Shown: piece after piece, positions 1 to 64,000 of the stretch
Layout of the letters: the number at the start of each line of letters is the position of its first letter
Position numbering within the stretch: position 1 is the stretch's first letter
Virus record (IMG/VR): IMGVR_UViG_3300034072_002211
Span: 186,001 to 250,000 of that record
DNA length: 64,000 nucleotides
Direction: 5' to 3' (one strand)
The notes under the pieces: generated by a model
The model's database searches: none
Told to the model about the DNA's origin: nothing
The model's input: only the letters and a program-made list of their open reading frames with translations
Made by a program: the position numbers and the translations under genes

Positions 1-34
1 TTTGTGCGGCGATTTTGATCTTGGTCATAGGTCC

Positions 35-316
35 TCAGTCGTTGAAGATGATGAGGCGAGGACCATCCGCCGCTCGGCCGAACCCATCGACAGGGCGGAA
101 CAACCACGCCTGGATGTCGCCGATCTCGTAGCGGGCTTTCTCCCGCTGGACATCATAGAAGCAATACCGCTTGGTCTCGCGATCGCCCACGATTTCGAAG
201 GTTTCATAGCGCAGGGCTCGATCCATATCGAACACACCACGCAGGTCACTTTCACAGGCGGAAAGATTCTGCGTTTCCTTATTGTAAGTGAAGGTGCGAA
301 CTGGGACCTGCTGCAT
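35..316 (-). CDS. hypothetical phage protein
   Basis: ORF with AAGGAGG RBS, downstream of the repeated promoter element at 341-375. Confidence 0.8.
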   Translation of the reverse strand: MQQVPVRTFTYNKETQNLSACESDLRGVFDMDRALRYETFEIVGDRETKRYCFYDVQREKARYEIGDIQAWLFRPVDGFGRAADGPRLIIFND

Positions 317-340
317 GAATGCCTCCTTGCTGCCTATGTC

Positions 341-375
341 CCAGTTCTAACAGAAACTGGTTAGCAGTCAACCAG
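341..375 (-). promoter_or_regulatory. repeated early-promoter/hairpin element
   Basis: CCAGTTCTAACAGAAACTGG..GTCAACCAG; on the minus strand TTGAC(-35) and TGTTAG(-10 region) within an inverted repeat. Confidence 0.75.
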
Positions 376-727
376 AATTCTTCAACCTGTCGAGGAAGCT
401 GGCGCCTTTGATGACCTGGATCGGTCGAGCCACCGGTGGCGTCACCTGCAGTCCCTCGATCCAGGCGTCGGTGCCATCGCATTCCAGCGTATCACCATGG
501 GTCTGCTTGACATTTGCGATGATCTGTTGGTGCCAGTCGTCCAGTTGCTTCTTGTTGAACTTCTTCATATAGCCGTCATCCATCTTGCGATGGCCGAGGC
601 ATACGACGTCGTCATTCTCGATGCGGATGCGGAACATCACGCCTTCGAGCAACCGCTCCGCAACCCCATATCCGTCATAGAGGGCTTCTTCCACGGGCCC
701 GTTGTCAGTCATGATCTGTAGGGTCAT
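368..727 (-). CDS. hypothetical phage protein
   Basis: 119 aa ORF, co-oriented, overlapping neighbour. Confidence 0.75.
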   Translation of the reverse strand: MTLQIMTDNGPVEEALYDGYGVAERLLEGVMFRIRIENDDVVCLGHRKMDDGYMKKFNKKQLDDWHQQIIANVKQTHGDTLECDGTDAWIEGLQVTPPVARPIQVIKGASFLDRLKNSG

Positions 728-1083
728 CCCACTACTCCAAAGACAAGTTTTCGCTTGCCATCCAGAGCACTGAAACCCTCCACAGTCAAGTGAAAGGATT
801 CAGCATGTTGGGCCATCCAGCCGCGCTCTACGAGACGACCAACAATCTCGCGCTCAAACGGCGTTTCTGGAGTAAAAGAATTCTTAGAGACTTTGGCAGC
901 TAGGTCCAAGCCTAGGGTGCGCTCCAAGATGAATTGTTCAGGCTTATTGGGCTCCGCTGTCGAGGGTGAAGCCGATTTCCTCGGCTTCGAGAAGCCACAC
1001 GAGCGTGAGCTCTGCGTCTCCACCATGGGCATTGAGATGCTCATACAGCACGTCCTCGATCGGGTAGAAGCTGTCCCGCTCAT
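724..1083 (-). CDS. hypothetical protein (true start probably near 930)
   Basis: fills the gap between neighbours; 5' part overlaps ORF 944..1219. Confidence 0.4.
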   Translation of the reverse strand: MSGTASTRSRTCCMSISMPMVETQSSRSCGFSKPRKSASPSTAEPNKPEQFILERTLGLDLAAKVSKNSFTPETPFEREIVGRLVERGWMAQHAESFHLTVEGFSALDGKRKLVFGVVG

Positions 1084-1219
1084 TGATGAAGCTTCTTACT
1101 TCGCGCGGTAGCTGATCGAACGCTGCCATGTCAATCCGTCGCCCTTCCTCCCAGTGGATTGTGGGCTCGGACTGAGTAGGCTGAGCATCCAGGCTCATAA
1201 AGCGGAGAGGCTGAATCAT
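944..1219 (-). CDS. hypothetical phage protein
   Basis: ATGA overlap with upstream gene. Confidence 0.7.
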   Translation of the reverse strand: MIQPLRFMSLDAQPTQSEPTIHWEEGRRIDMAAFDQLPREVRSFINERDSFYPIEDVLYEHLNAHGGDAELTLVWLLEAEEIGFTLDSGAQ

Positions 1220-1452
1220 CGAAACGAAAACTCCCCGATCTGTTGCTTGAGCTGTTGGATGCCCTGGCTGGTCATCTTCCAGCCGTCACCCTGCGTCTCC
1301 ACGTGGCCCTTGTCCTGAAGGCTCAGGATGAGGGGACGGTCCTTGGCCATGCGGCGCTCCCAATAGTTCTTGGTCGCCTTCATCGACGTGCCGCGCAGGC
1401 CGATGATCCGCATGGCGAGTTTGACCTCGTCGTAGGACATGCCAAAGTCCAT
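1216..1452 (-). CDS. small hypothetical protein, possible winged-helix
   Basis: ORF in operon; LQDKGHVET..W.MT..G pattern. Confidence 0.7.
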   Translation of the reverse strand: MDFGMSYDEVKLAMRIIGLRGTSMKATKNYWERRMAKDRPLILSLQDKGHVETQGDGWKMTSQGIQQLKQQIGEFSFR

Positions 1453-1455
1453 GGC

Positions 1456-1824
1456 TCAGGCCACCGTCTTCAGCGTGAAGTGCCGGGTGTGCTGGCGGGT
1501 GCCCTTGACATCGACCATATCGCGCGGGAGGTCATAGTAGTGCGCGACCCAGCCGCTCTCGCGAACAACCTCGCGGGTCACCTCGACCTGGCCCTTGTTC
1601 TTGCCGCGCGTGATGATGCGCTTGGTCACCTTGACCTTGCGGTTGTGCTTCTCCAGGCTGTAGAAGCGCACCTTACCCGCGTTGGGGCCACCCGGACGAC
1701 CGATCAGACCGAAACCGTAGTGGGTGGAAAAGCCGGTGCGAAAATCACCCTCGAGCTTGCGGAGGATTTCGCCCTTGGTCTTCGCCGTCATCTTGCTCGG
1801 GCGAATCTTGACCACAATTGCCAT
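1456..1824 (-). CDS. basic hypothetical protein
   Basis: AGGAGATCG RBS and promoter element at about 1845-1890. Confidence 0.8.
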   Translation of the reverse strand: MAIVVKIRPSKMTAKTKGEILRKLEGDFRTGFSTHYGFGLIGRPGGPNAGKVRFYSLEKHNRKVKVTKRIITRGKNKGQVEVTREVVRESGWVAHYYDLPRDMVDVKGTRQHTRHFTLKTVA

Positions 1825-1904
1825 TTCCGATCTCCTGTTTTCGTTTCCGATAAACCAGGAATAGCAGAAATAGGTGAGTCGTCAACCAGAATTTCAGTCA
1901 CAGA

Positions 1905-1930
1905 AATGGGGAGGATTTCTCCTCCCCATT
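1905..1930 (-). terminator. intrinsic terminator
   Basis: AATGGGGAGGA-tttc-TCCTCCCCATT perfect 11-bp stem. Confidence 0.75.
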
Positions 1931-1935
1931 TGGCT

Positions 1936-2340
1936 TTACGAGCTCTTGGTCTCGTCGGTGCCGGTGGAATCCTCTCCGCCGGTATCGGTCTCTGTAGCCG
2001 TTTCGCCACCGGTGGTGTCCTCCGACGGAGTTTCCGTGGTTGGCGTTTCCGGCGCAGGCTCATCTGCCACCGGCGTATTGGCAGTCACCGCGCTTGCGAG
2101 CTGGTTGGTGCTTGCGTCGAGTTCATCGGCAAGAGCTGCGATTTCTGCCTCAGCGGCTTCGCCCGCTGCTACCTTTTCCGATAGTTCTCGAAGCTGACCG
2201 GAGATGCTCTGAACTAGCGTGAGAACAGACTGGGTCACAGTCTTATTCTCAGCGATCTCGGCTTTCAGTCGATCTAGTGCGGCACTCATGAGATACCCTC
2301 CAATGATAATGGCGACAATGGTGATGGCTACCGCCCACAT
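1936..2340 (-). CDS. coiled-coil protein with acidic T/E-rich tail (start may be 2288)
   Basis: heptad pattern then low-complexity tail; followed by terminator. Confidence 0.75.
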   Translation of the reverse strand: MWAVAITIVAIIIGGYLMSAALDRLKAEIAENKTVTQSVLTLVQSISGQLRELSEKVAAGEAAEAEIAALADELDASTNQLASAVTANTPVADEPAPETPTTETPSEDTTGGETATETDTGGEDSTGTDETKSS

Positions 2341-2438
2341 AGACTTTCCTTCTGGTTGGCGGTGGGGTTTATCCCCAAGCCAGCTATAAGCTAAGTCTAT
2401 GTGCCTATCAAATGGATCCGTTAACTATACTGAAGATT

Positions 2439-2624
2439 TCAAACAAATAGCGCAAAACCAACACAAATTGTCGCGGCTATCATTAGCCCCAACGAGACTC
2501 TGCCCCATAGCCGCTCTTCAGCATAGCCAGAGAATGGCATGTGGCCACTGGCATGATCAGCCGCCAGAAAGCTTCCCAGGAGCAGCAGTACAGCTACGAT
2601 GAACAGGATGAAGTTGATATTCAT
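2439..2624 (-). CDS. small two-TM membrane protein
   Basis: two hydrophobic segments. Confidence 0.65.
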   Translation of the reverse strand: MNINFILFIVAVLLLLGSFLAADHASGHMPFSGYAEERLWGRVSLGLMIAATICVGFALFV

Positions 2625-3319
2625 CCGTTGGTCAACTTTGCCAAAGTGACTTTGTCCTTGATGTCAGTGCCGTCGATCACCACCAAATCGCTGGGGTAGA
2701 TCGTGGGCGAAATGTTCTCTTCGGTCTTGGCGTGACCCTGGCGCGTTTTGATGCTTTCCACCTTGATCGTGCCCTTGGGTGTGATGTTGGTGATGTAGCC
2801 GAAACGGGTGTGGACGTCACCCTTGCGACCCTCGGGGAAGATGACGAGCTGACCGACCTCGAGCAGCACGCCGAAATGGTCGTAGAGCTTCTTGGCCTCG
2901 ACCTCGGGCTTGGCCTTGGTGGTGTAGGCCCACGTGGTGCCCTCGAGGTCGAAGCGGAGAACCACCCCTTTGGGCCAGAAGCTCTGCCAGCCCTGATATT
3001 CGACCTTGATCACGTTGTCGCGATCGTCGAACACGATGTCCCAGACCTTTTTGGACATCTCGAGTTCTTCGCCGCGCCCGGTGCGAACCACTTGGTAGAA
3101 GTCAGTGACCTCCTCGGCCTTGATGTCGATTCGACCGATAGTGCCCTTGCGCGCACCTTGCGTGAACTCGACCCAGATCTTGTTGCCGGCCTCGAGGTAG
3201 GTCTTGAGGTGGCGCATCACATCCTTGATCTTGTAGGTATCGGACGTGCGGCTGGGGAACAGGTACGCGGGTGATTTGCCCTCGAACTTCAGGCTGTGGT
3301 AGGGGATTTCAAAGGCCAT
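2621..3319 (-). CDS. hypothetical protein, paralogue of 29799..30569
   Basis: shared D..G..l.vG.lV / ..v.vES / C-terminal ..L.KL pattern. Confidence 0.8.
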   Translation of the reverse strand: MAFEIPYHSLKFEGKSPAYLFPSRTSDTYKIKDVMRHLKTYLEAGNKIWVEFTQGARKGTIGRIDIKAEEVTDFYQVVRTGRGEELEMSKKVWDIVFDDRDNVIKVEYQGWQSFWPKGVVLRFDLEGTTWAYTTKAKPEVEAKKLYDHFGVLLEVGQLVIFPEGRKGDVHTRFGYITNITPKGTIKVESIKTRQGHAKTEENISPTIYPSDLVVIDGTDIKDKVTLAKLTNG

Positions 3320-3831
3320 CAGGCAGGTTCTCCCAGAACTTCTTCGATCTTGGCGAGGCGGTTCTTCAGCGCCTCATAGTCTGCGCGGGTGGGTTGCCAG
3401 CTGGTGTTCTCGAGCTTGCGACGGGCGAAGAACGCGCCGTCGGCTGCGAGGATCTGAGCGTCGCTCACGGGATGCTTTGCGATCAGTCGGACGACCAGTT
3501 CGCGCAGGTCGGACATTGTCCGCAGCTTGAGGGTCTTGCCCAGCCATGCGCGCGCCTTGGTTGATGCGGTCTCCCAGGCCTTGTTCTCCTCGTCCAACTG
3601 CTCGTCGTAGGGCAGCTGGGTGGGAAAGCCTTCGACCTCCCGGCTGACATAGAAGACCTCGGTGGAATGCCGTGTCGCGATAGCTTTGACCGCACCATGG
3701 CTGACATTCTCGAGAATCTTGGCCGACCGGCTATCGGCGTTGCGGACGTAGTCTGAGAGTGCGCCGATCCATGCGGAATCCTGATCGCCGAAGCTATCAT
3801 GGGAAACGCTGATCAGTGTGTGGTAGCCCAT
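3319..3831 (-). CDS. hypothetical phage protein
   Basis: GGAGATCG RBS and promoter element upstream. Confidence 0.8.
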   Translation of the reverse strand: MGYHTLISVSHDSFGDQDSAWIGALSDYVRNADSRSAKILENVSHGAVKAIATRHSTEVFYVSREVEGFPTQLPYDEQLDEENKAWETASTKARAWLGKTLKLRTMSDLRELVVRLIAKHPVSDAQILAADGAFFARRKLENTSWQPTRADYEALKNRLAKIEEVLGEPA

Positions 3832-3907
3832 GCCGATCTCCTTGTTGCCTAGCCTCTTGATAACACCAAAGTGGTATCAGTCAACCAGGAGGTGACTGAA
3901 CAGTTCC

Positions 3908-4414
3908 TTAGTCCGACCATTCCATGCGACGCTTGTGCGAACGCTCGAGGTCAAAGTCATAGTTGCGGTTGGCGAACGTTGCGAGGTCCAGCCGATGGTT
4001 GCGGCTACCATACTGCTCCTTGATCAGAACAGTCTTCTCAGTGATCGAGAGGATCTCGCCCAGGTAGTCGAAGTTGTAGGAGTCATAGATCGCGGTGTCA
4101 CCCTCGGTGAACTTGATGTCCACATCCTTCCAGTTGCCATAACGGCCGGTCAGATGGACAACGGTCTTGCCGTCCTCGTTCTTGCTGAACTGTGCGAACA
4201 TGCCGGTGTGATCACCACCGTAGATCGTGCCGCGATGCTTGCGAACCTTGCTGGTGATCGGAACGGGCGCGCTGCGCGGCATTGCCATGAGCTCGCGAGC
4301 GCGTTCAGCCGCAGCGGTGAGAAGAACCTGCTTGCGAGCTTCCAGTGCGGCGATCTGCGCGTCGATGCTCTCGACCGTCTCGACCTTGGTGCCAAACTGA
4401 ATGACTTCACCCAT
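3908..4414 (-). CDS. hypothetical phage protein
   Basis: start reassigned to MGEVI after AGGAGATCG RBS. Confidence 0.8.
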   Translation of the reverse strand: MGEVIQFGTKVETVESIDAQIAALEARKQVLLTAAAERARELMAMPRSAPVPITSKVRKHRGTIYGGDHTGMFAQFSKNEDGKTVVHLTGRYGNWKDVDIKFTEGDTAIYDSYNFDYLGEILSITEKTVLIKEQYGSRNHRLDLATFANRNYDFDLERSHKRRMEWSD

Positions 4415-4477
4415 TTCCGATCTCCTTGTTGCTATGTCACCAGTCCTACACGAAACTGGTGACACGTCAACCGCTTT

Positions 4478-4687
4478 TTAGCTCAACCAGACACCGATTG
4501 CCGTGATGATGATCGCGATGAACAGTGCGTCGATGACGTTGGTCGTATGGCTGACGACCAGATTGCGAGCCAGCTTGGCGCTCTCCGGCGTAGTCACGCG
4601 GAACTTCTTCAGCATCAGGAAATCCCTGACATACTGGTAGATCAGGCCACCCACAAAGGCGCCAATGAAAAGGTAAATGAAGTTCAC
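4478..4687 (-). CDS. small two-TM membrane protein
   Basis: GTGA overlap start, hydrophobic helices. Confidence 0.65.
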   Translation of the reverse strand: MNFIYLFIGAFVGGLIYQYVRDFLMLKKFRVTTPESAKLARNLVVSHTTNVIDALFIAIIITAIGVWLS

Positions 4688-5022
4688 TTGCGCTTTCCCT
4701 TCAGTTTGGAGACAAGGGCCTGCTTGGCCCTCTGGCTCTGGTTGCGACGCTTCTGCCACTCAGGCAGGCCCTCGTCAGGATCCAGGAGTTCGAGATCCGT
4801 ATAGCGGAACCGTTCCCGGAAGGAATAGCTCTTGCCCACACCTGGTCCACCGAGGCCAACGACCAGCGGAGTAGTTGCCGCGAGGGCCAACGCCGCGAGG
4901 TTCACGTGGCTCTTGTGGCCAAAGGGTCCTGTCGGAATAGCATAGTTGCCGACCTTGCGGTCTTCGAGAAGCTGACGGATGCTTTCGGTGAGCTCAGGGC
5001 TTGCGCTGGGGATATTGTCCAT
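4684..5022 (-). CDS. short protein with P-loop (possible truncated kinase)
   Basis: VVGLGGPGVGKS Walker A, LLDPD. Confidence 0.65.
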   Translation of the reverse strand: MDNIPSASPELTESIRQLLEDRKVGNYAIPTGPFGHKSHVNLAALALAATTPLVVGLGGPGVGKSYSFRERFRYTDLELLDPDEGLPEWQKRRNQSQRAKQALVSKLKGKRK

Positions 5023-5285
5023 TAGCGGCGCTCCTTCTGCTCGAATTGGATATAGTCGGCGGCGTCGTAGAGGCCAAGCCGGTTTGCTATTGCGCGGAGA
5101 TCAGCGAGCTGCTCGTCGAGCGCGCGCTGGGTCTGTGCGAAGGACGGAATGCTCTTCATGTCTTCGAAGATGTTGAACGCGCGATCATTCTTAGCGAAGA
5201 GTGCGCGGGCGACCATCCGGTCCTTGATTGCGGCTTGCGCCGCTTCCGGGGAACCTGCTTCGTAGCTCGATGGGGCAGTCTGCAT
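5022..5285 (-). CDS. hypothetical phage protein
   Basis: AGGAGAACG RBS and promoter element. Confidence 0.75.
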   Translation of the reverse strand: MQTAPSSYEAGSPEAAQAAIKDRMVARALFAKNDRAFNIFEDMKSIPSFAQTQRALDEQLADLRAIANRLGLYDAADYIQFEQKERR

Positions 5286-5348
5286 TTCCGTTCTCCTGTT
5301 CTGTTATCCTGGTTGTAACACCAGTTTGAACAGGGTCAACCAGAATTA

Positions 5349-5548
5349 TGGGGAGAGTGTTGCCACCCTCCCCAATGATCTTTTCCTAGCTTCGCGGCAA
5401 ACCCCGTCTTCAGCACCCTTATCCGGACCGCGTTAACCTCCAAGCAAGCATGATGTCCACGTAACGACGAGACTCACTTTTTGGCAGCTAAGACCTCCAA
5501 GCCCATGATCGGCGGACTCTTATGGAACCGGGGGCACCTATCTGTTAA
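5349..5548 (-). ncRNA. candidate ~200-nt small RNA
   Basis: own promoter (TTGACG 5580-5575, TACGTT 5558-5553), no convincing ORF, ends in a GC hairpin at 5349-5374. Confidence 0.5.
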
Positions 5549-5576
5549 CCGCAACGTAACACCAGCCAAGGGTGCG

Positions 5577-6026
5577 TCAAGCCGCAAGTTTGAGACAAAG
5601 GTCATCAAGTGACATTCTCTCCACGACCTTTGCGAAGTCCCTGTGGTAGATGACCTGCGTCTCACCCTTTCGGACTTTGTGATGGGGCACCTCAAGCACT
5701 ACCAGCATCATGGAATCATTGTGCTTCTCTGCGAGCATCTTCATGCGCGCTAGGCCCTCGAGGGGAAACCAAGCCTCCAGCTGCTCCAGAGACTCAAAGG
5801 CGCATTGCCAGGAACGGCGACCCGCGTCGGGCCAGCGACGCATCTCTTTGACAGTGAGGTGAAAGCCAGCCCAGAATCGAGCCAGCTTGTCATCACCGTC
5901 GGGACTGGGGTGGAGATCCTTCATCTGCGGATCGTTGTCGTTGAGGCTCTGCCGGGCGCACTTGAAACCAAAGCCCCGTGCGTAGCAGCCTTCGCCTTCT
6001 TCGTTCTCGAGCCGATAAATGAGCAA
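5577..6026 (-). CDS. hypothetical phage protein
   Basis: GGGAGG RBS, promoter element; C-terminus LKLAA. Confidence 0.75.
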   Translation of the reverse strand: MLIYRLENEEGEGCYARGFGFKCARQSLNDNDPQMKDLHPSPDGDDKLARFWAGFHLTVKEMRRWPDAGRRSWQCAFESLEQLEAWFPLEGLARMKMLAEKHNDSMMLVVLEVPHHKVRKGETQVIYHRDFAKVVERMSLDDLCLKLAA

Positions 6027-6040
6027 GCTGACCTCCCTCG

Positions 6041-6086
6041 TTACCAGTCCTGTTTAGCAGAACTGGTGAGGGAGTCAACCAGTTTT
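6041..6086 (-). promoter_or_regulatory. repeated early-promoter/hairpin element
   Basis: TTACCAGTCCTGTTTAGCAGAACTGGTGA (identical at 6745 and 7162) plus GTCAACCAGTTTT. Confidence 0.85.
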
Positions 6087-6489
6087 AGGCAGCCTGGAGG
6101 CGACCCGAGAGGTCGAGTCCGCGCCGATGCTCCTCGGAGATCAGGCCCTGCTCGACAGCCGCGTCCAGGATGATCTGATCCATGATCGGCTCGGTGACCT
6201 TGTGGATGCCGTTCCAGTCGGTGCGGCGAACACTGTGACGACCACGACCACCATACGTGAAAGCGCCGACGCTAATGCCGAAGATGCTCCGGATCAGCGG
6301 ACCGCGGTTACCGCCGCCATTGTTGTTGATGTCATAGTAGGCGTTCGAAGCCTGGCGGAACTTCTCGAGCTTCTTGTTGCGGCTGCGCGGCGACTCGACC
6401 GCACCTTCTGCGGGAATCAGCTTTTCCAGCTGGTCGGCGAGGGCCTGGTGGACGCCGTTGTTACCCCAGTAGGTCTTCATCTTTTCCAT
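6085..6489 (-). CDS. hypothetical phage protein
   Basis: AGGAGATCG RBS; C-terminus RLQAA. Confidence 0.8.
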   Translation of the reverse strand: MEKMKTYWGNNGVHQALADQLEKLIPAEGAVESPRSRNKKLEKFRQASNAYYDINNNGGGNRGPLIRSIFGISVGAFTYGGRGRHSVRRTDWNGIHKVTEPIMDQIILDAAVEQGLISEEHRRGLDLSGRLQAA

Positions 6490-6513
6490 TGCCGATCTCC
6501 TTGTTGCTTCCTA

Positions 6514-6556
6514 TTCACCAGTTCTAGCAGAACTGGTGAAGGTGTCAACCAGTTTT
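6514..6556 (-). promoter_or_regulatory. repeated early-promoter/hairpin element (perfect palindrome)
   Basis: TTCACCAGTTCT-AGC-AGAACTGGTGAA 12-bp perfect stem, then GTCAACCAGTTTT. Confidence 0.85.
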
Positions 6557-6726
6557 TAGTAGCTTTCCCGACGCGCGTTGCGAGCACCGGCCAGATAGGC
6601 TTCCTCCAGAGCTTTCTTGATCTGCCAGACCGACAGTTCGTGGAAGTCGAGCGAGTCGCTGTTGCGCGTCTCCAGCGTATCGAGTTCCAGGTGCTTCTGC
6701 GCGATCTCTGCCAGCGTCTCGTCCAT
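6556..6726 (-). CDS. DUF6900-like small protein (56 aa, not in ORF track)
   Basis: MDETLAEIAQKHLELDTLETRNSDSLDFHELSVWQIKKALEEAYLAG; GGAGATCG RBS. Confidence 0.75.
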   Translation of the reverse strand: MDETLAEIAQKHLELDTLETRNSDSLDFHELSVWQIKKALEEAYLAGARNARRESY

Positions 6727-6744
6727 GTTCCGATCTCCTCTTGC

Positions 6745-6790
6745 TTACCAGTCCTGTTTAGCAGAACTGGTGAAGCTGTCAACCAGTTTT
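6745..6790 (-). promoter_or_regulatory. repeated early-promoter/hairpin element
   Basis: 29-bp exact copy of the 6041 element plus GTCAACCAGTTTT. Confidence 0.85.
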
Positions 6791-7145
6791 AGAAAGGCAC
6801 CTTGTCGCAGTTTGCGATCGGCGCGCAAAGCGGCTCGCCGTCCTCAGCCGTGCCATAGACCAGCCCGTCGTCGATCTCTTCGACCTTGACCGTCTCGACC
6901 ACGCCCTTGGCATATTCCATGAGGACCATGTCGCCGACCTTGATCCGGCGACCTTCTGCGAGGATCAGCTGATCCTCGGCGATACGCTGCTCCACAATCC
7001 CGTCGATCACCTCGTTGGGCAGGCCGCGCATGTCGTTGGGTTCCACAGTGGCCATCTTGATGTCGATGACGGAGAGACCCAGCTTCTTTGCGAACTGCTG
7101 AACCAGCTTCGACTTAGCTGCCTTGAGGCGCGTTTCCAGGTCCAT
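6789..7145 (-). CDS. hypothetical phage protein
   Basis: start reassigned to MDLETR after AGGAGATCG. Confidence 0.8.
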   Translation of the reverse strand: MDLETRLKAAKSKLVQQFAKKLGLSVIDIKMATVEPNDMRGLPNEVIDGIVEQRIAEDQLILAEGRRIKVGDMVLMEYAKGVVETVKVEEIDDGLVYGTAEDGEPLCAPIANCDKVPF

Positions 7146-7161
7146 GTCGATCTCCTCGTTG

Positions 7162-7206
7162 TTACCAGTCCTGTTTAGCAGAACTGGTGAACACGTCAAC
7201 CAGTTT
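7162..7206 (-). promoter_or_regulatory. repeated early-promoter/hairpin element
   Basis: 29-bp exact copy plus GTCAACCAGTTT. Confidence 0.85.
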
Positions 7207-7456
7207 ATCGCTCGAAAATGTTACCACCGTTGCGATAGTAGGTCATCGTGCGGCTGCGCCGTCGCTTGTAGACATAGCAGGCTTCATAGAGCACGAGCAA
7301 GTCGCGCTGATGTTCCTTGATGCCCTTGCCCCTGGGGTAGCGGGCCATGAAGTCGTTGACCGCATGGTCGGTGCCATAGCCCGGACCCATATAGCCGGAG
7401 AAGCCCCGACGGCGTAGCACCGTCAAGGCTTCCTCCATGGTCATGTTGGTCTTCAC
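7205..7456 (-). CDS. hypothetical phage protein
   Basis: GTGA/ATGA-type overlap with upstream gene. Confidence 0.7.
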   Translation of the reverse strand: MKTNMTMEEALTVLRRRGFSGYMGPGYGTDHAVNDFMARYPRGKGIKEHQRDLLVLYEACYVYKRRRSRTMTYYRNGGNIFER

Positions 7457-7896
7457 CGGCGACGCTTTCCGGCGCCGAGGAAGCTGCCCAGCTCGCTCAT
7501 AAACACCTTGCTGGCATTCTGAGGGTCGTTCTTGATGGCGTCCTTGACCCGCCGCTCCATGGCGTCGGCCTCAGCCTGAATGTCGTCCCGATACATCTTC
7601 GCGTAGAAGTCCTTGTCCTCCTGGGACATTGCTTCTGCGGGGATGGGCTTTGCGCCGACCTCGACGTAACGGGTGCGCTTGCCGTGCGGGATGATCTTGA
7701 GGAAGCCGAACGCCGCAGTGGCTTCGATCAGCCGGACCGCGTTGGGGTTGCCGGTGCCGCTCGTGCCCCAGATCGCCGTGGTCGCTTCGGTCATCGTGAG
7801 CTGCTTCTTGCCGCGAATCTCCATGTAGTTCTCGACATGGGCTGCGGTGGAGGCCGCCTTCTGCGCTGCCTTGCTCATCTCGTTCCAGTTAGCCAT
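7453..7896 (-). CDS. hypothetical protein, possible winged-helix
   Basis: GGAGATCG RBS and promoter element. Confidence 0.8.
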   Translation of the reverse strand: MANWNEMSKAAQKAASTAAHVENYMEIRGKKQLTMTEATTAIWGTSGTGNPNAVRLIEATAAFGFLKIIPHGKRTRYVEVGAKPIPAEAMSQEDKDFYAKMYRDDIQAEADAMERRVKDAIKNDPQNASKVFMSELGSFLGAGKRRR

Positions 7897-7963
7897 CTGT
7901 CGATCTCCGTCTTCGTTTCCGATAAACTGGTGATAGCATCACACCAGAGTTCGTCAACCAGAA

Positions 7964-8059
7964 TTATGAACAAAAGATCAGAACATAGAGCATGATCGCC
8001 AGGGTGCCCAGGGAGAGCACCAGTCCCACGCAACCTGAGAATTCATCCTTGCGTTTCAC
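7964..8059 (-). CDS. 31-aa single-TM peptide (not in ORF track)
   Basis: VKRKDEFSGCVGLVLSLGTLAIMLYVLIFCS; GTGA-coupled to the upstream gene. Confidence 0.45.
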   Translation of the reverse strand: MKRKDEFSGCVGLVLSLGTLAIMLYVLIFCS

Positions 8060-8217
8060 AGGTTGGGCGCGTTGGGATCTTCGATGACGCAGATGGTCTT
8101 CTGCGCCCACGCGCATTCAGTCTTGGTCATCATCTTGGAAATGGAGGAGCCGATGGCACTGATACCCAGCACCGCCATCAGGGCCACACAAGCGAGCAGT
8201 AAAGCCTTCTCAATCAT
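8056..8217 (-). CDS. Flp/type IVb pilin-like protein (53 aa)
   Basis: MIEKALLLACVALMAVLGISAIGSSISKMM resembles the mature Flp (IEY.L..ALIAV....LG..I) pattern; GAGGAGG RBS. Confidence 0.55.
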   Translation of the reverse strand: MIEKALLLACVALMAVLGISAIGSSISKMMTKTECAWAQKTICVIEDPNAPNL

Positions 8218-8275
8218 GGGTTCCTCCTCTTCCGTTAATAGAAAGGTAACACCAGAAAAGGCTGAGTCAACCAGT

Positions 8276-8536
8276 TTATTCCTTGGGTTCTTCGCCCGGC
8301 TCAGGAGGAGTATTGATGTCCTTGAGGAGTTCGTCATAATCCTCAATGCCCAGAAACTTGTTTAGCGCGATGAGGTTCTCCACAAACTTGTGGAGATCAA
8401 CGTCTGTCGGGGAAGATTCCCTTGCCCACTCTAGGCAGCGAAGAAATAGAGGAATGGTCATCTCAACACGATCAGGCCCTTTGTTAGGCTGATCGGCCTC
8501 GAAGAGTTTCTTAATCGCGTCGATATGCTGTCTCAT
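8276..8536 (-). CDS. hypothetical protein
   Basis: ORF directly after TAAATAGG motif. Confidence 0.7.
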   Translation of the reverse strand: MRQHIDAIKKLFEADQPNKGPDRVEMTIPLFLRCLEWARESSPTDVDLHKFVENLIALNKFLGIEDYDELLKDINTPPEPGEEPKE

Positions 8537-8539
8537 GCC

Positions 8540-8547
8540 CCTATTTA
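8540..8547 (-). promoter_or_regulatory. putative late promoter TAAATAGG
   Basis: same intergenic 8-mer at 35675(-), 49649(+), 63309(-); resembles T4 late TATAAATA. Confidence 0.5.
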
Positions 8548-8868
8548 GTGGGCAATGTATTCAGTTTCTGGTTTGCCGTCGATGCGACGCCGTCCACTCT
8601 TGGGATGACGATGCCAATGATCGGGCTCGCCCTCAAAGCCCCTCTCCTTCCACTCAAGGAAGGCGTGCTCCACGAGTAGCTTGTCGTCCACGAAGCGCTC
8701 GTCGAAGCACCAGCGATCATCATAGCCCCAGGGACAATCCATGTGGCCCCTGATCATCGTCCAGTGGAACATGAGCCGATAGTAGGCGACATATTCCTCA
8801 CCGTCACAGATGAGCTCAACGTGCTTGTAATCACGCTTCAGCATCTCAAGGTGTTCTTGGCGGTTCAT
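8545..8868 (-). CDS. hypothetical phage protein
   Basis: 107 aa ORF, co-oriented. Confidence 0.7.
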   Translation of the reverse strand: MNRQEHLEMLKRDYKHVELICDGEEYVAYYRLMFHWTMIRGHMDCPWGYDDRWCFDERFVDDKLLVEHAFLEWKERGFEGEPDHWHRHPKSGRRRIDGKPETEYIAH

Positions 8869-8907
8869 GCCCGTCCACTTAAATCCAAAGTGGACGGGCG
8901 TCTAGCG

Positions 8908-9459
8908 TTACTTCTTACCCTGAGCTTTACGGACCGTGCCAATGCTCACATCGAATTCTCTGGCGATCTTTTCATCGCTGAGACCGCTTTCCAGCTTGCG
9001 CTTGCGAATTCGCCGGTAACGCTCTTCCTTCGCATATTGCTTAGGAGTGAGCTTCTTAGCTTTGGGTGAAGTAGAAGGCGTAGGGGCTGGAGTCGCTCGA
9101 CTGTCGATATCTGCCTGCGTGATCTCCCCTCCCGCGAACAAAGTGTCGAGAAGCTTTTGACCAGAAGTTTTGGAGGTCTTGGTGGGGATTGGCTTTGCGA
9201 TCACCGCTTGACTGGTCTTTGGGGCATGAGCGGCTTTGCTCAACATCCAGGGAGTCGTCCCTTCGGCTTTGTGCTGAACCCAGCGGGCCTTCAGGTAAGA
9301 CCCTTTGCCTCGCAAAGGGCGGTTGTGTTCCTTTACGATCTTGTAGATTCGAGAGCTGTTGAGACCAGTTGCGTCAGTAATTTCGCGGACAGGCTTATTT
9401 TCGTCCCACAGCTTAAGAACAAGAGTCTCAATTGAATTGTTCACAGTTGGTCTCCTCAA
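8908..9459 (-). CDS. double-HTH DNA-binding protein
   Basis: VREITDATGLNSSRIYKIV and SDEKIAREFDVSIGTVRK helix-turn-helix patterns; Lys-rich linker. Confidence 0.65.
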   Translation of the reverse strand: MRRPTVNNSIETLVLKLWDENKPVREITDATGLNSSRIYKIVKEHNRPLRGKGSYLKARWVQHKAEGTTPWMLSKAAHAPKTSQAVIAKPIPTKTSKTSGQKLLDTLFAGGEITQADIDSRATPAPTPSTSPKAKKLTPKQYAKEERYRRIRKRKLESGLSDEKIAREFDVSIGTVRKAQGKK

Positions 9460-9569
9460 AAAGCGCGCTGTTTAGCGCATTGTGCATGTTTAAGGGATGC
9501 TTGGTCGGGCGCCCCTGTGACACCTTTCTGCGCTCAGGTTTTACCCTCGTCAACCGAAAAAATCACAGG

Positions 9570-9601
9570 AAAGGCGGGACCGCAAAAGCAATCCCGCCTT
9601 T
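9570..9601. terminator. hairpin terminator (possibly bidirectional)
   Basis: AAAGGCGGGA...TCCCGCCTTT. Confidence 0.6.
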
Positions 9602-9721
9602 TGTTTGGTATCGGCGCCCGACCAAGGACAATACCAACTGTCCTTTCTAACTAACTCCAATTGGTAGTTTGTCAACAAGTTTGTGTGCGTTACTTTGTGG
9701 TTCTAACTATGCCTAGAACTG

Positions 9722-9793
9722 TGGTTAGAAGTATGGTTAGAAGTATGGTTAGAAGTATGGTTAGAAGTATGGTTAGAAGTATGGTTAGAAGTG
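9722..9793. repeat. 6 x 12-bp tandem repeat TGGTTAGAAGTA in an AT-rich non-coding region
   Basis: five exact copies plus a sixth ending in G. Confidence 0.95.
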
Positions 9794-10091
9794 TGTTTCT
9801 ACCTACTAGTCTATGGAGTGTAATAGGTAGGACAAGTTAGTAGTCTGCAACAGTGTGCCCACTACAGGCCCATGAAAGGCTTGGATTTTTCGGTGACTAG
9901 TTGTTCTCTAACTACCAAAGGTAGGGGCAGTCTTGTAGTGTTTTCTACCTAGTACACTTGTGTATTAGTTTGATAACACACAACTTCAATCTACAATGCT
10001 TTTTTGTGAAGTAGCAGTTGGACTCTTACCAAAGAAATCTCGAAGTCAGACTGCTAAGGTAGTCTGACTTGATGTAGTGTCTGAAGTGTAG

Positions 10092-10802
10092 TTAGAACCG
10101 CTTGGTAACTCCAAGAACAAGTTCAAGAGTAGGCGTGTCGCGAGTCAGACCCACGTTGGCATTGAGGTCGATTTCTACGTTTCGCGAGGCAGTCCACACG
10201 GTTGTGAAGTCTAGGCTGGCTTGTGTTTGCCCCGCGCTATGCTGCGCGAACACTTCAATGGTCCCGCCTATGGGTCCGTAGAGGGTCTGATTCACACCCA
10301 CAGCGCCACTGATCAAGGGAGTGGGCAACACGAATACCGTTGGGCTTGCGTAGAGCTGTGTAGAGGGCGACACATCATAGGTTGCGCCCAGCGCAACGCC
10401 TGCGCCCAAGCGGCCCTGAGAAGCGTTCTGAGAACCCGTAGGCAGCACAAGCATGGGCTGAACTGCTAGGCTCAGCTGATCATCCTTGATGTTGCGACGC
10501 AGGGCCAAACGCAGGTCGCCTTGCCCCACACGCGAACCCTTGCGGACCCAAGGGCTCAAGCCAACTTGGACTTCGGTGTTCTCGTTGAGACCAAGGCGAA
10601 CCACTGTGTCGCCAAGTAAGAGAGTGGAATCAGCATCGTCGAACCAATCAGTCAGGCTGACTTCAACTTGGACATGACCGGGATCAACAACACACGGTTG
10701 GATCGCACCACGATCAGGACAGAGCGGCTTGAGGTCCTGAGCCACGGCAGGACTGGAAAGCATCAAGGCAAGAAGGGCGAGCCTACTTACCAAAACGCTC
10801 AC
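10092..10802 (-). CDS. outer-membrane beta-barrel 'transporter' (MetA-pathway/phenol-degradation family-like)
   Basis: signal peptide, LCPDR...PCVVDPGHVQVE motif, alternating beta-strands, C-terminal Phe. Confidence 0.7.
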   Translation of the reverse strand: MSVLVSRLALLALMLSSPAVAQDLKPLCPDRGAIQPCVVDPGHVQVEVSLTDWFDDADSTLLLGDTVVRLGLNENTEVQVGLSPWVRKGSRVGQGDLRLALRRNIKDDQLSLAVQPMLVLPTGSQNASQGRLGAGVALGATYDVSPSTQLYASPTVFVLPTPLISGAVGVNQTLYGPIGGTIEVFAQHSAGQTQASLDFTTVWTASRNVEIDLNANVGLTRDTPTLELVLGVTKRF

Positions 10803-10903
10803 GCTTGGTAGGAGGCCTCGGTTTCTTCATAGCCATGATCAGAGTATCACTGGGAAACTCAAAGGTCATGACTACCTCAAGCCAGATGCCGAAGTCGCTT
10901 AAA

Positions 10904-11395
10904 TTATCGGTTTGGGTGGTTGTTTTCACGATCTACCAGTCCACGGAGCCTCTCGATGATTCGATCTGTCTCCGGATGCGGCTGGGCCTTGTTGTCCCGC
11001 TTGCCGCTGCCGAGATCGTAAAGCTCTCCCTCGGGAGCCAGACGTCTGAACTCGTATTGCATCCTGCGGCCCAGATTGTCATCTAAAATGAACACCAGGA
11101 TCTTGACATAGCCCCAGCGGTTCTCCTCCAGATAGCGGAGGTCGCTGCGGGGTAGGTAACCTTCCGGCGCATCAGCGAACGCGCTCGCGACATACTGATC
11201 GCGGGAATAGAACCGGTCGTCGAATTGGATGTGGGTGAGTTCTCGGTCTGGCGTAGCTGGAAGGGAAACCTTACCCGTCAGCCAGTTGCGCTTTTCCTTC
11301 CGCCCGGGAATGGTCTTGGTGAAGACCATTATCCCTTGGTTGATCGGCTCGCAATACGCTACGCCGCGGAAGTCCTTGAAGACTGCCCAACACAT
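10904..11395 (-). CDS. hypothetical phage protein
   Basis: GGAGG RBS, 163 aa. Confidence 0.75.
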   Translation of the reverse strand: MCWAVFKDFRGVAYCEPINQGIMVFTKTIPGRKEKRNWLTGKVSLPATPDRELTHIQFDDRFYSRDQYVASAFADAPEGYLPRSDLRYLEENRWGYVKILVFILDDNLGRRMQYEFRRLAPEGELYDLGSGKRDNKAQPHPETDRIIERLRGLVDRENNHPNR

Positions 11396-11455
11396 CGTTC
11401 AACCTCCCGAATTGTTGATACTATTGCCTAACACCAGAACCGTGTTAGTCTACCA

Positions 11456-12202
11456 TTATGCGGGGTAAACATAAAAGGAAAATCGCCCGCTGCCGCCACC
11501 GACCGTCCAAGTCTCGCCGAGGATTGCTTGCACCTGGTCGAGGATTGCCGTCTTTTCCTCGAAGAACTTAATCAAAGCATGGCGAGATTCCTCCAGCAAA
11601 GCCGGCGGAATATGGCGCGAGCTGTCGAAACCATTTGACTTGAGGAATTCATCCATTTCCTCGCAAGCTTCCTTATACTTGTCCAGAAACTTGAACCCAG
11701 GAACTCCGAGTACCTCAATTGCCAAGCGCTTAGTACCCGACTTGGCATTATGGACATCAAACGTCCAGCCCTGCTTCGCCGCGATCACCTCGAATTCCGA
11801 AAGCTTTTCCTCATTGCGGAGGCGCTTTGCAACGCGGGCGCGCTTGAAATAATTGGGGTCGGTAAGGACCGCATCCTGCTTCTCCTCGGGCCAGGCGAGG
11901 AAATCGGTGAGCTTGTGCTTGACACCGTGCAGCATCACCCAGTTCTGACCAGCACCATGGGAGCCGCTCTCATACTTGTGCCAGACCAGACCTTCCGCAT
12001 ACGCCTTAAAGGTCACGAACTTGCGACCACGGGCGCGGCCGATACCGTCCAGGGTGGTCAGTTCCATCTTCTGGAAAAAGAGCTTATTGCGCTTCAGGAT
12101 CTTGTAGAGCGCGCGGTGGTTGTCGGTCTGGCGTTCGAACTCGTGGTGAAGGATGTCACCAGCGCTGAGGATCTGCCCGTCGAACTTGCTGAACTTGCCC
12201 AT
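11456..12202 (-). CDS. hypothetical phage protein
   Basis: start reassigned to MGKFS after AGGAGATCG. Confidence 0.8.
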   Translation of the reverse strand: MGKFSKFDGQILSAGDILHHEFERQTDNHRALYKILKRNKLFFQKMELTTLDGIGRARGRKFVTFKAYAEGLVWHKYESGSHGAGQNWVMLHGVKHKLTDFLAWPEEKQDAVLTDPNYFKRARVAKRLRNEEKLSEFEVIAAKQGWTFDVHNAKSGTKRLAIEVLGVPGFKFLDKYKEACEEMDEFLKSNGFDSSRHIPPALLEESRHALIKFFEEKTAILDQVQAILGETWTVGGGSGRFSFYVYPA

Positions 12203-12324
12203 TACGATCTCCTTTGCTGTTATGAACAACATAGCAGAACAGGTGAGGTAGTCAACCAGTTTCAAAAGGATAACACCAGAATCCTTTCGGACCCTGGTGT
12301 TATATTTCCATCGAGGATGAGCGC

Positions 12325-12486
12325 TTATTCTTCGATGCGCCAGTTGACCACTCGCCCCGCGATGCCGGCCGACTTCGCCGAGATAGCAGCCGCTCGCTTC
12401 ACGGGATCATGGGCGGTCATGGCGTCGATCTCGAAGCTGGTCTCCTTGCGGTGGCGACCATTCTTGTGGGCGATGATGAGCTTCAT
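12325..12486 (-). CDS. small basic protein
   Basis: AGGAGATC RBS before MKLII. Confidence 0.65.
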   Translation of the reverse strand: MKLIIAHKNGRHRKETSFEIDAMTAHDPVKRAAAISAKSAGIAGRVVNWRIEE

Positions 12487-12505
12487 GCTGATCTCCTGAA
12501 GCAGC

Positions 12506-12528
12506 ATACGGGGGCAGAGCCCCCGTAT
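12506..12528 (-). terminator. hairpin terminator
   Basis: ATACGGGGG...CCCCCGTAT. Confidence 0.6.
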
Positions 12529-12532
12529 CTTG

Positions 12533-12853
12533 TTACGCCGAAACCGAAGCCGCCTTGGTCGCGCCGTCGGTCAGAGCCGCCAGGGTGAACCAGCCATACT
12601 TGCCGGGGACCAGCGCCAGCGCCGTGCCGGCTTCCGGCAGGTTCGAAGCGATCTCCGACGGGAGGCCGAGCCGACGACCCGAACCCTTGACGCCGAGGTT
12701 GCGAAGCTGCTCGGTCTTCGGCATGTTGACGGTCGAGGTCCGATCCGTGAAGCGCACCTGCACCGAGCCGTCCTGGACGCGGACGCGCGCCTTGGTCGCC
12801 GAACCGATCACCGAAGCGGCAGTCGCCGCGAGAAAGTTGACGTTCTTATACAT
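12533..12853 (-). CDS. AbrB/MazE-like beta-barrel protein, paralogue family 'KYGWF'
   Basis: RVRVQDGSVQVRFTDR and GKYGWFTL shared with 47478 and 50838. Confidence 0.7.
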   Translation of the reverse strand: MYKNVNFLAATAASVIGSATKARVRVQDGSVQVRFTDRTSTVNMPKTEQLRNLGVKGSGRRLGLPSEIASNLPEAGTALALVPGKYGWFTLAALTDGATKAASVSA

Positions 12854-13040
12854 GCCGATCTCCTTTGTTGCCTCTGGGCACCATTGCCCTTCGTCATATC
12901 CTGGTTCTATACTCTGGTTGCTAGTCGTCAACCGCTTTTTCTACTTTTCTACCAATCTTTTTGATTAAGAGAGTTAAACAAACCAGGTGCGTCAGAGACA
13001 GATGAAGCGGGCCAAGGTCCGCTTCATTGGTGTTGATCTT

Positions 13041-13418
13041 TTAGGCTGCGAAATCGTAGGCTTCGCGGTCTTCGCGCGAATCCGGAATCATCAGCTTGCT
13101 GAGCGCGTGGAGGTAACCGTGGCGTGCTGCCTCACGCCACGCATCGCCAACGCAGGTCTTGACCTTGAATACCTTGGCCGCCTCGCTGATGTCGAGGTCA
13201 TTGTCGTCCTCGTCCAGGCCGGTGCCGTTGAACACGACGAACTGATTGGGAATCGAAGGACCGGCCGGCGCGCACACCGTAACCAGGATCTCATCGCCGC
13301 ACGAAATCTGAAGGAAGTTTTCCACATCGAAAGTGTTCACCGTCAGCGCATAGTTGCGGCGGGCGATCTCGGTATCGATGGTCACTGTGTTGGTCTCCTG
13401 TTTGTGTTGTGCCCTCAC
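13041..13418 (-). CDS. hypothetical protein (start may be GTG near 13385)
   Basis: promoter element upstream; C-terminus YDFAA. Confidence 0.75.
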   Translation of the reverse strand: MRAQHKQETNTVTIDTEIARRNYALTVNTFDVENFLQISCGDEILVTVCAPAGPSIPNQFVVFNGTGLDEDDNDLDISEAAKVFKVKTCVGDAWREAARHGYLHALSKLMIPDSREDREAYDFAA

Positions 13419-13453
13419 CTATAATAGAAAACAGGTGAGGGTCAACATCAGAA

Positions 13454-13687
13454 TCAGAACTTTTTCAGAATCTGATCCATTTCAGTGATCTTGGCTCGGA
13501 GATCATCGAGTAGCGCCTGGTTGCGCCGATCGATCTCTTCACAGGCTTTGCCGAACGCCGGTGCCTGAGTGAAGATAGTCAGCTCAGCCTTGGTCAGCAT
13601 CTGCGCGAACTCATTACGGAGGGTGAGCGCCATCTTCTCATTGAGTTGATGGCGGTTCTCCCACCACTTCTGAACCGGAACGGTCAT
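13454..13687 (-). CDS. small coiled-coil protein
   Basis: ATGA overlap start. Confidence 0.65.
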   Translation of the reverse strand: MTVPVQKWWENRHQLNEKMALTLRNEFAQMLTKAELTIFTQAPAFGKACEEIDRRNQALLDDLRAKITEMDQILKKF

Positions 13688-14028
13688 GCTGCTCGCGCGG
13701 CTCCCTGCTTCGCCCAATCCAGATACTGCTCGTAGACGCGCTCCACGAGCCGCCGCGCCGCCTGCTGCGGAGTGTAGGTGTCACCTTCGAAGCCCAGCAC
13801 GTCCATGACGAACTGTTCCTGGCAGGCCTTGCTCAGCGCCTGGAAGTCGCCGTCGGTGCGCGACGTCTTGTCGCCGTATAAGATCTTTGCGTTCTCGTTG
13901 GCGTCGCTGGCGACCGCCATGACGAGGGTGCGAGCCGACGGCCCGAGGCCGCGAAAGTCCTTGCCCGAGATGAGGTCGTTGACGATATATTCCTGCGCCA
14001 TGAGGACGCTGTCTTCCATACCGGCCAT
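13684..14028 (-). CDS. hypothetical phage protein
   Basis: AGGAGATCG RBS; C-terminus ARAA. Confidence 0.8.
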   Translation of the reverse strand: MAGMEDSVLMAQEYIVNDLISGKDFRGLGPSARTLVMAVASDANENAKILYGDKTSRTDGDFQALSKACQEQFVMDVLGFEGDTYTPQQAARRLVERVYEQYLDWAKQGAARAA

Positions 14029-14089
14029 CTTCGATCTCCTTGTTGCCTATGTTCTGGTGATAACACCAGAATTAGTCGTGTCAACCAGT

Positions 14090-15637
14090 TCAGCGATACT
14101 GCTTCATCCGCATCATCTTTTCGGCGAATCGCTTCTGCGATTCCATTTCCTGAACCATCGTCTTGCGGTGTTCCAGCTCACGCTGCTCATGTTCCTTTTT
14201 GATCTGGGCTTCCGTGGCTTTGCGCTGGCTCTCAAGCCGCTGCTCATAGAGCCACTGCTCTGCTTCTTCCTTGGTCGGGAAACCCCGCACGGTGTTGCCG
14301 TGCTCGACCATGAAGAAGTCACCCTGTTGTGAAGGACTGCGGCGGCACTTTACGCCGACTTTGGGTTTGCTACGCGGTGCTGGGACGCCCTTCTTCTGCT
14401 GGTAGGTTTCATAGTCGTCGGCGCTGTTGCTGAACTCCTCGAGCTCTGCGAGGATCTCATCCAGGATCATCTCCTTGGTCTTCTCGATATACTTGCGCCC
14501 AACCTCCTCAGGAAGCGCCGGGACGATCTCACCCTGCGTCACGTAGGCCGTGTAGAGCTCCTCATAAGCGGAGGAATCTCGTCGTGCCACAGTATAGCCC
14601 TGATTGCTATACTTGCGAGCACCGATGAACGAGTCCACCTCCTGCTGGGTGTGGAGGCCATAGACCACGCCGGTGTCCTTGAACAGTGCCAACCATTCGG
14701 GACGATTGCCACCCGGAGGACCCTGGAGTCCTTTGGTCGGCGGCGCCAGCAGGCTCTTGCCCACAACGTCTTCGTCCTGAATGCGCTGAAGCTGCGCCAT
14801 GATCTTGGGCTGGTAGTCTGCGGGCGGCGACCACCATTCCGGAGCCGGAGTGGGATCAGCAGTTGCGCCCATGGGGTTGAGCCAGAATGCTGTCCCGCCG
14901 CTCATCCAGTAGAGGTCGTTCTGTGCCCGCTGCATCTCCTCGGTCCAGAAGCTCTTAAGAGGAGCCGGCGGACCCTGCTCGATCAGCATCCGCGACACGC
15001 GCTGCTCCGAGGAGAGGATCATCTGAAGGGCGTTGTCGATTTCCTCTTCGCCCTTGCGGAACTCTTCGACGAACTTGGCCATTTTGTAGGACTTGATGGT
15101 GTCACCGTTGGTCCACGTCCAGACCAGCTTGCTCACAGTGGTCATCAGACCATCACGACCCAAGTTGATGTCCAGTTTCTCTTCGACAGTGGGCCGCATA
15201 TTATAGGCCGGGCTGGCCAGCTTCAGAGCAACGAGTTTCTCGCCTGCTCCCTTACAAGCCCTCAACTGCTCCAGCAGCTTCATTCCATTTTCGGTCAGCC
15301 AGTAGGTCCCACCGCCGTCAATATCGATGAGCTTGAGCTTGTGGCGAAGGTTCTTGATGGCCTCAATCTCATGGTTGGGCCAGTGAGAATCGCCCTCATA
15401 GTTGAGTTCCTGACGCGTCCGATGATCATTGTTGAGACGTGTCATCCTCGAGTCGAGGATCAGGTGGATCTGATACTGCGTCATGCCGCGCCCTTCAAGG
15501 GCCTTGACAGCCTTGTCCCAGCGTAGTCCACGAATCAGTTCGTGAAGGGGGCGGATGGTGTCAAGCTCACGCTTCAGTGAATCGGCGACTCCGAACAAAC
15601 CTTCCTCCTGGACCTGCTTGAGGTATTTGATTGCCAT
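14090..15637 (-). CDS. 515-aa hypothetical protein with C-terminal coiled coil
   Basis: long ORF after promoter element at 15640-15675. Confidence 0.85.
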   Translation of the reverse strand: MAIKYLKQVQEEGLFGVADSLKRELDTIRPLHELIRGLRWDKAVKALEGRGMTQYQIHLILDSRMTRLNNDHRTRQELNYEGDSHWPNHEIEAIKNLRHKLKLIDIDGGGTYWLTENGMKLLEQLRACKGAGEKLVALKLASPAYNMRPTVEEKLDINLGRDGLMTTVSKLVWTWTNGDTIKSYKMAKFVEEFRKGEEEIDNALQMILSSEQRVSRMLIEQGPPAPLKSFWTEEMQRAQNDLYWMSGGTAFWLNPMGATADPTPAPEWWSPPADYQPKIMAQLQRIQDEDVVGKSLLAPPTKGLQGPPGGNRPEWLALFKDTGVVYGLHTQQEVDSFIGARKYSNQGYTVARRDSSAYEELYTAYVTQGEIVPALPEEVGRKYIEKTKEMILDEILAELEEFSNSADDYETYQQKKGVPAPRSKPKVGVKCRRSPSQQGDFFMVEHGNTVRGFPTKEEAEQWLYEQRLESQRKATEAQIKKEHEQRELEHRKTMVQEMESQKRFAEKMMRMKQYR

Positions 15638-15667
15638 TCACCAGTCCTAGCAGAAACTGGTGTTACG

Positions 15668-16330
15668 TCAACCGAAAAACACCAGATCCAATCGGGGAAC
15701 CAAATCTTCATGCCCAATCGCGCGAATGAGCTCGATGACCTTGGCTTCAACGCCCTCATACTTGCTATGGAGGACGCTTACAACTTTTTCGCCGGTCACT
15801 GGTGCTTCTGTGAGACGCACAATGGCTTCTTCGGGAAACTCACAGACACCCGCTCGGCAGAGACTCCACGCTGCGCTGAGTAGCGCGCAGGTATGCTCCT
15901 CGCGGTCCTCGTAGACGTTCTTAAGCCCGATACGCTGTCCCTGTGGGGTCACATAGCTGAGAACTCGCTTGCCAGCCTTGCGAAAGGTATCCCAGGTCAG
16001 ACTGTCAGCGGGAAGACTGTGGATGATTGTTTCGGCTACTGGACCCAGCTTGCCTTCGAAGACCACATGATCGGGAGCCAGACCTCGCCGCAGAATACAG
16101 CGGATGAACTCTGTGACGTCGAGGGTGTTGGCCTCTACGTGGAGGTCGTCGATCAGAATAGCAGCCACGACCAATGAGTCGGCGGTGCTCCCACGATCCA
16201 GATACTCCTTCATGACGTTCAGGCTCTCGTCCTGTTCGTCACCGAAGATGCTATCAGCGTAGATGTGCGCGAATTCCACGAACATCGCGGGCCGAGGCAA
16301 GTTGGCGTTATCTGGTAGGTGACTTCCCAT
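15668..16330 (-). CDS. hypothetical protein, possible HUP/nucleotidyltransferase-fold (SCO2522-like)
   Basis: FVEFAHIY, ILIDDL, CALLSAAW..CRAG motifs; family match is from memory only. Confidence 0.6.
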   Translation of the reverse strand: MGSHLPDNANLPRPAMFVEFAHIYADSIFGDEQDESLNVMKEYLDRGSTADSLVVAAILIDDLHVEANTLDVTEFIRCILRRGLAPDHVVFEGKLGPVAETIIHSLPADSLTWDTFRKAGKRVLSYVTPQGQRIGLKNVYEDREEHTCALLSAAWSLCRAGVCEFPEEAIVRLTEAPVTGEKVVSVLHSKYEGVEAKVIELIRAIGHEDLVPRLDLVFFG

Positions 16331-16360
16331 ACGCTCTAGATAGCAAGATCTTGGTGAGCG

Positions 16361-16627
16361 TCAACCAGTTTGTGCGCCGCCCCAGGCAAGCTTGAACAAC
16401 ATGGCGTCATTGTCATCCTTGATGTAGAAGATCACGTTGCCAAAGTCAGGCTGAAACGTCCAGCTTCCTTTGATCATCTCGTTACACCAACGACCCGCAA
16501 GTCCACCATTGGGACTCTTGACACGGAAGGTGTGCCAGTCCTTGAAGCCAAGGGTGCTCTTGTTGCTGACTGGAAGGTTGCGCTTCAGCAACGTCTCCAG
16601 AGGACCAATGGGATCAGGTTGACTCAT
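16361..16627 (-). CDS. small phage protein, DAMLFKL family
   Basis: WCNEMIKGSW...FYIKDDNDAMLFKLAW; tandem paralogue. Confidence 0.75.
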   Translation of the reverse strand: MSQPDPIGPLETLLKRNLPVSNKSTLGFKDWHTFRVKSPNGGLAGRWCNEMIKGSWTFQPDFGNVIFYIKDDNDAMLFKLAWGGAQTG

Positions 16628-16872
16628 CGGAACTCCGGCTTGTCGGTGAACCATGTCAGCTTGAACAGCATGGCATCGTTCTTGTCCTCGATGTAGAAGG
16701 AGTGAAAGGTCATTGAGAGTGGTGGCTGATGTGCCCAACGACCCTTTATCATCTCCTCACACCAATCCAAGACATCCTGTCTGATGGGCACCTTGTGACC
16801 AGTACCCATGGTCTTGAAGCGGAAGATGTGCCACCCGATGACCTTCCCATCGGGATTAACCTTTGTGCCCAT
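16624..16872 (-). CDS. small phage protein, DAMLFKL family
   Basis: WCEEMIKGRW...FYIEDKNDAMLFKLTW. Confidence 0.75.
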   Translation of the reverse strand: MGTKVNPDGKVIGWHIFRFKTMGTGHKVPIRQDVLDWCEEMIKGRWAHQPPLSMTFHSFYIEDKNDAMLFKLTWFTDKPEFR

Positions 16873-17282
16873 CAGATTGCGCCATGCTCCCAGGCTTCGA
16901 TGGTGGGGAGGGGCGAACCCCGGCGATTGAACTCGGCCACGTGGGCGGCGGCTTCCTGCCGCTTGGCCTCTTCGGCCTGCCACTCCGCGTAGTCGCGCTT
17001 TTCTTTCTCGTCATAGTAGTGCATCCAGTTGCGATACTGGATACCGTCACGCTCCGAAACGCGGGCGAGAGCAGCGGCTTCCTCAGCTTCATTTTCCTCG
17101 AACGCTGCCTCGTAGGTGTCGAAGAAGCGGAGCATGTCCTCGGGCGAAGTGTTGAGGCTCGGACGGAAGCCGTGAAGCCCCTTGAAGAGGTCGCTGTAGG
17201 CGGACTGGAAGTCCTGCGTCAGCATGTCCGCGACAGTGAGGGTGCGCTCAGTGCCGGTTCCATCCACATACTGCAGGCCCAT
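16872..17282 (-). CDS. hypothetical phage protein
   Basis: start reassigned to MGLQYV after AGGAGATCG. Confidence 0.8.
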   Translation of the reverse strand: MGLQYVDGTGTERTLTVADMLTQDFQSAYSDLFKGLHGFRPSLNTSPEDMLRFFDTYEAAFEENEAEEAAALARVSERDGIQYRNWMHYYDEKEKRDYAEWQAEEAKRQEAAAHVAEFNRRGSPLPTIEAWEHGAI

Positions 17283-17307
17283 CTTCGATCTCCTCGTTGC
17301 GTTACTT

Positions 17308-17347
17308 GTCCTGTTTAGCAGAACTGGTGAGGGTGTCAACCAGTTTT
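17308..17347 (-). promoter_or_regulatory. repeated early-promoter/hairpin element
   Basis: GTCCTGTTTAGCAGAACTGGTGA..GTCAACCAGTTTT. Confidence 0.8.
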
Positions 17348-19070
17348 AGGAGAAAAGATGCGGCTCCAAGAGGCATCCAACATGCCAGTGGCAGAACTCC
17401 TCCATGAGGGTGTCCTTCTCAAATCCCAGGTAGCTTGCGAACTCCTGGAAGCCCAGGTCGCAATGCCGGATCTTGATGTCAGTGTTCTTGAAGAAGCGCA
17501 CGTTGGCTTGCCAGATGATCCGGCTGATCTCAAGCTCTGCGGCCGCTGGGATCTTTGCGCGAGCGCGCAGGCTCACGTAGGGCGCAGCATAGGGAACGCG
17601 GGCCTTGGCTCCACTACCCAGGATAACGCTGAGCCCGCCATAGTCGGAGCCAACAATGAAGTCCCGGAGGTCCACCACGTCATAGTATTCAGTGCCCGCA
17701 TAGTCACCGAAGTCGCTGAGGATGACCTGATCGACGATCTTCACGCCTTGGGGCAAGAGATCCAAAGCTGAACGGATAGTACCGCCGGTCACCGTGTCAT
17801 CTTCGACCAGCACATATTCACCATCAGGAATGTTCTGCGCCTGCTCCTCGAGAAAAGGAAAACCCACGCGCTCAGCACGGAACTGTGGCTTCCGTTGGGC
17901 TTCACTGACTGCGAAGTAACGGGTGCTCTGAAACATCTCATCACCGGGGAAGAACGGATCCAGGCTGAGAGTTAGGCGGTCACCAACGACCTTCTCAGCT
18001 TGTGCGAGCTGTTCGCTCACTGGAATGAGGTGGACCTTGTTCTGATGGCCGAGACTTTTGAACACCTGTGCGATACCAAGTCGAACCGTGCTCTGGAGTT
18101 GGATCCTGCGCTTCTCGAGTTCGCTTTCATCAATGATGCTGTGCCAGCGACGAATCGCGAGGTTCTCTTCATTGCGGATCAGGTAGGGCAGTTCGCCCGT
18201 GTCCTGCTTGTCCCAGGTCAACAGGTAGTCGCGGACCTTGGTGTTCAGATGGTCATGATTGCCTTCGCGCGCCAACTTGCTCGAGATGTCGCTCCGCGGG
18301 ATCATGATCGACTGGCCGGGAAGAGCCTCACCAAAGCCTTCGTTATCGGAACCGTAGACGTAGAAGACCCGCAGATATTGACCAACATGGAACTTGAGGT
18401 ATTCCTGGAGCCGCATGACCACATCGGTGAAGTTGATCTCGGCGGGCATGTAACGGGCCGCCCAGGGGTCACAGTCCAGCCAGTTGCTCTCTTGCGTGGC
18501 CAGCTCAACCATCGAGCAACGATGCTCTGCGGGGATGGCAGCGGTGCCACCATACTTCTGCCCCACATAGCTGTCGTGACCGGGCGCAAAGTATCCACCC
18601 AGAACGCTGTAACCCTGATCTTCTGCGATCTTGCGCGCCTCGTCCATCATTGCGATGTGGCCGTTGTGGATGGGAGCCATGCCGCCCGTGGTCACTAGCA
18701 CAATGGGCTCACGGCTGCGATCGGACTTCAGCCATGCGATGAAATGCTTGCGGACCTTCTCCAGTGGAGTGGTCATGAAGACAGGATCCCAAGCCTTGTG
18801 CGACATCGCGAGCTGGGGCAAGCCGTCGTCGAAGAAGCCCGCGCGGTAGAGATCCTTGCTGTCCTGAGTCTTCTCATAAACCCGACGGTAGCAGGGATCC
18901 GCGAGAGCTTTCCAGGCATACCGCTGGGCGGTGCTCATGCCCTCCTCCAAAAGCCTACGGCCTGCGAGGTGGATGTCATTGTGTCCACTCAACGGTTCAA
19001 GCCCGAGGAGCTCATAGAGATTCTCCTTGGGACGATCCATTGTGATACCGCAGGCGTAGGTGTCTGTCAT
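17346..19070 (-). CDS. J-domain-like + NMN/NaMN adenylyltransferase + type I phosphoribosyltransferase fusion
   Basis: NLYELLGL...ALADPCYRRVYE; TGGMAPIHNGH (HxGH), FYVYGSD; VLVEDDTVTGGT PRPP-binding loop. Confidence 0.8.
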   Translation of the reverse strand: MTDTYACGITMDRPKENLYELLGLEPLSGHNDIHLAGRRLLEEGMSTAQRYAWKALADPCYRRVYEKTQDSKDLYRAGFFDDGLPQLAMSHKAWDPVFMTTPLEKVRKHFIAWLKSDRSREPIVLVTTGGMAPIHNGHIAMMDEARKIAEDQGYSVLGGYFAPGHDSYVGQKYGGTAAIPAEHRCSMVELATQESNWLDCDPWAARYMPAEINFTDVVMRLQEYLKFHVGQYLRVFYVYGSDNEGFGEALPGQSIMIPRSDISSKLAREGNHDHLNTKVRDYLLTWDKQDTGELPYLIRNEENLAIRRWHSIIDESELEKRRIQLQSTVRLGIAQVFKSLGHQNKVHLIPVSEQLAQAEKVVGDRLTLSLDPFFPGDEMFQSTRYFAVSEAQRKPQFRAERVGFPFLEEQAQNIPDGEYVLVEDDTVTGGTIRSALDLLPQGVKIVDQVILSDFGDYAGTEYYDVVDLRDFIVGSDYGGLSVILGSGAKARVPYAAPYVSLRARAKIPAAAELEISRIIWQANVRFFKNTDIKIRHCDLGFQEFASYLGFEKDTLMEEFCHWHVGCLLEPHLFS

Positions 19071-19108
19071 GTCACCTCTTTGCTACCAAATTGGTGACGC
19101 GTCAACCG

Positions 19109-19507
19109 TTAAAGGTCGAACAGACTCCTGCCGTAGGGGCACTCGATCATGGGTTCTGTGGGACGGACGCCGGCGCTCTGGAGCGCAGCATTCTTGTTCC
19201 TCGCGGCCTCTGCTCGTTCGGCGAGTTCATACGCCTTGCTGTTGAGCTCATGGACCTCACGCGCCGTCAGCCGCCCGTCATTGAGCGCCTTAGCCACGTC
19301 CATTTTGAGGGCCGGACACTTGCCCGAGTCGTAGTCGCTCGTTGGACCGACCTTGGCAGCATCCTCGTATTGGTTGGGGGTAGCTTCTGCGTTTGGACGC
19401 ACGATCCAGTTGGGCAGCGCATACCAGACGCAATAGAGGATGCCGAGGATCAGCACGAGCGTGGTCAGCCACTTGATGGCGTGCCAGCGATTGTAGGGCT
19501 TGCTCAT
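19109..19507 (-). CDS. membrane-anchored periplasmic protein
   Basis: N-terminal TM helix; start MSKPYN. Confidence 0.7.
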   Translation of the reverse strand: MSKPYNRWHAIKWLTTLVLILGILYCVWYALPNWIVRPNAEATPNQYEDAAKVGPTSDYDSGKCPALKMDVAKALNDGRLTAREVHELNSKAYELAERAEAARNKNAALQSAGVRPTEPMIECPYGRSLFDL

Positions 19508-19743
19508 TGGATCGCCTTGATCATCAGCTCGTAGATGCGAGCCTGTGGAGTGTTGGGATACTGGCCGGGAACGAACAGACCGCAGCGACCAGTGGTATGG
19601 CACATCGCAGCCCAGAGAGCTTCATTGAGGCGCTCATTGGATTCCTGCCGCTCCTCGGCCGTTGGGTTCCAGCCTGCCCCACCGGCGCGCATCTGAGCGT
19701 AGATGGTCGCGAGTTCTTCGCGCTCTTGTGGGGTCAGGCTCAT
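19504..19743 (-). CDS. hypothetical protein
   Basis: ATGA overlaps. Confidence 0.7.
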   Translation of the reverse strand: MSLTPQEREELATIYAQMRAGGAGWNPTAEERQESNERLNEALWAAMCHTTGRCGLFVPGQYPNTPQARIYELMIKAIQ

Positions 19744-19937
19744 CGTTTACCTTTCAGACGACCGATCTCGCGACGAATACGCCGCTTGCTGGGCCGCGCG
19801 CCATAGTTGAAATCACGCTGGGCCCAATAGAGGATCCAGCCCATAGTCTCGCGACGACTGGGCCGACGAACGAGGACAACCCGTGGTTTGTTTCGCACAC
19901 CCTTGGGTCTACGATATTGCCACCACCAGATATTCAC
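19740..19937 (-). CDS. small Arg-rich protein
   Basis: GTGA overlap start. Confidence 0.55.
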   Translation of the reverse strand: MNIWWWQYRRPKGVRNKPRVVLVRRPSRRETMGWILYWAQRDFNYGARPSKRRIRREIGRLKGKR

Positions 19938-20233
19938 GCCTTGCTCCTCACGATCTTGCCCTTGGGGGTGAGAGTCAGGCGAAGGCCCATGTGCCGCTGG
20001 ACGCATTGTGTGATGCCGATGTCGTCCAACATGCGAATCTTGCTCCGACCAGGATAGTTGCTATCCGTGCCCCAATGGATGAGGCCCGCACGATATAGCC
20101 TGTCGATCCTGTTCGCAAGATCAGGACCCCAGCGACGGATGTGGAGACCCTTCCGGAGAGAAACCCTCCGGAAGAGCGCCATGTCACGCGGGCTGATCAC
20201 CCGATCACCTTGCGGCCATCGTTGTAGGTCCAC
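19934..20233 (-). CDS. basic hypothetical protein, possible winged-helix
   Basis: IDRLYRAGLI...LTLTPKG pattern. Confidence 0.6.
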   Translation of the reverse strand: MDLQRWPQGDRVISPRDMALFRRVSLRKGLHIRRWGPDLANRIDRLYRAGLIHWGTDSNYPGRSKIRMLDDIGITQCVQRHMGLRLTLTPKGKIVRSKA

Positions 20234-20487
20234 AGCGGCGCGACCGCCTTGCGGATCTCCATGATGCGATCGGCGAACTCGATCGGGAGGCCGGTGTTGC
20301 CCACGATGTCGTGGACATCACAGCCGTCGGTCAGATCGCAGAGAGCGTTGATGAGTTCCTGGACGGACACGCCGGTGCCGCCGGCTGCGAGCGTGTCAGC
20401 GGTCATGACTTCGTGACGGTTGGCCAGGCTGGCAGCAACCTTGATATCGAGACCGTATGTCTCGTTGCGCGCGTCGAGCGTCAGCAT
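20197..20487 (-). CDS. hypothetical phage protein
   Basis: AGGAGA RBS before MLTL; promoter element. Confidence 0.75.
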   Translation of the reverse strand: MLTLDARNETYGLDIKVAASLANRHEVMTADTLAAGGTGVSVQELINALCDLTDGCDVHDIVGNTGLPIEFADRIMEIRKAVAPLWTYNDGRKVIG

Positions 20488-20550
20488 TTTCTGTCTCCTT
20501 TTCCTGTTTACCAACTCTGGATAACAGAAAATAGGATAGCGTCAACCAGT

Positions 20551-20793
20551 TTATAGGCCCACAGGTATCACCGCGTGGCTGCGACACTTGCGGCAGAGAC
20601 GGCCTTCCCTCGGCTTGTTGAGCCAGCCTTCAGGAGGCGGCTTCCACTCGGGAACCCAGCCACATTCCTGACACTTCCACGACGGTGGGACCGTGTCAAA
20701 TTCCCAGTCGTCATCCTCGGGCGTCGATGATCTCACAGGCTTTCTCGTTATACATATGGACGTCTCCCCATATCTCAACGCTTCGCCAGCCAA
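20551..20793 (-). CDS. small Zn-ribbon protein (start uncertain)
   Basis: CQECG and CRKCRS pairs. Confidence 0.55.
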   Translation of the reverse strand: MAGEALRYGETSICITRKPVRSSTPEDDDWEFDTVPPSWKCQECGWVPEWKPPPEGWLNKPREGRLCRKCRSHAVIPVGL

Positions 20794-21058
20794 GACGTTG
20801 CAGGAACGCCTTAAGGTGCGGGTTGTGGGGATGCTCGACCTCGAGCGGAAGCTTGGGCGACCACTCTTTGAGGAAGCGAGTCAGATAACCTTTGCGCTCA
20901 GTTGACGCCTTGATATTGGCGAGCACAATGACGCCCGGATAGCGCACGGAGCGCCTACAGTAGATCACGAGCCCGTAGGCGCGCACATACTCGGACCGCA
21001 TACGAGCGGCGCCCTCAGGGCTTTCGAGGGCATATTCCTCAAACTTCCGATAGCACAT
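20711..21058 (-). CDS. hypothetical protein, possible GNAT-like fold
   Basis: LANIKASTERKGYLTRFL resembles acetyl-CoA motif A. Confidence 0.6.
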   Translation of the reverse strand: MCYRKFEEYALESPEGAARMRSEYVRAYGLVIYCRRSVRYPGVIVLANIKASTERKGYLTRFLKEWSPKLPLEVEHPHNPHLKAFLQRLGWRSVEIWGDVHMYNEKACEIIDARG

Positions 21059-21443
21059 CTCGTTCCTTACGCCAGATCAGTTCCTTGGGGTTCCAGTAGG
21101 CGGGTTCAAAGAACCCTTCCTCTGGGCCGAGACCGTAGAAGCCGCGCGCATGAAGCGTGGCGAGCTCGAGGTCTGCGATGCTCGTGCGATAGTCGGGTGC
21201 CTCGTTCATGGTGAACACGAACTCATGGGCTGTGACGAAAAGACCCTCGGGAATATCGACACCGCCGATGGAGATGCGCTGACCCAGCTCGTTGCGGGCA
21301 TTGAGGGAGAAGCCGGTCCCGCCCATTTCCACACGATCAGCGATCATGCGAAGCATACGGACGATGTGACCCAGCTGATCCCCGCCAACCGCGTCCACGA
21401 GCTCGCTGCGGACCGTGAAGTCGATCCTGACTTGTTCAACCAT
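21039..21443 (-). CDS. hypothetical phage protein
   Basis: operonic ORF. Confidence 0.7.
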   Translation of the reverse strand: MVEQVRIDFTVRSELVDAVGGDQLGHIVRMLRMIADRVEMGGTGFSLNARNELGQRISIGGVDIPEGLFVTAHEFVFTMNEAPDYRTSIADLELATLHARGFYGLGPEEGFFEPAYWNPKELIWRKERDVLSEV

Positions 21444-21886
21444 CAGCCGATCTCCACGATCACTTCGAAGCGTTCACGACCGTCAGGAACCTCGCCGACC
21501 TTGGCCGCGTCCCACCAGTCCTCGGTATCACTAAAGCAATACTTTTTGGACGCATGGGTGTCAACGTCTTTGGCACCAGGATCCTGCATACGCCGCCGGA
21601 GGACCCGCTCCAGCAGACCGTCAACGTAGTTGAGTTCCCAGCCGTTGATCTTGTCGAGGAGCTCAGTGTCAAGCAGGATGTGGAAGTCGCGCAGGACAAC
21701 GGGTTTGTCAAAGTCCTCGTCCATGTACTCCCACTTCTCGCTGATATCAAGGATGGGATAGTGGCCGAAGACTTCGAGGAACTTGGCCTTGATCGCGGCG
21801 CCCAGAACCTCGTCCTCAACATCCTCGAACATGGGCTTCTTGCCGATGACCATGAAGCCACCCTTGCTACGATACGTTGCGAACAT
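21443..21886 (-). CDS. hypothetical phage protein
   Basis: operonic ORF. Confidence 0.7.
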   Translation of the reverse strand: MFATYRSKGGFMVIGKKPMFEDVEDEVLGAAIKAKFLEVFGHYPILDISEKWEYMDEDFDKPVVLRDFHILLDTELLDKINGWELNYVDGLLERVLRRRMQDPGAKDVDTHASKKYCFSDTEDWWDAAKVGEVPDGRERFEVIVEIG

Positions 21887-22068
21887 TAGCCAAACACCAG
21901 TTCGCGAATACTGACAATACCGTCGAGTTCCTCGTCGGTTTCGTTGCCCGTCAGGTCATCCGAGGAGAGGATCACGCGCTTGCTCGCATATTCAGGCTTC
22001 GAGAGCTGATTGATCAGCCATTGCTTGTTGGTGTTCTCCAACAGTTCGAGGACCTTTTCGACCTGCAT
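21886..22068 (-). CDS. small acidic protein
   Basis: AGGAGATCG RBS and promoter element. Confidence 0.7.
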   Translation of the reverse strand: MQVEKVLELLENTNKQWLINQLSKPEYASKRVILSSDDLTGNETDEELDGIVSIRELVFG

Positions 22069-22150
22069 CTCGATCTCCTTTGTTGCCTACTAATCAGGTG
22101 TAGCAGAGACAGGAAAGGCGTCAACCAGTTTCTGGTCAACGCCCTTGCTG

Positions 22151-22339
22151 TTAGTGGTTGCTGACGTCGTCGACTGCCACGTAGCTGGGATTGCTCAGCA
22201 TCGCTTGGCACTGGTATGCCTTGTGGCCGTCGGCCCGACATTCCTGGTAGAGCGTGTAGTTCCAGATCGCGCCGGCGATCATGAGGAGCGGAACGATGAT
22301 GAACATGCCGCCGACGAAATACTTGATGAGCTTGTGCAT
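22151..22339 (-). CDS. small single-TM protein
   Basis: AAGGAGG RBS, N-terminal TM, C-x(8)-C. Confidence 0.7.
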   Translation of the reverse strand: MHKLIKYFVGGMFIIVPLLMIAGAIWNYTLYQECRADGHKAYQCQAMLSNPSYVAVDDVSNH

Positions 22340-22348
22340 GGGGCCTCC

Positions 22349-22684
22349 TTAGTGGCGGGTGTTGAGCTTGCCGCGCGACATTGCGCTGTAATAGTGCGAA
22401 GAGAGGTCCGACATCAGCGTCGGGCAGAGCTCTGCGGTCGTGCGCGGGCCCATCTCGTCATAGCCCTTCGCGGTCTTCTCGCTCAGGGTGTTGAGCAGCG
22501 GGCGGAGACCGCCGATCTCGGTCTTGAACTTCAGGCCACCGTTGCGCCGGCCCCAGAAGCGAACCAGGGTTCCCTGAACGCGGGCGATGCCCCAGATCTT
22601 GTCGTTCTGCGCTGCGCCACCGCGCATGCCGCGCGAACCTTCGTTGAAAAAGCGGGCTGCTGCGATGAGTTCGATCTGTGCCAT
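22349..22684 (-). CDS. WGR-domain-like protein
   Basis: VRFWGRR...EKTAKGY. Confidence 0.65.
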   Translation of the reverse strand: MAQIELIAAARFFNEGSRGMRGGAAQNDKIWGIARVQGTLVRFWGRRNGGLKFKTEIGGLRPLLNTLSEKTAKGYDEMGPRTTAELCPTLMSDLSSHYYSAMSRGKLNTRH

Positions 22685-22771
22685 GTTTCCGATCTCCTGT
22701 TTGCGTTTCCGATAACCTGTTTCTACACTCTGGTGAGAAAGCGTCAACCACTTTCTCACCAGAATTTCGCC

Positions 22772-22900
22772 TTAGACACCGCAGTAGCGTCCCTGGGCGC
22801 AGTCGATTTCGTGCTGCTTCTTCATACCCGTGTCGAAGGCCCAGAGGACCACCGCAGCGAGAACAATCCAGAACGCATACTTGAGGACTTTGTCGCGCAT
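22772..22900 (-). CDS. 42-aa single-TM protein (not in ORF track)
   Basis: MRDKVLKYAFWIVLAAVVLWAFDTGMKKQHEIDCAQGRYCGV; AGGAG RBS. Confidence 0.6.
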   Translation of the reverse strand: MRDKVLKYAFWIVLAAVVLWAFDTGMKKQHEIDCAQGRYCGV

Positions 22901-22943
22901 TGCGCTTCTCCTGTTGGGGGAGGGGTTTCCCCCTCCCTGTTCC

Positions 22944-23255
22944 TTACATCGACCAGTAGGTCTCGCTGTCCACGCGGCAGCAATGCGGGGTGTCGATCGC
23001 CTGCTCGACGGGCTTGCCGCTCATCAGGTTCATCACGATCTCGTGACCCTCGCGGGCAACCGGCATCTTCTGCGCCGACTTGATGAACTGGTGTGCGCCC
23101 TTCGCGGTGCGGAAAGTGCCGCGACCGCCGCGGTTGCCTTCGACGTAGAAGCCGTCCGCCAGGATGATCGTGACCTGCTCGTTGTCCGAGGTCAGGTTCA
23201 GCTGGGCAACGCGCTTGTCGTTTGCGAGCTTTGCGAGGACCTTACCGTTCTTCAT
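22944..23255 (-). CDS. hypothetical phage protein
   Basis: AGGAGATCG RBS and promoter element. Confidence 0.8.
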   Translation of the reverse strand: MKNGKVLAKLANDKRVAQLNLTSDNEQVTIILADGFYVEGNRGGRGTFRTAKGAHQFIKSAQKMPVAREGHEIVMNLMSGKPVEQAIDTPHCCRVDSETYWSM

Positions 23256-23403
23256 TTCCGATCTCCTGTGTGCGTTTCCGATGTCACAGAGATAGCAGAA
23301 ACTGGTGACGCGTCAACCAGAAATCTCACCAGAGTTCAGAAAAAGGTGAGCTGGGAATTCACCTAAACCTTCAGCCTAACATCACCTGAATTGGTGTCAA
23401 GTC

Positions 23404-23769
23404 CTAGAGTTCGCCTGCTTCTTCGGCTCGCACATACTCTGCCCAGGGATCTTCGAAGAGAGCAGCAGGGCAGATATCGTCCTCGCCATACTTACAGGCA
23501 TACCGCTCGGTGGGCTTTCCCGGACCATCGTGGAAGTCATAGTTGAGACCATAACAATGGCGCATGTGGGCGCCATAGGACTGGTCGCCAGGCTTGAGTC
23601 GATTGTCCTTGGTCGCCTGCGCGTTCTCGACCCGAAGCTTGTTCGAGAGCTCGTCTTTACGCCCCTTGAGATAGCTTCTCAGGGTCATGACAGCTTCCAG
23701 CTGATCGCTAGTGCTGCCCACTGCCCCGAAGGCTTTCAGGGCAATGTGGAAGAGTTCGCGGTCGTTCAA
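23404..23769 (-). CDS. hypothetical phage protein
   Basis: overlap-coupled ORF. Confidence 0.7.
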   Translation of the reverse strand: MNDRELFHIALKAFGAVGSTSDQLEAVMTLRSYLKGRKDELSNKLRVENAQATKDNRLKPGDQSYGAHMRHCYGLNYDFHDGPGKPTERYACKYGEDDICPAALFEDPWAEYVRAEEAGEL

Positions 23770-24311
23770 CGTAGGCGCTCCTCGTGGTATTCCTTGTAGC
23801 GGCGCTCGAACTCATCCATATCATCCCGATGGATGCGGACACTGTGATAGTCGCTGGTGTCGAGTTCTCGGGTTTCGCCCCGATAGCCTTTGCCGTTGTT
23901 GAACCGCAGGCCCTCGCCCAGATTGGGATAGCCCTCGAGCCGCCCGTCGATGTAGCGTGAGCCGTATTGGCACTGTTGGCCGAGCCGCGACCGGCAGAAG
24001 TCCCCGAAGGGGCTGAAGCCGTCGTCGTTGAACTCGGGATGGACGATGTCACAGAGTGTGGCGTAGCCGACCTCACTCTCGTCGGTGTTCCAGCCCTCGC
24101 TGGTGACTTCGACGATCTCCGCGCCGGTGAAGATGTCCAGGAACTCGTTGAGGATCCAGACCTTATTGGGGCCCATGTCGGGTGCGCGGCGTGCCGAGCA
24201 ATACGCCTCGATCTCACCCTCGCGGTGCTTCCGTGTGGATTCGAGAGTGAACATATTGCCGTTCTCGTTGAAGCCGACAGTGACCGTCTCGCCGTCGTAT
24301 TGGACTTTCAT
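23766..24311 (-). CDS. hypothetical phage protein
   Basis: AGGAGATCG RBS and promoter element. Confidence 0.8.
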   Translation of the reverse strand: MKVQYDGETVTVGFNENGNMFTLESTRKHREGEIEAYCSARRAPDMGPNKVWILNEFLDIFTGAEIVEVTSEGWNTDESEVGYATLCDIVHPEFNDDGFSPFGDFCRSRLGQQCQYGSRYIDGRLEGYPNLGEGLRFNNGKGYRGETRELDTSDYHSVRIHRDDMDEFERRYKEYHEERLR

Positions 24312-24363
24312 TGTCGATCTCCTCGTTGCCTATACACCAGTCCTAGCATGAACTGGTGACCTG

Positions 24364-24525
24364 TCAACCAGATTCACGCTCCAGTTCACGGATCTCTTCC
24401 TCGAGCGCGTGGATGTCGCTTTCATAGTTGGCGATCGTCTCGTCGTCGAGATCTTCGTAATTGATCGCGTTCTGTTTCTCGTCGATCTCCTGCCGCATCT
24501 CGCGGATTTGCTCCTCGACGCTCAC
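24364..24525 (-). CDS. 53-aa acidic coiled-coil protein (not in ORF track)
   Basis: GTGA-coupled; VSVEEQIREMRQEIDEKQ... Confidence 0.6.
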   Translation of the reverse strand: MSVEEQIREMRQEIDEKQNAINYEDLDDETIANYESDIHALEEEIRELERESG

Positions 24526-24764
24526 GAACAGATCTCCATCTTGCGCTCGTAGAGCCAGCCCATGATGAGCTCAATGTCGGCGCCGCGGAAGCCCTCCATC
24601 TCAAGGCAGTTCTTGAGGTAAGCGAGGAAGCGGACTTCGTCGTCGAAGATCCCGGAATCCTTGCTCAGCTGCCAGAGGATGCTGTTGGCCTTCCAGGACT
24701 TGAGGTAGCCCTGGCCAAAGGAGTTGCTGTAGTTCTGAAAGTCCTGAACCAGCTGACCGTTCAT
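24522..24764 (-). CDS. hypothetical protein
   Basis: AAGGAGG RBS. Confidence 0.7.
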   Translation of the reverse strand: MNGQLVQDFQNYSNSFGQGYLKSWKANSILWQLSKDSGIFDDEVRFLAYLKNCLEMEGFRGADIELIMGWLYERKMEICS

Positions 24765-24910
24765 CGGTTGTCCTCCTTCAAAAGGTTTTCGTAGAATGCC
24801 GCAGTCTTAGGCATGCCGCGCTCACGGGCTGACTCTGCTGCTTGACGCCATCCCTTACGCTGTCGTGAGCGTCTGAGGGCGCTACAGAAGCCTTGATAGT
24901 AGGCGCTCAT
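24761..24910 (-). CDS. small basic protein
   Basis: ATGA overlap start MSAYY. Confidence 0.55.
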   Translation of the reverse strand: MSAYYQGFCSALRRSRQRKGWRQAAESARERGMPKTAAFYENLLKEDNR

Positions 24911-25212
24911 GCGAGCACCTCTGCGACCGGGCAGGGGTTGGTCCAAATGCCGCGGGCGAGATGCTTCACGCGCTCATCGTCGCCCAGTAGGTAGCAGGCG
25001 ATCAGACGCACCATTGCGTGGTAGTTGGAGTGATGGAAAGCCGTGCGGTTGAAGTCGCTCCAGGCTTCATTGCGATTGCGGATGATCTGGACATTCCAGC
25101 GCCGATCTGCTCCCTTGCTGAACGTGCCGACCTTCACACCATCCCGCAGGATGTCATAGTGCCGGTAAGCCGAAACCGGGGAGTCCTTGGTGACCTTGAG
25201 CGCAATGTCCAT
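24907..25212 (-). CDS. hypothetical phage protein
   Basis: AGGAGATCG RBS. Confidence 0.75.
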   Translation of the reverse strand: MDIALKVTKDSPVSAYRHYDILRDGVKVGTFSKGADRRWNVQIIRNRNEAWSDFNRTAFHHSNYHAMVRLIACYLLGDDERVKHLARGIWTNPCPVAEVLA

Positions 25213-25353
25213 CGACCGATCTCCTCTAAAAGCTCTAACAAGACCACGCCGCCCTCTTCCAGTTTCGGGCTCTTTATGCCGGGCTTCAAACCATCACCGA
25301 GCGTCTTGTTATCACCTGTTTAGCGGATTCTGGTGAGGCGTCAACCAGAAATT

Positions 25354-25710
25354 TCAGTCTTCCGAATGTTCACCAAAATAGCGGTCCTCAATGGACTCGT
25401 TAGTGTCCTTGCAGTAGAGCCTGCGAGCCTTGACCATCTCTTCCCAAGCGGGCCAGGTCAGGCTGAGCTCGAGGTAATCCCCGAGCCCGTCTTTGTCTGT
25501 GGTGCTGCGGGTCATGATGTGATCGTCGTCACACTCTATGACCTTCATGTCGTGATTGGGTCCGCTGAACCCTGCCTCGCGCCATAGCTGACCCACTGCG
25601 GGCTCAACTTCCTTAGCCTTGCGCCATTCGTAGAGGCGCACTGGGACCCGCCAGAATTTCCAGACGAGTCCGCCGATTGTCGCAATAGCGCCAGAGGTGA
25701 TTAGAGCCAT
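25354..25710 (-). CDS. membrane-anchored hypothetical protein
   Basis: N-terminal hydrophobic segment. Confidence 0.65.
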   Translation of the reverse strand: MALITSGAIATIGGLVWKFWRVPVRLYEWRKAKEVEPAVGQLWREAGFSGPNHDMKVIECDDDHIMTRSTTDKDGLGDYLELSLTWPAWEEMVKARRLYCKDTNESIEDRYFGEHSED

Positions 25711-25757
25711 TCCCGTGGCCTAACGTGGAATGGCTATCTAATCAATCACTTTACGGA

Positions 25758-26456
25758 TCAGTTGTTAGCTGAACCCTCGGCTACCGGCTGACCATTGTGG
25801 GTCTGCTGGATTGTGGGCTTTGGCTGCGCTGCCGCGAGAGTCTGAGACTGTTGCGCGGGAGCCATAGCCGTTGGCCGCTGGGGCGGCTGGGGAGGTTGCT
25901 GCGGACGATACTGCGGGAGAGAAGCGCCAGCAGGGCCGCTGTTGTAGAGCACGGCCTCGGGAGCAAGCTCGCCGCTTGCGAGCTTGTAGCGACCCGTTCC
26001 GCGCGTTCCAGGGCAGGCAAAGCCGGTGGATGAGAAGAAGGCATCTGCGTTCTTCTGATCCTGGCACATACGCGCCACTGCGATGTTGCTGAAGCCAAGG
26101 GCATGCCATGCCGCTGCGTCACTGCGACGTGTGCAGGCCTCGTCGGATCGGCCAAGGTTGAGTGAGAAGCCAATTGGACCGCCCGCTGCGCCGCCGCCCG
26201 TGCCCACAAGGCAAGGGTTGGTGCCGCCAAAGTAGCTGCCGCCCACAGATGGTGTGGTCCACGTGTGGCCACTGTAGTCGACATCATTCCGTTGCGGGCC
26301 TGTGGGTCCTTGTGCGACTGCCGTGACATTCACAGTATTGGCCGCTTGGGCTTCCGAGGACTGTGTGCCAGTGGCACCAGTCGTATCCTGCGCGAAAACA
26401 GGATGAGCCAAGACCAAGCACAAAACCGAAGCCGAAGCGATTGCGATCTTTTTCAT
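25758..26456 (-). CDS. secreted protein with conserved-looking C..G..G....G.S.....D..C...C domain
   Basis: signal peptide (AHPVFA), three Cys, Gln/Pro-rich tail. Confidence 0.75.
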   Translation of the reverse strand: MKKIAIASASVLCLVLAHPVFAQDTTGATGTQSSEAQAANTVNVTAVAQGPTGPQRNDVDYSGHTWTTPSVGGSYFGGTNPCLVGTGGGAAGGPIGFSLNLGRSDEACTRRSDAAAWHALGFSNIAVARMCQDQKNADAFFSSTGFACPGTRGTGRYKLASGELAPEAVLYNSGPAGASLPQYRPQQPPQPPQRPTAMAPAQQSQTLAAAQPKPTIQQTHNGQPVAEGSANN

Positions 26457-26518
26457 TATTTCCCCCTTTTGGTTTTCGTTATGAACTGGGAGGGCTGTTC
26501 ACCCTCCCAGTCATTGGA

Positions 26519-27040
26519 TCACCAGCTGAAGGCGCCGAAAATCGCCTGGGCGTTGAAGTTGATGTTCGAGCTCTGGAACGACGCAGCGTCGAAGTTGACC
26601 TCCGAGTCTGCCTCATAGTCGAGCGTGAACGAGTTGGTGAACTGGCTCTGGCCGAAGTTGACCACCTGCCCGGTCAGCGATCCGTTGCCCTGGACCGCCG
26701 CGTTCAGATCGGCGGTGTTGCCGCTGAGGCTGTAGGCGTTGCCTGCGATCTGGCCGGCCACCGAACCGGCGAGGCCGTCCATGTGGAACTGAGCCGCCGA
26801 CGCGCCGTTGCCGAGCGTCAGGTTGCCAACGAAGCCGCTGCCGGATTCTGCCGAAAGCGTGTTGTCGATGTTGATATCGATGCTCTGCGACTGCGACGTG
26901 TCGAAGGACGTGCTGGCACCCGACTGCAGATTGCCGTTGACATTGCCAGCGCCAATCACGCCACCGGCGCTCTGAGCTGAAGCCTGTCCCGCGACTGCAA
27001 GCGTCAGAGCCGCAGCGGCCCCCATCAACAGTTTCTTCAT
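26519..27040 (-). CDS. secreted Gly/Ser/Asn/Gln-rich beta-repeat protein
   Basis: signal peptide (AGQASA), curlin-like composition, followed by a hairpin at about 26487-26510. Confidence 0.75.
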   Translation of the reverse strand: MKKLLMGAAAALTLAVAGQASAQSAGGVIGAGNVNGNLQSGASTSFDTSQSQSIDINIDNTLSAESGSGFVGNLTLGNGASAAQFHMDGLAGSVAGQIAGNAYSLSGNTADLNAAVQGNGSLTGQVVNFGQSQFTNSFTLDYEADSEVNFDAASFQSSNINFNAQAIFGAFSW

Positions 27041-27070
27041 TGTCGATCTCCTCTATTGCCTAACAAGTCG

Positions 27071-27085
27071 TTAAGCAAGCGTTAA
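27071..27085 (-). promoter_or_regulatory. CtrA-binding box TTAA-N7-TTAAC
   Basis: minus strand TTAAcgcttgcTTAAC, just downstream of a TTGACA promoter of gene 26519..27040. Confidence 0.65.
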
Positions 27086-27251
27086 GCTGTAACGCCTTTG
27101 GGAGGATGTCAACAGGATTCGCAACTAAAACTTGAATTAATCGTTACATTATCTTTGCGGTCGCAGCAAAGGTGTAATAAAGTTGCTTTATCGCTCTTGC
27201 GTAATGGCTACCCTGTTAAGGAAGGTTAACAGTTCCTAATTTCACCAGCAT

Positions 27252-27530
27252 TTACGGCTTGGTGAGGAACTGGAGTATGATTTCGGCCTTTTCTTGCTCC
27301 TCAGGCTCAACATAGATAACGAATTCCGCCGATTCATCCGTTAGCAGGGCCTCGTCCCCCAGCAGAATTTCGAACATACCAGTCAGCCGTTCGTTGAACA
27401 CTTGAAGCAGCTGATAACGCAAAGCCTGCCAGCCGTCCGTGAACTTCAGCACGAACGTGAGCCGCTTGGCCGTAGCCATGAACTCGATAGGCGCGAGAGG
27501 ATCACGGCCGGGATAGAGAAGGTGGTCCAT
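27252..27530 (-). CDS. hypothetical protein
   Basis: operonic ORF. Confidence 0.65.
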   Translation of the reverse strand: MDHLLYPGRDPLAPIEFMATAKRLTFVLKFTDGWQALRYQLLQVFNERLTGMFEILLGDEALLTDESAEFVIYVEPEEQEKAEIILQFLTKP

Positions 27531-27724
27531 CAGTCGAATAGACAGCAGAAATCAAGGTCTCCGCCGGTCCAGACCAGTAGGCCGAGAACCACGCCGATGA
27601 TGGCCGGAAGCCAATACCAGAAGCTGGCAGTTCCAAGCGTGACGCTGGCGCTGATGCCGATAGCAATCAGCGAGATCATGATACCGACTACCATACAGAA
27701 TAGTCCGCCGAGAAACTGTCCCAT
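27530..27724 (-). CDS. two-TM membrane protein
   Basis: start MGQFLGG; hydrophobic. Confidence 0.65.
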   Translation of the reverse strand: MGQFLGGLFCMVVGIMISLIAIGISASVTLGTASFWYWLPAIIGVVLGLLVWTGGDLDFCCLFD

Positions 27725-27725
27725 G

Positions 27726-28505
27726 TTATGCCCTCTCGAATACGATATCAGTGCGGATGATGATCTTCTCCTTGTCCCACTCCTGAGAGCCCTGCTGGAA
27801 GGGCTCCCCATCGTGAAGCAGCCGATGGTCGAACAATAGCGCATGACCAGCGCGTGGCTTGTTGGCGAAGATGACTTCGTCATCGTGACCTGCTCGGTCC
27901 CAATCACTGAAGTCCATTTCGTCCATACGCTTGCCGACTTGTGGATCCCTGAGGAAGCGTGTGGCCCCATACTCGTTGGTCGTCAGGTAGATGACCAGGC
28001 TCATGAGGGTCCGCTGGGTCTCTGTCTTGGCATAGGTGCCATCATAGTGGGCGACCAGCTGTCCGCCATCCTCATAGCGGATAAAGCGCATCAGCGGATT
28101 GACGCCAATAGGCCGCCAGAGGCTGTGGTTGTCGTGGTCCGTGGGCGTGAATGGGTCACAGACTCGCACGTCGGGAAGGAAGGGCTTGAGGCGCCGCCAG
28201 AGGACGTCTGCGAAGGCTTCGTTGAAATTGCTCAGACGGAAGTTGCCGATCTGCTCATAGGGCTTGTTCGCGTAACCGTCCAGTCCTACCGCCTGCCATG
28301 CGTTGCGACGGAGCCCGTCGAGCAGAACGCTGACGATGCTCGGTGGGAGCAAGTTGCTCGCTGTGAAAGCCTTGGCACCATTCTCGAGGTCATGAGCCTT
28401 GTACGACCACACGGGATCGCAGAGGTAGTCGCCGCCGAAATACCCAGCAGAGATAATCTTGTTGGCGTAGTCCGAATAGTCGAAAGAGTTGACGAATCCG
28501 CTCAT
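27726..28505 (-). CDS. 2OG-Fe(II) oxygenase (prolyl-4-hydroxylase-like)
   Basis: RFIRY..G...AHYDG (HxD), distal LLHDG His, IIRTD Arg. Confidence 0.85.
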   Translation of the reverse strand: MSGFVNSFDYSDYANKIISAGYFGGDYLCDPVWSYKAHDLENGAKAFTASNLLPPSIVSVLLDGLRRNAWQAVGLDGYANKPYEQIGNFRLSNFNEAFADVLWRRLKPFLPDVRVCDPFTPTDHDNHSLWRPIGVNPLMRFIRYEDGGQLVAHYDGTYAKTETQRTLMSLVIYLTTNEYGATRFLRDPQVGKRMDEMDFSDWDRAGHDDEVIFANKPRAGHALLFDHRLLHDGEPFQQGSQEWDKEKIIIRTDIVFERA

Positions 28506-29500
28506 GCTGCCCTCCAGGCCGGGTTATCCCAACCACCCTTAACACCAGCTTGCATGACGTCAAGATGGACAGCGGGCGACCGCCCCAGATACTTGTGCGC
28601 GTTGTAGCGATGCATCCGCTCCAAGTTGCCCACGTATTCGTCATATTGACGATAGTCATCCTCGCTGCCCTTTTCGTCGAGGATTTGATCGACCATGATG
28701 CGGGCATTGGTATGCCACTTCATGTGCGTGAACAACTCCACGAAATCGTAGGGCGCACCGAAGACGACCTCATCCGTGGTCGCGTCGAACATATCACCCG
28801 TGGGCGCACGTTCCAGCACCTCGCGCGGCACGCCGAGGAACTCGCCGATCGCATAGACCTCGGACTTGAACATATCGCTGATCAGCTGGAGATCGACCAT
28901 ACCGTCGCTGGCCTTGCCGAAATAACCCAGGTAACCACCCTCGCTGAGGTTGGTCGTGCCGATGACCAGGCCGGGCTGACCCTGACCGGCCAGGACGCTG
29001 GTGATGTAATAATAGGTCGGAGTGCGGGCGTAGCTGGTGACCTGTCCGCGGCACCAGTAATACTTCTCCTCGACCGCCGATCCCAGCACGGCCTCCACGC
29101 TGTTGATGATTGCCTCGCTGATCGGGGAGATGTCGATCTCCAGCGGGTTGACTGCGAATGCCTCGCAGACTTGCTTGGCCAGATTGGCCGCCTTGGTCTG
29201 CCCCGTTACGCCGAGGTTGGTGTGATCAGGCATGGTGACTGCCACGATACGCTCGATAGGCGAACCCGGTTCCTGCTGAGCCCGTGCGACCAGACCGAGA
29301 ACCACAGCACTGTCGATGCCGCCGGAAACCGCGACCACTGCGCTCTTGAGCCCGCTCTGTCTGTAATAGTCGTTGAGCAGCTTGACCTTGGCCTCAACGA
29401 CTCGCTCTACGTTGAAGCCTCGCTGAAGCCGACACATCTCAAGGGCCTCCTTGAGTGGCTGAGACATCTGCATGTTCGTTGCGTGATTACGAATTTCCAT
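28502..29500 (-). CDS. nadE: NH3-dependent NAD+ synthetase
   Basis: VAVSGGIDSAVV PP-loop, GTTNLSEG..GYFGK.SDG, DMFKSEVY..GEFLGVP...L.RAPT. Confidence 0.9.
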   Translation of the reverse strand: MEIRNHATNMQMSQPLKEALEMCRLQRGFNVERVVEAKVKLLNDYYRQSGLKSAVVAVSGGIDSAVVLGLVARAQQEPGSPIERIVAVTMPDHTNLGVTGQTKAANLAKQVCEAFAVNPLEIDISPISEAIINSVEAVLGSAVEEKYYWCRGQVTSYARTPTYYYITSVLAGQGQPGLVIGTTNLSEGGYLGYFGKASDGMVDLQLISDMFKSEVYAIGEFLGVPREVLERAPTGDMFDATTDEVVFGAPYDFVELFTHMKWHTNARIMVDQILDEKGSEDDYRQYDEYVGNLERMHRYNAHKYLGRSPAVHLDVMQAGVKGGWDNPAWRAA

Positions 29501-29511
29501 GTTGCTATTCC

Positions 29512-29718
29512 TTAGCAGGTGGACTGGAGGACGACCGAACCATCTGCCCGTTCGCAAAGGACGACGCTGACCATGTGAGCCTGGCTCTTGCGCGGCTTGA
29601 AATGCTCGGTAGCCTTGACCTTGGCCTGGTAAAGCGATGAAGCGTAGAGCTCAATCTGCTTGCCGTTGAAAAAACCCATGTAACCGCAGTCGCCGGGGGT
29701 CTTTTCGTTAATTGTCAT
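29512..29718 (-). CDS. small phage protein
   Basis: AGGAGATCG RBS and promoter element. Confidence 0.75.
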   Translation of the reverse strand: MTINEKTPGDCGYMGFFNGKQIELYASSLYQAKVKATEHFKPRKSQAHMVSVVLCERADGSVVLQSTC

Positions 29719-29798
29719 GTCCGATCTCCTTTGTGCCTATGTCCTGGTTGTAACACCTAACTTGTGGGCGTCAACCAGTTTGGAACACAGGATTCAGA

Positions 29799-30569
29799 TT
29801 AGCGGCTCAGCTTCATGAGCATTGCGGTGTCTCGGAGGCTGTTGGGCATCCGCATGATCTTCTTGGTTGCGTTGTTCTCAAGCGGGATGCGGTCCCGCTC
29901 ACCGGTGTCCACGCTCTCGATGACCACGCGGCGTTCGTCCGCAAAGCCCTTGACCATACAGATGTCCAGCCCTGCCCCATAGTTCAGGGCCACCACGACC
30001 AGATCACCGATTGTGACTTCCTGATCCAAACGGTCGGTGAAAGTCAGCGGACGCTTCGCTTCATTGATCTGGAAGACACGATCGCCCTGATAGTCGAGCA
30101 GAACGCTCAGATTGTTGTCCACCTCATTGCCGAAGAACTCAGGGTAGATGGTGGCTTCCTTAAACACGATCGGCTTGGTCCCGCTCAGGGTATAAATCCA
30201 TGCTGCTCGTTTGGACCATGCCCAGCCCTTGTTCTTGTCAAAGTCCTTGACGAAGAAGCTCAGGGGAGTGCCACCGCCCTTGGTCAGACGCACATCGTTC
30301 TTGGGCTCGACCGTTGCCGCGAAGCTTGGACCATAGTCACCAAAGTTGGAACGCGGACCCTCTACCATTGCGGGAAAGATGCTGCCGCGGAAGATGCCGT
30401 TGTTGATCTTGATCCAGACCTCGCCCTTGAGAGTAGCCAGGCGATCCAGCAAAGCATCACGCTCTGCGATCTGCTTGACTTCCTTGGCTGTGAGGTTCTG
30501 AGTGGGCACGAAGTTAGAACTCACATGCCACCAGTGATCCATGTTGGTCTGGCGACGAAGCTCAATCAT
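29799..30569 (-). CDS. hypothetical protein, paralogue of 2621..3319
   Basis: DRLDQEVTIGDLVVV...VIESVD...AMLMKL. Confidence 0.8.
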   Translation of the reverse strand: MIELRRQTNMDHWWHVSSNFVPTQNLTAKEVKQIAERDALLDRLATLKGEVWIKINNGIFRGSIFPAMVEGPRSNFGDYGPSFAATVEPKNDVRLTKGGGTPLSFFVKDFDKNKGWAWSKRAAWIYTLSGTKPIVFKEATIYPEFFGNEVDNNLSVLLDYQGDRVFQINEAKRPLTFTDRLDQEVTIGDLVVVALNYGAGLDICMVKGFADERRVVIESVDTGERDRIPLENNATKKIMRMPNSLRDTAMLMKLSR

Positions 30570-30874
30570 ACAAAGAACTCCACATTGGGATACATAGCCC
30601 GACGATACGCGATTGCCTCGCCGTTGAGCCAGGGTGCGTGACTGGTCAACGCGGGAGCCAAATCAGGTCTCCTAAACGCCCGAGCCCAGCTGTATTGGAC
30701 GTGGGGTTGATCTTCATAGAAGGCGATAAAGCGGCGATCACGCACCTGCTTCGAAAACGATTTGGACCAGCTCTTCCTCGCATGGAGGATCACCAGCGGG
30801 TGAACGTGTGGACTGGCATTCCGGCGCATCGCTGCGACCAGTCCCAAGCTTTGCCCTCTTAGCTGTTTCCTCAT
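30566..30874 (-). CDS. basic hypothetical protein
   Basis: ATGA-coupled to downstream gene; overlaps 30738. Confidence 0.55.
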   Translation of the reverse strand: MRKQLRGQSLGLVAAMRRNASPHVHPLVILHARKSWSKSFSKQVRDRRFIAFYEDQPHVQYSWARAFRRPDLAPALTSHAPWLNGEAIAYRRAMYPNVEFFV

Positions 30875-31214
30875 TGAACTTCCGTAGCATCACTGAGTCC
30901 TGTGTCAAACCCAGATAGTTGCGAATTGATTGGTTCCCGGCCAGAGCCTTCTCCAACTTGCTTGTGGGAAGACAGCTCAGGAACCCGTTGACTTTGGAGC
31001 AATATAGGGCGAGGATCTTTGCGTTCTTCCAGCGCACGATCCACCATGTCTTGGTATTGGATTTGCGGCCCACATAGTTGCTCTTGTGGCCGTTCTTTAT
31101 CTGATCACGCAGGGCTAGCCACTCATGGTGTTCCATATTGTGGATGCCATATCGTTCACCCAAGCGAGCGCGGAAGTGTCTCCAAGCGCCGCGCTGGGTT
31201 TTCTGAAAGTTCAT
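30738..31214 (-). CDS. hypothetical protein
   Basis: 158 aa, lower GC. Confidence 0.6.
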   Translation of the reverse strand: MNFQKTQRGAWRHFRARLGERYGIHNMEHHEWLALRDQIKNGHKSNYVGRKSNTKTWWIVRWKNAKILALYCSKVNGFLSCLPTSKLEKALAGNQSIRNYLGLTQDSVMLRKFNEETAKRAKLGTGRSDAPECQSTRSPAGDPPCEEELVQIVFEAGA

Positions 31215-31339
31215 TCCTTAGCTCTGGTATAACGATATCGCGGATCGCTATAAAGCCAAATGCCAAAGTGAGCAATGTGCCGACCATGTTTCACCCCAGA
31301 AAAGTGACAGAACAGGTGTCTTTCCAGTAAACTGACATC

Positions 31340-31900
31340 ATGGCCAACTGGGAATATATTCTGTTCGATCTGGAGTGTAATGGGTTCAAACCTGACAAGA
31401 TCTGGGTGATCTCGATGGTTGATCTCATTTCACGCGAGAAGGCAAGCTTCGTCGGTGCTGAGGCCATAGCAGAAGCCATCCTGCGACTGCAAGACGCAAA
31501 GCTGCTCGTGGGTCACAATATCAAGACCTTTGATATCAGGGTGATTGAGAAGATCATGGAGGGTGCCGTGACGTTCGATCGCAATCGTGTCCTTGATACT
31601 CTCCACATGAGCAAGGCGCTTGTGAAGATGGACAATCACAAGCTTGAGGGCTGGGGTGAACTGCTGGGCAAACCCAAGCTGGACACACCATTCAGCTTCT
31701 ACAGGTATGACCCCAGGATGGTTCCCTACTGTGAGCGGGACGTGGAACTCAACTTGGATGTGTTCTTGGCTCTCTGGAGCATCATGGAGCAACGCCACGG
31801 AGAGAAGATTCCTCCCAAGTGGCAGATGCTCACTGAGTATAGGCAAAGCCTGCCTAGCGCGACACCAAGCCCAGACCTCCCTGGATCCGGCCATCTTTGA
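31340..31900 (+). CDS. stand-alone PolA/T7-type 3'-5' exonuclease (DEDD)
   Basis: FDLECNG (ExoI), VGHNIKTFD (ExoII), DTL, YCERDV (ExoIII). Confidence 0.85.
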   Translation: MANWEYILFDLECNGFKPDKIWVISMVDLISREKASFVGAEAIAEAILRLQDAKLLVGHNIKTFDIRVIEKIMEGAVTFDRNRVLDTLHMSKALVKMDNHKLEGWGELLGKPKLDTPFSFYRYDPRMVPYCERDVELNLDVFLALWSIMEQRHGEKIPPKWQMLTEYRQSLPSATPSPDLPGSGHL

Positions 31901-32252
31901 TGTTGAGGTCCTGGAGGCGCGCATTGCGCCATTTGTTCGCCTGGTAAGCGCCATCGCATACTTGTAGAACCAGACACCAACCAAATAGTTTACGGCGGGG
32001 TTTGAAGCAAGTCGGCAGGGCATCACTGTCACGAGGACTGATAAGGCTCTGAAGACTCATATTGGTCAGATCCTGTAGTGTGACATCACACCATTCAGAG
32101 CCTTTGAACACCCACCGAGGACTCACGTATCCTTTTACTACTTCAATCCGCATTTCCATTTGCAGGACGATCAACGGATCTCGGAACAGACGACCCTGCA
32201 GTCTGAAACGAAACTGATCCGTTCGAATACGGCGGATATCGCCCTCTTGCAT
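31854..32252 (-). CDS. hypothetical protein
   Basis: TAATG coupling with upstream gene. Confidence 0.55.
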   Translation of the reverse strand: MQEGDIRRIRTDQFRFRLQGRLFRDPLIVLQMEMRIEVVKGYVSPRWVFKGSEWCDVTLQDLTNMSLQSLISPRDSDALPTCFKPRRKLFGWCLVLQVCDGAYQANKWRNARLQDLNIKDGRIQGGLGLVSR

Positions 32253-32797
32253 TAGGGAATAATCTCCACAAAGGCCCGCTTCTTCTTGGGACCCAGTTCG
32301 TGACGGCCGAGCTCAAGAGGCTTGTCCCAGCCGTTCTTACGTGCTTGGCTCACGCTGGGGAAGAAGCCCAGATCCACCATCAGGTGGGCCATGAGGGGCT
32401 TGTTCTCGGCTTCCATTTCAGACTTGCTGATCTTCTGCGCGGGCTTTTGTGGATTGCCGTCGGGACCAATGTCCCACCAGCCCATAGCAGCGCCACGCTG
32501 GATACCTTCCTCATTGCGCCGCTTCAGATCCTCGAGGAACTCTGCCTTGGTCTGTCCACCCCAGAACTCCAGGTCATCGTCACGAACAATCGTGAACTCA
32601 TGATCACCGAAGAAGAATGTGCCACGAAAGCCTTCGCCGGGCATGGGAACGTCCACCCCATGAGTTTCGTGGATCTGATGGATCTTGGTCTCGATGAGGT
32701 TGCCCATCCACCAGATCTCTTCCTCTTCCTCGCGAACCGTCTGAATGGTCTGGAAGCCGGGGCCTATGAAACGGCCAGTTGGGAAAAGAACTTTCAT
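32252..32797 (-). CDS. hypothetical protein with S4-like C-terminus
   Basis: LMVDLGFFPSVSQARKNG resembles the TyrRS/S4 motif. Confidence 0.65.
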   Translation of the reverse strand: MKVLFPTGRFIGPGFQTIQTVREEEEEIWWMGNLIETKIHQIHETHGVDVPMPGEGFRGTFFFGDHEFTIVRDDDLEFWGGQTKAEFLEDLKRRNEEGIQRGAAMGWWDIGPDGNPQKPAQKISKSEMEAENKPLMAHLMVDLGFFPSVSQARKNGWDKPLELGRHELGPKKKRAFVEIIP

Positions 32798-32829
32798 GTC
32801 ACCGCTCCTAAGCGAGGACTGGTGAGTTG

Positions 32830-33222
32830 TCAACCAGAAACTTCATCGCTCACCATAAGTTCCATCAGCTTGGTGCGCTCCTCGGCGGACATCGTGTTGT
32901 CACGGACCAACTTGGTCATCCGATCCCAGATGTCGCGCTGGACTGCCGAGACGCCGTTGACGAACCGACCCTTGTCATCGTGGATGATGGTCTTCCACCA
33001 CAGGTAGTCGGTCACGGTGAGCTCAAGCCGATAACCGTCGGCGAGCTTGCCCTTGATCAGCGTGGGCACCTCGATGGAACCAAACTCTTTGGCCGTCTCA
33101 TCGTCGATGATCTTGACAAGAGCCTGGTAGAACTGAAGGAAGACATCATGCTCCCGTGCTTCGCGTTCACGCGAGCCGGTGATGATGGAAGTAAGCGTCT
33201 CGAATGCGCGGAAAGAAATCAT
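32830..33222 (-). CDS. hypothetical phage protein
   Basis: AAGGAG RBS. Confidence 0.75.
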   Translation of the reverse strand: MISFRAFETLTSIITGSREREAREHDVFLQFYQALVKIIDDETAKEFGSIEVPTLIKGKLADGYRLELTVTDYLWWKTIIHDDKGRFVNGVSAVQRDIWDRMTKLVRDNTMSAEERTKLMELMVSDEVSG

Positions 33223-33267
33223 GGTTTGCTCCTTTGAGCCACCATATATGCGGTGATTGGTGAGAGA

Positions 33268-33561
33268 TCAACTCTCCAGGCTGCGGCGAATGATGTTCTT
33301 GCCGGCCTGGCGCTGCTTGCGCTGGGGTTCCTTGACCTGGCTCTTGCGGTAGATATAATCGTGACCGTTGAGCTTGAAGCCGCCCTCGTTGTCGATGGTC
33401 GCAGTCTGGCACTTGTCCATCTGGATGGCACCGTCCTGACCGCGGAGGATCGCGTCGTCCTTGCGACCGCGCCAGGCCCAAAGACCGGCCGCATCGCGCT
33501 GACGGTTGCGGTGAATGGCCTTGATGAGACCAGCGTCACGGTTGCGGTAGGTGCGAGCCAT
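33268..33561 (-). CDS. basic hypothetical protein
   Basis: AGGAGATCG RBS. Confidence 0.75.
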   Translation of the reverse strand: MARTYRNRDAGLIKAIHRNRQRDAAGLWAWRGRKDDAILRGQDGAIQMDKCQTATIDNEGGFKLNGHDYIYRKSQVKEPQRKQRQAGKNIIRRSLES

Positions 33562-33678
33562 CGTCGATCTCCTAAAAGAGGTTGGGGAATGGCGGATGCT
33601 TAACTCAGCTCTTCGAGCCTATTTCAACACCCGGGCTCCACGCCCCGTATCACCTAATTAGCAGAACTGGTGACTCTG

Positions 33679-34185
33679 TCAACCAGAAAGTTTGTCCAGT
33701 TTGTCACAAAGTGTCTGGAAACGTTCTGAGGTCAATTCCCACTCTTCCCCGGTGGGCTTCAGAGATAGAACGGTGCGGACCGCGTGTTCGCGTTCTTCAT
33801 CCACGATAGCGCCGCGCTTCTCTTGGATGATGCGCGATGTCTCGTTCTTCTTGTTATAACCGCTGCGAAGCTCGTCATAGAGCCCCTCGCCTCGCCAGAG
33901 GTTGATCATCTCGCGCATCAGCGTCTGATAGATTCCAAGGCGCCGCCAAGACGGAAGCGTATAGGCTCCTGTGATGTAGACTTTTCGATGGGCTTCGATA
34001 GGTGCGAAGATCACCATAGAAATCGGTTGGCCATTATAATAGATGGCTGCGAAATGGTATAGTTCGGTGTTGGGCCAGTTGCTGGCCATTCCCCGCCGTG
34101 CCATTTCATTCTTATACCAGAGGTTCATCTCCGCGATCTCGGGAGCATTGCCTATCTGGCTCATTCGGAACATGATTTCACCCAT
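33679..34185 (-). CDS. GNAT-family acetyltransferase
   Basis: GAYTLPSWRRLGIYQTL motif A; N..S. Confidence 0.8.
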   Translation of the reverse strand: MGEIMFRMSQIGNAPEIAEMNLWYKNEMARRGMASNWPNTELYHFAAIYYNGQPISMVIFAPIEAHRKVYITGAYTLPSWRRLGIYQTLMREMINLWRGEGLYDELRSGYNKKNETSRIIQEKRGAIVDEEREHAVRTVLSLKPTGEEWELTSERFQTLCDKLDKLSG

Positions 34186-34223
34186 GTGCCTACTCTAACA
34201 TAGACACATGGGAGGTCAACACC

Positions 34224-34316
34224 TTACTTGAGTTTGCTGAGTAGGTCCAGCATGTCCGAGGGGATGGTTTCCTGGACCCGGAAGCGAGACTGAAGGGTTT
34301 CACCGATCATGGCCAT
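34224..34316 (-). CDS. NepR-like anti-sigma factor mimic (30 aa, not in ORF track)
   Basis: MAMIGETLQSRFRVQETIPSDMLDLLSKLK; GAGGAG RBS; matches IG..L...Y/F...E.IP..M.DLL.KL. Confidence 0.7.
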   Translation of the reverse strand: MAMIGETLQSRFRVQETIPSDMLDLLSKLK

Positions 34317-34357
34317 TTGCTGCTCCTCTTTTGTCTTTGGAGCCAGTTTAACGCACC

Positions 34358-34735
34358 TCATATGGAATCGTTGCGAGTTTTCACCACAAACCTCTCCGGC
34401 TCTGAATCTCCCAACTTGACCAGCGCCGCTATGTCAGATGGGACGATCACATAAAACTCAACACGTCGGAGCGAATCATCGTCCGATCCTGCCACCCTCA
34501 TCATAGGACCAACCGGTCTCCATTCAAAGCCCAGAATGGCATTGTGCTTAAGGAATTCTCCTAACCTAAGTAAGGCAATTCCCGTGGCTCCTCCCTCAAC
34601 GAGCCAGCGCAAATGCCGGTGCTCTGTCTCCCAGTCGCTCGTGTCCGTGTAGATGCCGCTGTAACACACTGTAGTCGCACACAAGTGGACCCGCGTGTGA
34701 CCCTCTGAGAGCTCTGCCAGGGTGCTCATATCCAC
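34358..34735 (-). CDS. hypothetical protein
   Basis: operonic ORF. Confidence 0.6.
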   Translation of the reverse strand: MDMSTLAELSEGHTRVHLCATTVCYSGIYTDTSDWETEHRHLRWLVEGGATGIALLRLGEFLKHNAILGFEWRPVGPMMRVAGSDDDSLRRVEFYVIVPSDIAALVKLGDSEPERFVVKTRNDSI

Positions 34736-35094
34736 GGACGCAGACCCTTGAGGATCTCTTCGCGTTCGTTGACGTCAATGGGCCCAATGCCAAGAGCCGT
34801 GATCATAGGACGCGGGAACACGGTCTTGCCTGCATCCTTGATCAGAGCCGTGCCGCACTTTCCCTTGTAGAGACGGCTCAGCTGATGGAGCGTCTCCTCG
34901 CTGGCGTGTAGGCAAACCTTGCCCACGATACCAGTGTCGCGATAGGCTTTGACCTGCTCTGGATGGTTGTCCATTGCGTCGAAGATAGCCTCGGTGAATG
35001 CGTGACCGATCTGGGCACCCATCTTTCCGCGGTTACCGCCTGCGGCTTTCACTGCTTCGTCGCTCACGATACAGTAGAGTTTGATATCAGGCAC
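34726..35094 (-). CDS. pth2: peptidyl-tRNA hydrolase type 2
   Basis: GKMGAQIGHA, KVCL, IKDAGKTVF, TALGIGP. Confidence 0.9.
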   Translation of the reverse strand: MPDIKLYCIVSDEAVKAAGGNRGKMGAQIGHAFTEAIFDAMDNHPEQVKAYRDTGIVGKVCLHASEETLHQLSRLYKGKCGTALIKDAGKTVFPRPMITALGIGPIDVNEREEILKGLRPWI

Positions 35095-35467
35095 TGTTCA
35101 GTCTTTCCCACATGAGTTCTTGTTTAATACGAGGATTCTTTGCTCCATAGTAGGCAACGCCTGCCCTAAAGAGCTTGATTTCCAATGCATGCCTGGGTTC
35201 TGGATCAAAAGGCCTCATGCCTTTGTCGCAGGCTTGCTTGTAGATCTTTGCTAAGTTCCAGAGTTGTCGCATATTGATTCTCTGGTAGATTTTGAGGACT
35301 TCAAGCGAAGAGGATAATCGCACCACATCACCCAACTGTAGGGCGGTGTTCACCGCAAGCTTTTGCTTGGTGACTAGATGATTCTTAAGGGCGAGGAAAT
35401 GGACCGCTGCTTCGGCTCGCAGGTCCTTGATCTTTTTAGATCGCTGGTGGGTTTCCTCGAATGTCAC
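35087..35467 (-). CDS. hypothetical protein
   Basis: 126 aa, lower GC, GAGGAG RBS. Confidence 0.6.
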   Translation of the reverse strand: MTFEETHQRSKKIKDLRAEAAVHFLALKNHLVTKQKLAVNTALQLGDVVRLSSSLEVLKIYQRINMRQLWNLAKIYKQACDKGMRPFDPEPRHALEIKLFRAGVAYYGAKNPRIKQELMWERLNSA

Positions 35468-35497
35468 TCCTCAGAGTAACAGGAGGTTGATCCTAGA

Positions 35498-35653
35498 TCA
35501 ACCCTTTAGGATGACGCAAGCTTCCTTGCAGCAGGTGCCGCACTTGACCGCGCAGCCTAGGAACTGGTAAGCTTGGTGGGGAGATTTCGCGCCGGCCTGC
35601 TTGGCCTTAAGGATCTTTCCCTCGTTCAGGTTGTTACAAACACAGATGACCAT
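35498..35653 (-). CDS. Bfd-like [2Fe-2S] ferredoxin (51 aa, not in ORF track)
   Basis: MVICVCNNL...GCAVKCGTCC: CxC...CGxC; GGAGG RBS. Confidence 0.8.
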   Translation of the reverse strand: MVICVCNNLNEGKILKAKQAGAKSPHQAYQFLGCAVKCGTCCKEACVILKG

Positions 35654-35674
35654 AAACCCTCCACCAGTATCGCA

Positions 35675-35682
35675 CCTATTTA
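35675..35682 (-). promoter_or_regulatory. putative late promoter TAAATAGG
   Basis: intergenic, upstream of the Bfd-like gene. Confidence 0.5.
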
Positions 35683-35701
35683 AGCGATCAGGTGAGAGTT
35701 G

Positions 35702-35980
35702 TCAAATGCGTTGTAGCTTGAGCATCATGGCGCTCGCCATGCCGTGCTTCTTGGCGTGATAGTAGATCTCGCCTTCTCGATAGAACTGGAGGAGAGGGCT
35801 GGGGATAACCTTTGTGGCATCAGCGCCAGCTACGATAAAGGCTTCAAGAGTTGAAGCCGTTTCCTCCCATGCTTGTCGCATGTTGAGACCTTCGAACCGC
35901 CGCTTCCCAGGGCTGATATAGACTTGGCGGGCCTCGTGACAGGCCCGCTTTGTCCGTTCCCTGAGGTCTTTGAGAGTCAC
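35702..35980 (-). CDS. hypothetical protein
   Basis: GTGA coupling; ends AMMLKL. Confidence 0.65.
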   Translation of the reverse strand: MTLKDLRERTKRACHEARQVYISPGKRRFEGLNMRQAWEETASTLEAFIVAGADATKVIPSPLLQFYREGEIYYHAKKHGMASAMMLKLQRI

Positions 35981-36258
35981 GCCTTGCCGAAGGTCTTGTC
36001 GAGCAGGCCGGTCAGCACCGCGCGCGGCTCATCGTCGGTCGCGCCGGTGTCGCTGAACTGGACCATCACATCGACCACAGCCGTTTCCACGGTGTCCCGG
36101 TCCATGCCGGCGTTGACGCAGTCGGTGAACTTCTCGTTCAGGCGGAATGCCGCACGAGCGAGCCGCGTTTCGGATTTGCGGTCGGCAGCAACGAGCTCCC
36201 AGTCATCCGCCGAGAGGTTCGGGTTCTCGATTTTCGTGCTTGCGGTCAGTGCGGGCAT
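35977..36258 (-). CDS. hypothetical phage protein
   Basis: GGGGAG RBS. Confidence 0.75.
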   Translation of the reverse strand: MPALTASTKIENPNLSADDWELVAADRKSETRLARAAFRLNEKFTDCVNAGMDRDTVETAVVDVMVQFSDTGATDDEPRAVLTGLLDKTFGKA

Positions 36259-36276
36259 TTTGTGTCTCCCCTCGGG

Positions 36277-36570
36277 TTATGCGGTTTGGTTAGCAGGTTG
36301 TGACTTTGCGTCAACCGCTTCGTTGAGAACAGCGCGGAACTTCATGAAGTCCTCGCCGATGTTGTCACCGAGCAACCCCTTAGCGATCTCCGCCAAGTTG
36401 CTGCCCTGAACGTTGGGAGCAAGAGTGAGCACCTTGCTCATGCGGCCCCACTGGATCGGCGCAACGCTGGCAAAGTGACCCCGATATTTGAGGTAGCCGA
36501 GGACGCTGGGGTCCAGTTGCTCCCTGAGGGCCCACTCGAACCACTCGTTGAAGTCTGCTTCGATACGCAT
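36277..36570 (-). CDS. hypothetical protein
   Basis: GGGAGG RBS before MRIEAD. Confidence 0.65.
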   Translation of the reverse strand: MRIEADFNEWFEWALREQLDPSVLGYLKYRGHFASVAPIQWGRMSKVLTLAPNVQGSNLAEIAKGLLGDNIGEDFMKFRAVLNEAVDAKSQPANQTA

Positions 36571-36580
36571 GGAGCCTCCC

Positions 36581-37042
36581 TTATTCCGAAACCCAGCCGC
36601 CGGCCACAAAGCGCGTCTTCGTTGCCTTTGCTGCCTGGGCGGCCTCGATCTTCTTGACCTTCTCGGCTGCGCGGTCACGGCGCGCCGTCAGGGTGCGGAT
36701 AACGCTGGGAGCCTTCTTCTCGCGCTGCGCTGCCCAGAGGATGTTACCGGCCTCACGGACCTTCTCGCGCGCTGCGAGCAGTGGCTTCGTTTCGCGAATG
36801 ACCTTGACCTGGGCCAAGTAGCCGTCATTCTTTTCCTTGTTCTCGAGGAACTTCTCGAAATCTTCGACCGAGTTGAACACGGTGTTGACGAAACGCAGGC
36901 TACCCAGCATCCCGTAGGAGCCGCTGTAGGAGTGGCCGTTCTCATAACGGTCCTGCTCGGCGCGCTTGTCGAAGTCCTTGCGGGCCTGCTCGACCGTCTT
37001 GATCGAGTCCTTGAAGCCGATGATCTGGAGGTTAGCGCCCAT
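36581..37042 (-). CDS. hypothetical phage protein
   Basis: AGGAGATCG RBS and promoter element. Confidence 0.8.
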   Translation of the reverse strand: MGANLQIIGFKDSIKTVEQARKDFDKRAEQDRYENGHSYSGSYGMLGSLRFVNTVFNSVEDFEKFLENKEKNDGYLAQVKVIRETKPLLAAREKVREAGNILWAAQREKKAPSVIRTLTARRDRAAEKVKKIEAAQAAKATKTRFVAGGWVSE

Positions 37043-37114
37043 TTCCGATCTCCTGTCTGCGTTTCCGTATCACCAGTTCTATAGCAAACTGGTGAGCAGT
37101 CAACCAGAATCTGG

Positions 37115-37399
37115 TTAGGCGGCCAACTTTTCTGGGGCGAAGATCATCCATTCAGGGGATCTGACCATTTCACCCTTGATGGGCTCGAACACGATTTCCC
37201 GCAGCACGTCGTCGAAGCGCACATTGAAGCGCCGATCCTTGCTGTCGCTGTCCCTGATGATCTCGAGGGTTTTGCGGGCGCGTTCGATGTTGGCGAGGTT
37301 GCGCGCATTGAGACGCAATTCGATCCCACAGGAGCCGTAGACGAGAGCCAGATTGGACTCGAGAAAATAGATGTCACCTGCGGCGGTGCTAACGTCCAT
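37115..37399 (-). CDS. hypothetical protein
   Basis: AGGAGATCG RBS; ends EKLAA. Confidence 0.75.
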   Translation of the reverse strand: MDVSTAAGDIYFLESNLALVYGSCGIELRLNARNLANIERARKTLEIIRDSDSKDRRFNVRFDDVLREIVFEPIKGEMVRSPEWMIFAPEKLAA

Positions 37400-37460
37400 T
37401 GCCGATCTCCTAGTTATTGCCCACCAATTTAATACAAAGAGGTGAGGTGTCAACCAGAAA

Positions 37461-37700
37461 TCAATCCTCTATGGGACGAAGCGCGTTGGCTTGTTCGGCG
37501 AGGTTCTCAGCGCCCCGCTGGGTCCAGAGAGCAAGCTTGAGCAGCTTGTCGAACGGTTCCCCGCCCATGCTGTCTATGACGCCGGGCGGCATGTCTCGCA
37601 AGCGCGCAAGCACCGAGCCATCAGGCTCAAGGAACAGGTCGATTGATGCCGCGAACTTACCCTGCGGTTGAGGAAATTGAATGATTTTTGCCACGCTCAC
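37461..37700 (-). CDS. hypothetical protein
   Basis: GTGA coupling. Confidence 0.7.
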   Translation of the reverse strand: MSVAKIIQFPQPQGKFAASIDLFLEPDGSVLARLRDMPPGVIDSMGGEPFDKLLKLALWTQRGAENLAEQANALRPIED

Positions 37701-37950
37701 GTGCCTTCTGATCTTCTTCGACTGCGATCACGATAGCGTGGTAGAGAAACTTCTCCAAGCCCTCGCGTGGAGCATCTTGGAAGCCAGTGCTGATCGCGTC
37801 TTTGACTTCCTGCGGGATACCATCCTCGCCGAACTTGGCGCCCTTTGCGACCCAAGCCCCATAGTCGATCTGAGCGATAGCAGCTTCGATCAGCTCACTG
37901 TCAGGCTTGTCTCGGAAGCCCTCGAGGAGAGGATGGTCTCGGTAGTTCAC
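37657..37950 (-). CDS. hypothetical protein
   Basis: operonic ORF. Confidence 0.65.
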   Translation of the reverse strand: MNYRDHPLLEGFRDKPDSELIEAAIAQIDYGAWVAKGAKFGEDGIPQEVKDAISTGFQDAPREGLEKFLYHAIVIAVEEDQKARERGKNHSISSTAG

Positions 37951-38219
37951 TCTTCTTCCTCGTCCTCGTCGTCAGCATCGACGCTGAACTCGATATCGCG
38001 GTTGAGGTCCTCGAGCTGCTGGTGGATGTCGCCCGCTGCCGAGAACTCCCGATCATGCTCCGAGGATTCACCCTCAAACTCAAGGTCGCGCATTTCACCC
38101 GAGACGCCGCCGCTGCCGCACATATCGTAGCCGGCCTCGTTCATGATCTTCTCGATCGCGTCTTCCAGGACTTCGTCGGGTTCCTGTCCTTCGGTGAGCG
38201 GATACTGGATCAGAATCAT
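37947..38219 (-). CDS. acidic small protein
   Basis: AGGAGG RBS; D/E-rich tail. Confidence 0.75.
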   Translation of the reverse strand: MILIQYPLTEGQEPDEVLEDAIEKIMNEAGYDMCGSGGVSGEMRDLEFEGESSEHDREFSAAGDIHQQLEDLNRDIEFSVDADDEDEEEE

Positions 38220-38275
38220 TGGTGCCTCCTTTGTTAAACTCTGGATAGCACCAATGTTCTAAGCGTCAACCGCTA

Positions 38276-38908
38276 TCAGACTAGATCCCAGTCGGGATCC
38301 TTGACGTCCTGACGGGCATCGAAACGTGCGAACATGGCGCGCATGTCCTCGTAGAGCTTGGGATCGCCCTTGGTGAAGCCGACCCACTGCTCCTTCTTCT
38401 CCTGGACCCACTTGACCGCGAAGCCAGGATCCTGCGCGACGATGCTGGGCATGTTGGACTTCATATCCGCCAGCTTGACCGTCTGCTGCTCAGGTTCAGC
38501 GAGCCAGGAATGCTCCTTGTCCATGTTCTTTCGGAACTTGCGGTTGCCATCCTCGGGCTTCGAGACGTCAGTGACCTGATAGACGCCGGCGACGACCTTC
38601 TGGGCCACTTCGCTGCCGAATTCTGCGAATGCCGCACCCACATCGCTGAGCGTCTTGTGAGTGTCCTCGACCACATCGTGGCAGATGGCGACTGCCACCG
38701 TGATCGCATCACCGTGGATCGACCGTGCGACCATCTTGGCCACCTGGATCGGGTGAACCATGTAGGGCGCCTTGCTATACTTGCGGCGCTGCCCACCCAG
38801 CACAGGGTCAGGCTTCAGCGCATGGTTCTCATGCGCGTCTGTGGCGAACTCGATTGCCCGCAGGACAATCGGATCCTTCATCACGTCATAGGTTGCTTCT
38901 TCTGTCAT
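38276..38908 (-). CDS. HD-domain (p)ppGpp hydrolase-like protein (SpoT-HD/Mesh1-like)
   Basis: AIEFA..AH...QRRK....PY..HP..VA, CHDVVEDT, VKLAD..SN. Confidence 0.85.
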   Translation of the reverse strand: MTEEATYDVMKDPIVLRAIEFATDAHENHALKPDPVLGGQRRKYSKAPYMVHPIQVAKMVARSIHGDAITVAVAICHDVVEDTHKTLSDVGAAFAEFGSEVAQKVVAGVYQVTDVSKPEDGNRKFRKNMDKEHSWLAEPEQQTVKLADMKSNMPSIVAQDPGFAVKWVQEKKEQWVGFTKGDPKLYEDMRAMFARFDARQDVKDPDWDLV

Positions 38909-38948
38909 ACCCGTGCTCTAACACAGGCAAACCAGAAGTCAACACCAA

Positions 38949-39611
38949 TTAGATTGTGACGAGGATACGCTCGGGATCAGTCTCGAGGATGGTGCGTTCC
39001 AGATCCAAGTTCGCACGGGCATGATGAACCAGCGCCTTGGCCTGGTGCGTGTAGAACATCGTGTCCGGGTCTACCGTGCTCAGGAAGTGTAGACGACCCG
39101 TCAAGTAGGCGTCACGTCCAAAGCTATGGTATTCACGCCAGATGTTGCGCGCATACTCAAGATAATGTTCGTCCGGACAAAGGAAGATGCTCATGTCCGC
39201 GTCGCTCATGATCCTGAAGCTGAGCGTAGCATTCTCCTCGACCTTGTGCTTGGCCGTCATGCGGATCAGCTCTGCGACTTCTTTGACCTTGAGGCTCTTG
39301 TGTCGGTGGAGACTGCGGGTCATCGCGTAGGTTTCCCACACGATTGCGCTCTCTTCCTCGTTGAGCTTGCTCTTCACATTGTAGATGACGTCATGGTAGA
39401 TCAGCGCCAGAATAACAAGCGGCTGAAATCCATAATGTCGGCGCACGAACAGGCACGTTTCGTAGATGTGCTGCCACGTATGATAGTGGCGATCGGGACC
39501 CTTGTAGATGGTCCTGATACGCTTGAATTCACGCCAGTCAGGCCAAAGGCCTAGCGCACGGTGCGCTAGGAACCATTCCTTGGCAAGAAAGATGTCGTGT
39601 TTCAGGCTCAT
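38949..39611 (-). CDS. HD-superfamily metal-dependent phosphohydrolase
   Basis: RHYHTWQHI, YHDVIY...NEEESA, T..H, DADMSI. Confidence 0.8.
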   Translation of the reverse strand: MSLKHDIFLAKEWFLAHRALGLWPDWREFKRIRTIYKGPDRHYHTWQHIYETCLFVRRHYGFQPLVILALIYHDVIYNVKSKLNEEESAIVWETYAMTRSLHRHKSLKVKEVAELIRMTAKHKVEENATLSFRIMSDADMSIFLCPDEHYLEYARNIWREYHSFGRDAYLTGRLHFLSTVDPDTMFYTHQAKALVHHARANLDLERTILETDPERILVTI

Positions 39612-39634
39612 TACATCATCGTAAAGCTTTTTGT

Positions 39635-41329
39635 CTAAGCGTCAACCTGTTCGTATTGACGTAACAGCGCAATGGTGTTTCTGAGCCCGTAAGCCACTGT
39701 GAAAGCACCGAAACGTGGCCCATCGCTTGAACCCAAGAGACATTCGTAGAGAGCTTGGAACCATGACCGCAACGGCTCAAACTCATGCTTCTTGCCGACC
39801 TCATAGACCTGATACTGATAATGCTCGGCGGTCATGTTTTCGAGCATCAGAGAGAAACGGGTCGCAAGCTCACTGAATGCTGCCCGCTCCTTCTCGGTGG
39901 GTTCTCGGCGAGAACGCTCAAACAGCCCCTTGTCGGTTGCGTAGGCGATGACCTTGGGAGCCATTTCCCGCGCATAAGCCGCGGTCGCGTCGGCGAACTC
40001 ACGACCCTGCATCAAGTAAGCGAGCAGGTTCTCTGGCTGCTTGGCCTGAGCCACAACAGCCAAGTTGAGCATGAGTCCATGGGAGATGTCAGAGCTCAGT
40101 GGCTCAGGCAATTCCACGCGGAAGTGCCACGTGGCGTCATCGGGCGTCGTCTCAGCCTTCTGCCGCAACTTGACATACTGGTCTTCCAGCTGGGGCACGA
40201 TCTCTCTGTAGAGCTTCTTTGCCGCGCGTGGGTTCTGAAACATGAACAGCATCAGGGAGCCAGTCGACCCATAGGTCAACCACTGCTCGACCGTAAAGCC
40301 GTTGCCCTTGCTCTTGCTGATCTTTGCGCCGTTTTCGTCCAGGAACAGTTCATAGGTCAGGTTGAGCGGAGGGGTTCCGCCGAGGATCCGACAGATCTGG
40401 TTGGAAGCCTTGACGCTGTCAATGAGGTCCTTGCCAGACATCTCATAGTCCACGTCAAAGTAGACCCAGCGCATCGCCCAGTCGACCTTCCACTGAAGCT
40501 TGGCATTGCCGTTGTGGCTCATCTGGCCACAGTGCTCACCGTCGTCCGTGACCCAGCCGATGTATCCACGTGCGCCAGTTGCCTCGGCCTTGACCTGCAG
40601 AACAGGGCCCTTGCCACACCAACGCGGCATAAACGGACTGTAGGTCGCCTTGCGATCATCCCCCAGCGTGGCGAGCATGATCTCCTGAATCTTGTCGAAG
40701 TTGTCCCAGACGCGGTTCAGCATCTCGTTGAACTTGCCGGACTTGTAATAGCGCGAGGAGCTCACAAAGCTCACAGTGCTGCGGTCGGGCGATGCTCCCA
40801 CTTGGCCGCCATTGTAGTCCTTGAGGATGCGATCCACAAACTCGCAGAGCTTGTCGTTGTTGGCTTCGGCAAAGGTCATGGGATCAACCATGACTTGCGT
40901 GACACCCGGATCGTTGGAATAGGGCGAAGGAACCTCACTGAGCGGCAGGCCCAGATACTCGTTCATCCACTCGGGCATGTCGTCAGGGACCTTACGCATT
41001 GCGTCATAGTCATCCGAGAACATGATCAGACGGGTCTTGTAGGCGTTCTGCGTGAGCTCATTGAAAGCGCGCATCACCCAGAGGGTGCGGACCACCTCAC
41101 CAAAGGTGCCGATATGCGGAGCGCCCGAGGGACCATAGCCGGTCTCAAAGGTCACCACATCACCAGGCTTCTTGCCCTTCTTCTCGATATGAGCGAGAAG
41201 GCTGCGGGCCTCCTGGAAGGGCCAAGACTTTGCCTGGTCGAAAATGGTAGCCTCCTTTGCCTGCTCTGCTTTGATGGCACGGATCCGCTCGATGAGGGCT
41301 TCCTCTTCCCAGCGGTTCATCATAGCCAT
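39635..41329 (-). CDS. lysS: class I lysyl-tRNA synthetase
   Basis: TGYGPSG.PHIGT, KLQWKVDWAMRW, EMSGKDL, KISKSKGN, GPRFG. Confidence 0.95.
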   Translation of the reverse strand: MAMMNRWEEEALIERIRAIKAEQAKEATIFDQAKSWPFQEARSLLAHIEKKGKKPGDVVTFETGYGPSGAPHIGTFGEVVRTLWVMRAFNELTQNAYKTRLIMFSDDYDAMRKVPDDMPEWMNEYLGLPLSEVPSPYSNDPGVTQVMVDPMTFAEANNDKLCEFVDRILKDYNGGQVGASPDRSTVSFVSSSRYYKSGKFNEMLNRVWDNFDKIQEIMLATLGDDRKATYSPFMPRWCGKGPVLQVKAEATGARGYIGWVTDDGEHCGQMSHNGNAKLQWKVDWAMRWVYFDVDYEMSGKDLIDSVKASNQICRILGGTPPLNLTYELFLDENGAKISKSKGNGFTVEQWLTYGSTGSLMLFMFQNPRAAKKLYREIVPQLEDQYVKLRQKAETTPDDATWHFRVELPEPLSSDISHGLMLNLAVVAQAKQPENLLAYLMQGREFADATAAYAREMAPKVIAYATDKGLFERSRREPTEKERAAFSELATRFSLMLENMTAEHYQYQVYEVGKKHEFEPLRSWFQALYECLLGSSDGPRFGAFTVAYGLRNTIALLRQYEQVDA

Positions 41330-41375
41330 CCTCCTTTGGGGCTAGACTACAGCCTAGCCCCACGGAGTCAACCAA

Positions 41376-41801
41376 TTAGAAGATCTCGCCGGCGAAGATG
41401 CTGCGCGGGTTCGTGGGGTTGGGCTTGGGCTCTTCCCACTTCGTGAAGGGAAGGTGGACTCCGCGCTCCTTGAGGTAAACGCAGAAGTCGAAATCACAGT
41501 ATTGCGGATAGAGCCGCTTGTTGGGAACCAGCTCGTCGAGCGACTCGATACCGTCGCCTGAAACGTCCGCCTTGCGGATGCTCGTTTCCGGCTTGTCCAG
41601 GTTGTTCCGGTAGACGTAGATGTAGATGTGACCGTAGTGGTCCTGGAAGACGTGGTGCGTCTCACGGTCGCAGGTGTAACCGTAAAGGAGCGTCTTGGGA
41701 TCGCGAGTCGCGTTCGATGTGTAGTCCTTGGCCTGGAGATAGATGGCCGTGCGGACCGTTTCCTCATGCCGCGTCAGCGCCTCGAGCTGCTTCTGATCCA
41801 T
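41376..41801 (-). CDS. hypothetical phage protein
   Basis: AGGAGATCG RBS and promoter element. Confidence 0.8.
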   Translation of the reverse strand: MDQKQLEALTRHEETVRTAIYLQAKDYTSNATRDPKTLLYGYTCDRETHHVFQDHYGHIYIYVYRNNLDKPETSIRKADVSGDGIESLDELVPNKRLYPQYCDFDFCVYLKERGVHLPFTKWEEPKPNPTNPRSIFAGEIF

Positions 41802-41858
41802 TTTCGATCTCCTGTTTTCGTTTCCGATAACCAGGTGATAGCAGAAACTGGTGAGGCG

Positions 41859-42314
41859 TCAACCTAAAACCTGAACTCTTTTCTTGCCCCGCTTCATGCG
41901 CTTCTTGAGCACCTTGTTGACCAGCTCATGGTCAGGCTTTTGGCGCAGCGCCTTGGGGTCGAGGTTCAGGTCAGGCCACTTGTCCACCTTGCGCTCCATC
42001 TGTCGAGCGGTGCGCTTCAAATAGCCACGAGCCACGATGATGGTGCGATTATATTCCGCAATGCTCTTATAGTTGCGGCGAACATTCTCGGGATCGGGCT
42101 TTGCGTTGGGGAAACGAAGCCGCCTTTCCTCTGACTGATGAGTGTAGGTGCGATCCTTCTCCAAGCGGTCAAAATACCGCTTCATGGAAAAGTGCTCAGC
42201 AAGCTTCTGCATCATGGCCATGACCTTGGCCTGAGCATTCTCAACGCCAGCTTCGTTTAGCGCCTCGATGATCAGAAGTGGATTGCAGTAAATCTGGTGT
42301 AGCGTGGGGCGCAT
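41859..42314 (-). CDS. basic hypothetical protein
   Basis: TAATG coupling. Confidence 0.65.
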   Translation of the reverse strand: MRPTLHQIYCNPLLIIEALNEAGVENAQAKVMAMMQKLAEHFSMKRYFDRLEKDRTYTHQSEERRLRFPNAKPDPENVRRNYKSIAEYNRTIIVARGYLKRTARQMERKVDKWPDLNLDPKALRQKPDHELVNKVLKKRMKRGKKRVQVLG

Positions 42315-42610
42315 TACTCAACTCGGGTCAGGATGCCAAAGACATTCTTTCGAGGAGTCCACCCATTCACATGACCATGGTTGTTGGAGATCTGATATTG
42401 ATCAGGCCTCACACCGGTCACGAGATGTAGGTATTGAGCACCGCGCACCTTACAGAGCACGATGTCACCCTTCTGTGGATCTCGATCTAGTGGTGCGATA
42501 GTGCAGAGTTGGCCTGACGAGATCCTTCCCGTCATGCTATTGCCCTTGGGCCGACACTGGACCGTCTTGCCTTCTTGAAGTTCTTTGATAAGATGTGTGG
42601 CCCAACTCAT
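42314..42610 (-). CDS. S24/S26 peptidase-like single domain
   Basis: GNSM...I..G, GDIVL, YLHLV. Confidence 0.7.
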   Translation of the reverse strand: MSWATHLIKELQEGKTVQCRPKGNSMTGRISSGQLCTIAPLDRDPQKGDIVLCKVRGAQYLHLVTGVRPDQYQISNNHGHVNGWTPRKNVFGILTRVE

Positions 42611-42750
42611 AGATCCACGTTACAGATCCTTGTCTGTCTTGTCAACTTTGGATCGGGAGACATCTTTGGCTCTCACCTGTAATCCTTTTTATTGAGGAAC
42701 CGTAACCAGATTCTGTATAAAGGTGGTTAGATATCACAGACGGAAACCAT

Positions 42751-43683
42751 ATGCTCGTTGCACCAAAGCAACTCGACACTAGCAAAGACATAAAGATGAA
42801 AGGAGGAAAGATCCTCCTGGTTTCTGGTGATGTCTTGACCCCTAGTCTAAGCTTCACGGATGATCCGTCGACTGGCTTCTACAAAACGTCGTCTGTTGCT
42901 TTGGGATATGCTTATCAAGGGAACAGCATTCTAAGCATTGGAACCAACGGGGTCACCAGTGGTTCGTTCAGCGGCTCACTGAGTGGTAATGCTTCCACTT
43001 CAACCAAGTTGGCCACTCCTCGGACCCTAACTTGGTCTGGTGATGCGAGTGGATCACTGACCTTCGATGGTTCAGCAAATGCTACCGCTACCCTTACTTT
43101 GGCTAATTCTGGCGTGGCCGCTGGCACATATTCTACCGTCACTGTAGATGCTAAGGGACGGGTCACTGGCGGCTCAAAGTCTGCCTATCGTTCCTCAATT
43201 TTATTTGCTGGTAACTTCTTCTCTCCCAACAATACAGATTGGGTTTGTCCCAATCTGGCTCCTGCTAGTGCGGATCCGGCCTCTCCTTCTTTGAACGTGA
43301 GAGCATTTGATGACACCATGGAGACAGGTGTTGGATTCTACCAATATATCCCACCACTGGCTACCACGCTGACGTTGGTCATCAAGGCTCGTCCTACAAC
43401 CAATCCTAGTAGTTCTACCAAGTCAGTTATGCGCCTCTATCATAGAGCAATTCCGGATGGCACGGCCATGCCAGCGTGGTCTGCTCCTATTCAGCTAACT
43501 GACTTGAGCTTCCCGTCTGGCGTGAATTATTATAAGACCTTCACCCAGACAATATCATTGGCTTCAGGCGGATGGGCCCCAGGGAACACCTATTTGTTTG
43601 AACTAACTCGTTTTGGCAGTTCAACAGCTGATACTTTGCTGGGAGATCTTTTGATCATTGAAGTTCAGGCTATTTGGTCATGA
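42751..43683 (+). CDS. tail fibre / receptor-binding protein
   Basis: LSGNASTSTKLATPRT..SGDASGS..FDGSAN and SGVAAGTYSTVTVDAKGRVT fibre motifs; low GC. Confidence 0.8.
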   Translation: MLVAPKQLDTSKDIKMKGGKILLVSGDVLTPSLSFTDDPSTGFYKTSSVALGYAYQGNSILSIGTNGVTSGSFSGSLSGNASTSTKLATPRTLTWSGDASGSLTFDGSANATATLTLANSGVAAGTYSTVTVDAKGRVTGGSKSAYRSSILFAGNFFSPNNTDWVCPNLAPASADPASPSLNVRAFDDTMETGVGFYQYIPPLATTLTLVIKARPTTNPSSSTKSVMRLYHRAIPDGTAMPAWSAPIQLTDLSFPSGVNYYKTFTQTISLASGGWAPGNTYLFELTRFGSSTADTLLGDLLIIEVQAIWS

Positions 43684-44384
43684 CGGTTCTTTTCAATGGC
43701 AGCAATCAATATCTAACTCTGGATACCTCTAGTATTCTAGACTTGAGAGATTTCACGCTGACTTGTTGGATTAATCAAGCCACTGTCACATCGAGCACTA
43801 GGGTTGTTTTTGCCAGCAATTCAGCAGAAAACAACTATCAAGCGCCAATAGCTTTTTACATCCAGAACGGTCGACTAGGCCTCCAGATTACCAGGACTAG
43901 AACTATCCTTTGGTTTTGGACTATTACAGAAACGGATACTCTTCTGGGTAATGCTACGATCCCTGTGAATCACTGGACCCATGTTGCTGCGTCATATGAC
44001 GGTAATACGATGAGAGTTTTCGTAGATGGTGTGCCTGACGGAAGTCTGGTATCTGGTTACCAGCCAATAACAGGCAACATCAATGCTACCGTGGGGGCAG
44101 ACTTGACAGGGTCTTCTTCGGCGCAGGGTTTTTGGAGTGGCCAGCTGGCTGACTTCCGTCTTTATAATCGAGAGCTACATCCTGGGGAGATCAAGACCAT
44201 TGCCACTTTGGGTGGGGCTGATGAGATCCTCTATGGACTCCGGGGACGCTGGGGAATGAATGAAGGGGTAGCTAACTCTACGGTGTCTTCTGGCGTTCTA
44301 GATTACAGTATCAACAGAAACAAGGCAAACGCAAGAAACAATCCCAAGTTTCTTCCTGGTGTCTACGCGAATGGTGAGGACTAA
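43680..44384 (+). CDS. LamG/concanavalin-A-like lectin domain protein
   Basis: FNGSNQYL, FTLTCWI, WTHVAASYDG...FVDG, F.G.LADFRLYNR.L. Confidence 0.85.
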   Translation: MTVLFNGSNQYLTLDTSSILDLRDFTLTCWINQATVTSSTRVVFASNSAENNYQAPIAFYIQNGRLGLQITRTRTILWFWTITETDTLLGNATIPVNHWTHVAASYDGNTMRVFVDGVPDGSLVSGYQPITGNINATVGADLTGSSSAQGFWSGQLADFRLYNRELHPGEIKTIATLGGADEILYGLRGRWGMNEGVANSTVSSGVLDYSINRNKANARNNPKFLPGVYANGED

Positions 44385-44962
44385 TGGCTGCAGTATTCAA
44401 CCGAACGACAAAACAATACCTGATATCAGTTAACACTCCAGATTATAGCCCAAGTGAGTGGTTGATTAACCCTGACATCACTCCAGTTCGAGGCCATGAT
44501 CCTCGAGTCTGGGTCATCAATCCGGATGACACTTTGCGGCTCATGACCGATGCTGAAATGGATGCTGAGTTCCTAGAGGGATATAAGCTCACATGGTCTA
44601 ACAAGGTCAATGAACACCGGGAACGAGTTATTGGTAATGGTATGTGGTATATGGGTTATCTCTTTGATACTGATAATACTGCTCGAGACAATATCGTGGC
44701 AACAGTGAGCGCAATCAATGCGGGCATGGTGTTGCCTCCTGATTTTGTGTGGCGTGATGGATCAAATCACAACGTGCCTATGACTGCCCAGCAGGTAACA
44801 ACTATGGGTATTATGATGCTAGGTTACATCAATCAGATTTATGCTCATTCCTGGACTCTGAAGGCTCAGATCTCTGCTTGCGCTACTCGTGCGGAAGTCA
44901 GGGCTATTGACGTCACACTGGGCTGGCCTTCCAACAACGTAGACGGTTCGCAACCTACTTGA
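44384..44962 (+). CDS. tail fibre assembly protein (DUF4376-like)
   Basis: FDTD...RDNI, WRDGSNHNVPMT, H...LKAQI, IDVTLGWP. Confidence 0.7.
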   Translation: MAAVFNRTTKQYLISVNTPDYSPSEWLINPDITPVRGHDPRVWVINPDDTLRLMTDAEMDAEFLEGYKLTWSNKVNEHRERVIGNGMWYMGYLFDTDNTARDNIVATVSAINAGMVLPPDFVWRDGSNHNVPMTAQQVTTMGIMMLGYINQIYAHSWTLKAQISACATRAEVRAIDVTLGWPSNNVDGSQPT

Positions 44963-45001
44963 CTGTCAATAAATATGGCTGGATCCTAATGGAGAACAGC
45001 C

Positions 45002-45538
45002 ATGGCGTATGTCGTTTTTCGTTTTGTAAAACCAAACAGCTTGACTGGAAAGTTGATCTGCTGGAGACTGGGAGAACCATGGAGTCATGTTGTGGTCCTC
45101 TTCGATGAAGCCGCGTTTAGCTCTGAAATTCCAAAGGTTGTAGAAAGGCCACTGATCCATAAATCAGTAGCAATGCCACCCCGCGAAGGGAGAGATGTTA
45201 TCCTTGAAGTCACTACTTCCGATTATGAAAAGATGAAAGATTGGTGTGAGTCCCAGCTTGGAAAGACCTACGACTTTGCAAGCATTCTCGGATGGCTTTT
45301 TGGATGGTCTTGGCTACAATGTCGCAAGAACACCTATTGTTTTGAATATGTGAGAGAATGTCTAGAGCACATGGGTTGGCTCAAGCCCAATGACGCTTTG
45401 ATCAAAGGCAATCGTCTAATTCAAGACATTGAAGCTCTTATTGAAACCCATGTGACCTCACAGGCCCAATCTCAGATTATGGGCATTGGCTCAACTGTTG
45501 ATACCCGTGACGATGATCAGACAGACAAGGCAGGATAA
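45002..45538 (+). CDS. permuted papain-like amidase (YiiX/YaeF-like)
   Basis: WSHV (His) N-terminal to GKTYD...YCFEYV (Cys). Confidence 0.75.
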   Translation: MAYVVFRFVKPNSLTGKLICWRLGEPWSHVVVLFDEAAFSSEIPKVVERPLIHKSVAMPPREGRDVILEVTTSDYEKMKDWCESQLGKTYDFASILGWLFGWSWLQCRKNTYCFEYVRECLEHMGWLKPNDALIKGNRLIQDIEALIETHVTSQAQSQIMGIGSTVDTRDDDQTDKAG

Positions 45539-45626
45539 GAGAAACAGCTTCTCCCATCCCGCCAGTTTTTCTATGGGCTCAGGAAGTCTCATGCTGCGAA
45601 GTTTTGCGACGCAGCATGAGGTCCAG

Positions 45627-45899
45627 TCAAATGGTTATTGTGATGTCCCGCTTGATGGGATCTTTGACCATGTATGAGACGGAGTGAATCTCGATCTCCC
45701 GATGGAAGTTCTCTTCCAAGCGGTGGAGATTCTCTTGCGCCATCTCACATGCCAGCGACGTGGTAACGCCGCCGCGGGTGCGAATGCCCTTGTAGCTGGA
45801 TCCCTTGGTCACAGTCTTGGTCCAGCGACCCAGCCGAAAGTTCCAGACTTCGTTGTTCCTGACGTCAATGACGACGTAGCGGGGAATAGGCTGGGTCAT
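45627..45899 (-). CDS. hypothetical phage protein
   Basis: operonic ORF. Confidence 0.7.
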   Translation of the reverse strand: MTQPIPRYVVIDVRNNEVWNFRLGRWTKTVTKGSSYKGIRTRGGVTTSLACEMAQENLHRLEENFHREIEIHSVSYMVKDPIKRDITITI

Positions 45900-46313
45900 T
45901 CAGGCCTCCGCGCTCTCAGATGCGCTCTCAGGGAGCATGGGCTTGTGGACGAGTGCGACATACACGAACTTGATATAGGGACTCTCGAGGGCCCGCAGGG
46001 CTTCAGCGAGTCCTTCGAAGCGGTCCAGCTGATCTGCTTCGTCGACGATCACGATGCCGCCATTGTTGAGCTCGATCTGGACCGCTTCCTTGCCGCTGTC
46101 CAGGCAGGCCAGTCGAATATCCGTCACGGGGAAGGGATACTTGGCTTCCTTGCTGGTTTCTTCGAGGCGCGCGGTGGTATAGGTGACCACGCCGTTACCG
46201 ACCGAACGATTGATGAACACCGAGGTCTCGTCGCCGTAGAGTAGCGCCAAGAGAGCCTGGTCGATAGCTTCGAAGCGCGAGTCCTGATATCCGGTTGCGT
46301 CAACGAGCAGCAT
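45900..46313 (-). CDS. hypothetical phage protein
   Basis: AGGAGATCG RBS and promoter element. Confidence 0.75.
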   Translation of the reverse strand: MLLVDATGYQDSRFEAIDQALLALLYGDETSVFINRSVGNGVVTYTTARLEETSKEAKYPFPVTDIRLACLDSGKEAVQIELNNGGIVIVDEADQLDRFEGLAEALRALESPYIKFVYVALVHKPMLPESASESAEA

Positions 46314-46376
46314 ATTTCCGATCTCCTGTTGTTGTGCCACCAGTCCTAGCAGAAACTGGTGGCATGTCAACACCAA

Positions 46377-46895
46377 TTAATATTCGCGGTCGCTGTCTGC
46401 GATCACATCCGAGGCCCAAATGCGAGCACGGTAGATGCCGGCCTTGCGGGTGGGGTTCGTGAACGTGATCCGGTCGGCCGCAGAGTAGCGACGGCCCGCG
46501 GGCAAGCTGATTACCACGCGATGGTTGAAACGGCTCACGTAGTCGCACGAGCTGAGCGGCTGGCCCAGCGTGTCGCAGCGGTAGAGCTCGCCGTTGAGCT
46601 GGAAGGTTTGGATAAATTCACGGCTCTTGTTCTCGAACGTCCAGTTCATGTCGAACATAGGGCTGAACTCTGCGGGGCGATCGCCGCTCATTTCGTTGAG
46701 GATCGGTTCATCGACCGAGAACTCGTATTGGCTCTCAGGAAGAGTCGATTGGCTGATTACCTTGTCCCAGAGGAACATGGCCAGGCTCACGCCGATAATG
46801 AGAACCATGAGGAGCCGGAAAGTCCGGAACATCGACAGGATTCCAACAATAGCGCCGACCGCGATGGGCGTCGCCCAATCCGACTTGTGTGCCAT
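46377..46895 (-). CDS. membrane-anchored periplasmic protein
   Basis: two N-terminal hydrophobic segments; AGGAGATCG RBS. Confidence 0.75.
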   Translation of the reverse strand: MAHKSDWATPIAVGAIVGILSMFRTFRLLMVLIIGVSLAMFLWDKVISQSTLPESQYEFSVDEPILNEMSGDRPAEFSPMFDMNWTFENKSREFIQTFQLNGELYRCDTLGQPLSSCDYVSRFNHRVVISLPAGRRYSAADRITFTNPTRKAGIYRARIWASDVIADSDREY

Positions 46896-46971
46896 GACCG
46901 ATCTCCTCTGTTGTCACCTCCAATAAACTGACCTTAACACCAGTTTGGGAGACGTCAACCAGGATTTCGAC

Positions 46972-47346
46972 TTAGAGGAGTTTGAAGGAAACTGTGATAA
47001 AGAGATCAGCAGATCCCTGGATCTGTAGATCTGAGCCGATGCTGTTCTTCGCAAGAGCATTCGCAAAGTGTAGGAGGTGCGACAGTGGCATACCCGAACC
47101 CGTGTCGATCTTGACCTCACAATCATCCCCGTCGATGTAGACAGGATAATTGTCCCAAAGCTCAACGCCAGTCTGGCGAGCAATGAGCTGAATGTTCTTT
47201 TCAATGCCACGCTCACGAGTCCAGCGGGCTTCCTCTTCGGCATCACGAGCATCATCGGCATCCTGCTGTTCACGCTCAGCCACGATCTGTTCGATCATTT
47301 CCTCTGCGATTCCTGCGAGCTTTAGCATCCTGCGATAATCCGTCAT
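46972..47346 (-). CDS. hypothetical protein
   Basis: MTDYRRMLKLAGI; promoter element. Confidence 0.7.
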   Translation of the reverse strand: MTDYRRMLKLAGIAEEMIEQIVAEREQQDADDARDAEEEARWTRERGIEKNIQLIARQTGVELWDNYPVYIDGDDCEVKIDTGSGMPLSHLLHFANALAKNSIGSDLQIQGSADLFITVSFKLL

Positions 47347-47423
47347 AGTGTTGTCCTTGTCACCAGTTTCTTCTACTTATCTGGCTACTAGAGTCAACAC
47401 CAGTTTTGGATTTTAGTCAAAAA

Positions 47424-47451
47424 GAAAGCGGGCCGTTTCCAGCCCGCTTTC
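47424..47451 (-). terminator. intrinsic terminator
   Basis: GAAAGCGGG...CCCGCTTTC plus T-tract on the minus strand. Confidence 0.75.
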
Positions 47452-47477
47452 CCTTACCCCTCTAGGGTATGTAGCGA

Positions 47478-47831
47478 TTACTCGCTCTTTTCGGCGACCG
47501 TGACCTCGGCACCTTCGACGGCCAGCTTGTCGTCGGCCGACGCTTCACCGGTGGTCAGGGCGAACCAGCCATACTTGTCGGCGCGCAGGCCGAACTGAGC
47601 GGTCGCGCCGAGGATGCCGGCCGCGCCCAGCTTCTCGAGCTGCTTGTCGGTGATCTCGACCTGGACGCCATTCTTGCCCTTGGTCTGGAGCTCGCTCAGG
47701 ACGTGAGGGCCGGCCTTGCGGTCGGTCGGACGAACCATCAGGGTCCCGTCCTTGACGTCCATACGAAGCTTGGCGCCGTTGCGCCCGTGAATTGCCGAAG
47801 TTGCCTGGGTGTTGAAAGTCAGAATACGCAT
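47478..47831 (-). CDS. AbrB/MazE-like beta-barrel protein, 'KYGWF' paralogue
   Basis: GAKLRMDVKDGTLMVRPTDRK; GLRADKYGWFAL. Confidence 0.75.
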   Translation of the reverse strand: MRILTFNTQATSAIHGRNGAKLRMDVKDGTLMVRPTDRKAGPHVLSELQTKGKNGVQVEITDKQLEKLGAAGILGATAQFGLRADKYGWFALTTGEASADDKLAVEGAEVTVAEKSE

Positions 47832-48087
47832 TTCGATCTCCGTGTTACACAACATAGCCGCCGCCGTGCTGTTGTGGACACATTTAGCGGTCCTGTCCTA
47901 AACGTCAACACCTCTGGAAAGGATTTATCGAAGTTTTTCAAACAGGTGTCACCAAAGTCAAGCAAAAATTGCTGTTTCCTGCGGCAAATGTGCTACTTCA
48001 TAGGTAGCAAGAAAGGACCAAAAAGTTGGCTCTGGTGGACAGCCTATTGAACCAAAGGTAAGTGGATTATGTAGCCAGGACCTAAGT

Positions 48088-48528
48088 TTAGGCGGGCTGG
48101 AGGGCGCAGTGCTCTGGCCACGGTAGAACGCGGTAGCCTTCCTCGAAGTCACCGACGCGGAAGATGTTGCTGTTGGGAAACGGTCCGCGGGAATTGCCGT
48201 AGACATCCACGAACTCCGTGCGATAGAACGAATCCTCGCTGGGAATCTGGCACTCGAAATCACTGTAGATGATCAGAGTGTCGTGATGCGAAATGAAGCG
48301 ATTGTCCATCCACCGGAACACCTCCATGAGGTCGGTGCCGCCGAAGACATTCTGAAACAGAGCTTCATGGCCCGCCGCCTTGACATCACGCCAGCGCCGT
48401 GGCTTGCTGACTTCTGTGCCAAACATGATGATCATATCATCATCCTTGGCGTAGGTCCTGAGCGCGCAAAAGACCTTCTGCCTGACCACGTAGAAGCTGC
48501 CACTGTTGTCGATCGCATGGATTCTCAT
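48088..48528 (-). CDS. VWA-like domain protein
   Basis: AIDNSGS (MIDAS DxSxS), GGTD, IIYSD. Confidence 0.75.
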   Translation of the reverse strand: MRIHAIDNSGSFYVVRQKVFCALRTYAKDDDMIIMFGTEVSKPRRWRDVKAAGHEALFQNVFGGTDLMEVFRWMDNRFISHHDTLIIYSDFECQIPSEDSFYRTEFVDVYGNSRGPFPNSNIFRVGDFEEGYRVLPWPEHCALQPA

Positions 48529-48755
48529 CGACTATACTCCAGTGACTTGTCGGCTATCCACAGGACCAATCGGTCCCATTCAAAGGACTTGTTCGGGCGA
48601 TAGCGATCCACCCATGTCTTGTCGATGGTCACTTGGTCCACTGCCCTGCTGAGCAGCTGGTTGTCCGTGGGATCTATGACAGAACCCCAAGGAACCATAA
48701 AGCTGTAGACTTTCTCTTCGCCAAGAAAGACCTCTACTGGAAAGCGGACGCTCAC
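48525..48755 (-). CDS. hypothetical protein
   Basis: AGGAGATCG RBS. Confidence 0.7.
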   Translation of the reverse strand: MSVRFPVEVFLGEEKVYSFMVPWGSVIDPTDNQLLSRAVDQVTIDKTWVDRYRPNKSFEWDRLVLWIADKSLEYSR

Positions 48756-48804
48756 ATCGATCTCCTTCTAATACTACCCAGAGTTAGCACTAGAAGGAAA
48801 TCTG

Positions 48805-49290
48805 TCAACTAGGATGTGCTTCAGCTTCTCCATTACCCTGCGCCTTGGGTTCGAGGTCAGGGCGAGTCACACCCTCGTCGAAACGCTTCTTGACCAGATA
48901 GGCATGGACCCCGGCGGCCATGATGTGCTGTTCACCCGGAGCGAGATTCACGGCGCCTTCCCTGAGCTGTTCCTGGCAGCGTGGATCATAGTAAGGAAGC
49001 GGAATGTCGTCGGAGGTCCCACGACCCTCTTCCTGCATATCGAACCCGTCATCGAGTATCACGTAGGTAGCATTGACTTCATCATCGCCCGGATGGGCGA
49101 GAGCCATCCCTACCTTACACCCCATATTGGCGGGATTCCAGTCGCCGTTGAGGGCTTCGTCAATCGCAGCGCGCAGAGCCAGAAGACCCTTGCGCCCGCC
49201 GATGATATAGGCATTGTGGTGGTAACGCTGCTGGGGAAAGACCGCCAGGAGACGATCTTCAGCACCCTCGTAGAATTCTTCCTTGTCCAT
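48805..49290 (-). CDS. hypothetical phage protein
   Basis: start MDKEEF after GAGG. Confidence 0.7.
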   Translation of the reverse strand: MDKEEFYEGAEDRLLAVFPQQRYHHNAYIIGGRKGLLALRAAIDEALNGDWNPANMGCKVGMALAHPGDDEVNATYVILDDGFDMQEEGRGTSDDIPLPYYDPRCQEQLREGAVNLAPGEQHIMAAGVHAYLVKKRFDEGVTRPDLEPKAQGNGEAEAHPS

Positions 49291-49303
49291 AATGCCTCGA
49301 ATA

Positions 49304-49332
49304 TTGATCTGGTATCCAAGTCCGTATATAAC
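49304..49332 (+). promoter_or_regulatory. sigma70-type promoter
   Basis: TTGATC-N17-TATAAC. Confidence 0.65.
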
Positions 49333-49338
49333 GAGAAC

Positions 49339-49637
49339 AGTTGGGCAGCAATGCCTAACTTGACTAGCTTCCCTGCTCAGTGGGTCCCTCACTTCCTGGG
49401 GTTACGCGGAAGAGCTGGGTGCCGGGAATGACGGAGGCGCAGTAGGGTTGGCCGACTACACTGGAGCCAAGGGACTGCGGGGAACCTGACAGAACCGTGG
49501 GAATACGAGAGCCCGCCCGATAGGGGCTTCTGTGGTTGCTGGACCACGTAAAACTTGGAACCAGCGCGGGGTAATCCGCCGAGGGCAACGCACCCTCAAG
49601 AGCCGGGCAATGGTCTAGTCAACCGTGCGCCCGGCTC
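49339..49637 (+). ncRNA. structured ncRNA with long-range pseudoknot, unknown class
   Basis: 5' hairpin with GCAA loop, several internal hairpins, 3' hairpin whose loop CTAGTCA complements TGACTAG at 49361-49367. Confidence 0.7.
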
Positions 49638-49659
49638 AATACCCTCGCTAAATAGGAAT

Positions 49660-49751
49660 GGAGGAGACGCCTAATGGGTATGGGCATTCTCGCATATGGG
49701 CAGGCGTAACCAGCGAGAAATGGGAAGCGGGTTCAAATCCCCGCCCCTCCA
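49660..49751 (+). tRNA. tRNA-like element with enlarged 23-nt anticodon loop (pseudo-tRNA)
   Basis: acceptor GGAGGAG/CCCCTCC-A, D-stem GCCT/GGGC, TTCTCGC/GCGAGAA stem, GGGTTCAAATCC T-loop; no canonical anticodon. Confidence 0.55.
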
Positions 49752-50090
49752 CTATACCGAGAAGTCCTCGGTCGGCACATAGCCACTGCCAGGCGATTCC
49801 TGTGCCACAGTAATCATCACCAGCGGATCACGATCCACGGGCTGACCCATGCGCTCAGGCAGCGCAAGGGACCACGTGATGTCCTTGATCCGATACTGCG
49901 AACCGTTGAGGAACACATAGGATCCCTCGGCAGGCAGGGTGACCAGCATTGTGTCGCCCATGATGTGCCAGCGATCCACGTCCTTGGGATCGAGACGCTC
50001 GCCCTTCTCCATGGCCTTCTCGACTTCCTGCTGGACTTCGAGATAGTTCTTTTCGCGCCGGAAGATGACTCCCGTGAAAGCCTCGATCAC
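49752..50090 (-). CDS. hypothetical phage protein
   Basis: GTGA coupling. Confidence 0.7.
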   Translation of the reverse strand: MIEAFTGVIFRREKNYLEVQQEVEKAMEKGERLDPKDVDRWHIMGDTMLVTLPAEGSYVFLNGSQYRIKDITWSLALPERMGQPVDRDPLVMITVAQESPGSGYVPTEDFSV

Positions 50091-50287
50091 GACGCGAAGT
50101 CCGGATCCAGAACGCTCGGAGCCTCGCGACTGGCATCGAACCCCATGCGGTAGTCCGCTGTGCCAGTTTCATATTTGGTATAGAGTTCCATGTGACCCTG
50201 ACCGTAAAAGCGCGTTCCATCGCGCAGTCCGGTCTGGTATTCAGCCTGATTGGTAGGCTGGGCGATCTGGGCGAGAAGCTGTGTCAT
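50087..50287 (-). CDS. small hypothetical protein
   Basis: operonic ORF. Confidence 0.65.
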   Translation of the reverse strand: MTQLLAQIAQPTNQAEYQTGLRDGTRFYGQGHMELYTKYETGTADYRMGFDASREAPSVLDPDFAS

Positions 50288-50318
50288 ACGCTTATGATGT
50301 TTCCTTTATTGGAGTTCG

Positions 50319-50648
50319 TCAAGCGACCAAGCGAATGTCCGCTCGGTTCTCGGTAATGCGCTCGCCGCGGACATTGCCGCGCCAGAGGGAAGCGCAACCC
50401 CAGATCTCGAAAGTGTCCCAGTGGCCTTCCTTGGGATCGCTGTTGCGGCGGTTCAGGCCAGAATTCTGCATCTGCTGGATCTTGGCAAAAGCAATCCGGA
50501 AAAGATCGTCGTCCTTGACGAAGCGCGGATCAGCAGCAGGAAAGGAGAAGTGGCCTACCTGCTCACCCTTGAGGAAGAGTCGGACCACGTGCGGTGGGAG
50601 ACTGGGCCCACGACCGATGTTGCGAAAAACGGGATAATCATGTGCCAT
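50319..50648 (-). CDS. hypothetical protein
   Basis: AGGAGG RBS. Confidence 0.7.
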   Translation of the reverse strand: MAHDYPVFRNIGRGPSLPPHVVRLFLKGEQVGHFSFPAADPRFVKDDDLFRIAFAKIQQMQNSGLNRRNSDPKEGHWDTFEIWGCASLWRGNVRGERITENRADIRLVA

Positions 50649-50784
50649 ATTGTCCTCCTACCGGGCACCAGCGCATTGTGCTTCTGGTTTCTGCCCCGCT
50701 GTCTACTTCACCTGGTTCTATATTCAGGCTGTTAACAGTCAATCGCTGAGTAGGGTTAATGTAATTCTTTTCTTCCAGAGACTG

Positions 50785-50810
50785 GAACGGCGCCCCGCAG
50801 GGCGCCGTTC
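50785..50810 (-). terminator. hairpin terminator
   Basis: GAACGGCGCCC...GGGCGCCGTTC. Confidence 0.7.
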
Positions 50811-50837
50811 TCTATCGGCCTAGCCGACGATCGAGCG

Positions 50838-51131
50838 TTACGCGCTGATCTTGACCGAGGCGCCGCGGCCCTTGTGGTCGGGGGTCAGGGCGAACCAGCC
50901 ATACTTGTCGGCGCGCAGGCCGTAGTTGCCGGCCGGATGCTCCATGCCCTCGATCGAGACCTTGCCGCCGACGACGTCGACGAGCTGCTCGTCCTTCTTG
51001 AGGTTGACGCGCGCCTTGCGCTCGGTCGGGCGGATGAACATGATGCCGTCGCGAACCTGGGCACGAATCTTGGAAGCACCCGAGAAACGGTCGAGACCAC
51101 GGGCTGCGGTATTCAGCGTGAGAGTTGCCAT
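50838..51131 (-). CDS. AbrB/MazE-like beta-barrel protein, 'KYGWF' paralogue
   Basis: IRAQVRDGIMFIRPTERK; GLRADKYGWFAL. Confidence 0.75.
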   Translation of the reverse strand: MATLTLNTAARGLDRFSGASKIRAQVRDGIMFIRPTERKARVNLKKDEQLVDVVGGKVSIEGMEHPAGNYGLRADKYGWFALTPDHKGRGASVKISA

Positions 51132-51420
51132 TGTCGATCTACCTTCTATTGCTGTTCACTTCGAAGGACGTTAGTTGCCTACCGCCCTGGGTTGTGAACA
51201 GCGGGATTGCCGTCCACAGCTCAGAACATAAGTATGCGAAACCAAACGTCAACCGTAAAAACACGCTTTTCTGCGGTTTTCTCCTTGGAATTGGGTGTGT
51301 CAAGCACTTTTTCCGCAGATTTGCGTGGTTTATGACACCAAAAAAATTCACATTTTTCTTGTCCTATACAACAGATGTAGTACGCTGTCCTTTGTATTTG
51401 AGCTGGTTGAAAGCAGGTTA

Positions 51421-51939
51421 ATGACCAAAGATCGATCCGAATCGGACAGCACTTCTCCAGTGAAACCAACCCTTCCGGGTCTCATGGGGAATTACTCAGA
51501 CGAGGAACTCAACGCTCATGTGGTAAAGCACGCCAAGTATTTTACGGTGGTGCAGGTTACCCGAGGTGGGTTCGTGGGTGGCGGTAAGAACTATGATCGC
51601 CATCAAGTCGACACGCTCGAGGATGCCCGAGCAAAGGCCAAAGAGCTCTATGATACAGATCCCTCAAAGCGCGGCATTCTGATCTATGCGGTCGCCGACT
51701 TCGCAGGAGCGAATGGTTTCAGCCGACCGGTGGAGAACTATCCACCGACCACGTATATGACAAAGGGCGACAAGGCCAAGCTTGAGAAGAAGCAGAAAGC
51801 CGAAGCTCGTCAGCGACTGCGCGATGCGCGAATGAACCTCGGGGAAGGACGCATCAACAAGCGCCCAGCGAAGCCCGCTGAGATGTCAGACGATGAGTTT
51901 ATGAACAACCCCGAGCCCATGGTGCGGGTGGAGCCTTAG
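51421..51939 (+). CDS. hypothetical phage protein
   Basis: divergent plus-strand ORF; ATG at 51421. Confidence 0.7.
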   Translation: MTKDRSESDSTSPVKPTLPGLMGNYSDEELNAHVVKHAKYFTVVQVTRGGFVGGGKNYDRHQVDTLEDARAKAKELYDTDPSKRGILIYAVADFAGANGFSRPVENYPPTTYMTKGDKAKLEKKQKAEARQRLRDARMNLGEGRINKRPAKPAEMSDDEFMNNPEPMVRVEP

Positions 51940-52310
51940 GGCTTAGAGAGCTTCTTAGCCGTGTCGTAATCGCGCTTCAGCTTGAGCATTGCCTGCGTAT
52001 CCTCCGCCGTGAGCTTACCCTCGCGGTCGAGTTCCATACACTGGTGCTCAGCATCCTGCCAACGAGTGTGGAGAGCATGGAGGAGAGTTTCTTCCTCCGT
52101 GGGCTGAGCTTCAAGCTTGAGCCCAGAGCTACAAATAACTTCATACCAAGGAACGCCTTTGAGCTCCTCGCCCAAGAGTCCCTGGTCGATGATGTGCTGG
52201 AAACCCTTGTCCAAGCGCATATCTGCAGCCGCTCCAAGCTGCTTGAGCGTGAACGCCTTGTCACCAATGTAGATGAACAGATGATCCAACAGTGGGTCGC
52301 GCTTTGCCAT
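51936..52310 (-). CDS. hypothetical protein
   Basis: 124 aa ORF. Confidence 0.65.
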   Translation of the reverse strand: MAKRDPLLDHLFIYIGDKAFTLKQLGAAADMRLDKGFQHIIDQGLLGEELKGVPWYEVICSSGLKLEAQPTEEETLLHALHTRWQDAEHQCMELDREGKLTAEDTQAMLKLKRDYDTAKKLSKP

Positions 52311-52358
52311 GATTCACCTAAATTGACTGATAAGCCATATTGAGCATACCGTTCTGGT

Positions 52359-52691
52359 ATGTCAAATGAGAACAGCCTCACCAGTATTTACGTCATTGGA
52401 CCTGAGGGTGGTCCCTACAAGATTGGTTATGCCCAGGACCCCAAGGCTCGTCTGAGCAATCTACAGGTGGGGCAGGCTGTTGAGCTCAAGCTTCACTATG
52501 AGGAAGCCACGGAGACAGCGACCGCCAAGGTTATTGAAAAGCTGATCCACAAGCAGATAGCCCATAAGCGAGTGCGTGGCGAATGGTTTGATGTTTCGCT
52601 TGAGGAAGCCATAGGTGAGGTCAGGTTCGCATTCATCCGTTGGGAGGACGAACCGAACCTGACCTTTAGGTATAAGAGGAAGTTGCTTTAG
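52359..52691 (+). CDS. GIY-YIG-like (T5orf172/MUG113) protein
   Basis: IYVI...YKIGY...P..RL..LQ, EKLIH, RVRGEWF. Confidence 0.85.
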   Translation: MSNENSLTSIYVIGPEGGPYKIGYAQDPKARLSNLQVGQAVELKLHYEEATETATAKVIEKLIHKQIAHKRVRGEWFDVSLEEAIGEVRFAFIRWEDEPNLTFRYKRKLL

Positions 52692-53140
52692 GCGCTGAGC
52701 AGCGCCTTCACAACACCGCTGGCCTTGCCCTTGTCGAGCGAGGTGCCGAACGTCGCAGCCAGGTGCGCCATGACGCCGCCCATCTGCTTCATGTTGCGCT
52801 CCGGCAGAGTTGCGATGAAGCTCTCGGCCTCGCCGCGAATCTCATCCTCGCTGGCCATCTGCGGCAGCAGACCCTCGAGGATCTCGAGCTCGCGCAGGCT
52901 GTCGGCGTGGTCGGGCTTGTGGCTCAGGGTGTCCTGGACCTGCTTGATGCCCTTCTGGATGGCGCGCAGAGCGTCCTCGTCGTCGGCCTTGACCGTCGAC
53001 AGATCCTGCTTGGCCTTGACCGCGCGCTCCTTGGCGTTTGCGGTCGCTGCGCTCTGAACACTCAGGAGGGCACCGGCCAGCGGGTCACGCGACTTCCGCA
53101 GTTCGAGGGTTTTCGCGTTCAACTCGGCGAGCACACTCAC
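52688..53140 (-). CDS. GatB/YqeY domain protein
   Basis: ELEILEGLLPQMASEDEI...KQMGGVMAHL...LDKG. Confidence 0.85.
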   Translation of the reverse strand: MSVLAELNAKTLELRKSRDPLAGALLSVQSAATANAKERAVKAKQDLSTVKADDEDALRAIQKGIKQVQDTLSHKPDHADSLRELEILEGLLPQMASEDEIRGEAESFIATLPERNMKQMGGVMAHLAATFGTSLDKGKASGVVKALLSA

Positions 53141-53616
53141 AAGGATTCTCCCTTCACATATCCGACGCTAACCTTGACGTCCAGTCCCTCATAGCAGGTT
53201 CTGAGTCGTTCGCAAGCGGAGTCTACCCTATCTCGACGCCTGAATTGCTTGGCCAGTTTGAGCTCATCCACAAGCTTGGGCGACTTGCGTCCGGTGAGCT
53301 CGTTCTTGATCGTCTTCTCAGGGCGCGGCCTTGGCTTCATATAGGTGGGAACCGTGCCTTTGCGATGATCTCGCGCTGAACGATTACCACGGCGCCAAGA
53401 ATTTGAAAAGTATCCATCCCGGTAGAGCCGGGCATTGTAGCCCGGCTTCTTGGAACCGTCCTTGTTGAAGAAACCCAGGAAGGGCTCTTCATTGGAGACC
53501 TCGACCTCTATGGTTTCGGCGACTTCGCCCGCATAAAAGCGATGCCCTACCTGGATGTAGAAGTAGGAACCCCTTGGTAGCTTTTCATCGCTGCGAAGGA
53601 CTGGTAATTGTGACAT
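53137..53616 (-). CDS. basic hypothetical protein
   Basis: GTGA coupling. Confidence 0.65.
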   Translation of the reverse strand: MSQLPVLRSDEKLPRGSYFYIQVGHRFYAGEVAETIEVEVSNEEPFLGFFNKDGSKKPGYNARLYRDGYFSNSWRRGNRSARDHRKGTVPTYMKPRPRPEKTIKNELTGRKSPKLVDELKLAKQFRRRDRVDSACERLRTCYEGLDVKVSVGYVKGESL

Positions 53617-53647
53617 GGCGCCAGCTTAGAACACTGGCGCCAATATG

Positions 53648-53902
53648 TCAAATCAGGGCCCAGGGCGTTCCGTTCTCATCACGGATGCGGGGAAGAGATC
53701 GGTCCCAGATCTTTTCCGCATAGACCGTTGCGTAGGGGTCGCCGAGGTCGATCAGTAATTCGAGGTGCTGGGTTTCAGGATCTTTGCTGGCCTGCCACTG
53801 ATAACCAGCGACGATGACCCAAGCAATGAACGTGAGCCAGATACCAAACGCTATCAACATAGACTTCCCCTTTTTACCTTCGATAAAATCTAGATATAGC
53901 AC
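53648..53902 (-). CDS. small membrane protein (start probably MLIAFG)
   Basis: TM segment. Confidence 0.55.
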   Translation of the reverse strand: MLYLDFIEGKKGKSMLIAFGIWLTFIAWVIVAGYQWQASKDPETQHLELLIDLGDPYATVYAEKIWDRSLPRIRDENGTPWALI

Positions 53903-53915
53903 AACGCCTTGCTAA

Positions 53916-54224
53916 TCAAGACTCCAGATTATCGACATAAGTGAGCTTTGTCAACAACATATCCCGGCCACAATCCAACCAGCATTGAAGCATAGCCATG
54001 AAATCCTTAGAGAGAAGGATCTTCACGACCTCATCTCCTACGACGTCCTCGTTGTCGTTGGCCGCTTTGCGCGCGAAGAGTATGTCCTCGAACAGCTCGT
54101 TATAGCTCTTGCCCGCTAATCTCAGGGCCGCAAGCTCACGAGCCTCATCGCTGAGTGCTTGAAAATCCTTGAAGCTGTCGCGGGCTCTCTGGGGTTCTCC
54201 CGCGGACCAACCAAAGGGAAACAT
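53916..54224 (-). CDS. hypothetical protein, tandem paralogue
   Basis: GEP...SFK.FQ.L; CWLDCG.DMLLTKL. Confidence 0.65.
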   Translation of the reverse strand: MFPFGWSAGEPQRARDSFKDFQALSDEARELAALRLAGKSYNELFEDILFARKAANDNEDVVGDEVVKILLSKDFMAMLQCWLDCGRDMLLTKLTYVDNLES

Positions 54225-54616
54225 CAGTAATCCTCATGCCATGCAAGCTTTGCGGCCAGCATATTACACCCGTGATCCACATAGCAGCGAACCATCTGAC
54301 AACGCACAGGACTATCAATGAAGCGCGATAGTCTCAATGAGAGCTCACCAATGCTAAGAGTCTGGTCCACATCGTAGCGATTGACCATGAATTGGGTGGC
54401 GGTAGTCTCGTCGGGCCAACGGCCGCCCTCCACCCAAGCATCCTGTTGCTTGGTCACATAGACCAGAGCCCTCCGAACTAGGTCCGGAAGGTCCTGGAAT
54501 ACTTTGAAGGACTCACCACGCGGTTCACCCACTTGTGAGATGAAGCCGCTGACGCAAGGCATTACTTGCCATACCAGTGAGGGGTGCGGAGCCGCGGGTC
54601 GAACTGGCCAACCCAA
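54224..54616 (-). CDS. hypothetical protein, tandem paralogue (start probably near 54562)
   Basis: GEP..ESFKVFQDL; CYVDHG.NMLAAKLAW. Confidence 0.65.
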   Translation of the reverse strand: MGWPVRPAAPHPSLVWQVMPCVSGFISQVGEPRGESFKVFQDLPDLVRRALVYVTKQQDAWVEGGRWPDETTATQFMVNRYDVDQTLSIGELSLRLSRFIDSPVRCQMVRCYVDHGCNMLAAKLAWHEDY

Positions 54617-55113
54617 TGGTCCCTGAACTTTGCCACCGTCAAGTGGAGACCAAAGTTGTAGGGCAGGTTGAACTCTTCGGCGCGGAGATCAAGAAGCCAG
54701 GGGCACTTGACGTCCACAAAGAAGAACTCACCCTTGGCGCACTGAACATGCGGGCTGTAGAGGAAATCAACCTCACGGCCCTGATACTTGCCCCACAGGG
54801 CCTGCCGGTGGTGCTTGGGCACATTGCGGAGATCACCCTCGCCGCGCAAGATGCTGATGTGCGCGTCGTAGCTGGGCTGAAGAACACCGTGGCCCTCAAC
54901 GCCAGTCATGTTGATGAGCTCACGGTCGATGAACCAGCGGAACAGCCGCGTGATCTCGCGGTCCACTTCCAGAACCAACCAACCTGTGGTGTTGCTCTTG
55001 TTGGCCCGCTTGGGATCATAGACCAAGCGACCCCGTGACTTGAGCCAGCCGGGCTCGCTCATCATGAGCTTGGGGCGCTGAATCTCGCGCCGAGCGGGAG
55101 AAAGAATCGTCAT
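54562..55113 (-). CDS. 2H phosphoesterase
   Basis: two HxS/T motifs: AHISI and LHLTV. Confidence 0.75.
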   Translation of the reverse strand: MTILSPARREIQRPKLMMSEPGWLKSRGRLVYDPKRANKSNTTGWLVLEVDREITRLFRWFIDRELINMTGVEGHGVLQPSYDAHISILRGEGDLRNVPKHHRQALWGKYQGREVDFLYSPHVQCAKGEFFFVDVKCPWLLDLRAEEFNLPYNFGLHLTVAKFRDHWVGQFDPRLRTPHWYGK

Positions 55114-55158
55114 GTCACCTGTTTAGCACAGGACTGGTGTGAGTCAACCAAAGAAAAA

Positions 55159-55183
55159 GGAGAGCGGGACAAGCCCGCTCTCC
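55159..55183 (-). terminator. intrinsic terminator
   Basis: GGAGAGCGGG/CCCGCTCTCC plus T-tract. Confidence 0.8.
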
Positions 55184-55208
55184 ACCCTGGTGCGACCCTC
55201 AGGGTAAC

Positions 55209-55583
55209 TTATGCGGCTTCGACAAACTTGCGCTTGCCATGATCCCAGTCGTAGGACTTGCCGCCCATACGGAGCGCCACGAGCGCCTCGAGGTTGATGT
55301 TGCGGAACGCGCCCTTCTCGAGCTCATCCTCGCTCTTGCCGGCGTTGTGAGGCGCCTTGGGATCCAGCTTCTGCATATCGAACACAGTGAGCAGGTTGTG
55401 CTTCGCGGGATCGTAGCTCTGACCGACTCCCTTGACACCCTTCTTCACGCCCCGGCGGCAGTTCATCGTGCGGAGGCTGGGCTCACCGGGCTTTGCGGTG
55501 CGCTTGACGAAGTCCACGGTGAAGAGCTGACCGCCCTTGGTGTTCTCGAGGAACTGATCCAGCGTCATTTCGGCGCGTGCCAT
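55209..55583 (-). CDS. SH3/Sm-like (WYL_2-like) protein
   Basis: FTVDFVKR...RTMNC...VFDMQK...FRNINL; ends FVEAA. Confidence 0.65.
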   Translation of the reverse strand: MARAEMTLDQFLENTKGGQLFTVDFVKRTAKPGEPSLRTMNCRRGVKKGVKGVGQSYDPAKHNLLTVFDMQKLDPKAPHNAGKSEDELEKGAFRNINLEALVALRMGGKSYDWDHGKRKFVEAA

Positions 55584-55650
55584 TGTGCGATCTCCCTAAA
55601 GTTGATACAGATCAAATAACAGGGAAATCGCACCTTGTCAACCGCGCATC

Positions 55651-56109
55651 TTACTTCGATCTGCGAGCAGCCTTGCGAGCCGCTGCTCTTGCCCCTGCTC
55701 CCTTGATCATCGCTGCGGGCCGCTGAGCCCTCAAGAGGCGGGAAATGCGAGGAGTTGTGCCTGACGTGCTTGTTTCCTTGGGAGGCATTGAGACGTGCTC
55801 TGCGCCCTCGGGATTGATCCGCTTGATGCGGTCGGAACCCTTGGGAGCAATGGTGAGCTCATGGTCACAAGCCTTCAGCATAGCTCGCACGGTAGCAAGC
55901 TGCGGGAACATCGTTTCCCTGTAGAGCCACTTGCTGATCGTCTGTGGGGTTGGACCCCCGCGTTCATGAACCCGCTTGAAGGAGTGGCCCGAGTTGAGGA
56001 CCACCGCCACACAGTCGTCCCTCAGATCCTCGAGGTCCGTCAAAGGTTCACGCTTCATTGGTACTTTTCGTGCCACCGGTCGATCTCCTAGAGTTGCGGC
56101 AATTCCCAC
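55651..56109 (-). CDS. XRE-type HTH regulator
   Basis: TPQTISKWL...PQLATVRAMLKA. Confidence 0.65.
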   Translation of the reverse strand: MGIAATLGDRPVARKVPMKREPLTDLEDLRDDCVAVVLNSGHSFKRVHERGGPTPQTISKWLYRETMFPQLATVRAMLKACDHELTIAPKGSDRIKRINPEGAEHVSMPPKETSTSGTTPRISRLLRAQRPAAMIKGAGARAAARKAARRSK

Positions 56110-57422
56110 TTGACCTTGATCGTGCCGCCCTTTGTGGGCTTACGCTTGCGGAAAGCAAGGAAGCCCCTAAAGAGCAATTCGATCTTCTGTTCCCTCACAA
56201 TACCACTGAGGTCCATCAGCTTCTCGCGAGTAATGTAGGCCGCGCTGTCAGCTGCGATGTTCACGCCAGTGATGACCTGCTCCAGGAATTCCTTGGCGTC
56301 CTTCTCGTCCACCTTCATGAATTCATAATAGCAGAATCCCACCACACTCGGCGGAGCGAGACGCTTGGCCTTGTTTCCAAACTTGTAGGGAAACTGAGCG
56401 GCTTCGTCGATCAACCGATCGTCTTTGGCCCGCTCATAAACATCTGGTCCCGAGATGCGATTGAGGTTCGCAAATCCTCGTCCCTCGTTGCGCTCATAAG
56501 AGAGCACAAAGCGGCTGATAGCTGCCATCGTGGTGGGCTGAGTGAATCCATCTGCGCTCAACTGATCGTGTGGACCACGGTTGGCACCAGTGTCCACGGT
56601 CTTGCGCGTTTGCCGCTCAACACCAAAGACGAACAGCACGGGAATGCCAATGCCAGTTTCGAGGACCGCATAGCTGCGATGCTGGCCATTGTTCATCAGC
56701 CCTTCCTTGCTGATGATGATCGTCTCGCCGTTGAACTCCCAGCGGTTGTTCGCAATGTCGTCCACATATTGAGCCAACTTTGCGATGCGGATCGGCCGGT
56801 TGCCCTCATTGTTGTCGATGAGCACCTGAGCCAGAGCCGGCGTGAGAATTGCCTGCTCAGTGTGGACTTGCCGATTGCCCATCTTGACGCGAGTGTTGAA
56901 CCACGCCGTTGCGACCTCGGGATCGTTGAGGTCTCCTGCGTCAGCAGTCTGTTCCTCGAGAATGTCTTCCTGGAAGTGGGTGGCGGGGAAGTGATGCTCA
57001 GGATCAGCTTCTCGCTTCAACGCTTCCACATCCATGAACGCGTCGGTCACATTGTCGGGAAGATCTCCCTTGAATGCGATCCGATTGTGCTCAGGATCAT
57101 ATTCACCCATGAGCTTTTGCGCCGTCATCTCTGTCTCTGGCGTCTTGATGCCAGAGAGATGATGCTCGCCCAGGCTTGATGCCCAGGCAAAATTACCCCG
57201 CACCGCATGGCTAAGCTTGACGCCCTCTTGCCCCAGCTGAGCGGTCAGGACACCCGACTGCTGACTGAGCCGGACCTTCTGGTAATCCTCAGGAACGTGC
57301 TCGAGGAACTCTTTGCTAACGCCCAGGCTCCAGACCAGTCGGGGCGTTGCTTTGCTGCCCATTCGCAATGCGCTCAAGCGCATGTCAACTGGGATTGTTC
57401 GTTCTGCCGTGATGCTAGTCAC
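56088..57422 (-). CDS. ParB/Srx-like N-terminal domain protein
   Basis: ILTPALAQVLIDNNEGNRPI...W.FNGETI...NGQHRSYAV. Confidence 0.7.
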   Translation of the reverse strand: MTSITAERTIPVDMRLSALRMGSKATPRLVWSLGVSKEFLEHVPEDYQKVRLSQQSGVLTAQLGQEGVKLSHAVRGNFAWASSLGEHHLSGIKTPETEMTAQKLMGEYDPEHNRIAFKGDLPDNVTDAFMDVEALKREADPEHHFPATHFQEDILEEQTADAGDLNDPEVATAWFNTRVKMGNRQVHTEQAILTPALAQVLIDNNEGNRPIRIAKLAQYVDDIANNRWEFNGETIIISKEGLMNNGQHRSYAVLETGIGIPVLFVFGVERQTRKTVDTGANRGPHDQLSADGFTQPTTMAAISRFVLSYERNEGRGFANLNRISGPDVYERAKDDRLIDEAAQFPYKFGNKAKRLAPPSVVGFCYYEFMKVDEKDAKEFLEQVITGVNIAADSAAYITREKLMDLSGIVREQKIELLFRGFLAFRKRKPTKGGTIKVKWELPQL

Positions 57423-57663
57423 GAGTCTTCTCCGATCTCACAAATGCGACCATGCGGTCGGTAAAAGACTTCTCCACGGATTCACGCTCCGTGGTGAAGT
57501 GTTCAAGGGCTTCAGCGAGGTTGGGGTTCAGTTCTGGGTCAAAGAAAAGCAGAATTGCTCGACTTGCCAGAACTTGCTTCGTCATCCCCGTTCGCTTGCT
57601 CACCACATCGAGGGCACTACTGGCCTCTCTGGTGATGGCTACACTGGTATGGGTTGACGTCAT
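57415..57663 (-). CDS. ribbon-helix-helix-like protein
   Basis: TSVAITREASSALDVVSKRTGMTKQVLASRAI. Confidence 0.6.
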   Translation of the reverse strand: MTSTHTSVAITREASSALDVVSKRTGMTKQVLASRAILLFFDPELNPNLAEALEHFTTERESVEKSFTDRMVAFVRSEKTRD

Positions 57664-57718
57664 GTGGGCCTCTCGTTTGGCCCACAGAACTTATAGAGCT
57701 GCTATAACGTGTCAATAG

Positions 57719-58156
57719 TCAAGCTATAGACGAAATCTCGCGCTCCAAAATGTCATCAGCAACTGAGAAAAGTTGTGCTTTTTGAACGAGTTGTAGAGCT
57801 ATCGGTGTGGAACGGGTAGGATGATTGAGTTCAAGACTGATGAGGCAGGTCCTATAACTGAACAAGTCAGTAGCCTCAACATTACCGAGGTTTATCAGCA
57901 AATGAAAGTGCCTGAACTCGGCTTTGCGAGCCTCAAGAACATCCTTGAACCGCTGTATAAACCACGGTCCACCAGCCCTCGCGATCATGCCTTTGTCAGC
58001 AAAGAAGCGACCCTTGGGCTCATGCTTCATGAGTTCAAAACCCAACATGGGTGTGGTGAGGCAGATGCTTGTGTGATTGTTGGAGAACCTGCCCAGGAAC
58101 TCCTGTCCCCTGAATATGCGGGCAGTATCAACGACGTTAGGAACTAGCTTGCTCAT
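57719..58156 (-). CDS. hypothetical protein
   Basis: 145 aa, lower GC. Confidence 0.55.
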   Translation of the reverse strand: MSKLVPNVVDTARIFRGQEFLGRFSNNHTSICLTTPMLGFELMKHEPKGRFFADKGMIARAGGPWFIQRFKDVLEARKAEFRHFHLLINLGNVEATDLFSYRTCLISLELNHPTRSTPIALQLVQKAQLFSVADDILEREISSIA

Positions 58157-58424
58157 GCGCCTAAGCTACAGATAATGACGGGGAGGACAAGCCTGAGCCT
58201 CTCCTCCCCGTCACCGTTAGCCTGTTTACCTAGCACGTCTATGTCGGGTCGCAAGTCAACATAGACGCTACTATCCCGCACTCCTCTGCGCCAGGCCAAG
58301 AAACTCTAGAGCCCCCGACGCTGGCCTGTTCGTTCACTGTGGCAAACGACACCCTCAACAGGCCACAAGGACACCGTAGAGCAAGATCCACAGATTTCAA
58401 GCGGTAATTGGCGAAATGCTTTGG

Positions 58425-58919
58425 TTATTGCGACGAGTCGTGCACTTTGGCAGATGAGTGTGTGATAATTGCGACACACGTGAGCACAAAGCCCAGGGGC
58501 AAAAACGACCACAATCCGACTCGGACAGCAAGGCTTCCTACCGCCTCGAGGTCTCGGAAAGTCAGATAGCCGGCCATGTGGAACACGAACGCGACAATGA
58601 ATGCCACGAACACTAGCGCCACTGGAATCAGCAGAGCACCCAGCCAGGCTTCGCCGATCTTGCCCATGAGAGTCGTGGGAGCCGGCGGTGCCTGTTCGAG
58701 CACCTTCCAGCCCAACTTCGACGCGGCTTCATCGGCGTAGCGGTCAGCTGATACCTTGTTGCTTGTGAAATATGTGAGGCGCACGTGGACCCCTTCAGGG
58801 GTCTCTAAGTGGCTTTCATAGGACTCTGGCTGCTCCGGCGCGCTGGGCGTCGGAATGAACATCGTGGTCATCTGAGGCCCGTTGGGCCCTTGCGTCACGC
58901 CGAAAGCAATCTGTGTCAT
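58425..58919 (-). CDS. membrane protein
   Basis: two C-terminal TM segments; promoter element upstream. Confidence 0.7.
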   Translation of the reverse strand: MTQIAFGVTQGPNGPQMTTMFIPTPSAPEQPESYESHLETPEGVHVRLTYFTSNKVSADRYADEAASKLGWKVLEQAPPAPTTLMGKIGEAWLGALLIPVALVFVAFIVAFVFHMAGYLTFRDLEAVGSLAVRVGLWSFLPLGFVLTCVAIITHSSAKVHDSSQ

Positions 58920-58954
58920 GTGCCCAAAGATAAACCCTGGGCTCAGAATGTCAA

Positions 58955-59254
58955 CTACATGAAGGTGACACGGAGGTAGGTTGTTTCTTCGGCACGTCTC
59001 GGACCCTGATCTACCACGGGACCCGTGATAGTCTCGAGGTAAGCGAACTCATAGGTGCCGTCCTTGTCCTTGACGGTAGAGAAGAGAAGCTCACGCATCT
59101 GCTTCTTGTTGAGTTCGTTGTCGATGATCATGCGGAAGATTCGCCTACCGTCGTGATCCACAAAGTGGGCGACATTGACATAGATGCCTAGCTTCTCAGC
59201 CACGGCTTCAGTGAGGAGGTGACCAACGGGATAGTCACGCGCGTCTAGGTGCAT
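58955..59254 (-). CDS. hypothetical phage protein
   Basis: GAGG RBS. Confidence 0.7.
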   Translation of the reverse strand: MHLDARDYPVGHLLTEAVAEKLGIYVNVAHFVDHDGRRIFRMIIDNELNKKQMRELLFSTVKDKDGTYEFAYLETITGPVVDQGPRRAEETTYLRVTFM

Positions 59255-59294
59255 AGAGACCTCGTAGGAGAGGGGTTGCTCTCCTACTTAGTCC

Positions 59295-60827
59295 TCATGC
59301 GGCGTAACTGACCTGCCCTTCCCAGTTGCCAACATACTTGTTACCAACCCGCTTCTTGCTGGTCTCGTAAACTGCCAGGACGTCCGGAAGGATGCTGTAG
59401 AGGACATTGATCTGTCCGTCCTGGAAGATCTGCTTACCCGTCTGCCGGTTGACCATTGCGTGAAGGCTGGGGTTGTCAATGGCCATGCGAATCTTGGGAG
59501 CCATGACCTCGAACTCCTTAGCGCCCATCCCGAACCATTCAAAGACCATAGTGGAGATCGTAGCGTTGACCATCACGCCGTGGCCCTTACGGCAAAGTGG
59601 GCAGGTGCTGTTCTGCTTGATGTTGTAAACGTGACCGCAAGGATCGGAGCAGCGAGTCCAGACGTTGTCCTGCTTTGCGTAGGTCTTTGCGCTGATCTCA
59701 CGGTCCTCGCCCTCGAGGACCAAGCCCTTGGCCGCGCGGGGCCACTCGATGGCTTCCACGTAGCCATGCTCCTTGAGGTTGCCCTCGAAGTCGTAGATAA
59801 AGCCTTCGGGCTTGCCCTCACACTTGCGAAGCACTCGGCCGCACATTTGCTGGTAGAACGCAATGTTGCCGACCTTGCGAGTGAGGAAGCAGAACTTGGC
59901 CAGCTTCTCGTCAAAGCCCTCGCAAAGAGCGTCAACGCTGATCAGCACCTCAGTCTCGCCCCGGTGGAAGCGCGCGAAGATTTCCTCACGGACCTTAGCA
60001 GCCTGACGGGGCACATAGTCGACATCACCAACCACACCCTTGCCTGCCGTGACCACCTCGCACTTGATGCCCTCACCCAGGAACTGCGCTTCCAGCATCT
60101 TGCTATGGTTGGTGTCGTCGGTGAAAACAATCGTGCGCTTGTTGGAATGACCAGCAGTGGCGAGCAGCCAGGTCTTCGCCACGTGGGCACCGGGGGTTTC
60201 AAAGTAGCGGGGACGGGCAAGATCACCGCGCGCGATCAGCTCGCTCATTGTGGCCGCGATCACAATGCGATCACCATACCATTCCTCGAGGCTCTCACCC
60301 GGATCGTTCTTCTCACGGTAAGGAGTTGCGGTGAAGCCGACCACCTTTGCGTTGGGCCAGTTCTTGCGAATCTTCTGGAACTCAGCAGCCGTTGCCTTGT
60401 GGGCTTCGTCGAAGAGGATCATTGTGGGAACAAACGAGGGGTCAAAATAGAGATCGTTCGTGACGTTGATGTCCAGGGTGTTGGTCATCGTCTTGGGGAG
60501 AGTCACAAGCAGGTTGCGCTTATAATCACACACAAGCGGATGGCTTTCTGCGCCAACGAGGTAGCTCTCAATTTTGTCGTGGAGGGCGGAGGTCTCAACT
60601 CCAAAGCCATGCTCCATGGTTGCGACCGTCTGGCCCAGGAGGACCTGAAGGTTCACAATAACCAGCACCCGGCCGCCGCGCTGAATTTCCTCATGCGCGA
60701 CATCGCCCATGACCACAGTCTTGCCATAGCCCGTTGGAGCCACCACCAGAGCAGACGGATTTTTCTCTAGCAAGCTAAACACTTGCTTAGTTACGTTGCG
60801 CTGTTCCTCGCGGGGCTTGATTCGCAT
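59295..60827 (-). CDS. SF2 DEAH helicase (RadD/ResIII-like) with C-terminal Zn finger
   Basis: APTGYGKT, DEAH, TATP, EGFD, QMCGRVLR, C..PC..C..C. Confidence 0.9.
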   Translation of the reverse strand: MRIKPREEQRNVTKQVFSLLEKNPSALVVAPTGYGKTVVMGDVAHEEIQRGGRVLVIVNLQVLLGQTVATMEHGFGVETSALHDKIESYLVGAESHPLVCDYKRNLLVTLPKTMTNTLDINVTNDLYFDPSFVPTMILFDEAHKATAAEFQKIRKNWPNAKVVGFTATPYREKNDPGESLEEWYGDRIVIAATMSELIARGDLARPRYFETPGAHVAKTWLLATAGHSNKRTIVFTDDTNHSKMLEAQFLGEGIKCEVVTAGKGVVGDVDYVPRQAAKVREEIFARFHRGETEVLISVDALCEGFDEKLAKFCFLTRKVGNIAFYQQMCGRVLRKCEGKPEGFIYDFEGNLKEHGYVEAIEWPRAAKGLVLEGEDREISAKTYAKQDNVWTRCSDPCGHVYNIKQNSTCPLCRKGHGVMVNATISTMVFEWFGMGAKEFEVMAPKIRMAIDNPSLHAMVNRQTGKQIFQDGQINVLYSILPDVLAVYETSKKRVGNKYVGNWEGQVSYAA

Positions 60828-60911
60828 TTGTTGACTCCGGTTATATCCGATCTCTTGCCACCTGTATAAAGAGGTGAGGCAAGCGAGTCAACTCTGGTTT
60901 TCACCTTTTTT

Positions 60912-61196
60912 TGCTCGATCTAGATTCACCGGTGACTCTATCCCAGCCGAGCCACACCATCCTCCACGAGATCCCGAACCAACCGGGGTACCGCTTCATC
61001 GGACCTCACCGCGCCAGACTACTTTGCTTGGGTCTCGAGCCCCGCCCGTTTCATCTCAGTGAATCGATCTCTGCTGGAGGGGGTCCTCATTCCCTCACCG
61101 AACGGAAGCACCCATGAAAGCAGGATAGGCCGTAGCTAAAGCCGCCGTTCAAAGCACCAAGAACCTGCGGGCTTTCCCCACCTGTTCCTCAGCAGT
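60912..61196 (-). ncRNA. candidate structured ncRNA (~285 nt)
   Basis: promoter TTGACA-N17-TTAACA (61233-61205); long-range helices; GAAA tetraloop. Confidence 0.55.
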
Positions 61197-61248
61197 TATG
61201 GTGATGTTAAGGTGAAACTGCGGTGCTTGTCAAGCTGCCAAACAGAAA

Positions 61249-61694
61249 AGTTTTGGGTTGCAAGACCGGTTTCCCCTCAATCCCGGCACCGCCCCGTCCC
61301 AGGGCCTCACTGATGCGTCCTTGTTGTCGGGCTCAGGCTTTGTCATCATCCCATTTGGCCTAACACGGAAAGCCCTAAGGCTATACCGATGCCGCTGGGC
61401 GTCTTCCTTCCATCTCGCCAGACCACTCATTAGAAAAACACCTGAGCAGTCCCAACGGGGTACGATCCCGTTGCACAACTTGCAACCCAAAACTCCCGAT
61501 TCAATGTCTGGCGTCCACACTACCAGCACCGGCTTGACAGGGCTATTCAAGAACCCCTGGGGACTCCATCCCCTTGCCTAAAGCACCATAGGTGAGCACA
61601 CACTCAACAGGGAATTGAACCCCGCGCCGCTTGAGGATCTGCTTCCACGTCCGGCCGGACCGCTTCCACAGGGCCACGGCCCCATCATCGAATC
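61249..61694 (-). ncRNA. candidate structured ncRNA (~450 nt)
   Basis: promoter TTGACT-N17-TAGAAA (61729-61701); perfect 16-bp inverted repeat 61249-61264/61479-61494; T-arm-like hairpin near 61601-61635. Confidence 0.55.
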
Positions 61695-61725
61695 GTCCTC
61701 TTTCTAAAAGAAAGCCGCGTTCAAG

Positions 61726-61758
61726 TCAAGAAGGGTGGCTAGAAGCCACCCTTCTTGA
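61726..61758 (-). terminator. hairpin terminator overlapping the next -35 box
   Basis: TCAAGAAGGGTGGC/GCCACCCTTCTTGA 14-bp stem. Confidence 0.75.
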
Positions 61759-61760
61759 TA

Positions 61761-62357
61761 TCAGCCGACCTTGACGGTGAGCTGGGCTTCGAGGTAAATC
61801 TTCTCGCTATGGCCGAGCGAGACGCCATCGGAACCACCGCCCTTGGACGTGCTCTCCAGCATCATTGCGGATGCTGCATAGCTGGCACCACGCGCGTTGC
61901 TCATGATGTCGCGAGCGATTGCCTCACCGAACTCGATGCGCGTCACAGTGCCGCTCAGCTTCTCGGCTTCGGCCTTGGCCTTCTCGATGAGTGCAACACG
62001 GAGATCGCTCTCGGCCTTGCGCTTCTCATGGAGCGGGATGCTGGCGTCGATGTTGTTGATTGCGATGGTCAGCTTGCCCTGCTCGCTCAGCTGGTCGCAC
62101 TTCAGTGCCAGCTGGTCGTTCTGCGTGGCGTCGATGCGGGTCGAAGCCTGAACACGGAACGTGAAGCCATCGGGCTGGTAGGTGAAGTTGCTGAAAGCCC
62201 AGCTGACTTCCGGGAAGAGCTTCTTGGCCAGTTCGAGGGCCGCAGCTTCGAGGGCCGGACGATCCTGGCCATTGACGACGCCCTGGATCCAGGCGCTGAT
62301 CTTCACGGTGGTATTGGTGATCGTGACCTCGTCGGTCATGTTGAATTTGATCTTCAT
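61761..62357 (-). CDS. SIMPL (DUF541)-like protein
   Basis: LRVALIEKAKAEAEKL...I.F.E...A..M.....L..V. Confidence 0.6.
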   Translation of the reverse strand: MKIKFNMTDEVTITNTTVKISAWIQGVVNGQDRPALEAAALELAKKLFPEVSWAFSNFTYQPDGFTFRVQASTRIDATQNDQLALKCDQLSEQGKLTIAINNIDASIPLHEKRKAESDLRVALIEKAKAEAEKLSGTVTRIEFGEAIARDIMSNARGASYAASAMMLESTSKGGGSDGVSLGHSEKIYLEAQLTVKVG

Positions 62358-62450
62358 GGATTGCTCCCGCGCGTGATTGCGACTTCGTCTATGCGCGAGC
62401 TCATGCCGAAAAGTCAAGGAAATGGCGGCGTTTCCGCCGCCATTACCGTC

Positions 62451-62762
62451 TTACTTTTTGATCTTGCCGCCGCAACCAATGATGCCAGCTTCCAGGGCAA
62501 TGATGTATGCCTGTTGCTGAGCAATGGTTTCCCTCATAGCAGCCGTCTGTTCTTCCAAGGGCTTACCCTGCTCCATGGAATCCAGTTTGACCTTTGCGCG
62601 TTCGATTTCGACCGTGCAGAGAACTGGGACGGGAATGTTCTGAGTTACGACTTCGGTGTTCTTTGGTGGATTAGGGAGCCTTATGTCTTCCTTCTGACCA
62701 CAAGCTGCCAAGGACATCAGGACAGCGATAGCTAGAATCTTCTTCACTTTGCTTTCCTCCAA
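62451..62762 (-). CDS. o-spanin (Rz1-like lipoprotein)
   Basis: lipobox LAAC, Pro-rich segment, overlaps the 3' end of the i-spanin. Confidence 0.75.
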   Translation of the reverse strand: MEESKVKKILAIAVLMSLAACGQKEDIRLPNPPKNTEVVTQNIPVPVLCTVEIERAKVKLDSMEQGKPLEEQTAAMRETIAQQQAYIIALEAGIIGCGGKIKK

Positions 62763-63274
62763 TCCTTGATGAACTCGTCGTTCGTAGCCTGCTCACGATC
62801 AATACGTTCCTGTGCGGGCTTTGTGTGATCGTTGGCGCGACCATAATCGCGACCCAGCTGCTCGAACTTTGCTTTGTCCTTCTCAGCCCTGCGACCCGCA
62901 GCTTGTGCGTTTGCGAGGGCACGATCAGCGGCCTTCTTCAGATCTGCCACTGCTTCGTTGGACCTCTTGATTGAGGTCTGGTGGTTCTTCTTCTCGGTGT
63001 CAAGGGCCTGAACGTATTCCTTGAGGATCTTATCCTGGCCCTTGATGAAGAGGATCTTCTCTTCAACAATCTTGCGCGTTTCTACGAGCTCCTGGTTTGT
63101 GCCGTAAGCATACCAACCAGCGTAGATGAGAGCGAGGGACAGGACGATCGTCAGAAACTGGAATGGCTTAGCAACGGCAAACTTGAAGATGCCCTTGATA
63201 ACGTCCCAGGCAAAGCCCAGAAGCATCTTACCAAATCCCAGACCCTTGAGCAGAATGCTTAGAGCAATGCCCAT
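62744..63274 (-). CDS. i-spanin (Rz-like)
   Basis: N-terminal TM plus periplasmic coiled coil; followed by a lipoprotein. Confidence 0.7.
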   Translation of the reverse strand: MGIALSILLKGLGFGKMLLGFAWDVIKGIFKFAVAKPFQFLTIVLSLALIYAGWYAYGTNQELVETRKIVEEKILFIKGQDKILKEYVQALDTEKKNHQTSIKRSNEAVADLKKAADRALANAQAAGRRAEKDKAKFEQLGRDYGRANDHTKPAQERIDREQATNDEFIKDWRKAK

Positions 63275-63308
63275 GGTGATCTCCTAAATAGAGGTGTGTA
63301 GTGTGTCC

Positions 63309-63316
63309 CCTATTTA
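63309..63316 (-). promoter_or_regulatory. putative late promoter TAAATAGG
   Basis: directly upstream of the spanin pair. Confidence 0.55.
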
Positions 63317-63333
63317 CCGAGAAGTCATGGAAA

Positions 63334-63357
63334 TGGGGAGAGGTTTCCCTCTCCCCA
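63334..63357 (-). terminator. intrinsic terminator
   Basis: TGGGGAGAGG/CCTCTCCCCA. Confidence 0.7.
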
Positions 63358-63367
63358 CCTTTAACGA

Positions 63368-64000
63368 TTAGCGGCCAGTGTCGCCGGCCTGCTCCTCGTT
63401 CGTGAAGTTGCTCGTGCGAGCAATCACGTTGTCGACCAGCGCGTTGTCGACCTGGTTGCCCTTGGCGCGGGCCAGCTTGATCGCCAGCTTGATCACGTTC
63501 TTGATCTGGCGACCGTTGAGGTCGTGCTCTGCGAGCTTGTCCAGATCCAGGCCAGTGACGCCAGCCGCCGAGGTCAGGTTGGTCCAGATCGCACGGCGTT
63601 TGTCCACCGTCGCGTCGCCGAAGCGCAGACCAATGCTGATACGCGAGTAGAACGCCTTGTCGATGTTCTTCACGCGGTTGGTGGTCAGGAACAGAACACC
63701 CTGGTGGTATTCCAGCAAGCGCAGGAACACGCCGACCATTGCGTTGCGGACGATGTCCTTCTCGTCGCGCTCCTCGAGGAAGATGTCTGCCTCGTCGAGC
63801 AGCAGAACCGCATTCCAGACCGTAGCAACGTCCAGGATCTCGCGCAGAGTATCCTCGAGCGAGTCTGGCGAAGTGCCCAGCTCACCGACCGAGATGCTGT
63901 AGAGCGGACGCTGAAGCTCTTCCGCGATTGCTTCCGCGGTCAGCGTCTTACCCTGACCCGGCGGGCCATGGAGCAGGAAGATCGAGCCGCCGCCCTTGCC
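63368..64000 (-). CDS. AAA+ ATPase (partial; begins beyond the window)
   Basis: in-frame extension: LLHGPPGQGKTLTAE, VLLLDEAD, FLTTNR, DKAFYSRI. Confidence 0.9.
   Translation of the reverse strand, partial: GKGGGSIFLLHGPPGQGKTLTAEAIAEELQRPLYSISVGELGTSPDSLEDTLREILDVATVWNAVLLLDEADIFLEERDEKDIVRNAMVGVFLRLLEYHQGVLFLTTNRVKNIDKAFYSRISIGLRFGDATVDKRRAIWTNLTSAAGVTGLDLDKLAEHDLNGRQIKNVIKLAIKLARAKGNQVDNALVDNVIARTSNFTNEEQAGDTGR

What the first reader, a model, noticed from the sequence alone, without database searches (positions are those of the whole stretch)
17346..19070. Three-domain J-like/NMNAT/type-I PRTase fusion: candidate new NAD-reconstitution enzyme
Seen in sequence: an N-terminal DnaJ-like helix pattern without a clear HPD, a HxGH adenylyltransferase with eukaryote-NMNAT-like features (HR..MVELA..ESNW...DPW; YGSD), and a PRTase loop VEDDTVTGGT. 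Established knowledge: phage NARP1 (Adps + Namat) and NARP2 (Nampt + Nmnat) rebuild NAD+ after Thoeris, DSR2 or SIR2-HerA attack, while canonical PncB/Nampt are type II PRTases. Inference: a single polypeptide coupling a type I PRTase to adenylylation would be a different route. Together with NadE it points to a deamidated (NaMN to NaAD to NAD) bypass.
Basis: partly seen in the sequence, partly recalled or inferred. Interest (0 to 1): 0.75.

Follow-up and report, generated by a model that had tools for sequence, protein, structure and literature searches.

The report
NAD-building fusion enzyme in huge phage
A huge bacteriophage encodes a three-part enzyme (a J-domain without its active loop, an NAD-type adenylyltransferase and a divergent phosphoribosyltransferase-like domain) whose gene lies next to, near or fused with a dedicated NAD synthase gene in phages and bacteria, so it is probably the core of an undescribed self-contained NAD-making module.

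Summary
ORF 17346-19070 (-), 574 aa, has three domains:
- a J-domain homologue whose HPD loop is deleted;
- an intact eukaryote-type NMNAT domain;
- a divergent type I PRTase-like domain with a canonical PRPP loop.

The family is not phage-specific: at least 1,200 clusters occur across CPR bacteria, gut Bacillota, Proteobacteria, Actinomycetota and huge phages.

The strongest evidence is the link to a dedicated NadE paralogue. Its gene lies beside the fusion gene in all 45 cellular or metagenomic loci examined, and 9-13 kb away in the phage clade. NadE, a 2OG-Fe(II) oxygenase, NMNAT and the PRT-like domain are joined into single 1,130-1,430 aa proteins in many lineages.

Eight MAGs carry this module and no other recognisable NAD gene. 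Elsewhere NadA or PncB sits in the same operon.

The best reading is a compact deamido route: base plus PRPP gives NaMN, then NaAD, then NAD. The window's phage also encodes a canonical Prs; its relatives do not.

Three points remain open: whether the PRT-like domain is catalytic, what the always-associated oxygenase (or radical SAM/PLP enzymes in anaerobes) does, and whether the phage uses the module against NADase defences. I found no description of it in the literature.

The parts
17346..19070 (-). Whole gene: J-like / NMNAT / type I PRT-like fusion protein, 574 aa plus stop
   Evidence: ORF list and translation. There are 71 full-length homologues at 29-68% identity. The AlphaFold2 model has pLDDT 93 and pTM 0.92.
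18735..19070 (-). N-terminal domain (res 1-112). It holds J-domain-like helices (res ~14-76) with the HPD loop deleted, followed by the invariant AGFFDDG linker (res 77-83, 18822-18842).
   Evidence: Profile A3 matches PDB J-domains at E 1.7e-5, and HPD lies in a query gap. A77, G78 and F79 are invariant in 38 sequences.
18195..18734 (-). NMNAT (NaMN/NMN adenylyltransferase) domain, res 113-292
   Evidence: Pfam PF01467. Profile A5 matches Arabidopsis NMNAT 9rpk at E 5e-26 over its full length. Foldseek top hits are eukaryotic NMNATs.
18657..18686 (-). GGMAPIHNGH: the (T/H)xGH ATP-binding signature of class I nucleotidyltransferases
   Evidence: G129, P133, H135, G137 and H138 are invariant.
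18267..18287 (-). ISSKLAR: the ISSTxxR-type second ATP motif of the NMNAT/NadD family
   Evidence: S264 and R268 are invariant and S263 is nearly so. The motif aligns to ISSSRLR and ISSTKIR of plant and human NMNAT.
17349..18194 (-). C-terminal divergent type I PRTase-like domain, res 293-574
   Evidence: The AF2 model has pLDDT 96. VIA-align gives 25 matches at Z 5.0-7.0; 24 are type I PRTase-fold proteins and the top one (7f06) is untitled. The Foldseek top hits are also type I PRTases but weak, with E >= 0.015. No Pfam family reaches its cut-off.
17778..17816 (-). PRPP-binding loop YVLVEDDTVTGGT
   Evidence: It aligns to the PRPP loop of human and E. coli APRT. D424 and D425 are invariant in 140 diverse members; G429 and T431 are in at least 90%.
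17646..17681 (-). Family signature DVVDLRDFIVGS. It resembles the APRT PPi loop (GLDSRGFLFG) but lies after the PRPP loop.
   Evidence: It served as the search pattern that recovered the family. D467 is invariant; D464, R469, D470 and F471 are in at least 90%. The alignment to the APRT PPi loop is sub-threshold.
28502..29557 (-). Dedicated NadE paralogue (NH3-type NAD synthase, PP-loop SGGIDS). The true start is probably the ATG at residue 20.
   Evidence: Pfam and NCBIfam. PP-loop. It is adjacent to the fusion gene in 45 of 45 non-viral loci. It lies 9-13 kb away in the four complete relatives. It shares only 28% identity with the canonical phage NadE.
27726..28505 (-). 2OG-Fe(II) oxygenase. 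Its start overlaps the NadE stop by 4 nt, and it is fused to NadE in many lineages.
   Evidence: Pfam PF13640. H153-x-D155, H227, H231 and R251 are invariant in 15 of 15 sequences. NadE-2OG fusions of 589 aa and four-domain fusions exist.

Best explanation
The gene encodes the central enzyme of a compact, dedicated NAD-synthesis module.

Proposed steps:
1. The C-terminal type I PRT-like domain binds PRPP and joins it to a pyridine carboxylate (nicotinate, possibly quinolinate) to give NaMN. This step is inferred.
2. The NMNAT domain adenylylates NaMN to NaAD. This rests on strong homology but has not been assayed.
3. The module's own NadE paralogue amidates NaAD to NAD+. This rests on homology plus conserved linkage.

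The J-like domain cannot stimulate Hsp70 because it has no HPD. It most likely serves as a structural or docking element. The phage also encodes a canonical PRPP synthase that can supply PRPP.

In the huge phage the module probably keeps NAD+ available during infection, including after host NADase defences fire. This last point is inferred and untested. The co-conserved 2OG-Fe(II) oxygenase is part of the module, but its step is unknown.
For: - NMNAT identity.
- PRPP loop and PRT core.
- NadE linkage: the gene is adjacent in all 45 cellular or metagenomic loci. It lies 9-13 kb away, syntenic, in the four at-least-90%-complete phage relatives.
- Rosetta-stone fusions: NadE-2OG-NMNAT-PRT proteins of 1,131-1,429 aa, plus NadE-NMNAT-PRT and 2OG-NMNAT-PRT forms.
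- Operon links to NAD chemistry: NadA-racemase-NadE-2OG-fusion in a Gaiellaceae MAG that lacks a bona fide NadC. A PncB-type gene lies directly upstream in a gammaproteobacterial MAG.
- Module-only genomes: eight MAGs (two CPR, six gut Bacillota) have the module but no NadA, NadC, PncB/Nampt, other NadD/NadM/NadR or second NadE.
- PRPP supply: the phage has a canonical Prs, E 1.8e-109 to 3dah.
- NadE and the oxygenase keep their catalytic motifs.
Against: - No enzyme assay exists.
- The PRT-like domain is only remotely similar to catalytic PRTases: Pfam is below cut-off, Foldseek E >= 0.015 and Z <= 7.
- The non-catalytic PRT-fold regulators PurR and PyrR are among the structural hits.
- No type I PRTase is known for pyridine bases.
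- PncB co-occurs with the module in one operon (L043), in Saccharibacteria, and in a separate canonical cluster in the complete phage relatives. The PRT-like domain is therefore not obviously needed for NaMN there.
- The NMNAT domain lacks the Trp-bearing insert that stacks on the pyridine ring in plant and human NMNAT.
- The obligate oxygenase or radical-SAM partner is unexplained.
- 27 of 39 host genomes also have a canonical NadE.
- The MAG absences may reflect incompleteness.
Confidence: 0.5

Rival explanations
1. The protein is only an NMNAT. Its PRT-like domain would be a non-catalytic PRPP or nucleotide sensor, or a scaffold as in PurR and PyrR. That domain would gate adenylyltransferase activity or dock NadE. 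NaMN would come from ordinary PncB, NadC or the host.
For: - A PncB-type gene lies in the same operon in L043.
- A canonical PncB cluster is present in all four at-least-90%-complete phage relatives.
- PncB is present in the Saccharibacteria MAG.
- The structural match to catalytic PRTases is weak, and PurR (1o57) and PyrR are among the hits.
- The domain also occurs fused to a HAD phosphatase and as a stand-alone protein.
Against: - The catalytic-type acidic pair D424/D425 is invariant, together with a set of (near-)invariant Arg and Asp residues: R299, R384, R401, D464, D467, R469, D470, R491, R504.
- Eight MAGs have the module but no type II PRTase of any kind.
- A Gaiellaceae operon has NadA but no bona fide NadC.
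Confidence: 0.2
2. The module does not make NAD itself. It would make a modified or alternative pyridine (or other carboxy-heterocycle) adenine dinucleotide. The oxygenase (aerobes, phages) or the PLP and radical-SAM enzymes (anaerobes) would make or tailor the base. The PRT-like domain would ribosylate it, NMNAT adenylylate it, and NadE amidate it. Possible products include an NADase-resistant cofactor analogue or a signalling nucleotide.
For: - An oxidising partner is nearly constant, with an intact catalytic triad.
- 2OG oxygenase loci and radical SAM loci split by lineage.
- Some Bacillota members carry an extra GNAT domain.
- The pyridine-stacking Trp insert is deleted.
- The module coexists with a complete canonical Preiss-Handler cluster in the same phage genomes, and with canonical NadD/NadE in most host genomes.
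- The module NadE shares only 28% identity with the canonical phage NadE.
Against: - The eight module-only MAGs would then have no recognisable way to make NAD.
- Minimal two-gene versions (NadE + fusion) exist without any oxidase (L040, L041).
- The direct operon links are to NadA and PncB, which are enzymes of ordinary NAD precursors.
Confidence: 0.2
3. The middle domain is a generic cytidylyl- or adenylyltransferase acting on a sugar phosphate or a cofactor other than a pyridine nucleotide. The PHROG hit suggests a heptose-1-phosphate adenylyltransferase. The proximity to NadE would be coincidental.
For: The only PHROG hit is phrog_7878, E 0.088. Weak Pfam and NCBIfam hits to pantoate ligase and FAD synthetase cover the HxGH region.
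Against: - Family-specific NMNAT similarity extends over the whole domain at E 5e-26.
- NMNAT and NadD occupy the first 42 Foldseek ranks.
- NadE adjacency in 45 of 45 loci and covalent fusions rule out coincidence.
Confidence: 0.03

Closest known systems
Eukaryote-type NMNAT (Arabidopsis NMNAT 9rpk, human NMNAT1/3), and more distantly bacterial NadD
   Same: Same fold and both ATP motifs, the PxxDxYxxK mononucleotide-phosphate motif and the DPW motif. The profile E is 5e-26 and these are the top structural hits.
   Different: It sits between a J-like and a PRT-like domain. It lacks the roughly 10-residue Trp-bearing insert of the pyridine pocket. It falls below the NadD equivalog cut-off, at 33 bits against 112.
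Bacterial Preiss-Handler pathway (PncB, NadD, NadE)
   Same: The proposed chemistry and the last two enzymes are the same, and the NadE partner is conserved. PncB or NadA occur in the same operon in some genomes.
   Different: The PRT step would be done by a type I fold rather than the type II PncB. Two steps are fused in one chain. A 2OG oxygenase, or radical SAM and PLP enzymes, is an extra constant partner.
NARP2 of vibriophages (Nampt + Nmnat, amidated route; Osterman et al., preprint 10.1101/2024.02.11.579819, summarised in PMC13728456)
   Same: It is phage-encoded, uses a PRPP-dependent PRT step followed by adenylylation, and has the presumed purpose of restoring NAD+.
   Different: NARP2 uses a type II Nampt and needs no NadE. 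Here no PF04095 gene is present in the 277-kb record. The route is deamidated, and the family is mostly cellular.
NARP1 (Adps + Namat) and NARP3 (PnuC + NadR-like; PMC13464706)
   Same: These are phage NAD+ reconstitution systems. NARP1 uses a PRPP-synthase-like enzyme, and NARP3 uses a bifunctional NMNAT fusion.
   Different: The phage Prs here is a canonical ribose-phosphate pyrophosphokinase (E 1.8e-109 to 3dah), and there is no Namat. The fusion partner is PRT-like rather than a ribosylnicotinamide kinase, and no PnuC link was seen.
Type I PRTases (OPRT, APRT, HGPRT) and the PRT-fold regulators PurR and PyrR
   Same: It has a PRPP loop with an acidic pair and a TGxT phosphate grip. The five-stranded core superposes at Z 5-7.
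   Different: About 170 of the 282 residues are family-specific. The putative PPi-loop-like motif follows the PRPP loop instead of preceding it. No known type I enzyme uses a pyridine base.

Membership tests
NMNAT / NadD nucleotidyltransferases (PF01467, TIGR00482) | (T/H)xGH motif at the first beta-alpha turn | tested here: met
   PIHNGH is at residues 133-138. H135, G137 and H138 are invariant in 38 members.
NMNAT / NadD nucleotidyltransferases (PF01467, TIGR00482) | ISSTxxR second ATP motif | tested here: met
   ISSKLAR is at residues 262-268 and aligns to the plant and human motif.
NMNAT / NadD nucleotidyltransferases (PF01467, TIGR00482) | Significant family-level sequence and fold similarity | tested here: met
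   The profile E is 5e-26 to 9rpk. Foldseek gives E 2e-8 to 9iw1. The NadD equivalog model is below cut-off, at 33.2 bits against 112.45.
NMNAT / NadD nucleotidyltransferases (PF01467, TIGR00482) | Aromatic (Trp) residue stacking on the pyridine ring, in the insert after the GxD motif. The residue's role is from my own knowledge of NMNAT and NadD structures. | tested here: not met
   The plant segment containing the Trp is an insertion relative to the family profile, so it is deleted here. Whether another aromatic such as F79, F80 or F246 replaces it could not be tested.
Type I phosphoribosyltransferases (PF00156) | PRPP-binding loop: hydrophobic strand, acidic pair, then TGxT | tested here: met
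   VLVEDDTVTGGT. D424 and D425 are invariant in 140 members.
Type I phosphoribosyltransferases (PF00156) | Pfam gathering score | tested here: not met
   13.8-15.6 bits against a cut-off of 26.3. Only 8 of 38 members hit at E < 1.
Type I phosphoribosyltransferases (PF00156) | Five-stranded PRT core fold | tested here: inconclusive
   The 25 VIA-align matches at Z 5.0-7.0 are, apart from one untitled entry, type I PRTase-fold proteins, over about 85-120 residues. Z below 8 is in the range of common arrangements, and Foldseek gives E >= 0.015.
Type I phosphoribosyltransferases (PF00156) | PPi loop and catalytic transfer of a base to PRPP | not testable with these tools
   There is only a sub-threshold resemblance of DVVDLRDFxxG to the APRT PPi loop, in permuted order. 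An assay is needed.
J-domain (DnaJ/Hsp40) proteins | Helix II-III hairpin similarity | tested here: met
   The profile E is 1.7e-5 to DnaJ J-domains.
J-domain (DnaJ/Hsp40) proteins | HPD tripeptide needed to stimulate Hsp70 | tested here: not met
   The HPD segment of DnaJ aligns to a gap, and no HPD occurs in the consensus. The domain is therefore J-like and not a functional J-domain.
NARP2 (phage Nampt + Nmnat) | Type II nicotinamide PRTase encoded by the phage | tested here: not met
   There is no PF04095 match in the 277-kb record. The relatives carry PncB (nicotinate type, NF003704 433 bits), not Nampt.
NARP1 (Adps + Namat) | Prs-like ADPR pyrophosphokinase together with a Nampt-like Namat | tested here: not met
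   The Prs is canonical and no Namat or PF04095 gene is present.
Any NAD+ reconstitution counter-defence | Rescue of phage or of NAD+ levels from NADase defence systems | not testable with these tools
   This needs co-expression and infection experiments.

The most novel reading that the evidence does not exclude
The module would be a complete, previously unrecognised route to NAD. A type I PRT-fold domain would replace the type II enzymes NadC and PncB. The constant oxidising partners would make or unmask the pyridine carboxylate from an amino-acid-derived precursor. These partners are the 2OG oxygenase (with or without the Asp/Glu-racemase-like enzyme) in aerobes and phages, and the fold-type-III PLP enzyme plus radical SAM enzymes in anaerobic Bacillota. 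This would amount to a third way to the nicotinate ring. Huge phages would carry it as a host-independent NAD supply.
Probability: 0.15. Interest if true: 0.9.

Novelty: new variant of a known kind. Interest (0 to 1): 0.7.

Why it matters
NAD supply is a central battlefield between phages and NAD-depleting defences such as Thoeris, DSR2, SIR2-HerA and aRES. Three phage reconstitution pathways have been described so far.

This module would add a fourth logic: a deamidated route with a dedicated NadE and a fused PRT-NMNAT enzyme. It would also show that huge phages borrowed it from, or share it with, bacteria.

Independently of phages, the family is large and unannotated, with at least 1,200 clusters at 50% identity. 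It is the only recognisable NAD machinery in several CPR and small-genome gut Bacillota MAGs. It could therefore fill a gap in metabolic reconstructions of those organisms.

If the PRT-like domain is catalytic, it would be the first type I PRTase for a pyridine base. The oxygenase versus radical SAM alternation hints at an unknown chemical step attached to NAD synthesis.

Tried and rejected
- GenBank phages: tblastn of the whole protein and of residues 113-574 against 50,697 records gave no match.
- PHROGs: only one insignificant hit.
- Neighbouring ORFs 14090-21443: Pfam found nothing informative.
- Complex prediction for the fusion protein with NadE: no answer. This counts neither for nor against binding.
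- Literature: searches for NARP pathways, NadE in phages, NMNAT-PRT fusions, NAD synthase with 2OG oxygenase, and alternative NAD pathways with radical SAM found no description of this family. Searching the survey of viral NAD systems (PMC9503650) for NadE, NMNAT, 2OG and DnaJ found none of these terms.
- Presence/absence cross-tabulation in Patescibacteria: abandoned, because only 3 of 301 sampled genomes carry the family.
- Natural replacement of the PRT-like domain by PncB in L043: rejected. The domain is present there in a second reading frame.
- Racemase-like partner in the phage record: none found.
- Sugar-nucleotide transferase reading: rejected (see rivals).
Full report
**1. The object**

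ORF 17346-19070 on the minus strand encodes 574 aa. It lies in a long run of minus-strand, mostly unannotatable genes at about 56% GC. The window belongs to an IMG/VR virus record of 277 kb that was cut from a 468,011-bp contig.

The closest relatives of the gene, at 55-63% identity, sit in huge phages of 416-465 kb. Two of these are bounded by direct terminal repeats. They form a clade with the window at 100/100 support. Like other huge phages, this genome encodes aminoacyl-tRNA synthetases, namely LysRS and SerRS.

**2. Anatomy**

AlphaFold2 models built on a 38-sequence alignment are confident. The whole protein has pLDDT 93 and pTM 0.92, and the C-terminal domain alone has pLDDT 96.

*Residues ~14-76: J-like domain.* These are homologous to DnaJ J-domains (profile E 1.7e-5). 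The HPD-bearing loop is missing throughout the family. The domain is therefore J-like, but it cannot act as an Hsp70 co-chaperone in the canonical way. An invariant AGFF(D)DG segment follows it.

*Residues 113-292: NMNAT domain.*
- Both ATP motifs are present.
- The best sequence and fold matches are Arabidopsis, human and fungal NMNATs, ahead of bacterial NadD.
- One difference matters. The short insert that carries the pyridine-stacking Trp in plant and human enzymes is deleted in this family.

*Residues 293-574: PRT-like domain.*
- No Pfam model captures it.
- Its profile finds the PRPP loop of adenine PRTases at E 7e-4.
- The acidic pair D424/D425 is invariant in 140 diverse members.
- An exhaustive structural comparison gives 25 matches at Z 5.0-7.0: one untitled entry (7f06) and 24 type I PRTase-fold proteins. 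They include OPRT, HGPRT, APRT, Prs and PurR, and they cover the core only. Foldseek agrees in kind but weakly.
- About 170 residues are family-specific. These include the signature DVVDLRDFxxG, which faintly recalls the APRT PPi loop but lies after the PRPP loop rather than before it.

**3. The family and its partners**

The word-indexed search found 71 full-length homologues. The exhaustive profile search with the C-domain found 1,204 clusters at 50% identity, 547 of them at E < 1e-30.

A scan of one genome per prokaryotic species recovered 39 loci. Most are in gut Clostridia and Bacilli MAGs. Others are in five CPR lineages, Proteobacteria (including the isolate Variovorax sp. WDL1) and a Gaiellaceae MAG. 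The family is sporadic, present in only 3 of 301 sampled Patescibacteria. No GenBank phage has it.

In every one of the 45 cellular or metagenomic loci, a NadE paralogue lies beside the gene. In the phage clade it lies 9-13 kb upstream, in conserved synteny. This NadE passes NCBI's nadE model and keeps the PP-loop. It shares only 28% identity with the canonical NadE found in related phages.

Two architectures exist.
- **Type A** occurs in the window, other phages, CPR, Proteobacteria and Actinomycetota. NadE is fused or adjacent to a 2OG-Fe(II) oxygenase whose facial triad and 2OG-binding Arg are invariant. In cellular genomes an Asp/Glu-racemase-superfamily gene usually precedes it.
It has a fold-type-III PLP enzyme and a 290-aa radical SAM protein upstream of NadE. 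A second radical SAM protein and a 592-aa unknown often lie downstream.

A few loci have only NadE plus the fusion gene (L040, L041).

Many lineages encode NadE, oxygenase, NMNAT and the PRT-like domain as one polypeptide of 1,131-1,429 aa. NadE-NMNAT-PRT and 2OG-NMNAT-PRT forms also occur. These fusions, together with universal adjacency, show that the proteins act in one process.

**4. Which process**

Several observations point to NAD itself.
- The NMNAT and NadE assignments are the last two steps of the deamidated route.
- In a Gaiellaceae MAG the operon reads NadA - racemase-like - NadE - 2OG - fusion, with overlapping stops and starts. That genome has no bona fide NadC.
- In a 1.1-Mb gammaproteobacterial MAG a PncB-type gene lies directly upstream of the module.
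- 34 of the 39 host genomes lack NadA and 35 lack NadC.
- Eight MAGs (two CPR, six Bacillota) carry the module but lack every other marker tested: NadA, NadC, PncB/Nampt, another NadD, NadM or NadR-type NMNAT, and a second NadE. Subject to MAG incompleteness, the module is their only visible NAD machinery. That would require the PRT-like domain, or an unknown importer, to provide the mononucleotide.
- The window's phage also has a canonical PRPP synthase 68 kb away.

**5. What does not fit simple salvage**

- The four complete or near-complete phage relatives carry a second, canonical cluster about 200 kb from the module: NadE2 - PncB (433 bits) - Nudix - NadM-type NMNAT. That cluster is absent from the 277 kb of this phage that are held, but it may lie in the missing 190 kb.
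- Most host bacteria also keep a canonical NadE, together with either NadD or a NadM-type NMNAT.
- PncB coexists with the PRT-like domain in one operon.
- The oxidising partner is nearly universal yet has no role in the textbook pathway.
- The pyridine-stacking insert is missing.

These facts keep two rivals alive. In one, the PRT-like domain is regulatory. In the other, the module makes or processes something slightly different from the standard intermediates.

The alternation between a 2OG oxygenase and radical SAM plus PLP enzymes follows lineage: Bacillota against the rest. I read this as an aerobic/anaerobic substitution because of what those enzyme classes require, but that is my inference and was not tested. 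If correct, it suggests a real chemical step, perhaps formation or unmasking of the base.

**6. Verdict**

It needs three corrections. The enzyme belongs to a broad cellular family rather than being a phage novelty. It is one part of a three- to six-gene module that includes an oxygenase. A counter-defence role is only an inference from context and from the published NARP1-3 precedents.

I put about 0.5 on the full PRT to NMNAT to NadE mechanism. I put about 0.8 on the narrower statement that the protein is the NaMN/NMN adenylyltransferase of a dedicated NadE-coupled NAD module.

Noticed in passing
whole window; G000 (277,444 bp) against the source contig (468,011 bp): IMG/VR classes the record as a provirus cut from a 468-kb contig. 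Its closest relatives are DTR-bounded phages of 435,856 and 462,455 bp, so the contig is probably a whole huge-phage genome and the trimming is likely wrong.
   Followed up: partly
L060:4741-8745 (G307, a 435-kb relative): The four at-least-90%-complete relatives each carry a PncB-family gene far from the module. In G307, the one examined, it lies in a canonical cluster: NadE (331 aa), PncB (437 aa), a 113-aa ORF, Nudix (225 aa) and a NadM-type NMNAT (201 aa). G307 therefore has two NadE and two NMNAT genes.
   Followed up: partly
window 39635-41329 (-); L059:385-1746 (-); L059:12803-13735 (-); L059:8608-9297 (-): The phage encodes a class I lysyl-tRNA synthetase, a seryl-tRNA synthetase, a canonical PRPP synthase (very close to proteobacterial Prs) and a Bax1-I family membrane protein. 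No tRNA genes occur in the window.
   Followed up: partly
window ~42000-46000: A low-GC island (0.485-0.49 against about 0.56) coincides with a block of plus-strand ORFs (42751-45538) inside an otherwise minus-strand region. It may be an inserted element. The largest ORF has no Pfam hit.
   Followed up: no
window 16361-16738 and 16624-16983 (-): Two small ORFs just downstream of the fusion gene overlap by 115 nt at their ends. They encode clearly paralogous 119-125 aa proteins with a shared C-terminal motif (MIKGxW..QP...FYIxDxNDAMLFKLxW) and no family hit.
   Followed up: no
L004, L006 and L009-L047 (Bacillota clade): A conserved six-gene operon occurs in gut Clostridia and Bacilli MAGs. Its order is PLP decarboxylase-like, a 290-aa radical SAM protein, NadE, the fusion (sometimes with a C-terminal GNAT), a 364-aa SPASM-like radical SAM protein and a 592-aa unknown protein.
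   Followed up: partly
L039:3348-4253 (-) (Variovorax sp. WDL1): A Mom-family (phage Mu DNA-modification) gene lies 2 kb from the module. This suggests that the module sits in a phage-derived region in this isolate.
   Followed up: no
L003 (NCBI GCA_036704275.1, 745-kb contig); P0017 (958-kb contig): Homologues lie on very long contigs. The 745-kb one, the only one inspected, is dense in small same-strand hypothetical genes. These may be exceptionally large phages or plasmids.
   Followed up: no
ESM Atlas: The PRT-like domain also occurs fused to a HAD (Hydrolase_3) phosphatase in CPR proteins of about 611 aa, and as stand-alone proteins of about 330 aa. A separate viral family of 488 aa (755 members) combines CTP_transf_like with a weaker structural match to this domain.
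   Followed up: no

What the first reader, a model, noticed from the sequence alone, without database searches (positions are those of the whole stretch)
27726..29500. NadE translationally coupled to a 2OG-Fe(II) oxygenase
The NadE stop overlaps the oxygenase ATG (ATGA at 28502-28505). NadE amidates NaAD to NAD, and it is not part of the described NARP1/NARP2 sets. The role of a coupled hydroxylase is unclear. Inference: either the deamidated arm of a new NAD-rescue pathway, or an ATP-pyrophosphatase/hydroxylase pair making a modified base or cofactor.
Basis: partly seen in the sequence, partly recalled or inferred. Interest (0 to 1): 0.62.

Follow-up and report, generated by a model that had tools for sequence, protein, structure and literature searches.

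The report
Phage NadE–oxygenase NAD-type synthesis module
The overlapping NadE and 2OG-oxygenase genes are real and are two parts of a widespread but undescribed enzyme set (often fused into one protein) that, with an NMN-adenylyltransferase/phosphoribosyltransferase protein 9 kb away, looks like a self-contained line for building NAD or a close NAD relative, in which an oxygen-dependent step of unknown purpose is locked to the final amidation.

Summary
On the minus strand a 332-aa NadE-family gene (28502-29500) ends in an ATGA overlap with a 259-aa 2OG-Fe(II) oxygenase gene (27726-28505).

The pairing is not chance. Of 109 evaluable loci holding this oxygenase family, 108 have the NadE type nearby. 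In 55 the two are one in-frame protein, and in 42 NadE lies directly upstream.

A third partner is almost as constant. It is a 500-620 aa protein with an NMNAT domain and a type-I phosphoribosyltransferase-like domain (window 17346-19070). Seven loci fuse all three. Optional extras, never seen together, are an aspartate-racemase-like gene and an unknown ~200-aa protein (window 15668-16330).

The module occurs in jumbo phages, a Burkholderia contig, CPR bacteria, Myxococcota, Obscuribacterales, Bdellovibrionota and Armatimonadota. Complete relatives of this phage also carry a canonical NadE next to a NAPRTase-family gene, so the module is not plain redundancy. In some CPR genomes it is the only NadE/NMNAT.

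The chemistry of the oxygenase step is unresolved. My preferred guess (about 25%) is that it oxidatively releases the amide from an amino-acid nitrogen donor. No paper found describes the module. It is a new variant of NAD salvage.

The parts
28502..29500 (-). Long-type NadE (332 aa): a PP-loop ATP-pyrophosphatase of the NAD synthetase family, with no glutaminase domain
   Evidence: PF02540 at E 1e-31 and TIGR00552 at 109.6 bits, above its cut-off. Best solved relatives are P. aeruginosa NadE 4xfd (E 7e-20) and Francisella NadE 3fiu (E 1e-16). Alignment A5 keeps SGGxDS, E187, K196, D199, K212 and H302-K303. It differs from canonical NadE in the pocket motifs (GQxxSYxRTP, GTTN, YFGK), a 25-35 aa insertion and a C-terminal SPAVHLD...GGW extension.
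27726..28505 (-). 2OG-Fe(II) oxygenase (259 aa) of the prolyl/lysyl-hydroxylase-like branch
   Evidence: PF13640 at E 8e-8. AlphaFold model pLDDT 93. Best solved folds are OGFOD1 (Z 15.5), algal P4H (14.8), Tpa1 (14.3), LH3 (14.2) and PolD (14.1). H153, D155, H227, H231, R140, Y144 and R90 are invariant in all 101 family sequences and R251 in 99 of them, in fused and separate forms alike.
28502..28505 (-). ATGA stop/start overlap between NadE and the oxygenase
   Evidence: Read from the sequence. Similar 4-nt or 1-nt overlaps occur in L011, L033, L061, L125 and L022.
28511..28515 (-). GGAGG Shine-Dalgarno-like site, 5 nt upstream of the oxygenase ATG and inside the NadE 3' end
   Evidence: Read from the sequence. 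Inference only.
17346..19070 (-). Third module component (574 aa): a J-domain-like N-terminus without HPD, an NMN/NaMN adenylyltransferase domain, and a type-I phosphoribosyltransferase-like domain
   Evidence: PF01467 and TIGR00482 hits. Model pLDDT 92. Residues 96-288 match NMNAT at Z 21.0 (9iw1), 19.2 (5z9r) and 16.8 (M. tuberculosis NadD); residues 13-93 match J domains at Z 7-8. The C-terminal domain matches APRT/HGPRT PRPP loops at E 0.015 and Atlas PRT clusters at TM 0.81. It is 33% identical over its full length to the gene directly downstream of the oxygenase in Burkholderia (E 8e-90). It is adjacent or fused to the oxygenase in 77 of 107 loci.
15668..16330 (-). Accessory protein of about 200 aa, family unknown (invariant E, H, Y, D, E, C, W, E). 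It recurs next to the module in 16 other loci.
   Evidence: A profile of A4 hits the own genome at E 8.8e-47, at window 15674-16285. tblastn finds it in 16 loci. No Pfam or PDB sequence match. It is never found together with the racemase-like gene.

Best explanation
**Shown**
- The two overlapping genes are the core pair of a conserved multi-enzyme module.
- The module consists of a distinct long-type NadE, a catalytically intact P4H-like 2OG/Fe(II) oxygenase, and an NMNAT plus type-I-PRT-like protein.
- It has one of two optional extras: an aspartate-racemase-like enzyme or an unknown ~200-aa protein.
- In this phage the module is split into two sub-clusters, at 27.7-29.5 kb and 15.7-19.1 kb.

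**Inferred from the domain set**
- The module works as a self-contained line that takes a pyridine carboxylate base to a dinucleotide amide.
- The PRT-like domain joins the base to PRPP, the NMNAT domain adds AMP, and the NadE adenylates the carboxylate and converts it to an amide.
- The end product is NAD+ or a close derivative.
- The oxygenase acts on the same small molecule, directly before or after the NadE step, because it is the partner most often fused to NadE.

**My preferred specific mechanism (about 25%, pure inference)**
- The long NadE does not use free ammonia. It ligates an amino acid, with Asp the candidate, to the adenylated nicotinate carboxylate. Argininosuccinate synthetase, a PP-loop relative, does the same with aspartate.
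- The oxygenase then hydroxylates the appended residue, so that it falls off as a keto acid and leaves the carboxamide.
- This would be an oxidative counterpart of the lyase step in Asp-dependent aminations, and of peptide amidation by PHM/PAL.

**In the phage**
- The module would raise or protect the NAD pool during infection, independently of the canonical PncB/NadE route that complete relatives also carry.
For: **Linkage**
- 108 of 109 evaluable oxygenase-family loci have this NadE type within 10 kb: 55 in-frame fusions, 42 directly upstream.
- Independent gene calls list 575-630 aa proteins with PF02540 plus PF13640, and 803-1045 aa proteins with PF01467 plus PF02540.
- Seven loci fuse all three proteins (L035, L040, L044, L045, L046, L094, L099).
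- The NMNAT/PRT gene is adjacent or fused in 77 of 107 loci. In complete 416-465 kb relatives it lies about 10 kb from the pair.

**Enzyme competence**
- The oxygenase metal and 2OG residues are invariant or nearly so in 101 sequences.
- NadE catalytic residues are kept.
- NMNAT motifs (HxGH, SPxHDxY, DPWE, ISSTxxR-like) and the PRT acidic pair D424-D425 with T431 are invariant or nearly so.

**NAD context**
- L024 places the trio beside PncA, PncB, a NadD-like gene, a Nudix gene and a short NadE.
- L022 has NAD kinase nearby and L026 a NADAR gene.
- Xanthomonas phages X1 and BUDD place it beside NadM-Nudix and NAMPT.

**Product probably NAD**
- In a 0.8 Mb Peregrinibacteria MAG the module holds the only NadE-family and NMNAT-like genes found. 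No NAPRTase-family gene or NadA was found there.
- Uhrbacteria and Saccharibacteria MAGs and a 1.1 Mb gammaproteobacterial MAG likewise have only the fused NadE.

**Amino-acid donor idea**
- 25 loci have an Asp-racemase-like gene with both catalytic Cys directly upstream of NadE. Its best solved relatives are McyF and aspartate racemases.
- The NadE pocket changes (T to G in FFTK/YFGK, R to Y, N to Q) sit at the nicotinate site.
- The oxygenase fold belongs to enzymes that hydroxylate amide-linked residues or amino-acid-bearing nucleotides: P4H, OGFOD1, LH3, PolD, PasI.
Against: - No biochemical data exist. The substrate of every component is inferred from family membership.
- Complete phage relatives and large bacterial genomes carry canonical NadE, and often NadA or a NAPRTase-family gene, besides the module. 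That fits a product other than plain NAD at least as well.
- The racemase-like gene is present in only about a fifth of loci and is absent from this phage.
- An O2-dependent step is awkward for an essential pathway in CPR bacteria, many of which live without oxygen.
- MAG incompleteness weakens the 'only NadE' argument.
- The PRT-like assignment rests on weak sequence matches (E 0.015) and predicted-structure similarity.
- The fold matches of the oxygenase are flat (Z 13-15.5 across many subfamilies) and cannot name a substrate.
- One locus (L010) has the oxygenase without NadE within 10 kb.
Confidence: 0.55

Rival explanations
1. Modified-cofactor reading. The oxygenase hydroxylates the pyridine ring or ribose of NaMN, NaAD or NAD, and the long NadE is specialised to amidate that modified substrate. 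The module would then make a hydroxylated NAD analogue rather than NAD. Possible roles are a cofactor or decoy that resists or inhibits NAD-cleaving defence or toxin enzymes, or a signal.
For: - The module coexists with canonical NadE and a NAPRTase-family gene in complete jumbo phages, and with NadA and other NadE genes in large bacteria. A non-redundant product is therefore attractive.
- L020, L024, L068, L081 and L087 have a short NadE within a few kb of the long one.
- The nicotinate-pocket residues of the long NadE differ consistently from the canonical ones.
- The distribution is patchy and includes phages and a contig with a weak TraG-like hit. That is typical of conflict systems.
Against: - It gives no role to the Asp-racemase-like gene.
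- Small CPR genomes appear to have only this NadE and NMNAT, which suggests the product is the real cofactor.
- I found no paper in the searched library on an enzymatically made hydroxylated NAD in bacteria or phages.
Confidence: 0.2
2. Precursor-supply reading. The oxygenase makes the PRT substrate from an unusual pyridine precursor, for example by oxidative N-demethylation of N-methylnicotinate or oxidation of a reduced or alkylated pyridine. The rest of the module is a Preiss-Handler-like line with a new type of PRT.
For: - The module would then use a precursor different from the nicotinate handled by PncB. That explains its coexistence with canonical genes.
- AlkB-type demethylases are structural neighbours at Z about 12.
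- The PRT-like domain is type I, unlike all known nicotinate, nicotinamide or quinolinate PRTs. The last point is from my own knowledge.
Against: - The oxygenase is fused to NadE, the last step, five times more often than to the PRT-bearing protein (55 against 11). That is unexpected for a first-step enzyme.
- It gives no role to the racemase-like gene.
- No transporter recurs beside the module.
Confidence: 0.1
3. Regulatory or protein-hydroxylase reading. The oxygenase hydroxylates a protein, either NadE itself or a host translation factor as PPHD, OGFOD1 and Tpa1 do. Alternatively it serves as an O2/2OG sensor that gates NAD synthesis. There would be no chemical link to the nucleotide.
For: - The nearest solved folds are protein prolyl and lysyl hydroxylases.
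- 2OG is the classical nitrogen-status signal, and NadE is known to be under PII/2OG control in some bacteria (PMC7196632, listed).
Against: - Several arginines are invariant or nearly so (R90, R140, R183, R251), with R105, R143 and R228 at 90% or more in A1. That suggests a small anionic substrate.
- Fusion to NadE in 55 loci and into triple fusions across phyla is more typical of consecutive metabolic steps.
- PolD and PasI, which act on nucleotides, sit in the same fold neighbourhood.
Confidence: 0.1
4. Chance neighbours. Two unrelated auxiliary genes happen to abut in a densely packed phage genome.
For: 4-nt overlaps are common in phage operons, and the closest relatives lack the overlap.
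Against: 108 of 109 loci keep the pair, 55 as a single protein, across phages and at least eight bacterial phyla.
Confidence: 0.01

Closest known systems
NH3-dependent NAD+ synthetase NadE (e.g. P. aeruginosa 4xfd, B. subtilis 1kqp) and the Francisella NadE (3fiu), which I recall from my own knowledge as a NaMN-preferring NMN synthetase
   Same: Same PP-loop fold family, with SGGxDS, the Mg/ATP residues and the HK motif conserved. It is a single domain without a glutaminase. The YF(G/T)K and KS.V motifs resemble the Francisella enzyme.
   Different: It forms its own clade, with GTTN in place of GTDH, SYxRTP in place of KARxR, a 25-35 aa insertion and a C-terminal extension. It scores below the equivalog cut-offs (124 against 255 bits). 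It is always tied to a 2OG oxygenase and often fused to it. It coexists with a canonical NadE in many genomes.
Preiss-Handler clusters of 'NAD-jumbo phages' (pncB-nadD-nadE; PMC11662467)
   Same: Jumbo-phage-encoded NAD synthesis through a deamidated intermediate. Complete relatives of this phage carry a canonical NadE next to a NAPRTase-family gene.
   Different: The module has no PncB-type (type II) PRT. It has a type-I-like PRT domain fused to a eukaryote-like NMNAT, plus an oxygenase that the paper never mentions (0 occurrences).
Phage NAD reconstitution pathways NARP1 (Adps + Namat), NARP2 (Nampt + Nmnat) and NARP3 (PnuC + NadR)
   Same: Phage-borne routes to NAD that could offset NAD-depleting defence, and an NMNAT activity is present.
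   Different: No NAMPT/Namat-family gene and no PnuC were found in the record. A PRPS-like Adps was not looked for. NadE and a 2OG oxygenase are in none of the three pathways. The module is also common in cellular genomes.
Glutamine-dependent NAD synthetase (nitrilase-like glutaminase domain + NadE domain)
   Same: A two-domain NadE of about 550-680 aa in which a second catalytic domain is fused to the synthetase. The natural NadE-oxygenase fusions are 575-630 aa.
   Different: The partner domain is C-terminal and is a 2OG/Fe(II) oxygenase, not an N-terminal CN-hydrolase. Whether it delivers nitrogen is only my hypothesis.
Prolyl/lysyl hydroxylase-like 2OG oxygenases (OGFOD1/Tpa1, algal and viral P4H, LH3, PPHD) and the nucleotide-acting PolD/PasI
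   Same: DSBH fold with an HxD...H triad and a basic 2OG-binding residue. Z is 13-15.5 over about 160-190 residues.
   Different: 12-22% identity, with no sequence-level PDB match. It has a family-specific N-terminal half with several invariant Arg and Trp. The substrate is unknown.
Argininosuccinate synthetase/lyase and peptidylglycine alpha-amidating enzyme PHM/PAL (mechanistic analogies, from my own knowledge)
   Same: The first is a PP-loop enzyme that uses aspartate as the nucleophile on an adenylated intermediate. The second forms an amide by hydroxylating an appended residue and releasing it.
   Different: No homology to the lyase or to PHM/PAL. The analogy is untested.

Membership tests
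NAD synthetase family (PF02540 / TIGR00552 NadE) | Profile match above the curated cut-off | tested here: met
   PF02540 at 110 bits (cut-off 21) and TIGR00552 at 109.6 bits (cut-off 63.65). The equivalog models NF010587 (124 against 255) and NF001979 (72 against 250) are not reached.
NAD synthetase family (PF02540 / TIGR00552 NadE) | PP-loop SGGxDS and the conserved acidic/basic catalytic residues | tested here: met
   S59, G60, G61, D63, S64, E187, D199, K212, H302 and K303 are invariant across long and canonical forms, and K196 is in at least 90%.
NAD synthetase family (PF02540 / TIGR00552 NadE) | Amidation of NaAD (or NaMN) with ammonia | not testable with these tools
   This needs an enzyme assay. 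The pocket motifs differ from canonical NadE.
Glutamine-dependent NadE | N-terminal CN-hydrolase (glutaminase) domain | tested here: not met
   The 332-aa protein carries no NadE-external domain: besides PF02540, only weak sub-threshold hits to related PP-loop families.
2OG-Fe(II) oxygenase superfamily (PF13640 branch) | HxD...H iron triad, a basic 2OG-binding residue and the DSBH fold | tested here: met
   H153, D155, H227 and H231 are invariant in all 101 sequences and R251 in 99. Model pLDDT is 93 and Z is 15.5 to OGFOD1.
Protein prolyl 4-hydroxylases | Hydroxylation of a peptidyl proline | not testable with these tools
   Only fold similarity, at 12-22% identity. No substrate information.
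NMN/NaMN adenylyltransferase (NadD/NMNAT) | HxGH and ISSTxxR-type motifs, a pyridine-stacking Trp and the nucleotidyltransferase fold | tested here: met
   G129, P133 and H138 are invariant and H135 nearly so. SPxHDxY, DPW(E/A) and SS..R are present. Z is 21.0 to 9iw1 and 19.2 to 5z9r. The profile scores E 1e-29 to plant NMNAT. TIGR00482 is below its cut-off (33 against 112 bits).
Type I phosphoribosyltransferases | PRPP-binding loop (acidic pair followed by T-G-x-T) on a PRT fold | tested here: inconclusive
   D424, D425 and T431 are invariant. APRT/HGPRT loop matches reach only E 0.015-0.07. Atlas PRT-named clusters score 0.93 and TM 0.81. The UMP synthase OPRT domain gives Z 6.5. The domain was not folded alone.
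NARP1 (Adps + Namat) | PRPS-like Adps and NAMPT-like Namat genes | tested here: not met
   No NAPRTase/NAMPT-family match in the 277 kb record, which is only 60% complete. Adps was not searched for.
NARP2 (Nampt + Nmnat) | NAMPT gene together with an NMNAT gene | tested here: not met
   An NMNAT domain is present, but no NAMPT family member is in the record. Complete relatives have one NAPRTase-family gene about 250 kb from the module.
NARP3 (PnuC + NadR) | PnuC transporter gene | tested here: not met
   No PF04973 match in the record.
Canonical Preiss-Handler set (PncA, PncB, NadD, NadE) | PncB (type II NAPRTase) and PncA (isochorismatase family) | tested here: not met
   No PF04095 or PF00857 match in the own record. 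The record is incomplete, and relatives have a NAPRTase-family gene elsewhere.
Known anti-phage defence systems (PADLOC 2023) | Match to a defence-system protein model | tested here: not met
   The only match is a generic '2OG' Cas-associated model for the oxygenase. Nothing matches NadE, the NMNAT/PRT protein or the racemase-like protein.

The most novel reading that the evidence does not exclude
The NadE-oxygenase pair, a single protein in half of its occurrences, would be a new kind of amide-forming enzyme system. A PP-loop NadE homologue would ligate an amino acid, possibly D- or L-aspartate, to the nicotinate carboxylate of NaAD or NaMN. A P4H-like 2OG oxygenase would then remove it oxidatively to leave nicotinamide. 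Together with a previously unknown type-I pyridine phosphoribosyltransferase fused to NMNAT, this would be a fourth, ammonia- and glutamine-independent way to finish NAD. It would be used by phages, CPR bacteria and predatory bacteria.
Probability: 0.22. Interest if true: 0.88.

Novelty: new variant of a known kind. Interest (0 to 1): 0.72.

Why it matters
NAD supply is now recognised as a central battlefield between phages and bacterial immunity. It is also a bottleneck for reduced-genome symbionts.

This is a recurrent, compact module, often a single 1,100-1,500 aa protein. It contains every activity needed to go from a base to a dinucleotide amide, plus an oxygenase that no known NAD pathway needs.

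- If the product is NAD, the module defines a new salvage route with a new PRT type and a new oxygen-dependent amidation logic. It may also be the only NAD route of some CPR bacteria.
- If the product is a modified NAD, it is a new cofactor or decoy in phage-host and inter-bacterial conflict.

In either case, the proteins now annotated simply as 'NAD(+) synthase' in the databases searched are mis-described, because they carry an extra catalytic domain.

Tried and rejected
- **Co-folding:** NadE with the oxygenase gave no verdict (score under the mark, controls not run). It counts neither for nor against binding.
- **Phage DNA search:** megablast of the region against GenBank phages found nothing.
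- **Defence models:** PADLOC gave no defence-system assignment.
- **Operon boundaries:** the promoter and terminator scan around the pair was no better than shuffles. GC is uniform at about 0.57, so there is no sign of a recent island.
- **The 256-aa gene upstream of NadE (29799-30569):** tested as a possible divergent Asp racemase. It shows no similarity, and no PF01177 member is in the record.
- **The ~200-aa accessory protein:** no Pfam or PDB sequence match. hhalign shows no relation to PncA, to the PRT-like domain or to the racemase-like protein.
- **The 515-aa neighbour (14090-15637):** no family match and no homologue in any module locus, so it is not counted as a part.
- **Other neighbours:** clustering found no further recurrent gene and no transporter.
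- **Literature:** searches for a NadE/2OG oxygenase fusion or an aspartate-dependent NAD synthetase found nothing relevant.
- **Tree:** the careful tree search did not finish, so only the quick tree is used. It serves only to place the window in a 13-member phage clade.
- **Not run:** the big representative-protein search, because it was not needed for any claim.
Full report
**1. The observation**

All relevant genes lie on the minus strand. A 332-aa ORF runs from the ATG at 29500 to the stop at 28502. It matches the NAD synthetase family: PF02540 at E 1.1e-31, TIGR00552 at 109.6 bits against a cut-off of 63.65, and phrog_11189 'NAD synthetase' at E 4e-33. A 259-aa ORF runs from 28505 to 27726 and matches 2OG-FeII_Oxy_3 (PF13640, E 8e-8, above the gathering score), with weaker PhyH similarity.

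The plus strand reads TCAT at 28502-28505. On the coding strand this is ATGA, so the oxygenase ATG overlaps the NadE TGA. A GGAGG sits five bases upstream of that ATG. Both start codons are backed by conserved N-termini in relatives.

**2. Where the window comes from**

The window is bases 186001-250000 of a 277 kb IMG/VR record labelled 'provirus' and estimated 60% complete. The same oxygenase sequence is recorded on a 468 kb contig. The syntenic relatives are 416-465 kb phage genomes rated 90-100% complete, and two of the four (G002, G021) have direct terminal repeats. The record is therefore most likely a piece of a ~470 kb jumbo phage and not an integrated prophage. GC content is even at about 0.57 across the region.

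**3. The pair is conserved, and very often it is one protein**

I aligned oxygenase homologues (A1). With that alignment I fetched loci from viral contigs (11), one-per-species genomes (22) and metagenomes (80), and took further loci from exact-protein look-ups. tblastn then located NadE in each locus.

Of 109 evaluable loci with a family oxygenase:

| NadE arrangement relative to the oxygenase | Loci |
|---|---|
| Fused in frame, no stop between | 55 |
| Directly upstream | 42 |
| 0.3-5 kb upstream | 6 |
| Other same-strand arrangement | 5 |
| None within 10 kb (L010) | 1 |

Some loci are near-duplicates: 95 of the 101 oxygenase sequences are distinct. The fusions are not an artefact of my ORF tracing. 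Independent gene calls list 575-630 aa proteins with both PF02540 and PF13640 in 99 clusters, and where a source names them it is only 'NAD(+) synthase'.

The cultured phages Xanthomonas X1 and BUDD keep the two genes adjacent, and the Variovorax V45v66 record has matches to both about 110 bp apart. In Acinetobacter ME3 they lie about 2 kb apart. In all of them the oxygenase comes first. Two unrelated neighbours can be excluded.

**4. The pair is half of a larger module**

In most loci the gene directly downstream of the oxygenase encodes a 500-620 aa protein. In 107 evaluable loci it is:

| Position of the 500-620 aa gene | Loci |
|---|---|
| Adjacent downstream | 66 |
| Fused to the oxygenase | 11 |
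| Within a few kb (5 downstream, 4 upstream) | 9 |
| Not within the flank | 21 |

Seven loci encode NadE, oxygenase and this protein as one 1,130-1,480 aa ORF (L035, L040, L044 Paraliomyxa, L045, L046 Nannocystis, L094, L099).

The window has this gene at 17346-19070. It is 33% identical over its full length to the Burkholderia gene that follows the oxygenase (E 8e-90). The complete phage relatives also carry it, about 10 kb from the pair.

Its AlphaFold model (pLDDT 92) shows three parts:

- **Residues 13-93:** a J-domain-like bundle (Z 7-8) that lacks the HPD motif.
- **Residues 96-288:** an NMN/NaMN adenylyltransferase (Z 21.0 to 9iw1, 19.2 to mouse NMNAT3, 16.8 to M. tuberculosis NadD; profile E 1e-29 to plant NMNAT). 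The HxGH, SPxHDxY, DPW and SS..R motifs are present.
- **Residues about 300-570:** a domain with a PRPP-loop-like motif whose acidic pair and Thr are invariant (D424, D425, T431). It resembles APRT/HGPRT loops weakly (E 0.015) and phosphoribosyltransferase-named Atlas clusters more clearly (feature score 0.93, TM 0.81). I treat the PRT assignment as probable, not proven.

Two accessory genes recur next to the module and never occur together.

- **An Asp/Glu-racemase-family gene** sits directly upstream of NadE in 25 loci. Its best solved relatives are McyF and aspartate racemases, and both catalytic Cys motifs are present.
- **A ~200-aa protein of unknown family** occurs in 16 loci. This phage has it at 15668-16330 (E 8.8e-47), and so do its complete relatives.

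No other gene and no transporter recurs.

**5. State of the enzymes**

*Oxygenase.* H153, D155, H227, H231, R90, R140 and Y144 are invariant in all 101 sequences and R251 in 99, whether fused or separate. The model (pLDDT 93) is a DSBH fold. It lies closest to the prolyl/lysyl-hydroxylase branch: OGFOD1 Z 15.5, algal P4H 14.8, Tpa1 14.3, LH3 14.2. PolD (14.1) and PasI (12.9), which act on nucleotides, are in the same range. The score distribution is flat and names no substrate. No solved protein matches by sequence.

*NadE.* It keeps every catalytic residue shared with canonical NadE but forms a distinct type: GTTN for GTDH, SYxRTP for KARxR, YFGK for FFTK, a 25-35 aa insertion and a C-terminal extension. 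The YF.K and KS.V motifs recall the Francisella enzyme 3fiu, which I remember as NaMN-preferring. That memory is a lead and was not tested here.

**6. What the module is for: evidence pulling both ways**

*For a role in pyridine-nucleotide metabolism:*

- L024 places the trio beside PncA, PncB, a NadD-like gene, a Nudix gene and a short NadE.
- L022 has NAD kinase nearby and L026 a NADAR gene.
- X1 and BUDD have NadM-Nudix and NAMPT two to four genes away. The gene upstream of their oxygenase is a 371-aa protein with a nucleotidyltransferase domain and a PRT-like motif that I read by eye.

*For authentic NAD as the product:*

- In a 0.8 Mb Peregrinibacteria MAG the module holds the only NadE-family and NMNAT-like genes found. 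No NAPRTase-family gene or NadA was found there.
- Uhrbacteria and Saccharibacteria MAGs and a 1.1 Mb gammaproteobacterial MAG also show only the fused NadE.
- MAG incompleteness limits this argument.

*Against simple redundancy with the known pathway:*

- The complete phage relatives carry a second, canonical NadE (138-215 bits) next to a NAPRTase-family gene about 250 kb from the module.
- Five loci have a short NadE within a few kb of the long one.
- The large bacterial genomes have NadA and other NadE genes.
- The own record lacks NAPRTase, PncA, PnuC and NAD kinase matches, but it is only 60% complete.

**7. Mechanism**

*Shown.* A conserved set of four to five activities exists. NadE and the oxygenase are its tightest pair, and all catalytic motifs are intact.

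*Inferred.* The set takes a base to a mononucleotide (PRT-like domain), then to a dinucleotide (NMNAT), then to an amide (NadE). The oxygenase acts on the same molecule next to the NadE step.

*The oxygenase step.* I commit to one guess at about 25%. The long NadE would use an amino acid as the nitrogen nucleophile. Aspartate is the candidate because of the racemase-like gene, and because argininosuccinate synthetase, also a PP-loop enzyme, does exactly this. The P4H-like oxygenase, whose relatives hydroxylate amide-linked residues, would then hydroxylate the appended residue so that it leaves as a keto acid. The carboxamide would remain.

This guess accounts for the fusion order, the altered nicotinate-side pocket, the many conserved arginines and the racemase-like gene. 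It does not explain why phages with a canonical NadE keep the module, or what the ~200-aa protein does.

*Rivals.*

| Rival | My estimate |
|---|---|
| A hydroxylated NAD analogue | about 20% |
| Generation of the base from an unusual precursor | about 10% |
| A protein-hydroxylase or sensor role | about 10% |
| Something I have not thought of | the rest |

**8. Comparison with what is known**

NadE in jumbo-phage Preiss-Handler clusters is published (PMC11662467), and the X1 paper lists nadE among its auxiliary genes. Neither mentions the oxygenase. NARP1, NARP2 and NARP3 contain neither NadE nor an oxygenase.

Searches of the held literature for a NadE/2OG-oxygenase fusion, an oxygenase domain on NAD synthetase, or an aspartate-dependent NAD synthetase returned nothing relevant. 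PADLOC has no matching system.

I therefore rate the pair as a new variant of a known kind: NAD salvage or synthesis with an unprecedented obligate oxygenase and a new PRT type. There is a real chance that the chemistry is categorically new.

**9. Verdict**

- Interest is 0.72. The finding is surprising to a specialist, broad in distribution, and directly testable with cultured phages (X1, BUDD, ME3) and cultured bacteria (the Burkholderia operon; the Paraliomyxa triple fusion).

Noticed in passing
window 39635-41329 (-): A 564-aa class I lysyl-tRNA synthetase (PF01921, E 5e-94) is encoded by the phage. Class I LysRS is the rarer, archaeal-type form. No tRNA genes occur in the window.
   Followed up: no
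window 38276-38908 (-): A 210-aa HD_4 domain protein (RelA/SpoT-type HD hydrolase family, E 6e-10). It is 65-84% identical in related jumbo phages, and could be a (p)ppGpp hydrolase.
   Followed up: no
whole record (G000, 277 kb): IMG/VR labels the record a 'provirus' at 60% completeness. The oxygenase is recorded on a 468 kb contig, and the syntenic relatives are 416-465 kb phages rated 90-100% complete, two of them with terminal repeats. The record is probably a trimmed jumbo-phage contig, not a prophage.
   Followed up: partly
window 17346-19070 (-), residues 13-93 of the protein: The NMNAT/PRT protein starts with a J-domain-like helical bundle (Z 7-8 to ERdj5 and DnaJ J domains) that lacks the HPD motif. 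Some phage versions lack this part.
   Followed up: partly
G001:146685-148810, G002:323094-325226, G021:28881-31080, G003:37172-39449: Complete relatives carry a second, canonical NadE (138-215 bits, in G001 and G002 inside 601-627 aa open frames) next to a NAPRTase-family gene, far from the module. This region is missing from the window's incomplete record.
   Followed up: partly
L010 (IMGVR_UViG_3300033068_000523): This is the only family oxygenase without a NadE or NMNAT/PRT gene within 10 kb. It sits on a 78 kb viral contig rated 20% complete. Its sister L009 has both genes, 3-5 kb away.
   Followed up: no
L095:12361-12978 (-) and L102:11247-11669 (+): Two metagenomic loci carry a second copy of the oxygenase next to the module.
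   Followed up: no
L019 (Burkholderia cenocepacia GCA_001541445.1, LNCR01000023.1): The four-gene operon (racemase-like, NadE, oxygenase, NMNAT/PRT), with overlapping gene ends, lies about 4 kb from a gene with a weak TraG-like P-loop hit. This may indicate a mobile element.
   Followed up: no
window 43674-44384 (+) and 59295-60827 (-): A Laminin_G_3 (concanavalin-like lectin) protein, possibly a tail-fibre or adhesin part, and a 510-aa ResIII/DEAD/SNF2-type helicase.
   Followed up: no
ESM Atlas and BFVD neighbours of the oxygenase model: The closest predicted-structure neighbour is a 651-member cluster of eukaryotic (mostly molluscan) 2OG dioxygenases of about 317 aa, at TM 0.80 over the whole protein. 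Giant-virus proteins (Yasminevirus, Fadolivirus, Marseillevirus) also match. The fold subtype reaches beyond prokaryotes.
   Followed up: no

Follow-up and report, generated by a model that had tools for sequence, protein, structure and literature searches.

A huge phage of roughly 468 kb encodes a conserved 30-residue peptide that looks like the core of NepR, the protein that holds the general-stress sigma factor of alphaproteobacteria in check, and we infer, from sequence and predicted structure alone, that the phage may use it to switch off the stress response of its host. The open reading frame (ORF) was found in a 64-kb stretch of the phage genome (hereafter the window), and translates to MAMIGETLQSRFRVQETIPSDMLDLLSKLK. 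[quoted passage not shown] The features of the locus, in window coordinates, are as follows.

34224-34316, minus strand: 30-codon ORF (TAA stop included) encoding the NepR-like peptide.
34323-34328, minus strand: Shine-Dalgarno sequence GAGGAG, separated by the 6-nt spacer CAGCAA from the ATG at 34316-34314.
34272-34313, minus strand: residues 2-15, predicted helix 1 (MIGETLQSRFRVQ), with NepR-compatible [IV]G..L.S.[FY] spacing but two residues shorter than in NepR.
34260-34271, minus strand: residues 16-19, ETIP, equivalent to the four-residue NepR linker E-x-x-P.
34227-34259, minus strand: residues 20-30, predicted helix 2 (SDMLDLLSKLK), which ends at the C-terminus, as in sphingomonad NepR.
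34317-34361, minus strand: possible 15-codon N-terminal extension (45-aa form), the ATG of which overlaps the TGA stop of the upstream gene (ATGA).
34358-34735, minus strand: upstream 125-aa gene of unknown function, for which no family was found; the small ORF follows it as a last cistron.
34192-34219, minus strand: sigma-70-like promoter TTGACC-16-TAGAGT, directly after the small ORF and before a GNAT acetyltransferase gene, marking the downstream edge of the slot.

The ORF fills most of a 172-nt gap between the 125-aa gene and the GNAT gene (33679-34185), and a PTH2 peptidyl-tRNA hydrolase gene lies just upstream. The promoter carries an extended TG, and its -10 element ends 6 nt before the ATG of the GNAT gene; the GNAT mRNA could therefore be leaderless. 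The same DNA occurs at 100% identity in a 468,011-bp JGI contig, a 277-kb IMG/VR record and a 6.9-kb Logan contig, and because all copies of this phage are identical they were of no use for selection analysis. The window holds tail-fibre and virion-structural matches, a helicase and many genes without family. It also encodes, all on the minus strand, a cluster of host-like functions: a class I lysyl-tRNA synthetase (LysRS, 39635-41329), PTH2 (34726-35094), NAD synthase (28502-29557), a 574-aa protein with an NMNAT-like domain (17346-19070) and a 2OG-Fe(II) oxygenase (27726-28505). In addition, a 210-aa protein with an HD_4 domain (38276-38908), also on the minus strand, aligns to the hydrolase part of RelA/SpoT and so looks like a small alarmone hydrolase. 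Nothing similar was found among GenBank phages, where a megablast search with the region returned no match.

Several lines of evidence show that the ORF is a real gene. First, its in-frame codon-usage score is at the 74th percentile of 30-codon windows taken from the phage's own genes and above 99.6% of off-frame windows, the other five frames look non-coding, and GC3 is 0.77 against 0.66 +/- 0.10 for the phage genes. Second, it was called by two independent gene callers, as 45 aa at JGI and as 30 aa in Logan. Third, a search with the LysRS uncovered a clade of related phages, 58–75% identical in LysRS, on contigs that cluster at about 435–471 kb (435,856; 462,455; 463,863; 465,559; 468,011; 470,746), suggesting a clade of huge phages with a common genome size, none of which is in GenBank phages. 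The order LysRS, hydrolase-domain gene, PTH2 and a gene of about 122 aa is kept in several of these relatives, whereas a GNAT-sized 168-aa gene follows the slot only in the window and in two relatives, here termed L024 and L026. In three other relatives, L023 (9971-10060), L025 (13016-13105) and L028 (17532-17621), the slot after the gene of about 122 aa, a homologue of the 125-aa gene, holds a 30-codon ORF with its start at the same position and a Shine-Dalgarno site 6 nt upstream; spacings cluster around 7 nt in the genes of the phage itself. Fourth, synonymous changes are in excess, both for the window against L023 (pS 0.61, pN 0.23, dN/dS about 0.2, Fisher p 0.0024) and for L025 against L028 (pS 0.84, pN 0.12, p 1e-7), indicating purifying selection.

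The 15-codon extension behaves differently. L023 has no start codon there, and the window and L023 show 0 synonymous against 10 non-synonymous nucleotide differences in this stretch, while the unchanged codons are identical in sequence. The extension is therefore probably leader sequence and the 30-residue form the conserved product, although a longer isoform in some phages cannot be excluded. The gene is accessory and dispensable: in L024 and L026, which keep the rest of the region and also carry an arginyl-tRNA synthetase, the slot is empty and the stop of the upstream gene is followed directly by the conserved promoter, whose TTGAC and TGTTA elements are kept in relatives with and without the small ORF. 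In another relative, L030, an unrelated, strongly hydrophobic 46-aa ORF (19434-19574, plus strand) follows PTH2, and the position after PTH2 thus looks like a hot spot for small accessory genes. In L023 the homologue of the upstream gene is interrupted by a TAA (9831-9833), its C-terminal 30 codons remaining as a separate ORF, which could reflect a nonsense mutation or an assembly error. One further contig (L052) ended before the slot. That the ORF is not translated and is merely a chance open frame in an intergenic spacer is most improbable. Its very short length and the absence of a database homologue above threshold would be compatible with this view, but the start and Shine-Dalgarno site conserved in four phages, the excess of synonymous change and the phage-like codon usage in one frame only speak against it, and the region matches no RNA family in Rfam and folds no better than shuffled sequence.

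Unbiased searches point to NepR. Of 24,736 Pfam models, only NepR (PF18557) matches, at E 0.0059 and 16.7 bits, which is below the gathering threshold of 25.7 bits; the match covers residues 14–30 and model positions 16–32 of 35. The 45-aa form scores 15.2 bits, and the L023, L025 and L028 orthologues obtain no NepR hit, that of L023 obtaining no Pfam hit at all. Of 177,635 PDB sequences, the single peptide matches only NepR of Sphingomonas sp. Fr1 (2LFW_B), at E 0.11, in an alignment that runs through both helices with a two-residue gap, as the initial annotation had proposed. Profiles built from the phage peptides alone, with no NepR information, improve this: the window peptide plus that of L023 finds 2LFW_B as the only hit at E 0.0018, over exactly the linker and helix 2, and all four peptides find it first at E 0.0098, with the next hit at E 2.5.

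Targeted searches agree, with the reservation that the comparison set was retrieved with a motif shared with the phage peptide and the resulting scores are inflated; we therefore give more weight to the unbiased searches. Pattern scans retrieved NepR genes from Parasphingopyxis and Sphingomonas jejuensis in canonical ecfG-phyR/nepR-phyK loci of Sphingomonadales, together with 16 metagenomic loci, eleven of which have a neighboring phyR that is 57–82% identical to the S. jejuensis gene (66–82% in ten of them). The best genomic matches to the peptide are NepR genes in such canonical loci of Sphingomonadales. In the Parasphingopyxis genome (L004 2888-3741, minus strand) phyR appears split into two ORFs of 146 and 126 aa, a frameshift or an assembly error. 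Seventeen of these proteins all hit Pfam NepR at E 0.01 or better. Against them, hhalign gives 97.8% probability and E 9.5e-13 over 29 columns. An HMM of the set scores the ORF at 41.6 bits, whereas the next best of 1,828 six-frame pieces of the window scores 7 bits; the L023 peptide scores 29 bits. The best single match, a metagenomic NepR, shares 16 of 29 residues, and both proteins end in SKLK. The residues listed by the initial annotation (IG, L, F, E, IP, M, DLL and KL) do align with NepR, and the resemblance specifically to sphingomonad NepR held up.

Splitting the model shows that the linker and helix 2 give 41.0 of the 42.2 bits of the core match. An HMM of helix 1 alone gives −0.8 bits (rank 313 of 1,245); I, G, L, S and F fall at the right internal spacing for NepR, but this is not independent evidence, and the aromatic-to-proline spacing is 6 instead of 8. 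Hydrophobic-moment analysis did not discriminate. The L025/L028 subfamily has lost the glutamate of the linker and the MLDLL motif, and is tied to NepR only by synteny, the family alignment, length, the IP.DM.D.L.K.K tail and a 90%-probability hhalign match; on its own it does not recover NepR from the PDB. AlphaFold on the family alignment predicts a helix at 2–15, a non-helical ETIP at 16–19 and a helix at 20–28 (mean pLDDT 73), while a real NepR modeled the same way gives a disordered 19-residue lead, a 16-residue helix, the linker EEIP and a 10-residue helix. Foldseek of the model against the PDB gave no match, as expected for so small a model. Published Caulobacter NepR has helix 1 at A33–N47, the linker at E48–P51 and helix 2 at D52–A61 (PMC4551977). 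Thus, the linker is intact, and the two missing residues lie at the C-terminal end of helix 1, not in the linker where the initial annotation had placed them. The absence of the disordered N-terminal region, also claimed there, is borne out: the conserved product starts one residue before helix 1.

Could the resemblance be chance or convergence, the peptide being a conserved small phage protein with an unrelated partner? We consider this unlikely. In its favor, only about 15 residues carry the signal, the unbiased E-values are modest (between 0.002 and 0.1), part of the family does not recover NepR, and the ORF was picked out from a whole window after the fact. Word-index and exhaustive phmmer searches found only the peptide itself, although a 30-residue query cannot reach significance in billions of sequences; a word-index search with a real NepR returned only three proteins. 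Tblastn of the peptide against GenBank phages and plasmids found nothing, and IMG/VR scans with NepR and phage-peptide motifs found only the record of this phage. On the other hand, NepR is the sole hit in two independent libraries, the hit improves with the phage-only profile, the match covers the whole peptide, ends at the C-terminus in both proteins and keeps the E-x-x-P linker, and the predicted architecture is the same. Furthermore, the nearest named cellular relatives of the phage LysRS clade, about 45% identical, are all Alphaproteobacteria, the only class with NepR, and the peptide is closer to sphingomonad NepR than to Caulobacter NepR, which the single-sequence search did not detect. 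Both facts fit an inferred alphaproteobacterial, perhaps sphingomonad, host, although the search for sphingomonad matches was biased. Overall, we put the probability of homology at about 0.85.

We propose that the peptide derives from, or closely mimics, the helix-linker-helix core of a sphingomonad-type NepR and acts as a minimal anti-sigma peptide, a function to which we assign a probability of about 0.55. In this view, it would be made in quantity from a strong ribosome-binding site during infection and would bind the host ECF sigma factor sigma-EcfG the way NepR does. Because it lacks the disordered N-terminal region that NepR needs to engage phospho-PhyR, the stress signal of the host could not pull it off; the general stress response would stay off, and RNA polymerase core would stay available for sigma-70-type phage promoters. 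What the analysis establishes is that the gene is real and conserved, that the linker and helix 2 are NepR-like, and that the predicted architecture is helix-linker-helix; the target, the binding, the direction of the effect and the alphaproteobacterial, probably sphingomonad, host are inferred.

Published work on a comparable 32-residue Caulobacter NepR core (Herrou et al. 2015, PMC4551977) cuts both ways. The core co-purifies 1:1 with sigma-T and shows no detectable binding to full-length phospho-PhyR, which fits the suggestion of the initial annotation that the peptide perhaps evades PhyR; it binds the isolated PhyR sigma-like domain (KD 455 nM) and only weakly stimulates PhyR phosphorylation. 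Mutating the linker, which the phage peptide keeps, to poly-alanine abolishes all binding, and overexpressed full-length NepR represses the response even under stress. However, the core without its disordered termini did not repress sigma-T in Caulobacter cells and formed a less stable complex. High expression or a better-adapted interface would have to compensate.

These data also bear on other modes of action. The peptide might instead occupy the sigma-like domain of phosphorylated PhyR, the alternative also raised by the initial annotation, leaving host NepR on sigma-EcfG with the same outcome. Binding of NepR cores to the isolated domain, and the proposal that NepR2 of Sphingopyxis granuli dampens the response by titrating PhyR (PMC9303464), are in line with this, but the Caulobacter core lacking the N-terminal region, which the phage peptide also lacks, did not detectably bind phospho-PhyR, and we regard this mode as unlikely. 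Less likely still is that the peptide competes with host NepR for sigma-EcfG without inhibiting it, turning the stress response on during infection. The Caulobacter core indeed binds sigma-T without repressing it in vivo; however, the peptide would have to displace full-length NepR, which forms the more stable complex, EcfG-type promoters are not enriched in the window (2 found, 1.1 expected), and the neighboring alarmone-hydrolase-like gene points to silencing of stress signals. Equally doubtful is that the peptide partners a phage-encoded ECF sigma factor or PhyR-like protein and times phage transcription. Huge phages often encode their own transcription factors, but no EcfG, PhyR or PhyK relative was found in the 64-kb window, which leaves out about 400 kb of the genome, a pattern scan of IMG/VR with EcfG did not hit the 277-kb record of this phage (a weak test), and relatives that lack the peptide keep the rest of the region.

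The hydrolase-domain gene is conserved downstream of the LysRS gene, one to five genes away, in every related phage whose contig reaches that far (nine of the ten fetched), suggesting a stress-silencing theme in which the phages also counter the stringent response. A more far-reaching, and tentative, possibility is that this is the first phage-encoded regulator of the alphaproteobacterial general stress response, a natural 30-residue NepR core that locks sigma-EcfG and is blind to PhyR, in an accessory slot of a clade of roughly 440–470-kb phages that also carry the RelA/SpoT-type alarmone-hydrolase-like gene and would thereby silence two host stress pathways at once. The initial annotation was not aware of a described phage NepR; consistent with this, full-text literature searches found no phage NepR and no link between phage infection and the PhyR-NepR-EcfG system, and tblastn with sphingomonad and Caulobacter NepR found nothing credible in 50,697 GenBank phage records. 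If the peptide binds sigma-EcfG, phages of alphaproteobacteria would be shown to capture and strip down a host anti-sigma factor to disarm the general stress response. It would also be a natural experiment on whether the 30-residue helical core can work without the disordered termini, and whether losing them makes an anti-sigma factor insensitive to the PhyR partner switch. In practice, a 30-residue peptide that shuts off EcfG-dependent transcription would be a simple genetic tool for Sphingomonas, Caulobacter, rhizobia and related bacteria. The finding also shows that genes below the usual length cut-offs in huge phages can be recognizable, if on present evidence putative, host-takeover factors.

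Compared with the NepR of Sphingomonadales (PF18557; 2LFW chain B), the linker E-x-[IV]-P and helix 2 [SD][DE]MLDLLxKL are near-identical, both proteins end one residue after KL, helix 1 has [IV]G..L.S.[FY] at the same internal spacing, and the predicted architecture is helix-linker-helix. The phage peptide differs in being phage-encoded, in having no phyR or ecfG nearby in the window (unlike the bacterial comparison loci), in its shorter helix 1 and its sub-threshold Pfam score, and in lacking the N-terminal region; nepR orthologues are stated to invariably have flanking extensions, the N-terminal one being needed for phospho-PhyR binding and for function in vivo (PMC4551977). We therefore describe it as a NepR-derived minimal variant and not as a family member. 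The Caulobacter short version (Q31–E62), of which the phage peptide is the natural counterpart, is almost the same size (32 against 30 residues) and likewise consists of the two helices and the linker without the disordered termini, but is an artificial construct from another order, about one-third identical by eye over the aligned segment. Among the extra or orphan NepR paralogues of sphingomonads, Sphingopyxis NepR2 illustrates that a stand-alone second NepR can tune the response, and an orphan group in bacterial metagenome contigs (L008, L010-L015; for example L008 2941-3090, plus strand), located between glnE and a zinc-peptidase gene and not next to phyR, shows that the aromatic-to-proline spacing can vary, with 7 residues instead of 8, one residue missing at the same place; these proteins are bacterial, carry N-terminal extensions and pass the Pfam model at E 0.01 or better. 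As for described phage anti-sigma factors, the peptide matches no PHROG family, no other Pfam or NCBIfam family and, by tblastn, nothing in the 50,697 GenBank phage records. The nearest functional analogue is T7 Gp5.7 (bioRxiv 10.1101/262279), a small phage protein that manages the general-stress sigma factor of the host by inhibiting the sigma-S holoenzyme; it has no sequence relationship to the peptide, acts on RNA polymerase carrying a group-2 sigma factor in E. coli and not on an ECF sigma factor, and was not acquired from the host's own anti-sigma factor. The classical factors against the housekeeping sigma are also small phage proteins that bind a host sigma factor to redirect transcription. 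T4 AsiA is one of these, and ORF67 of S. aureus phage G1 (PMC12282133) is another; they target sigma-70 or sigma-A, have unrelated folds, and neither is a copy of a host anti-sigma factor.
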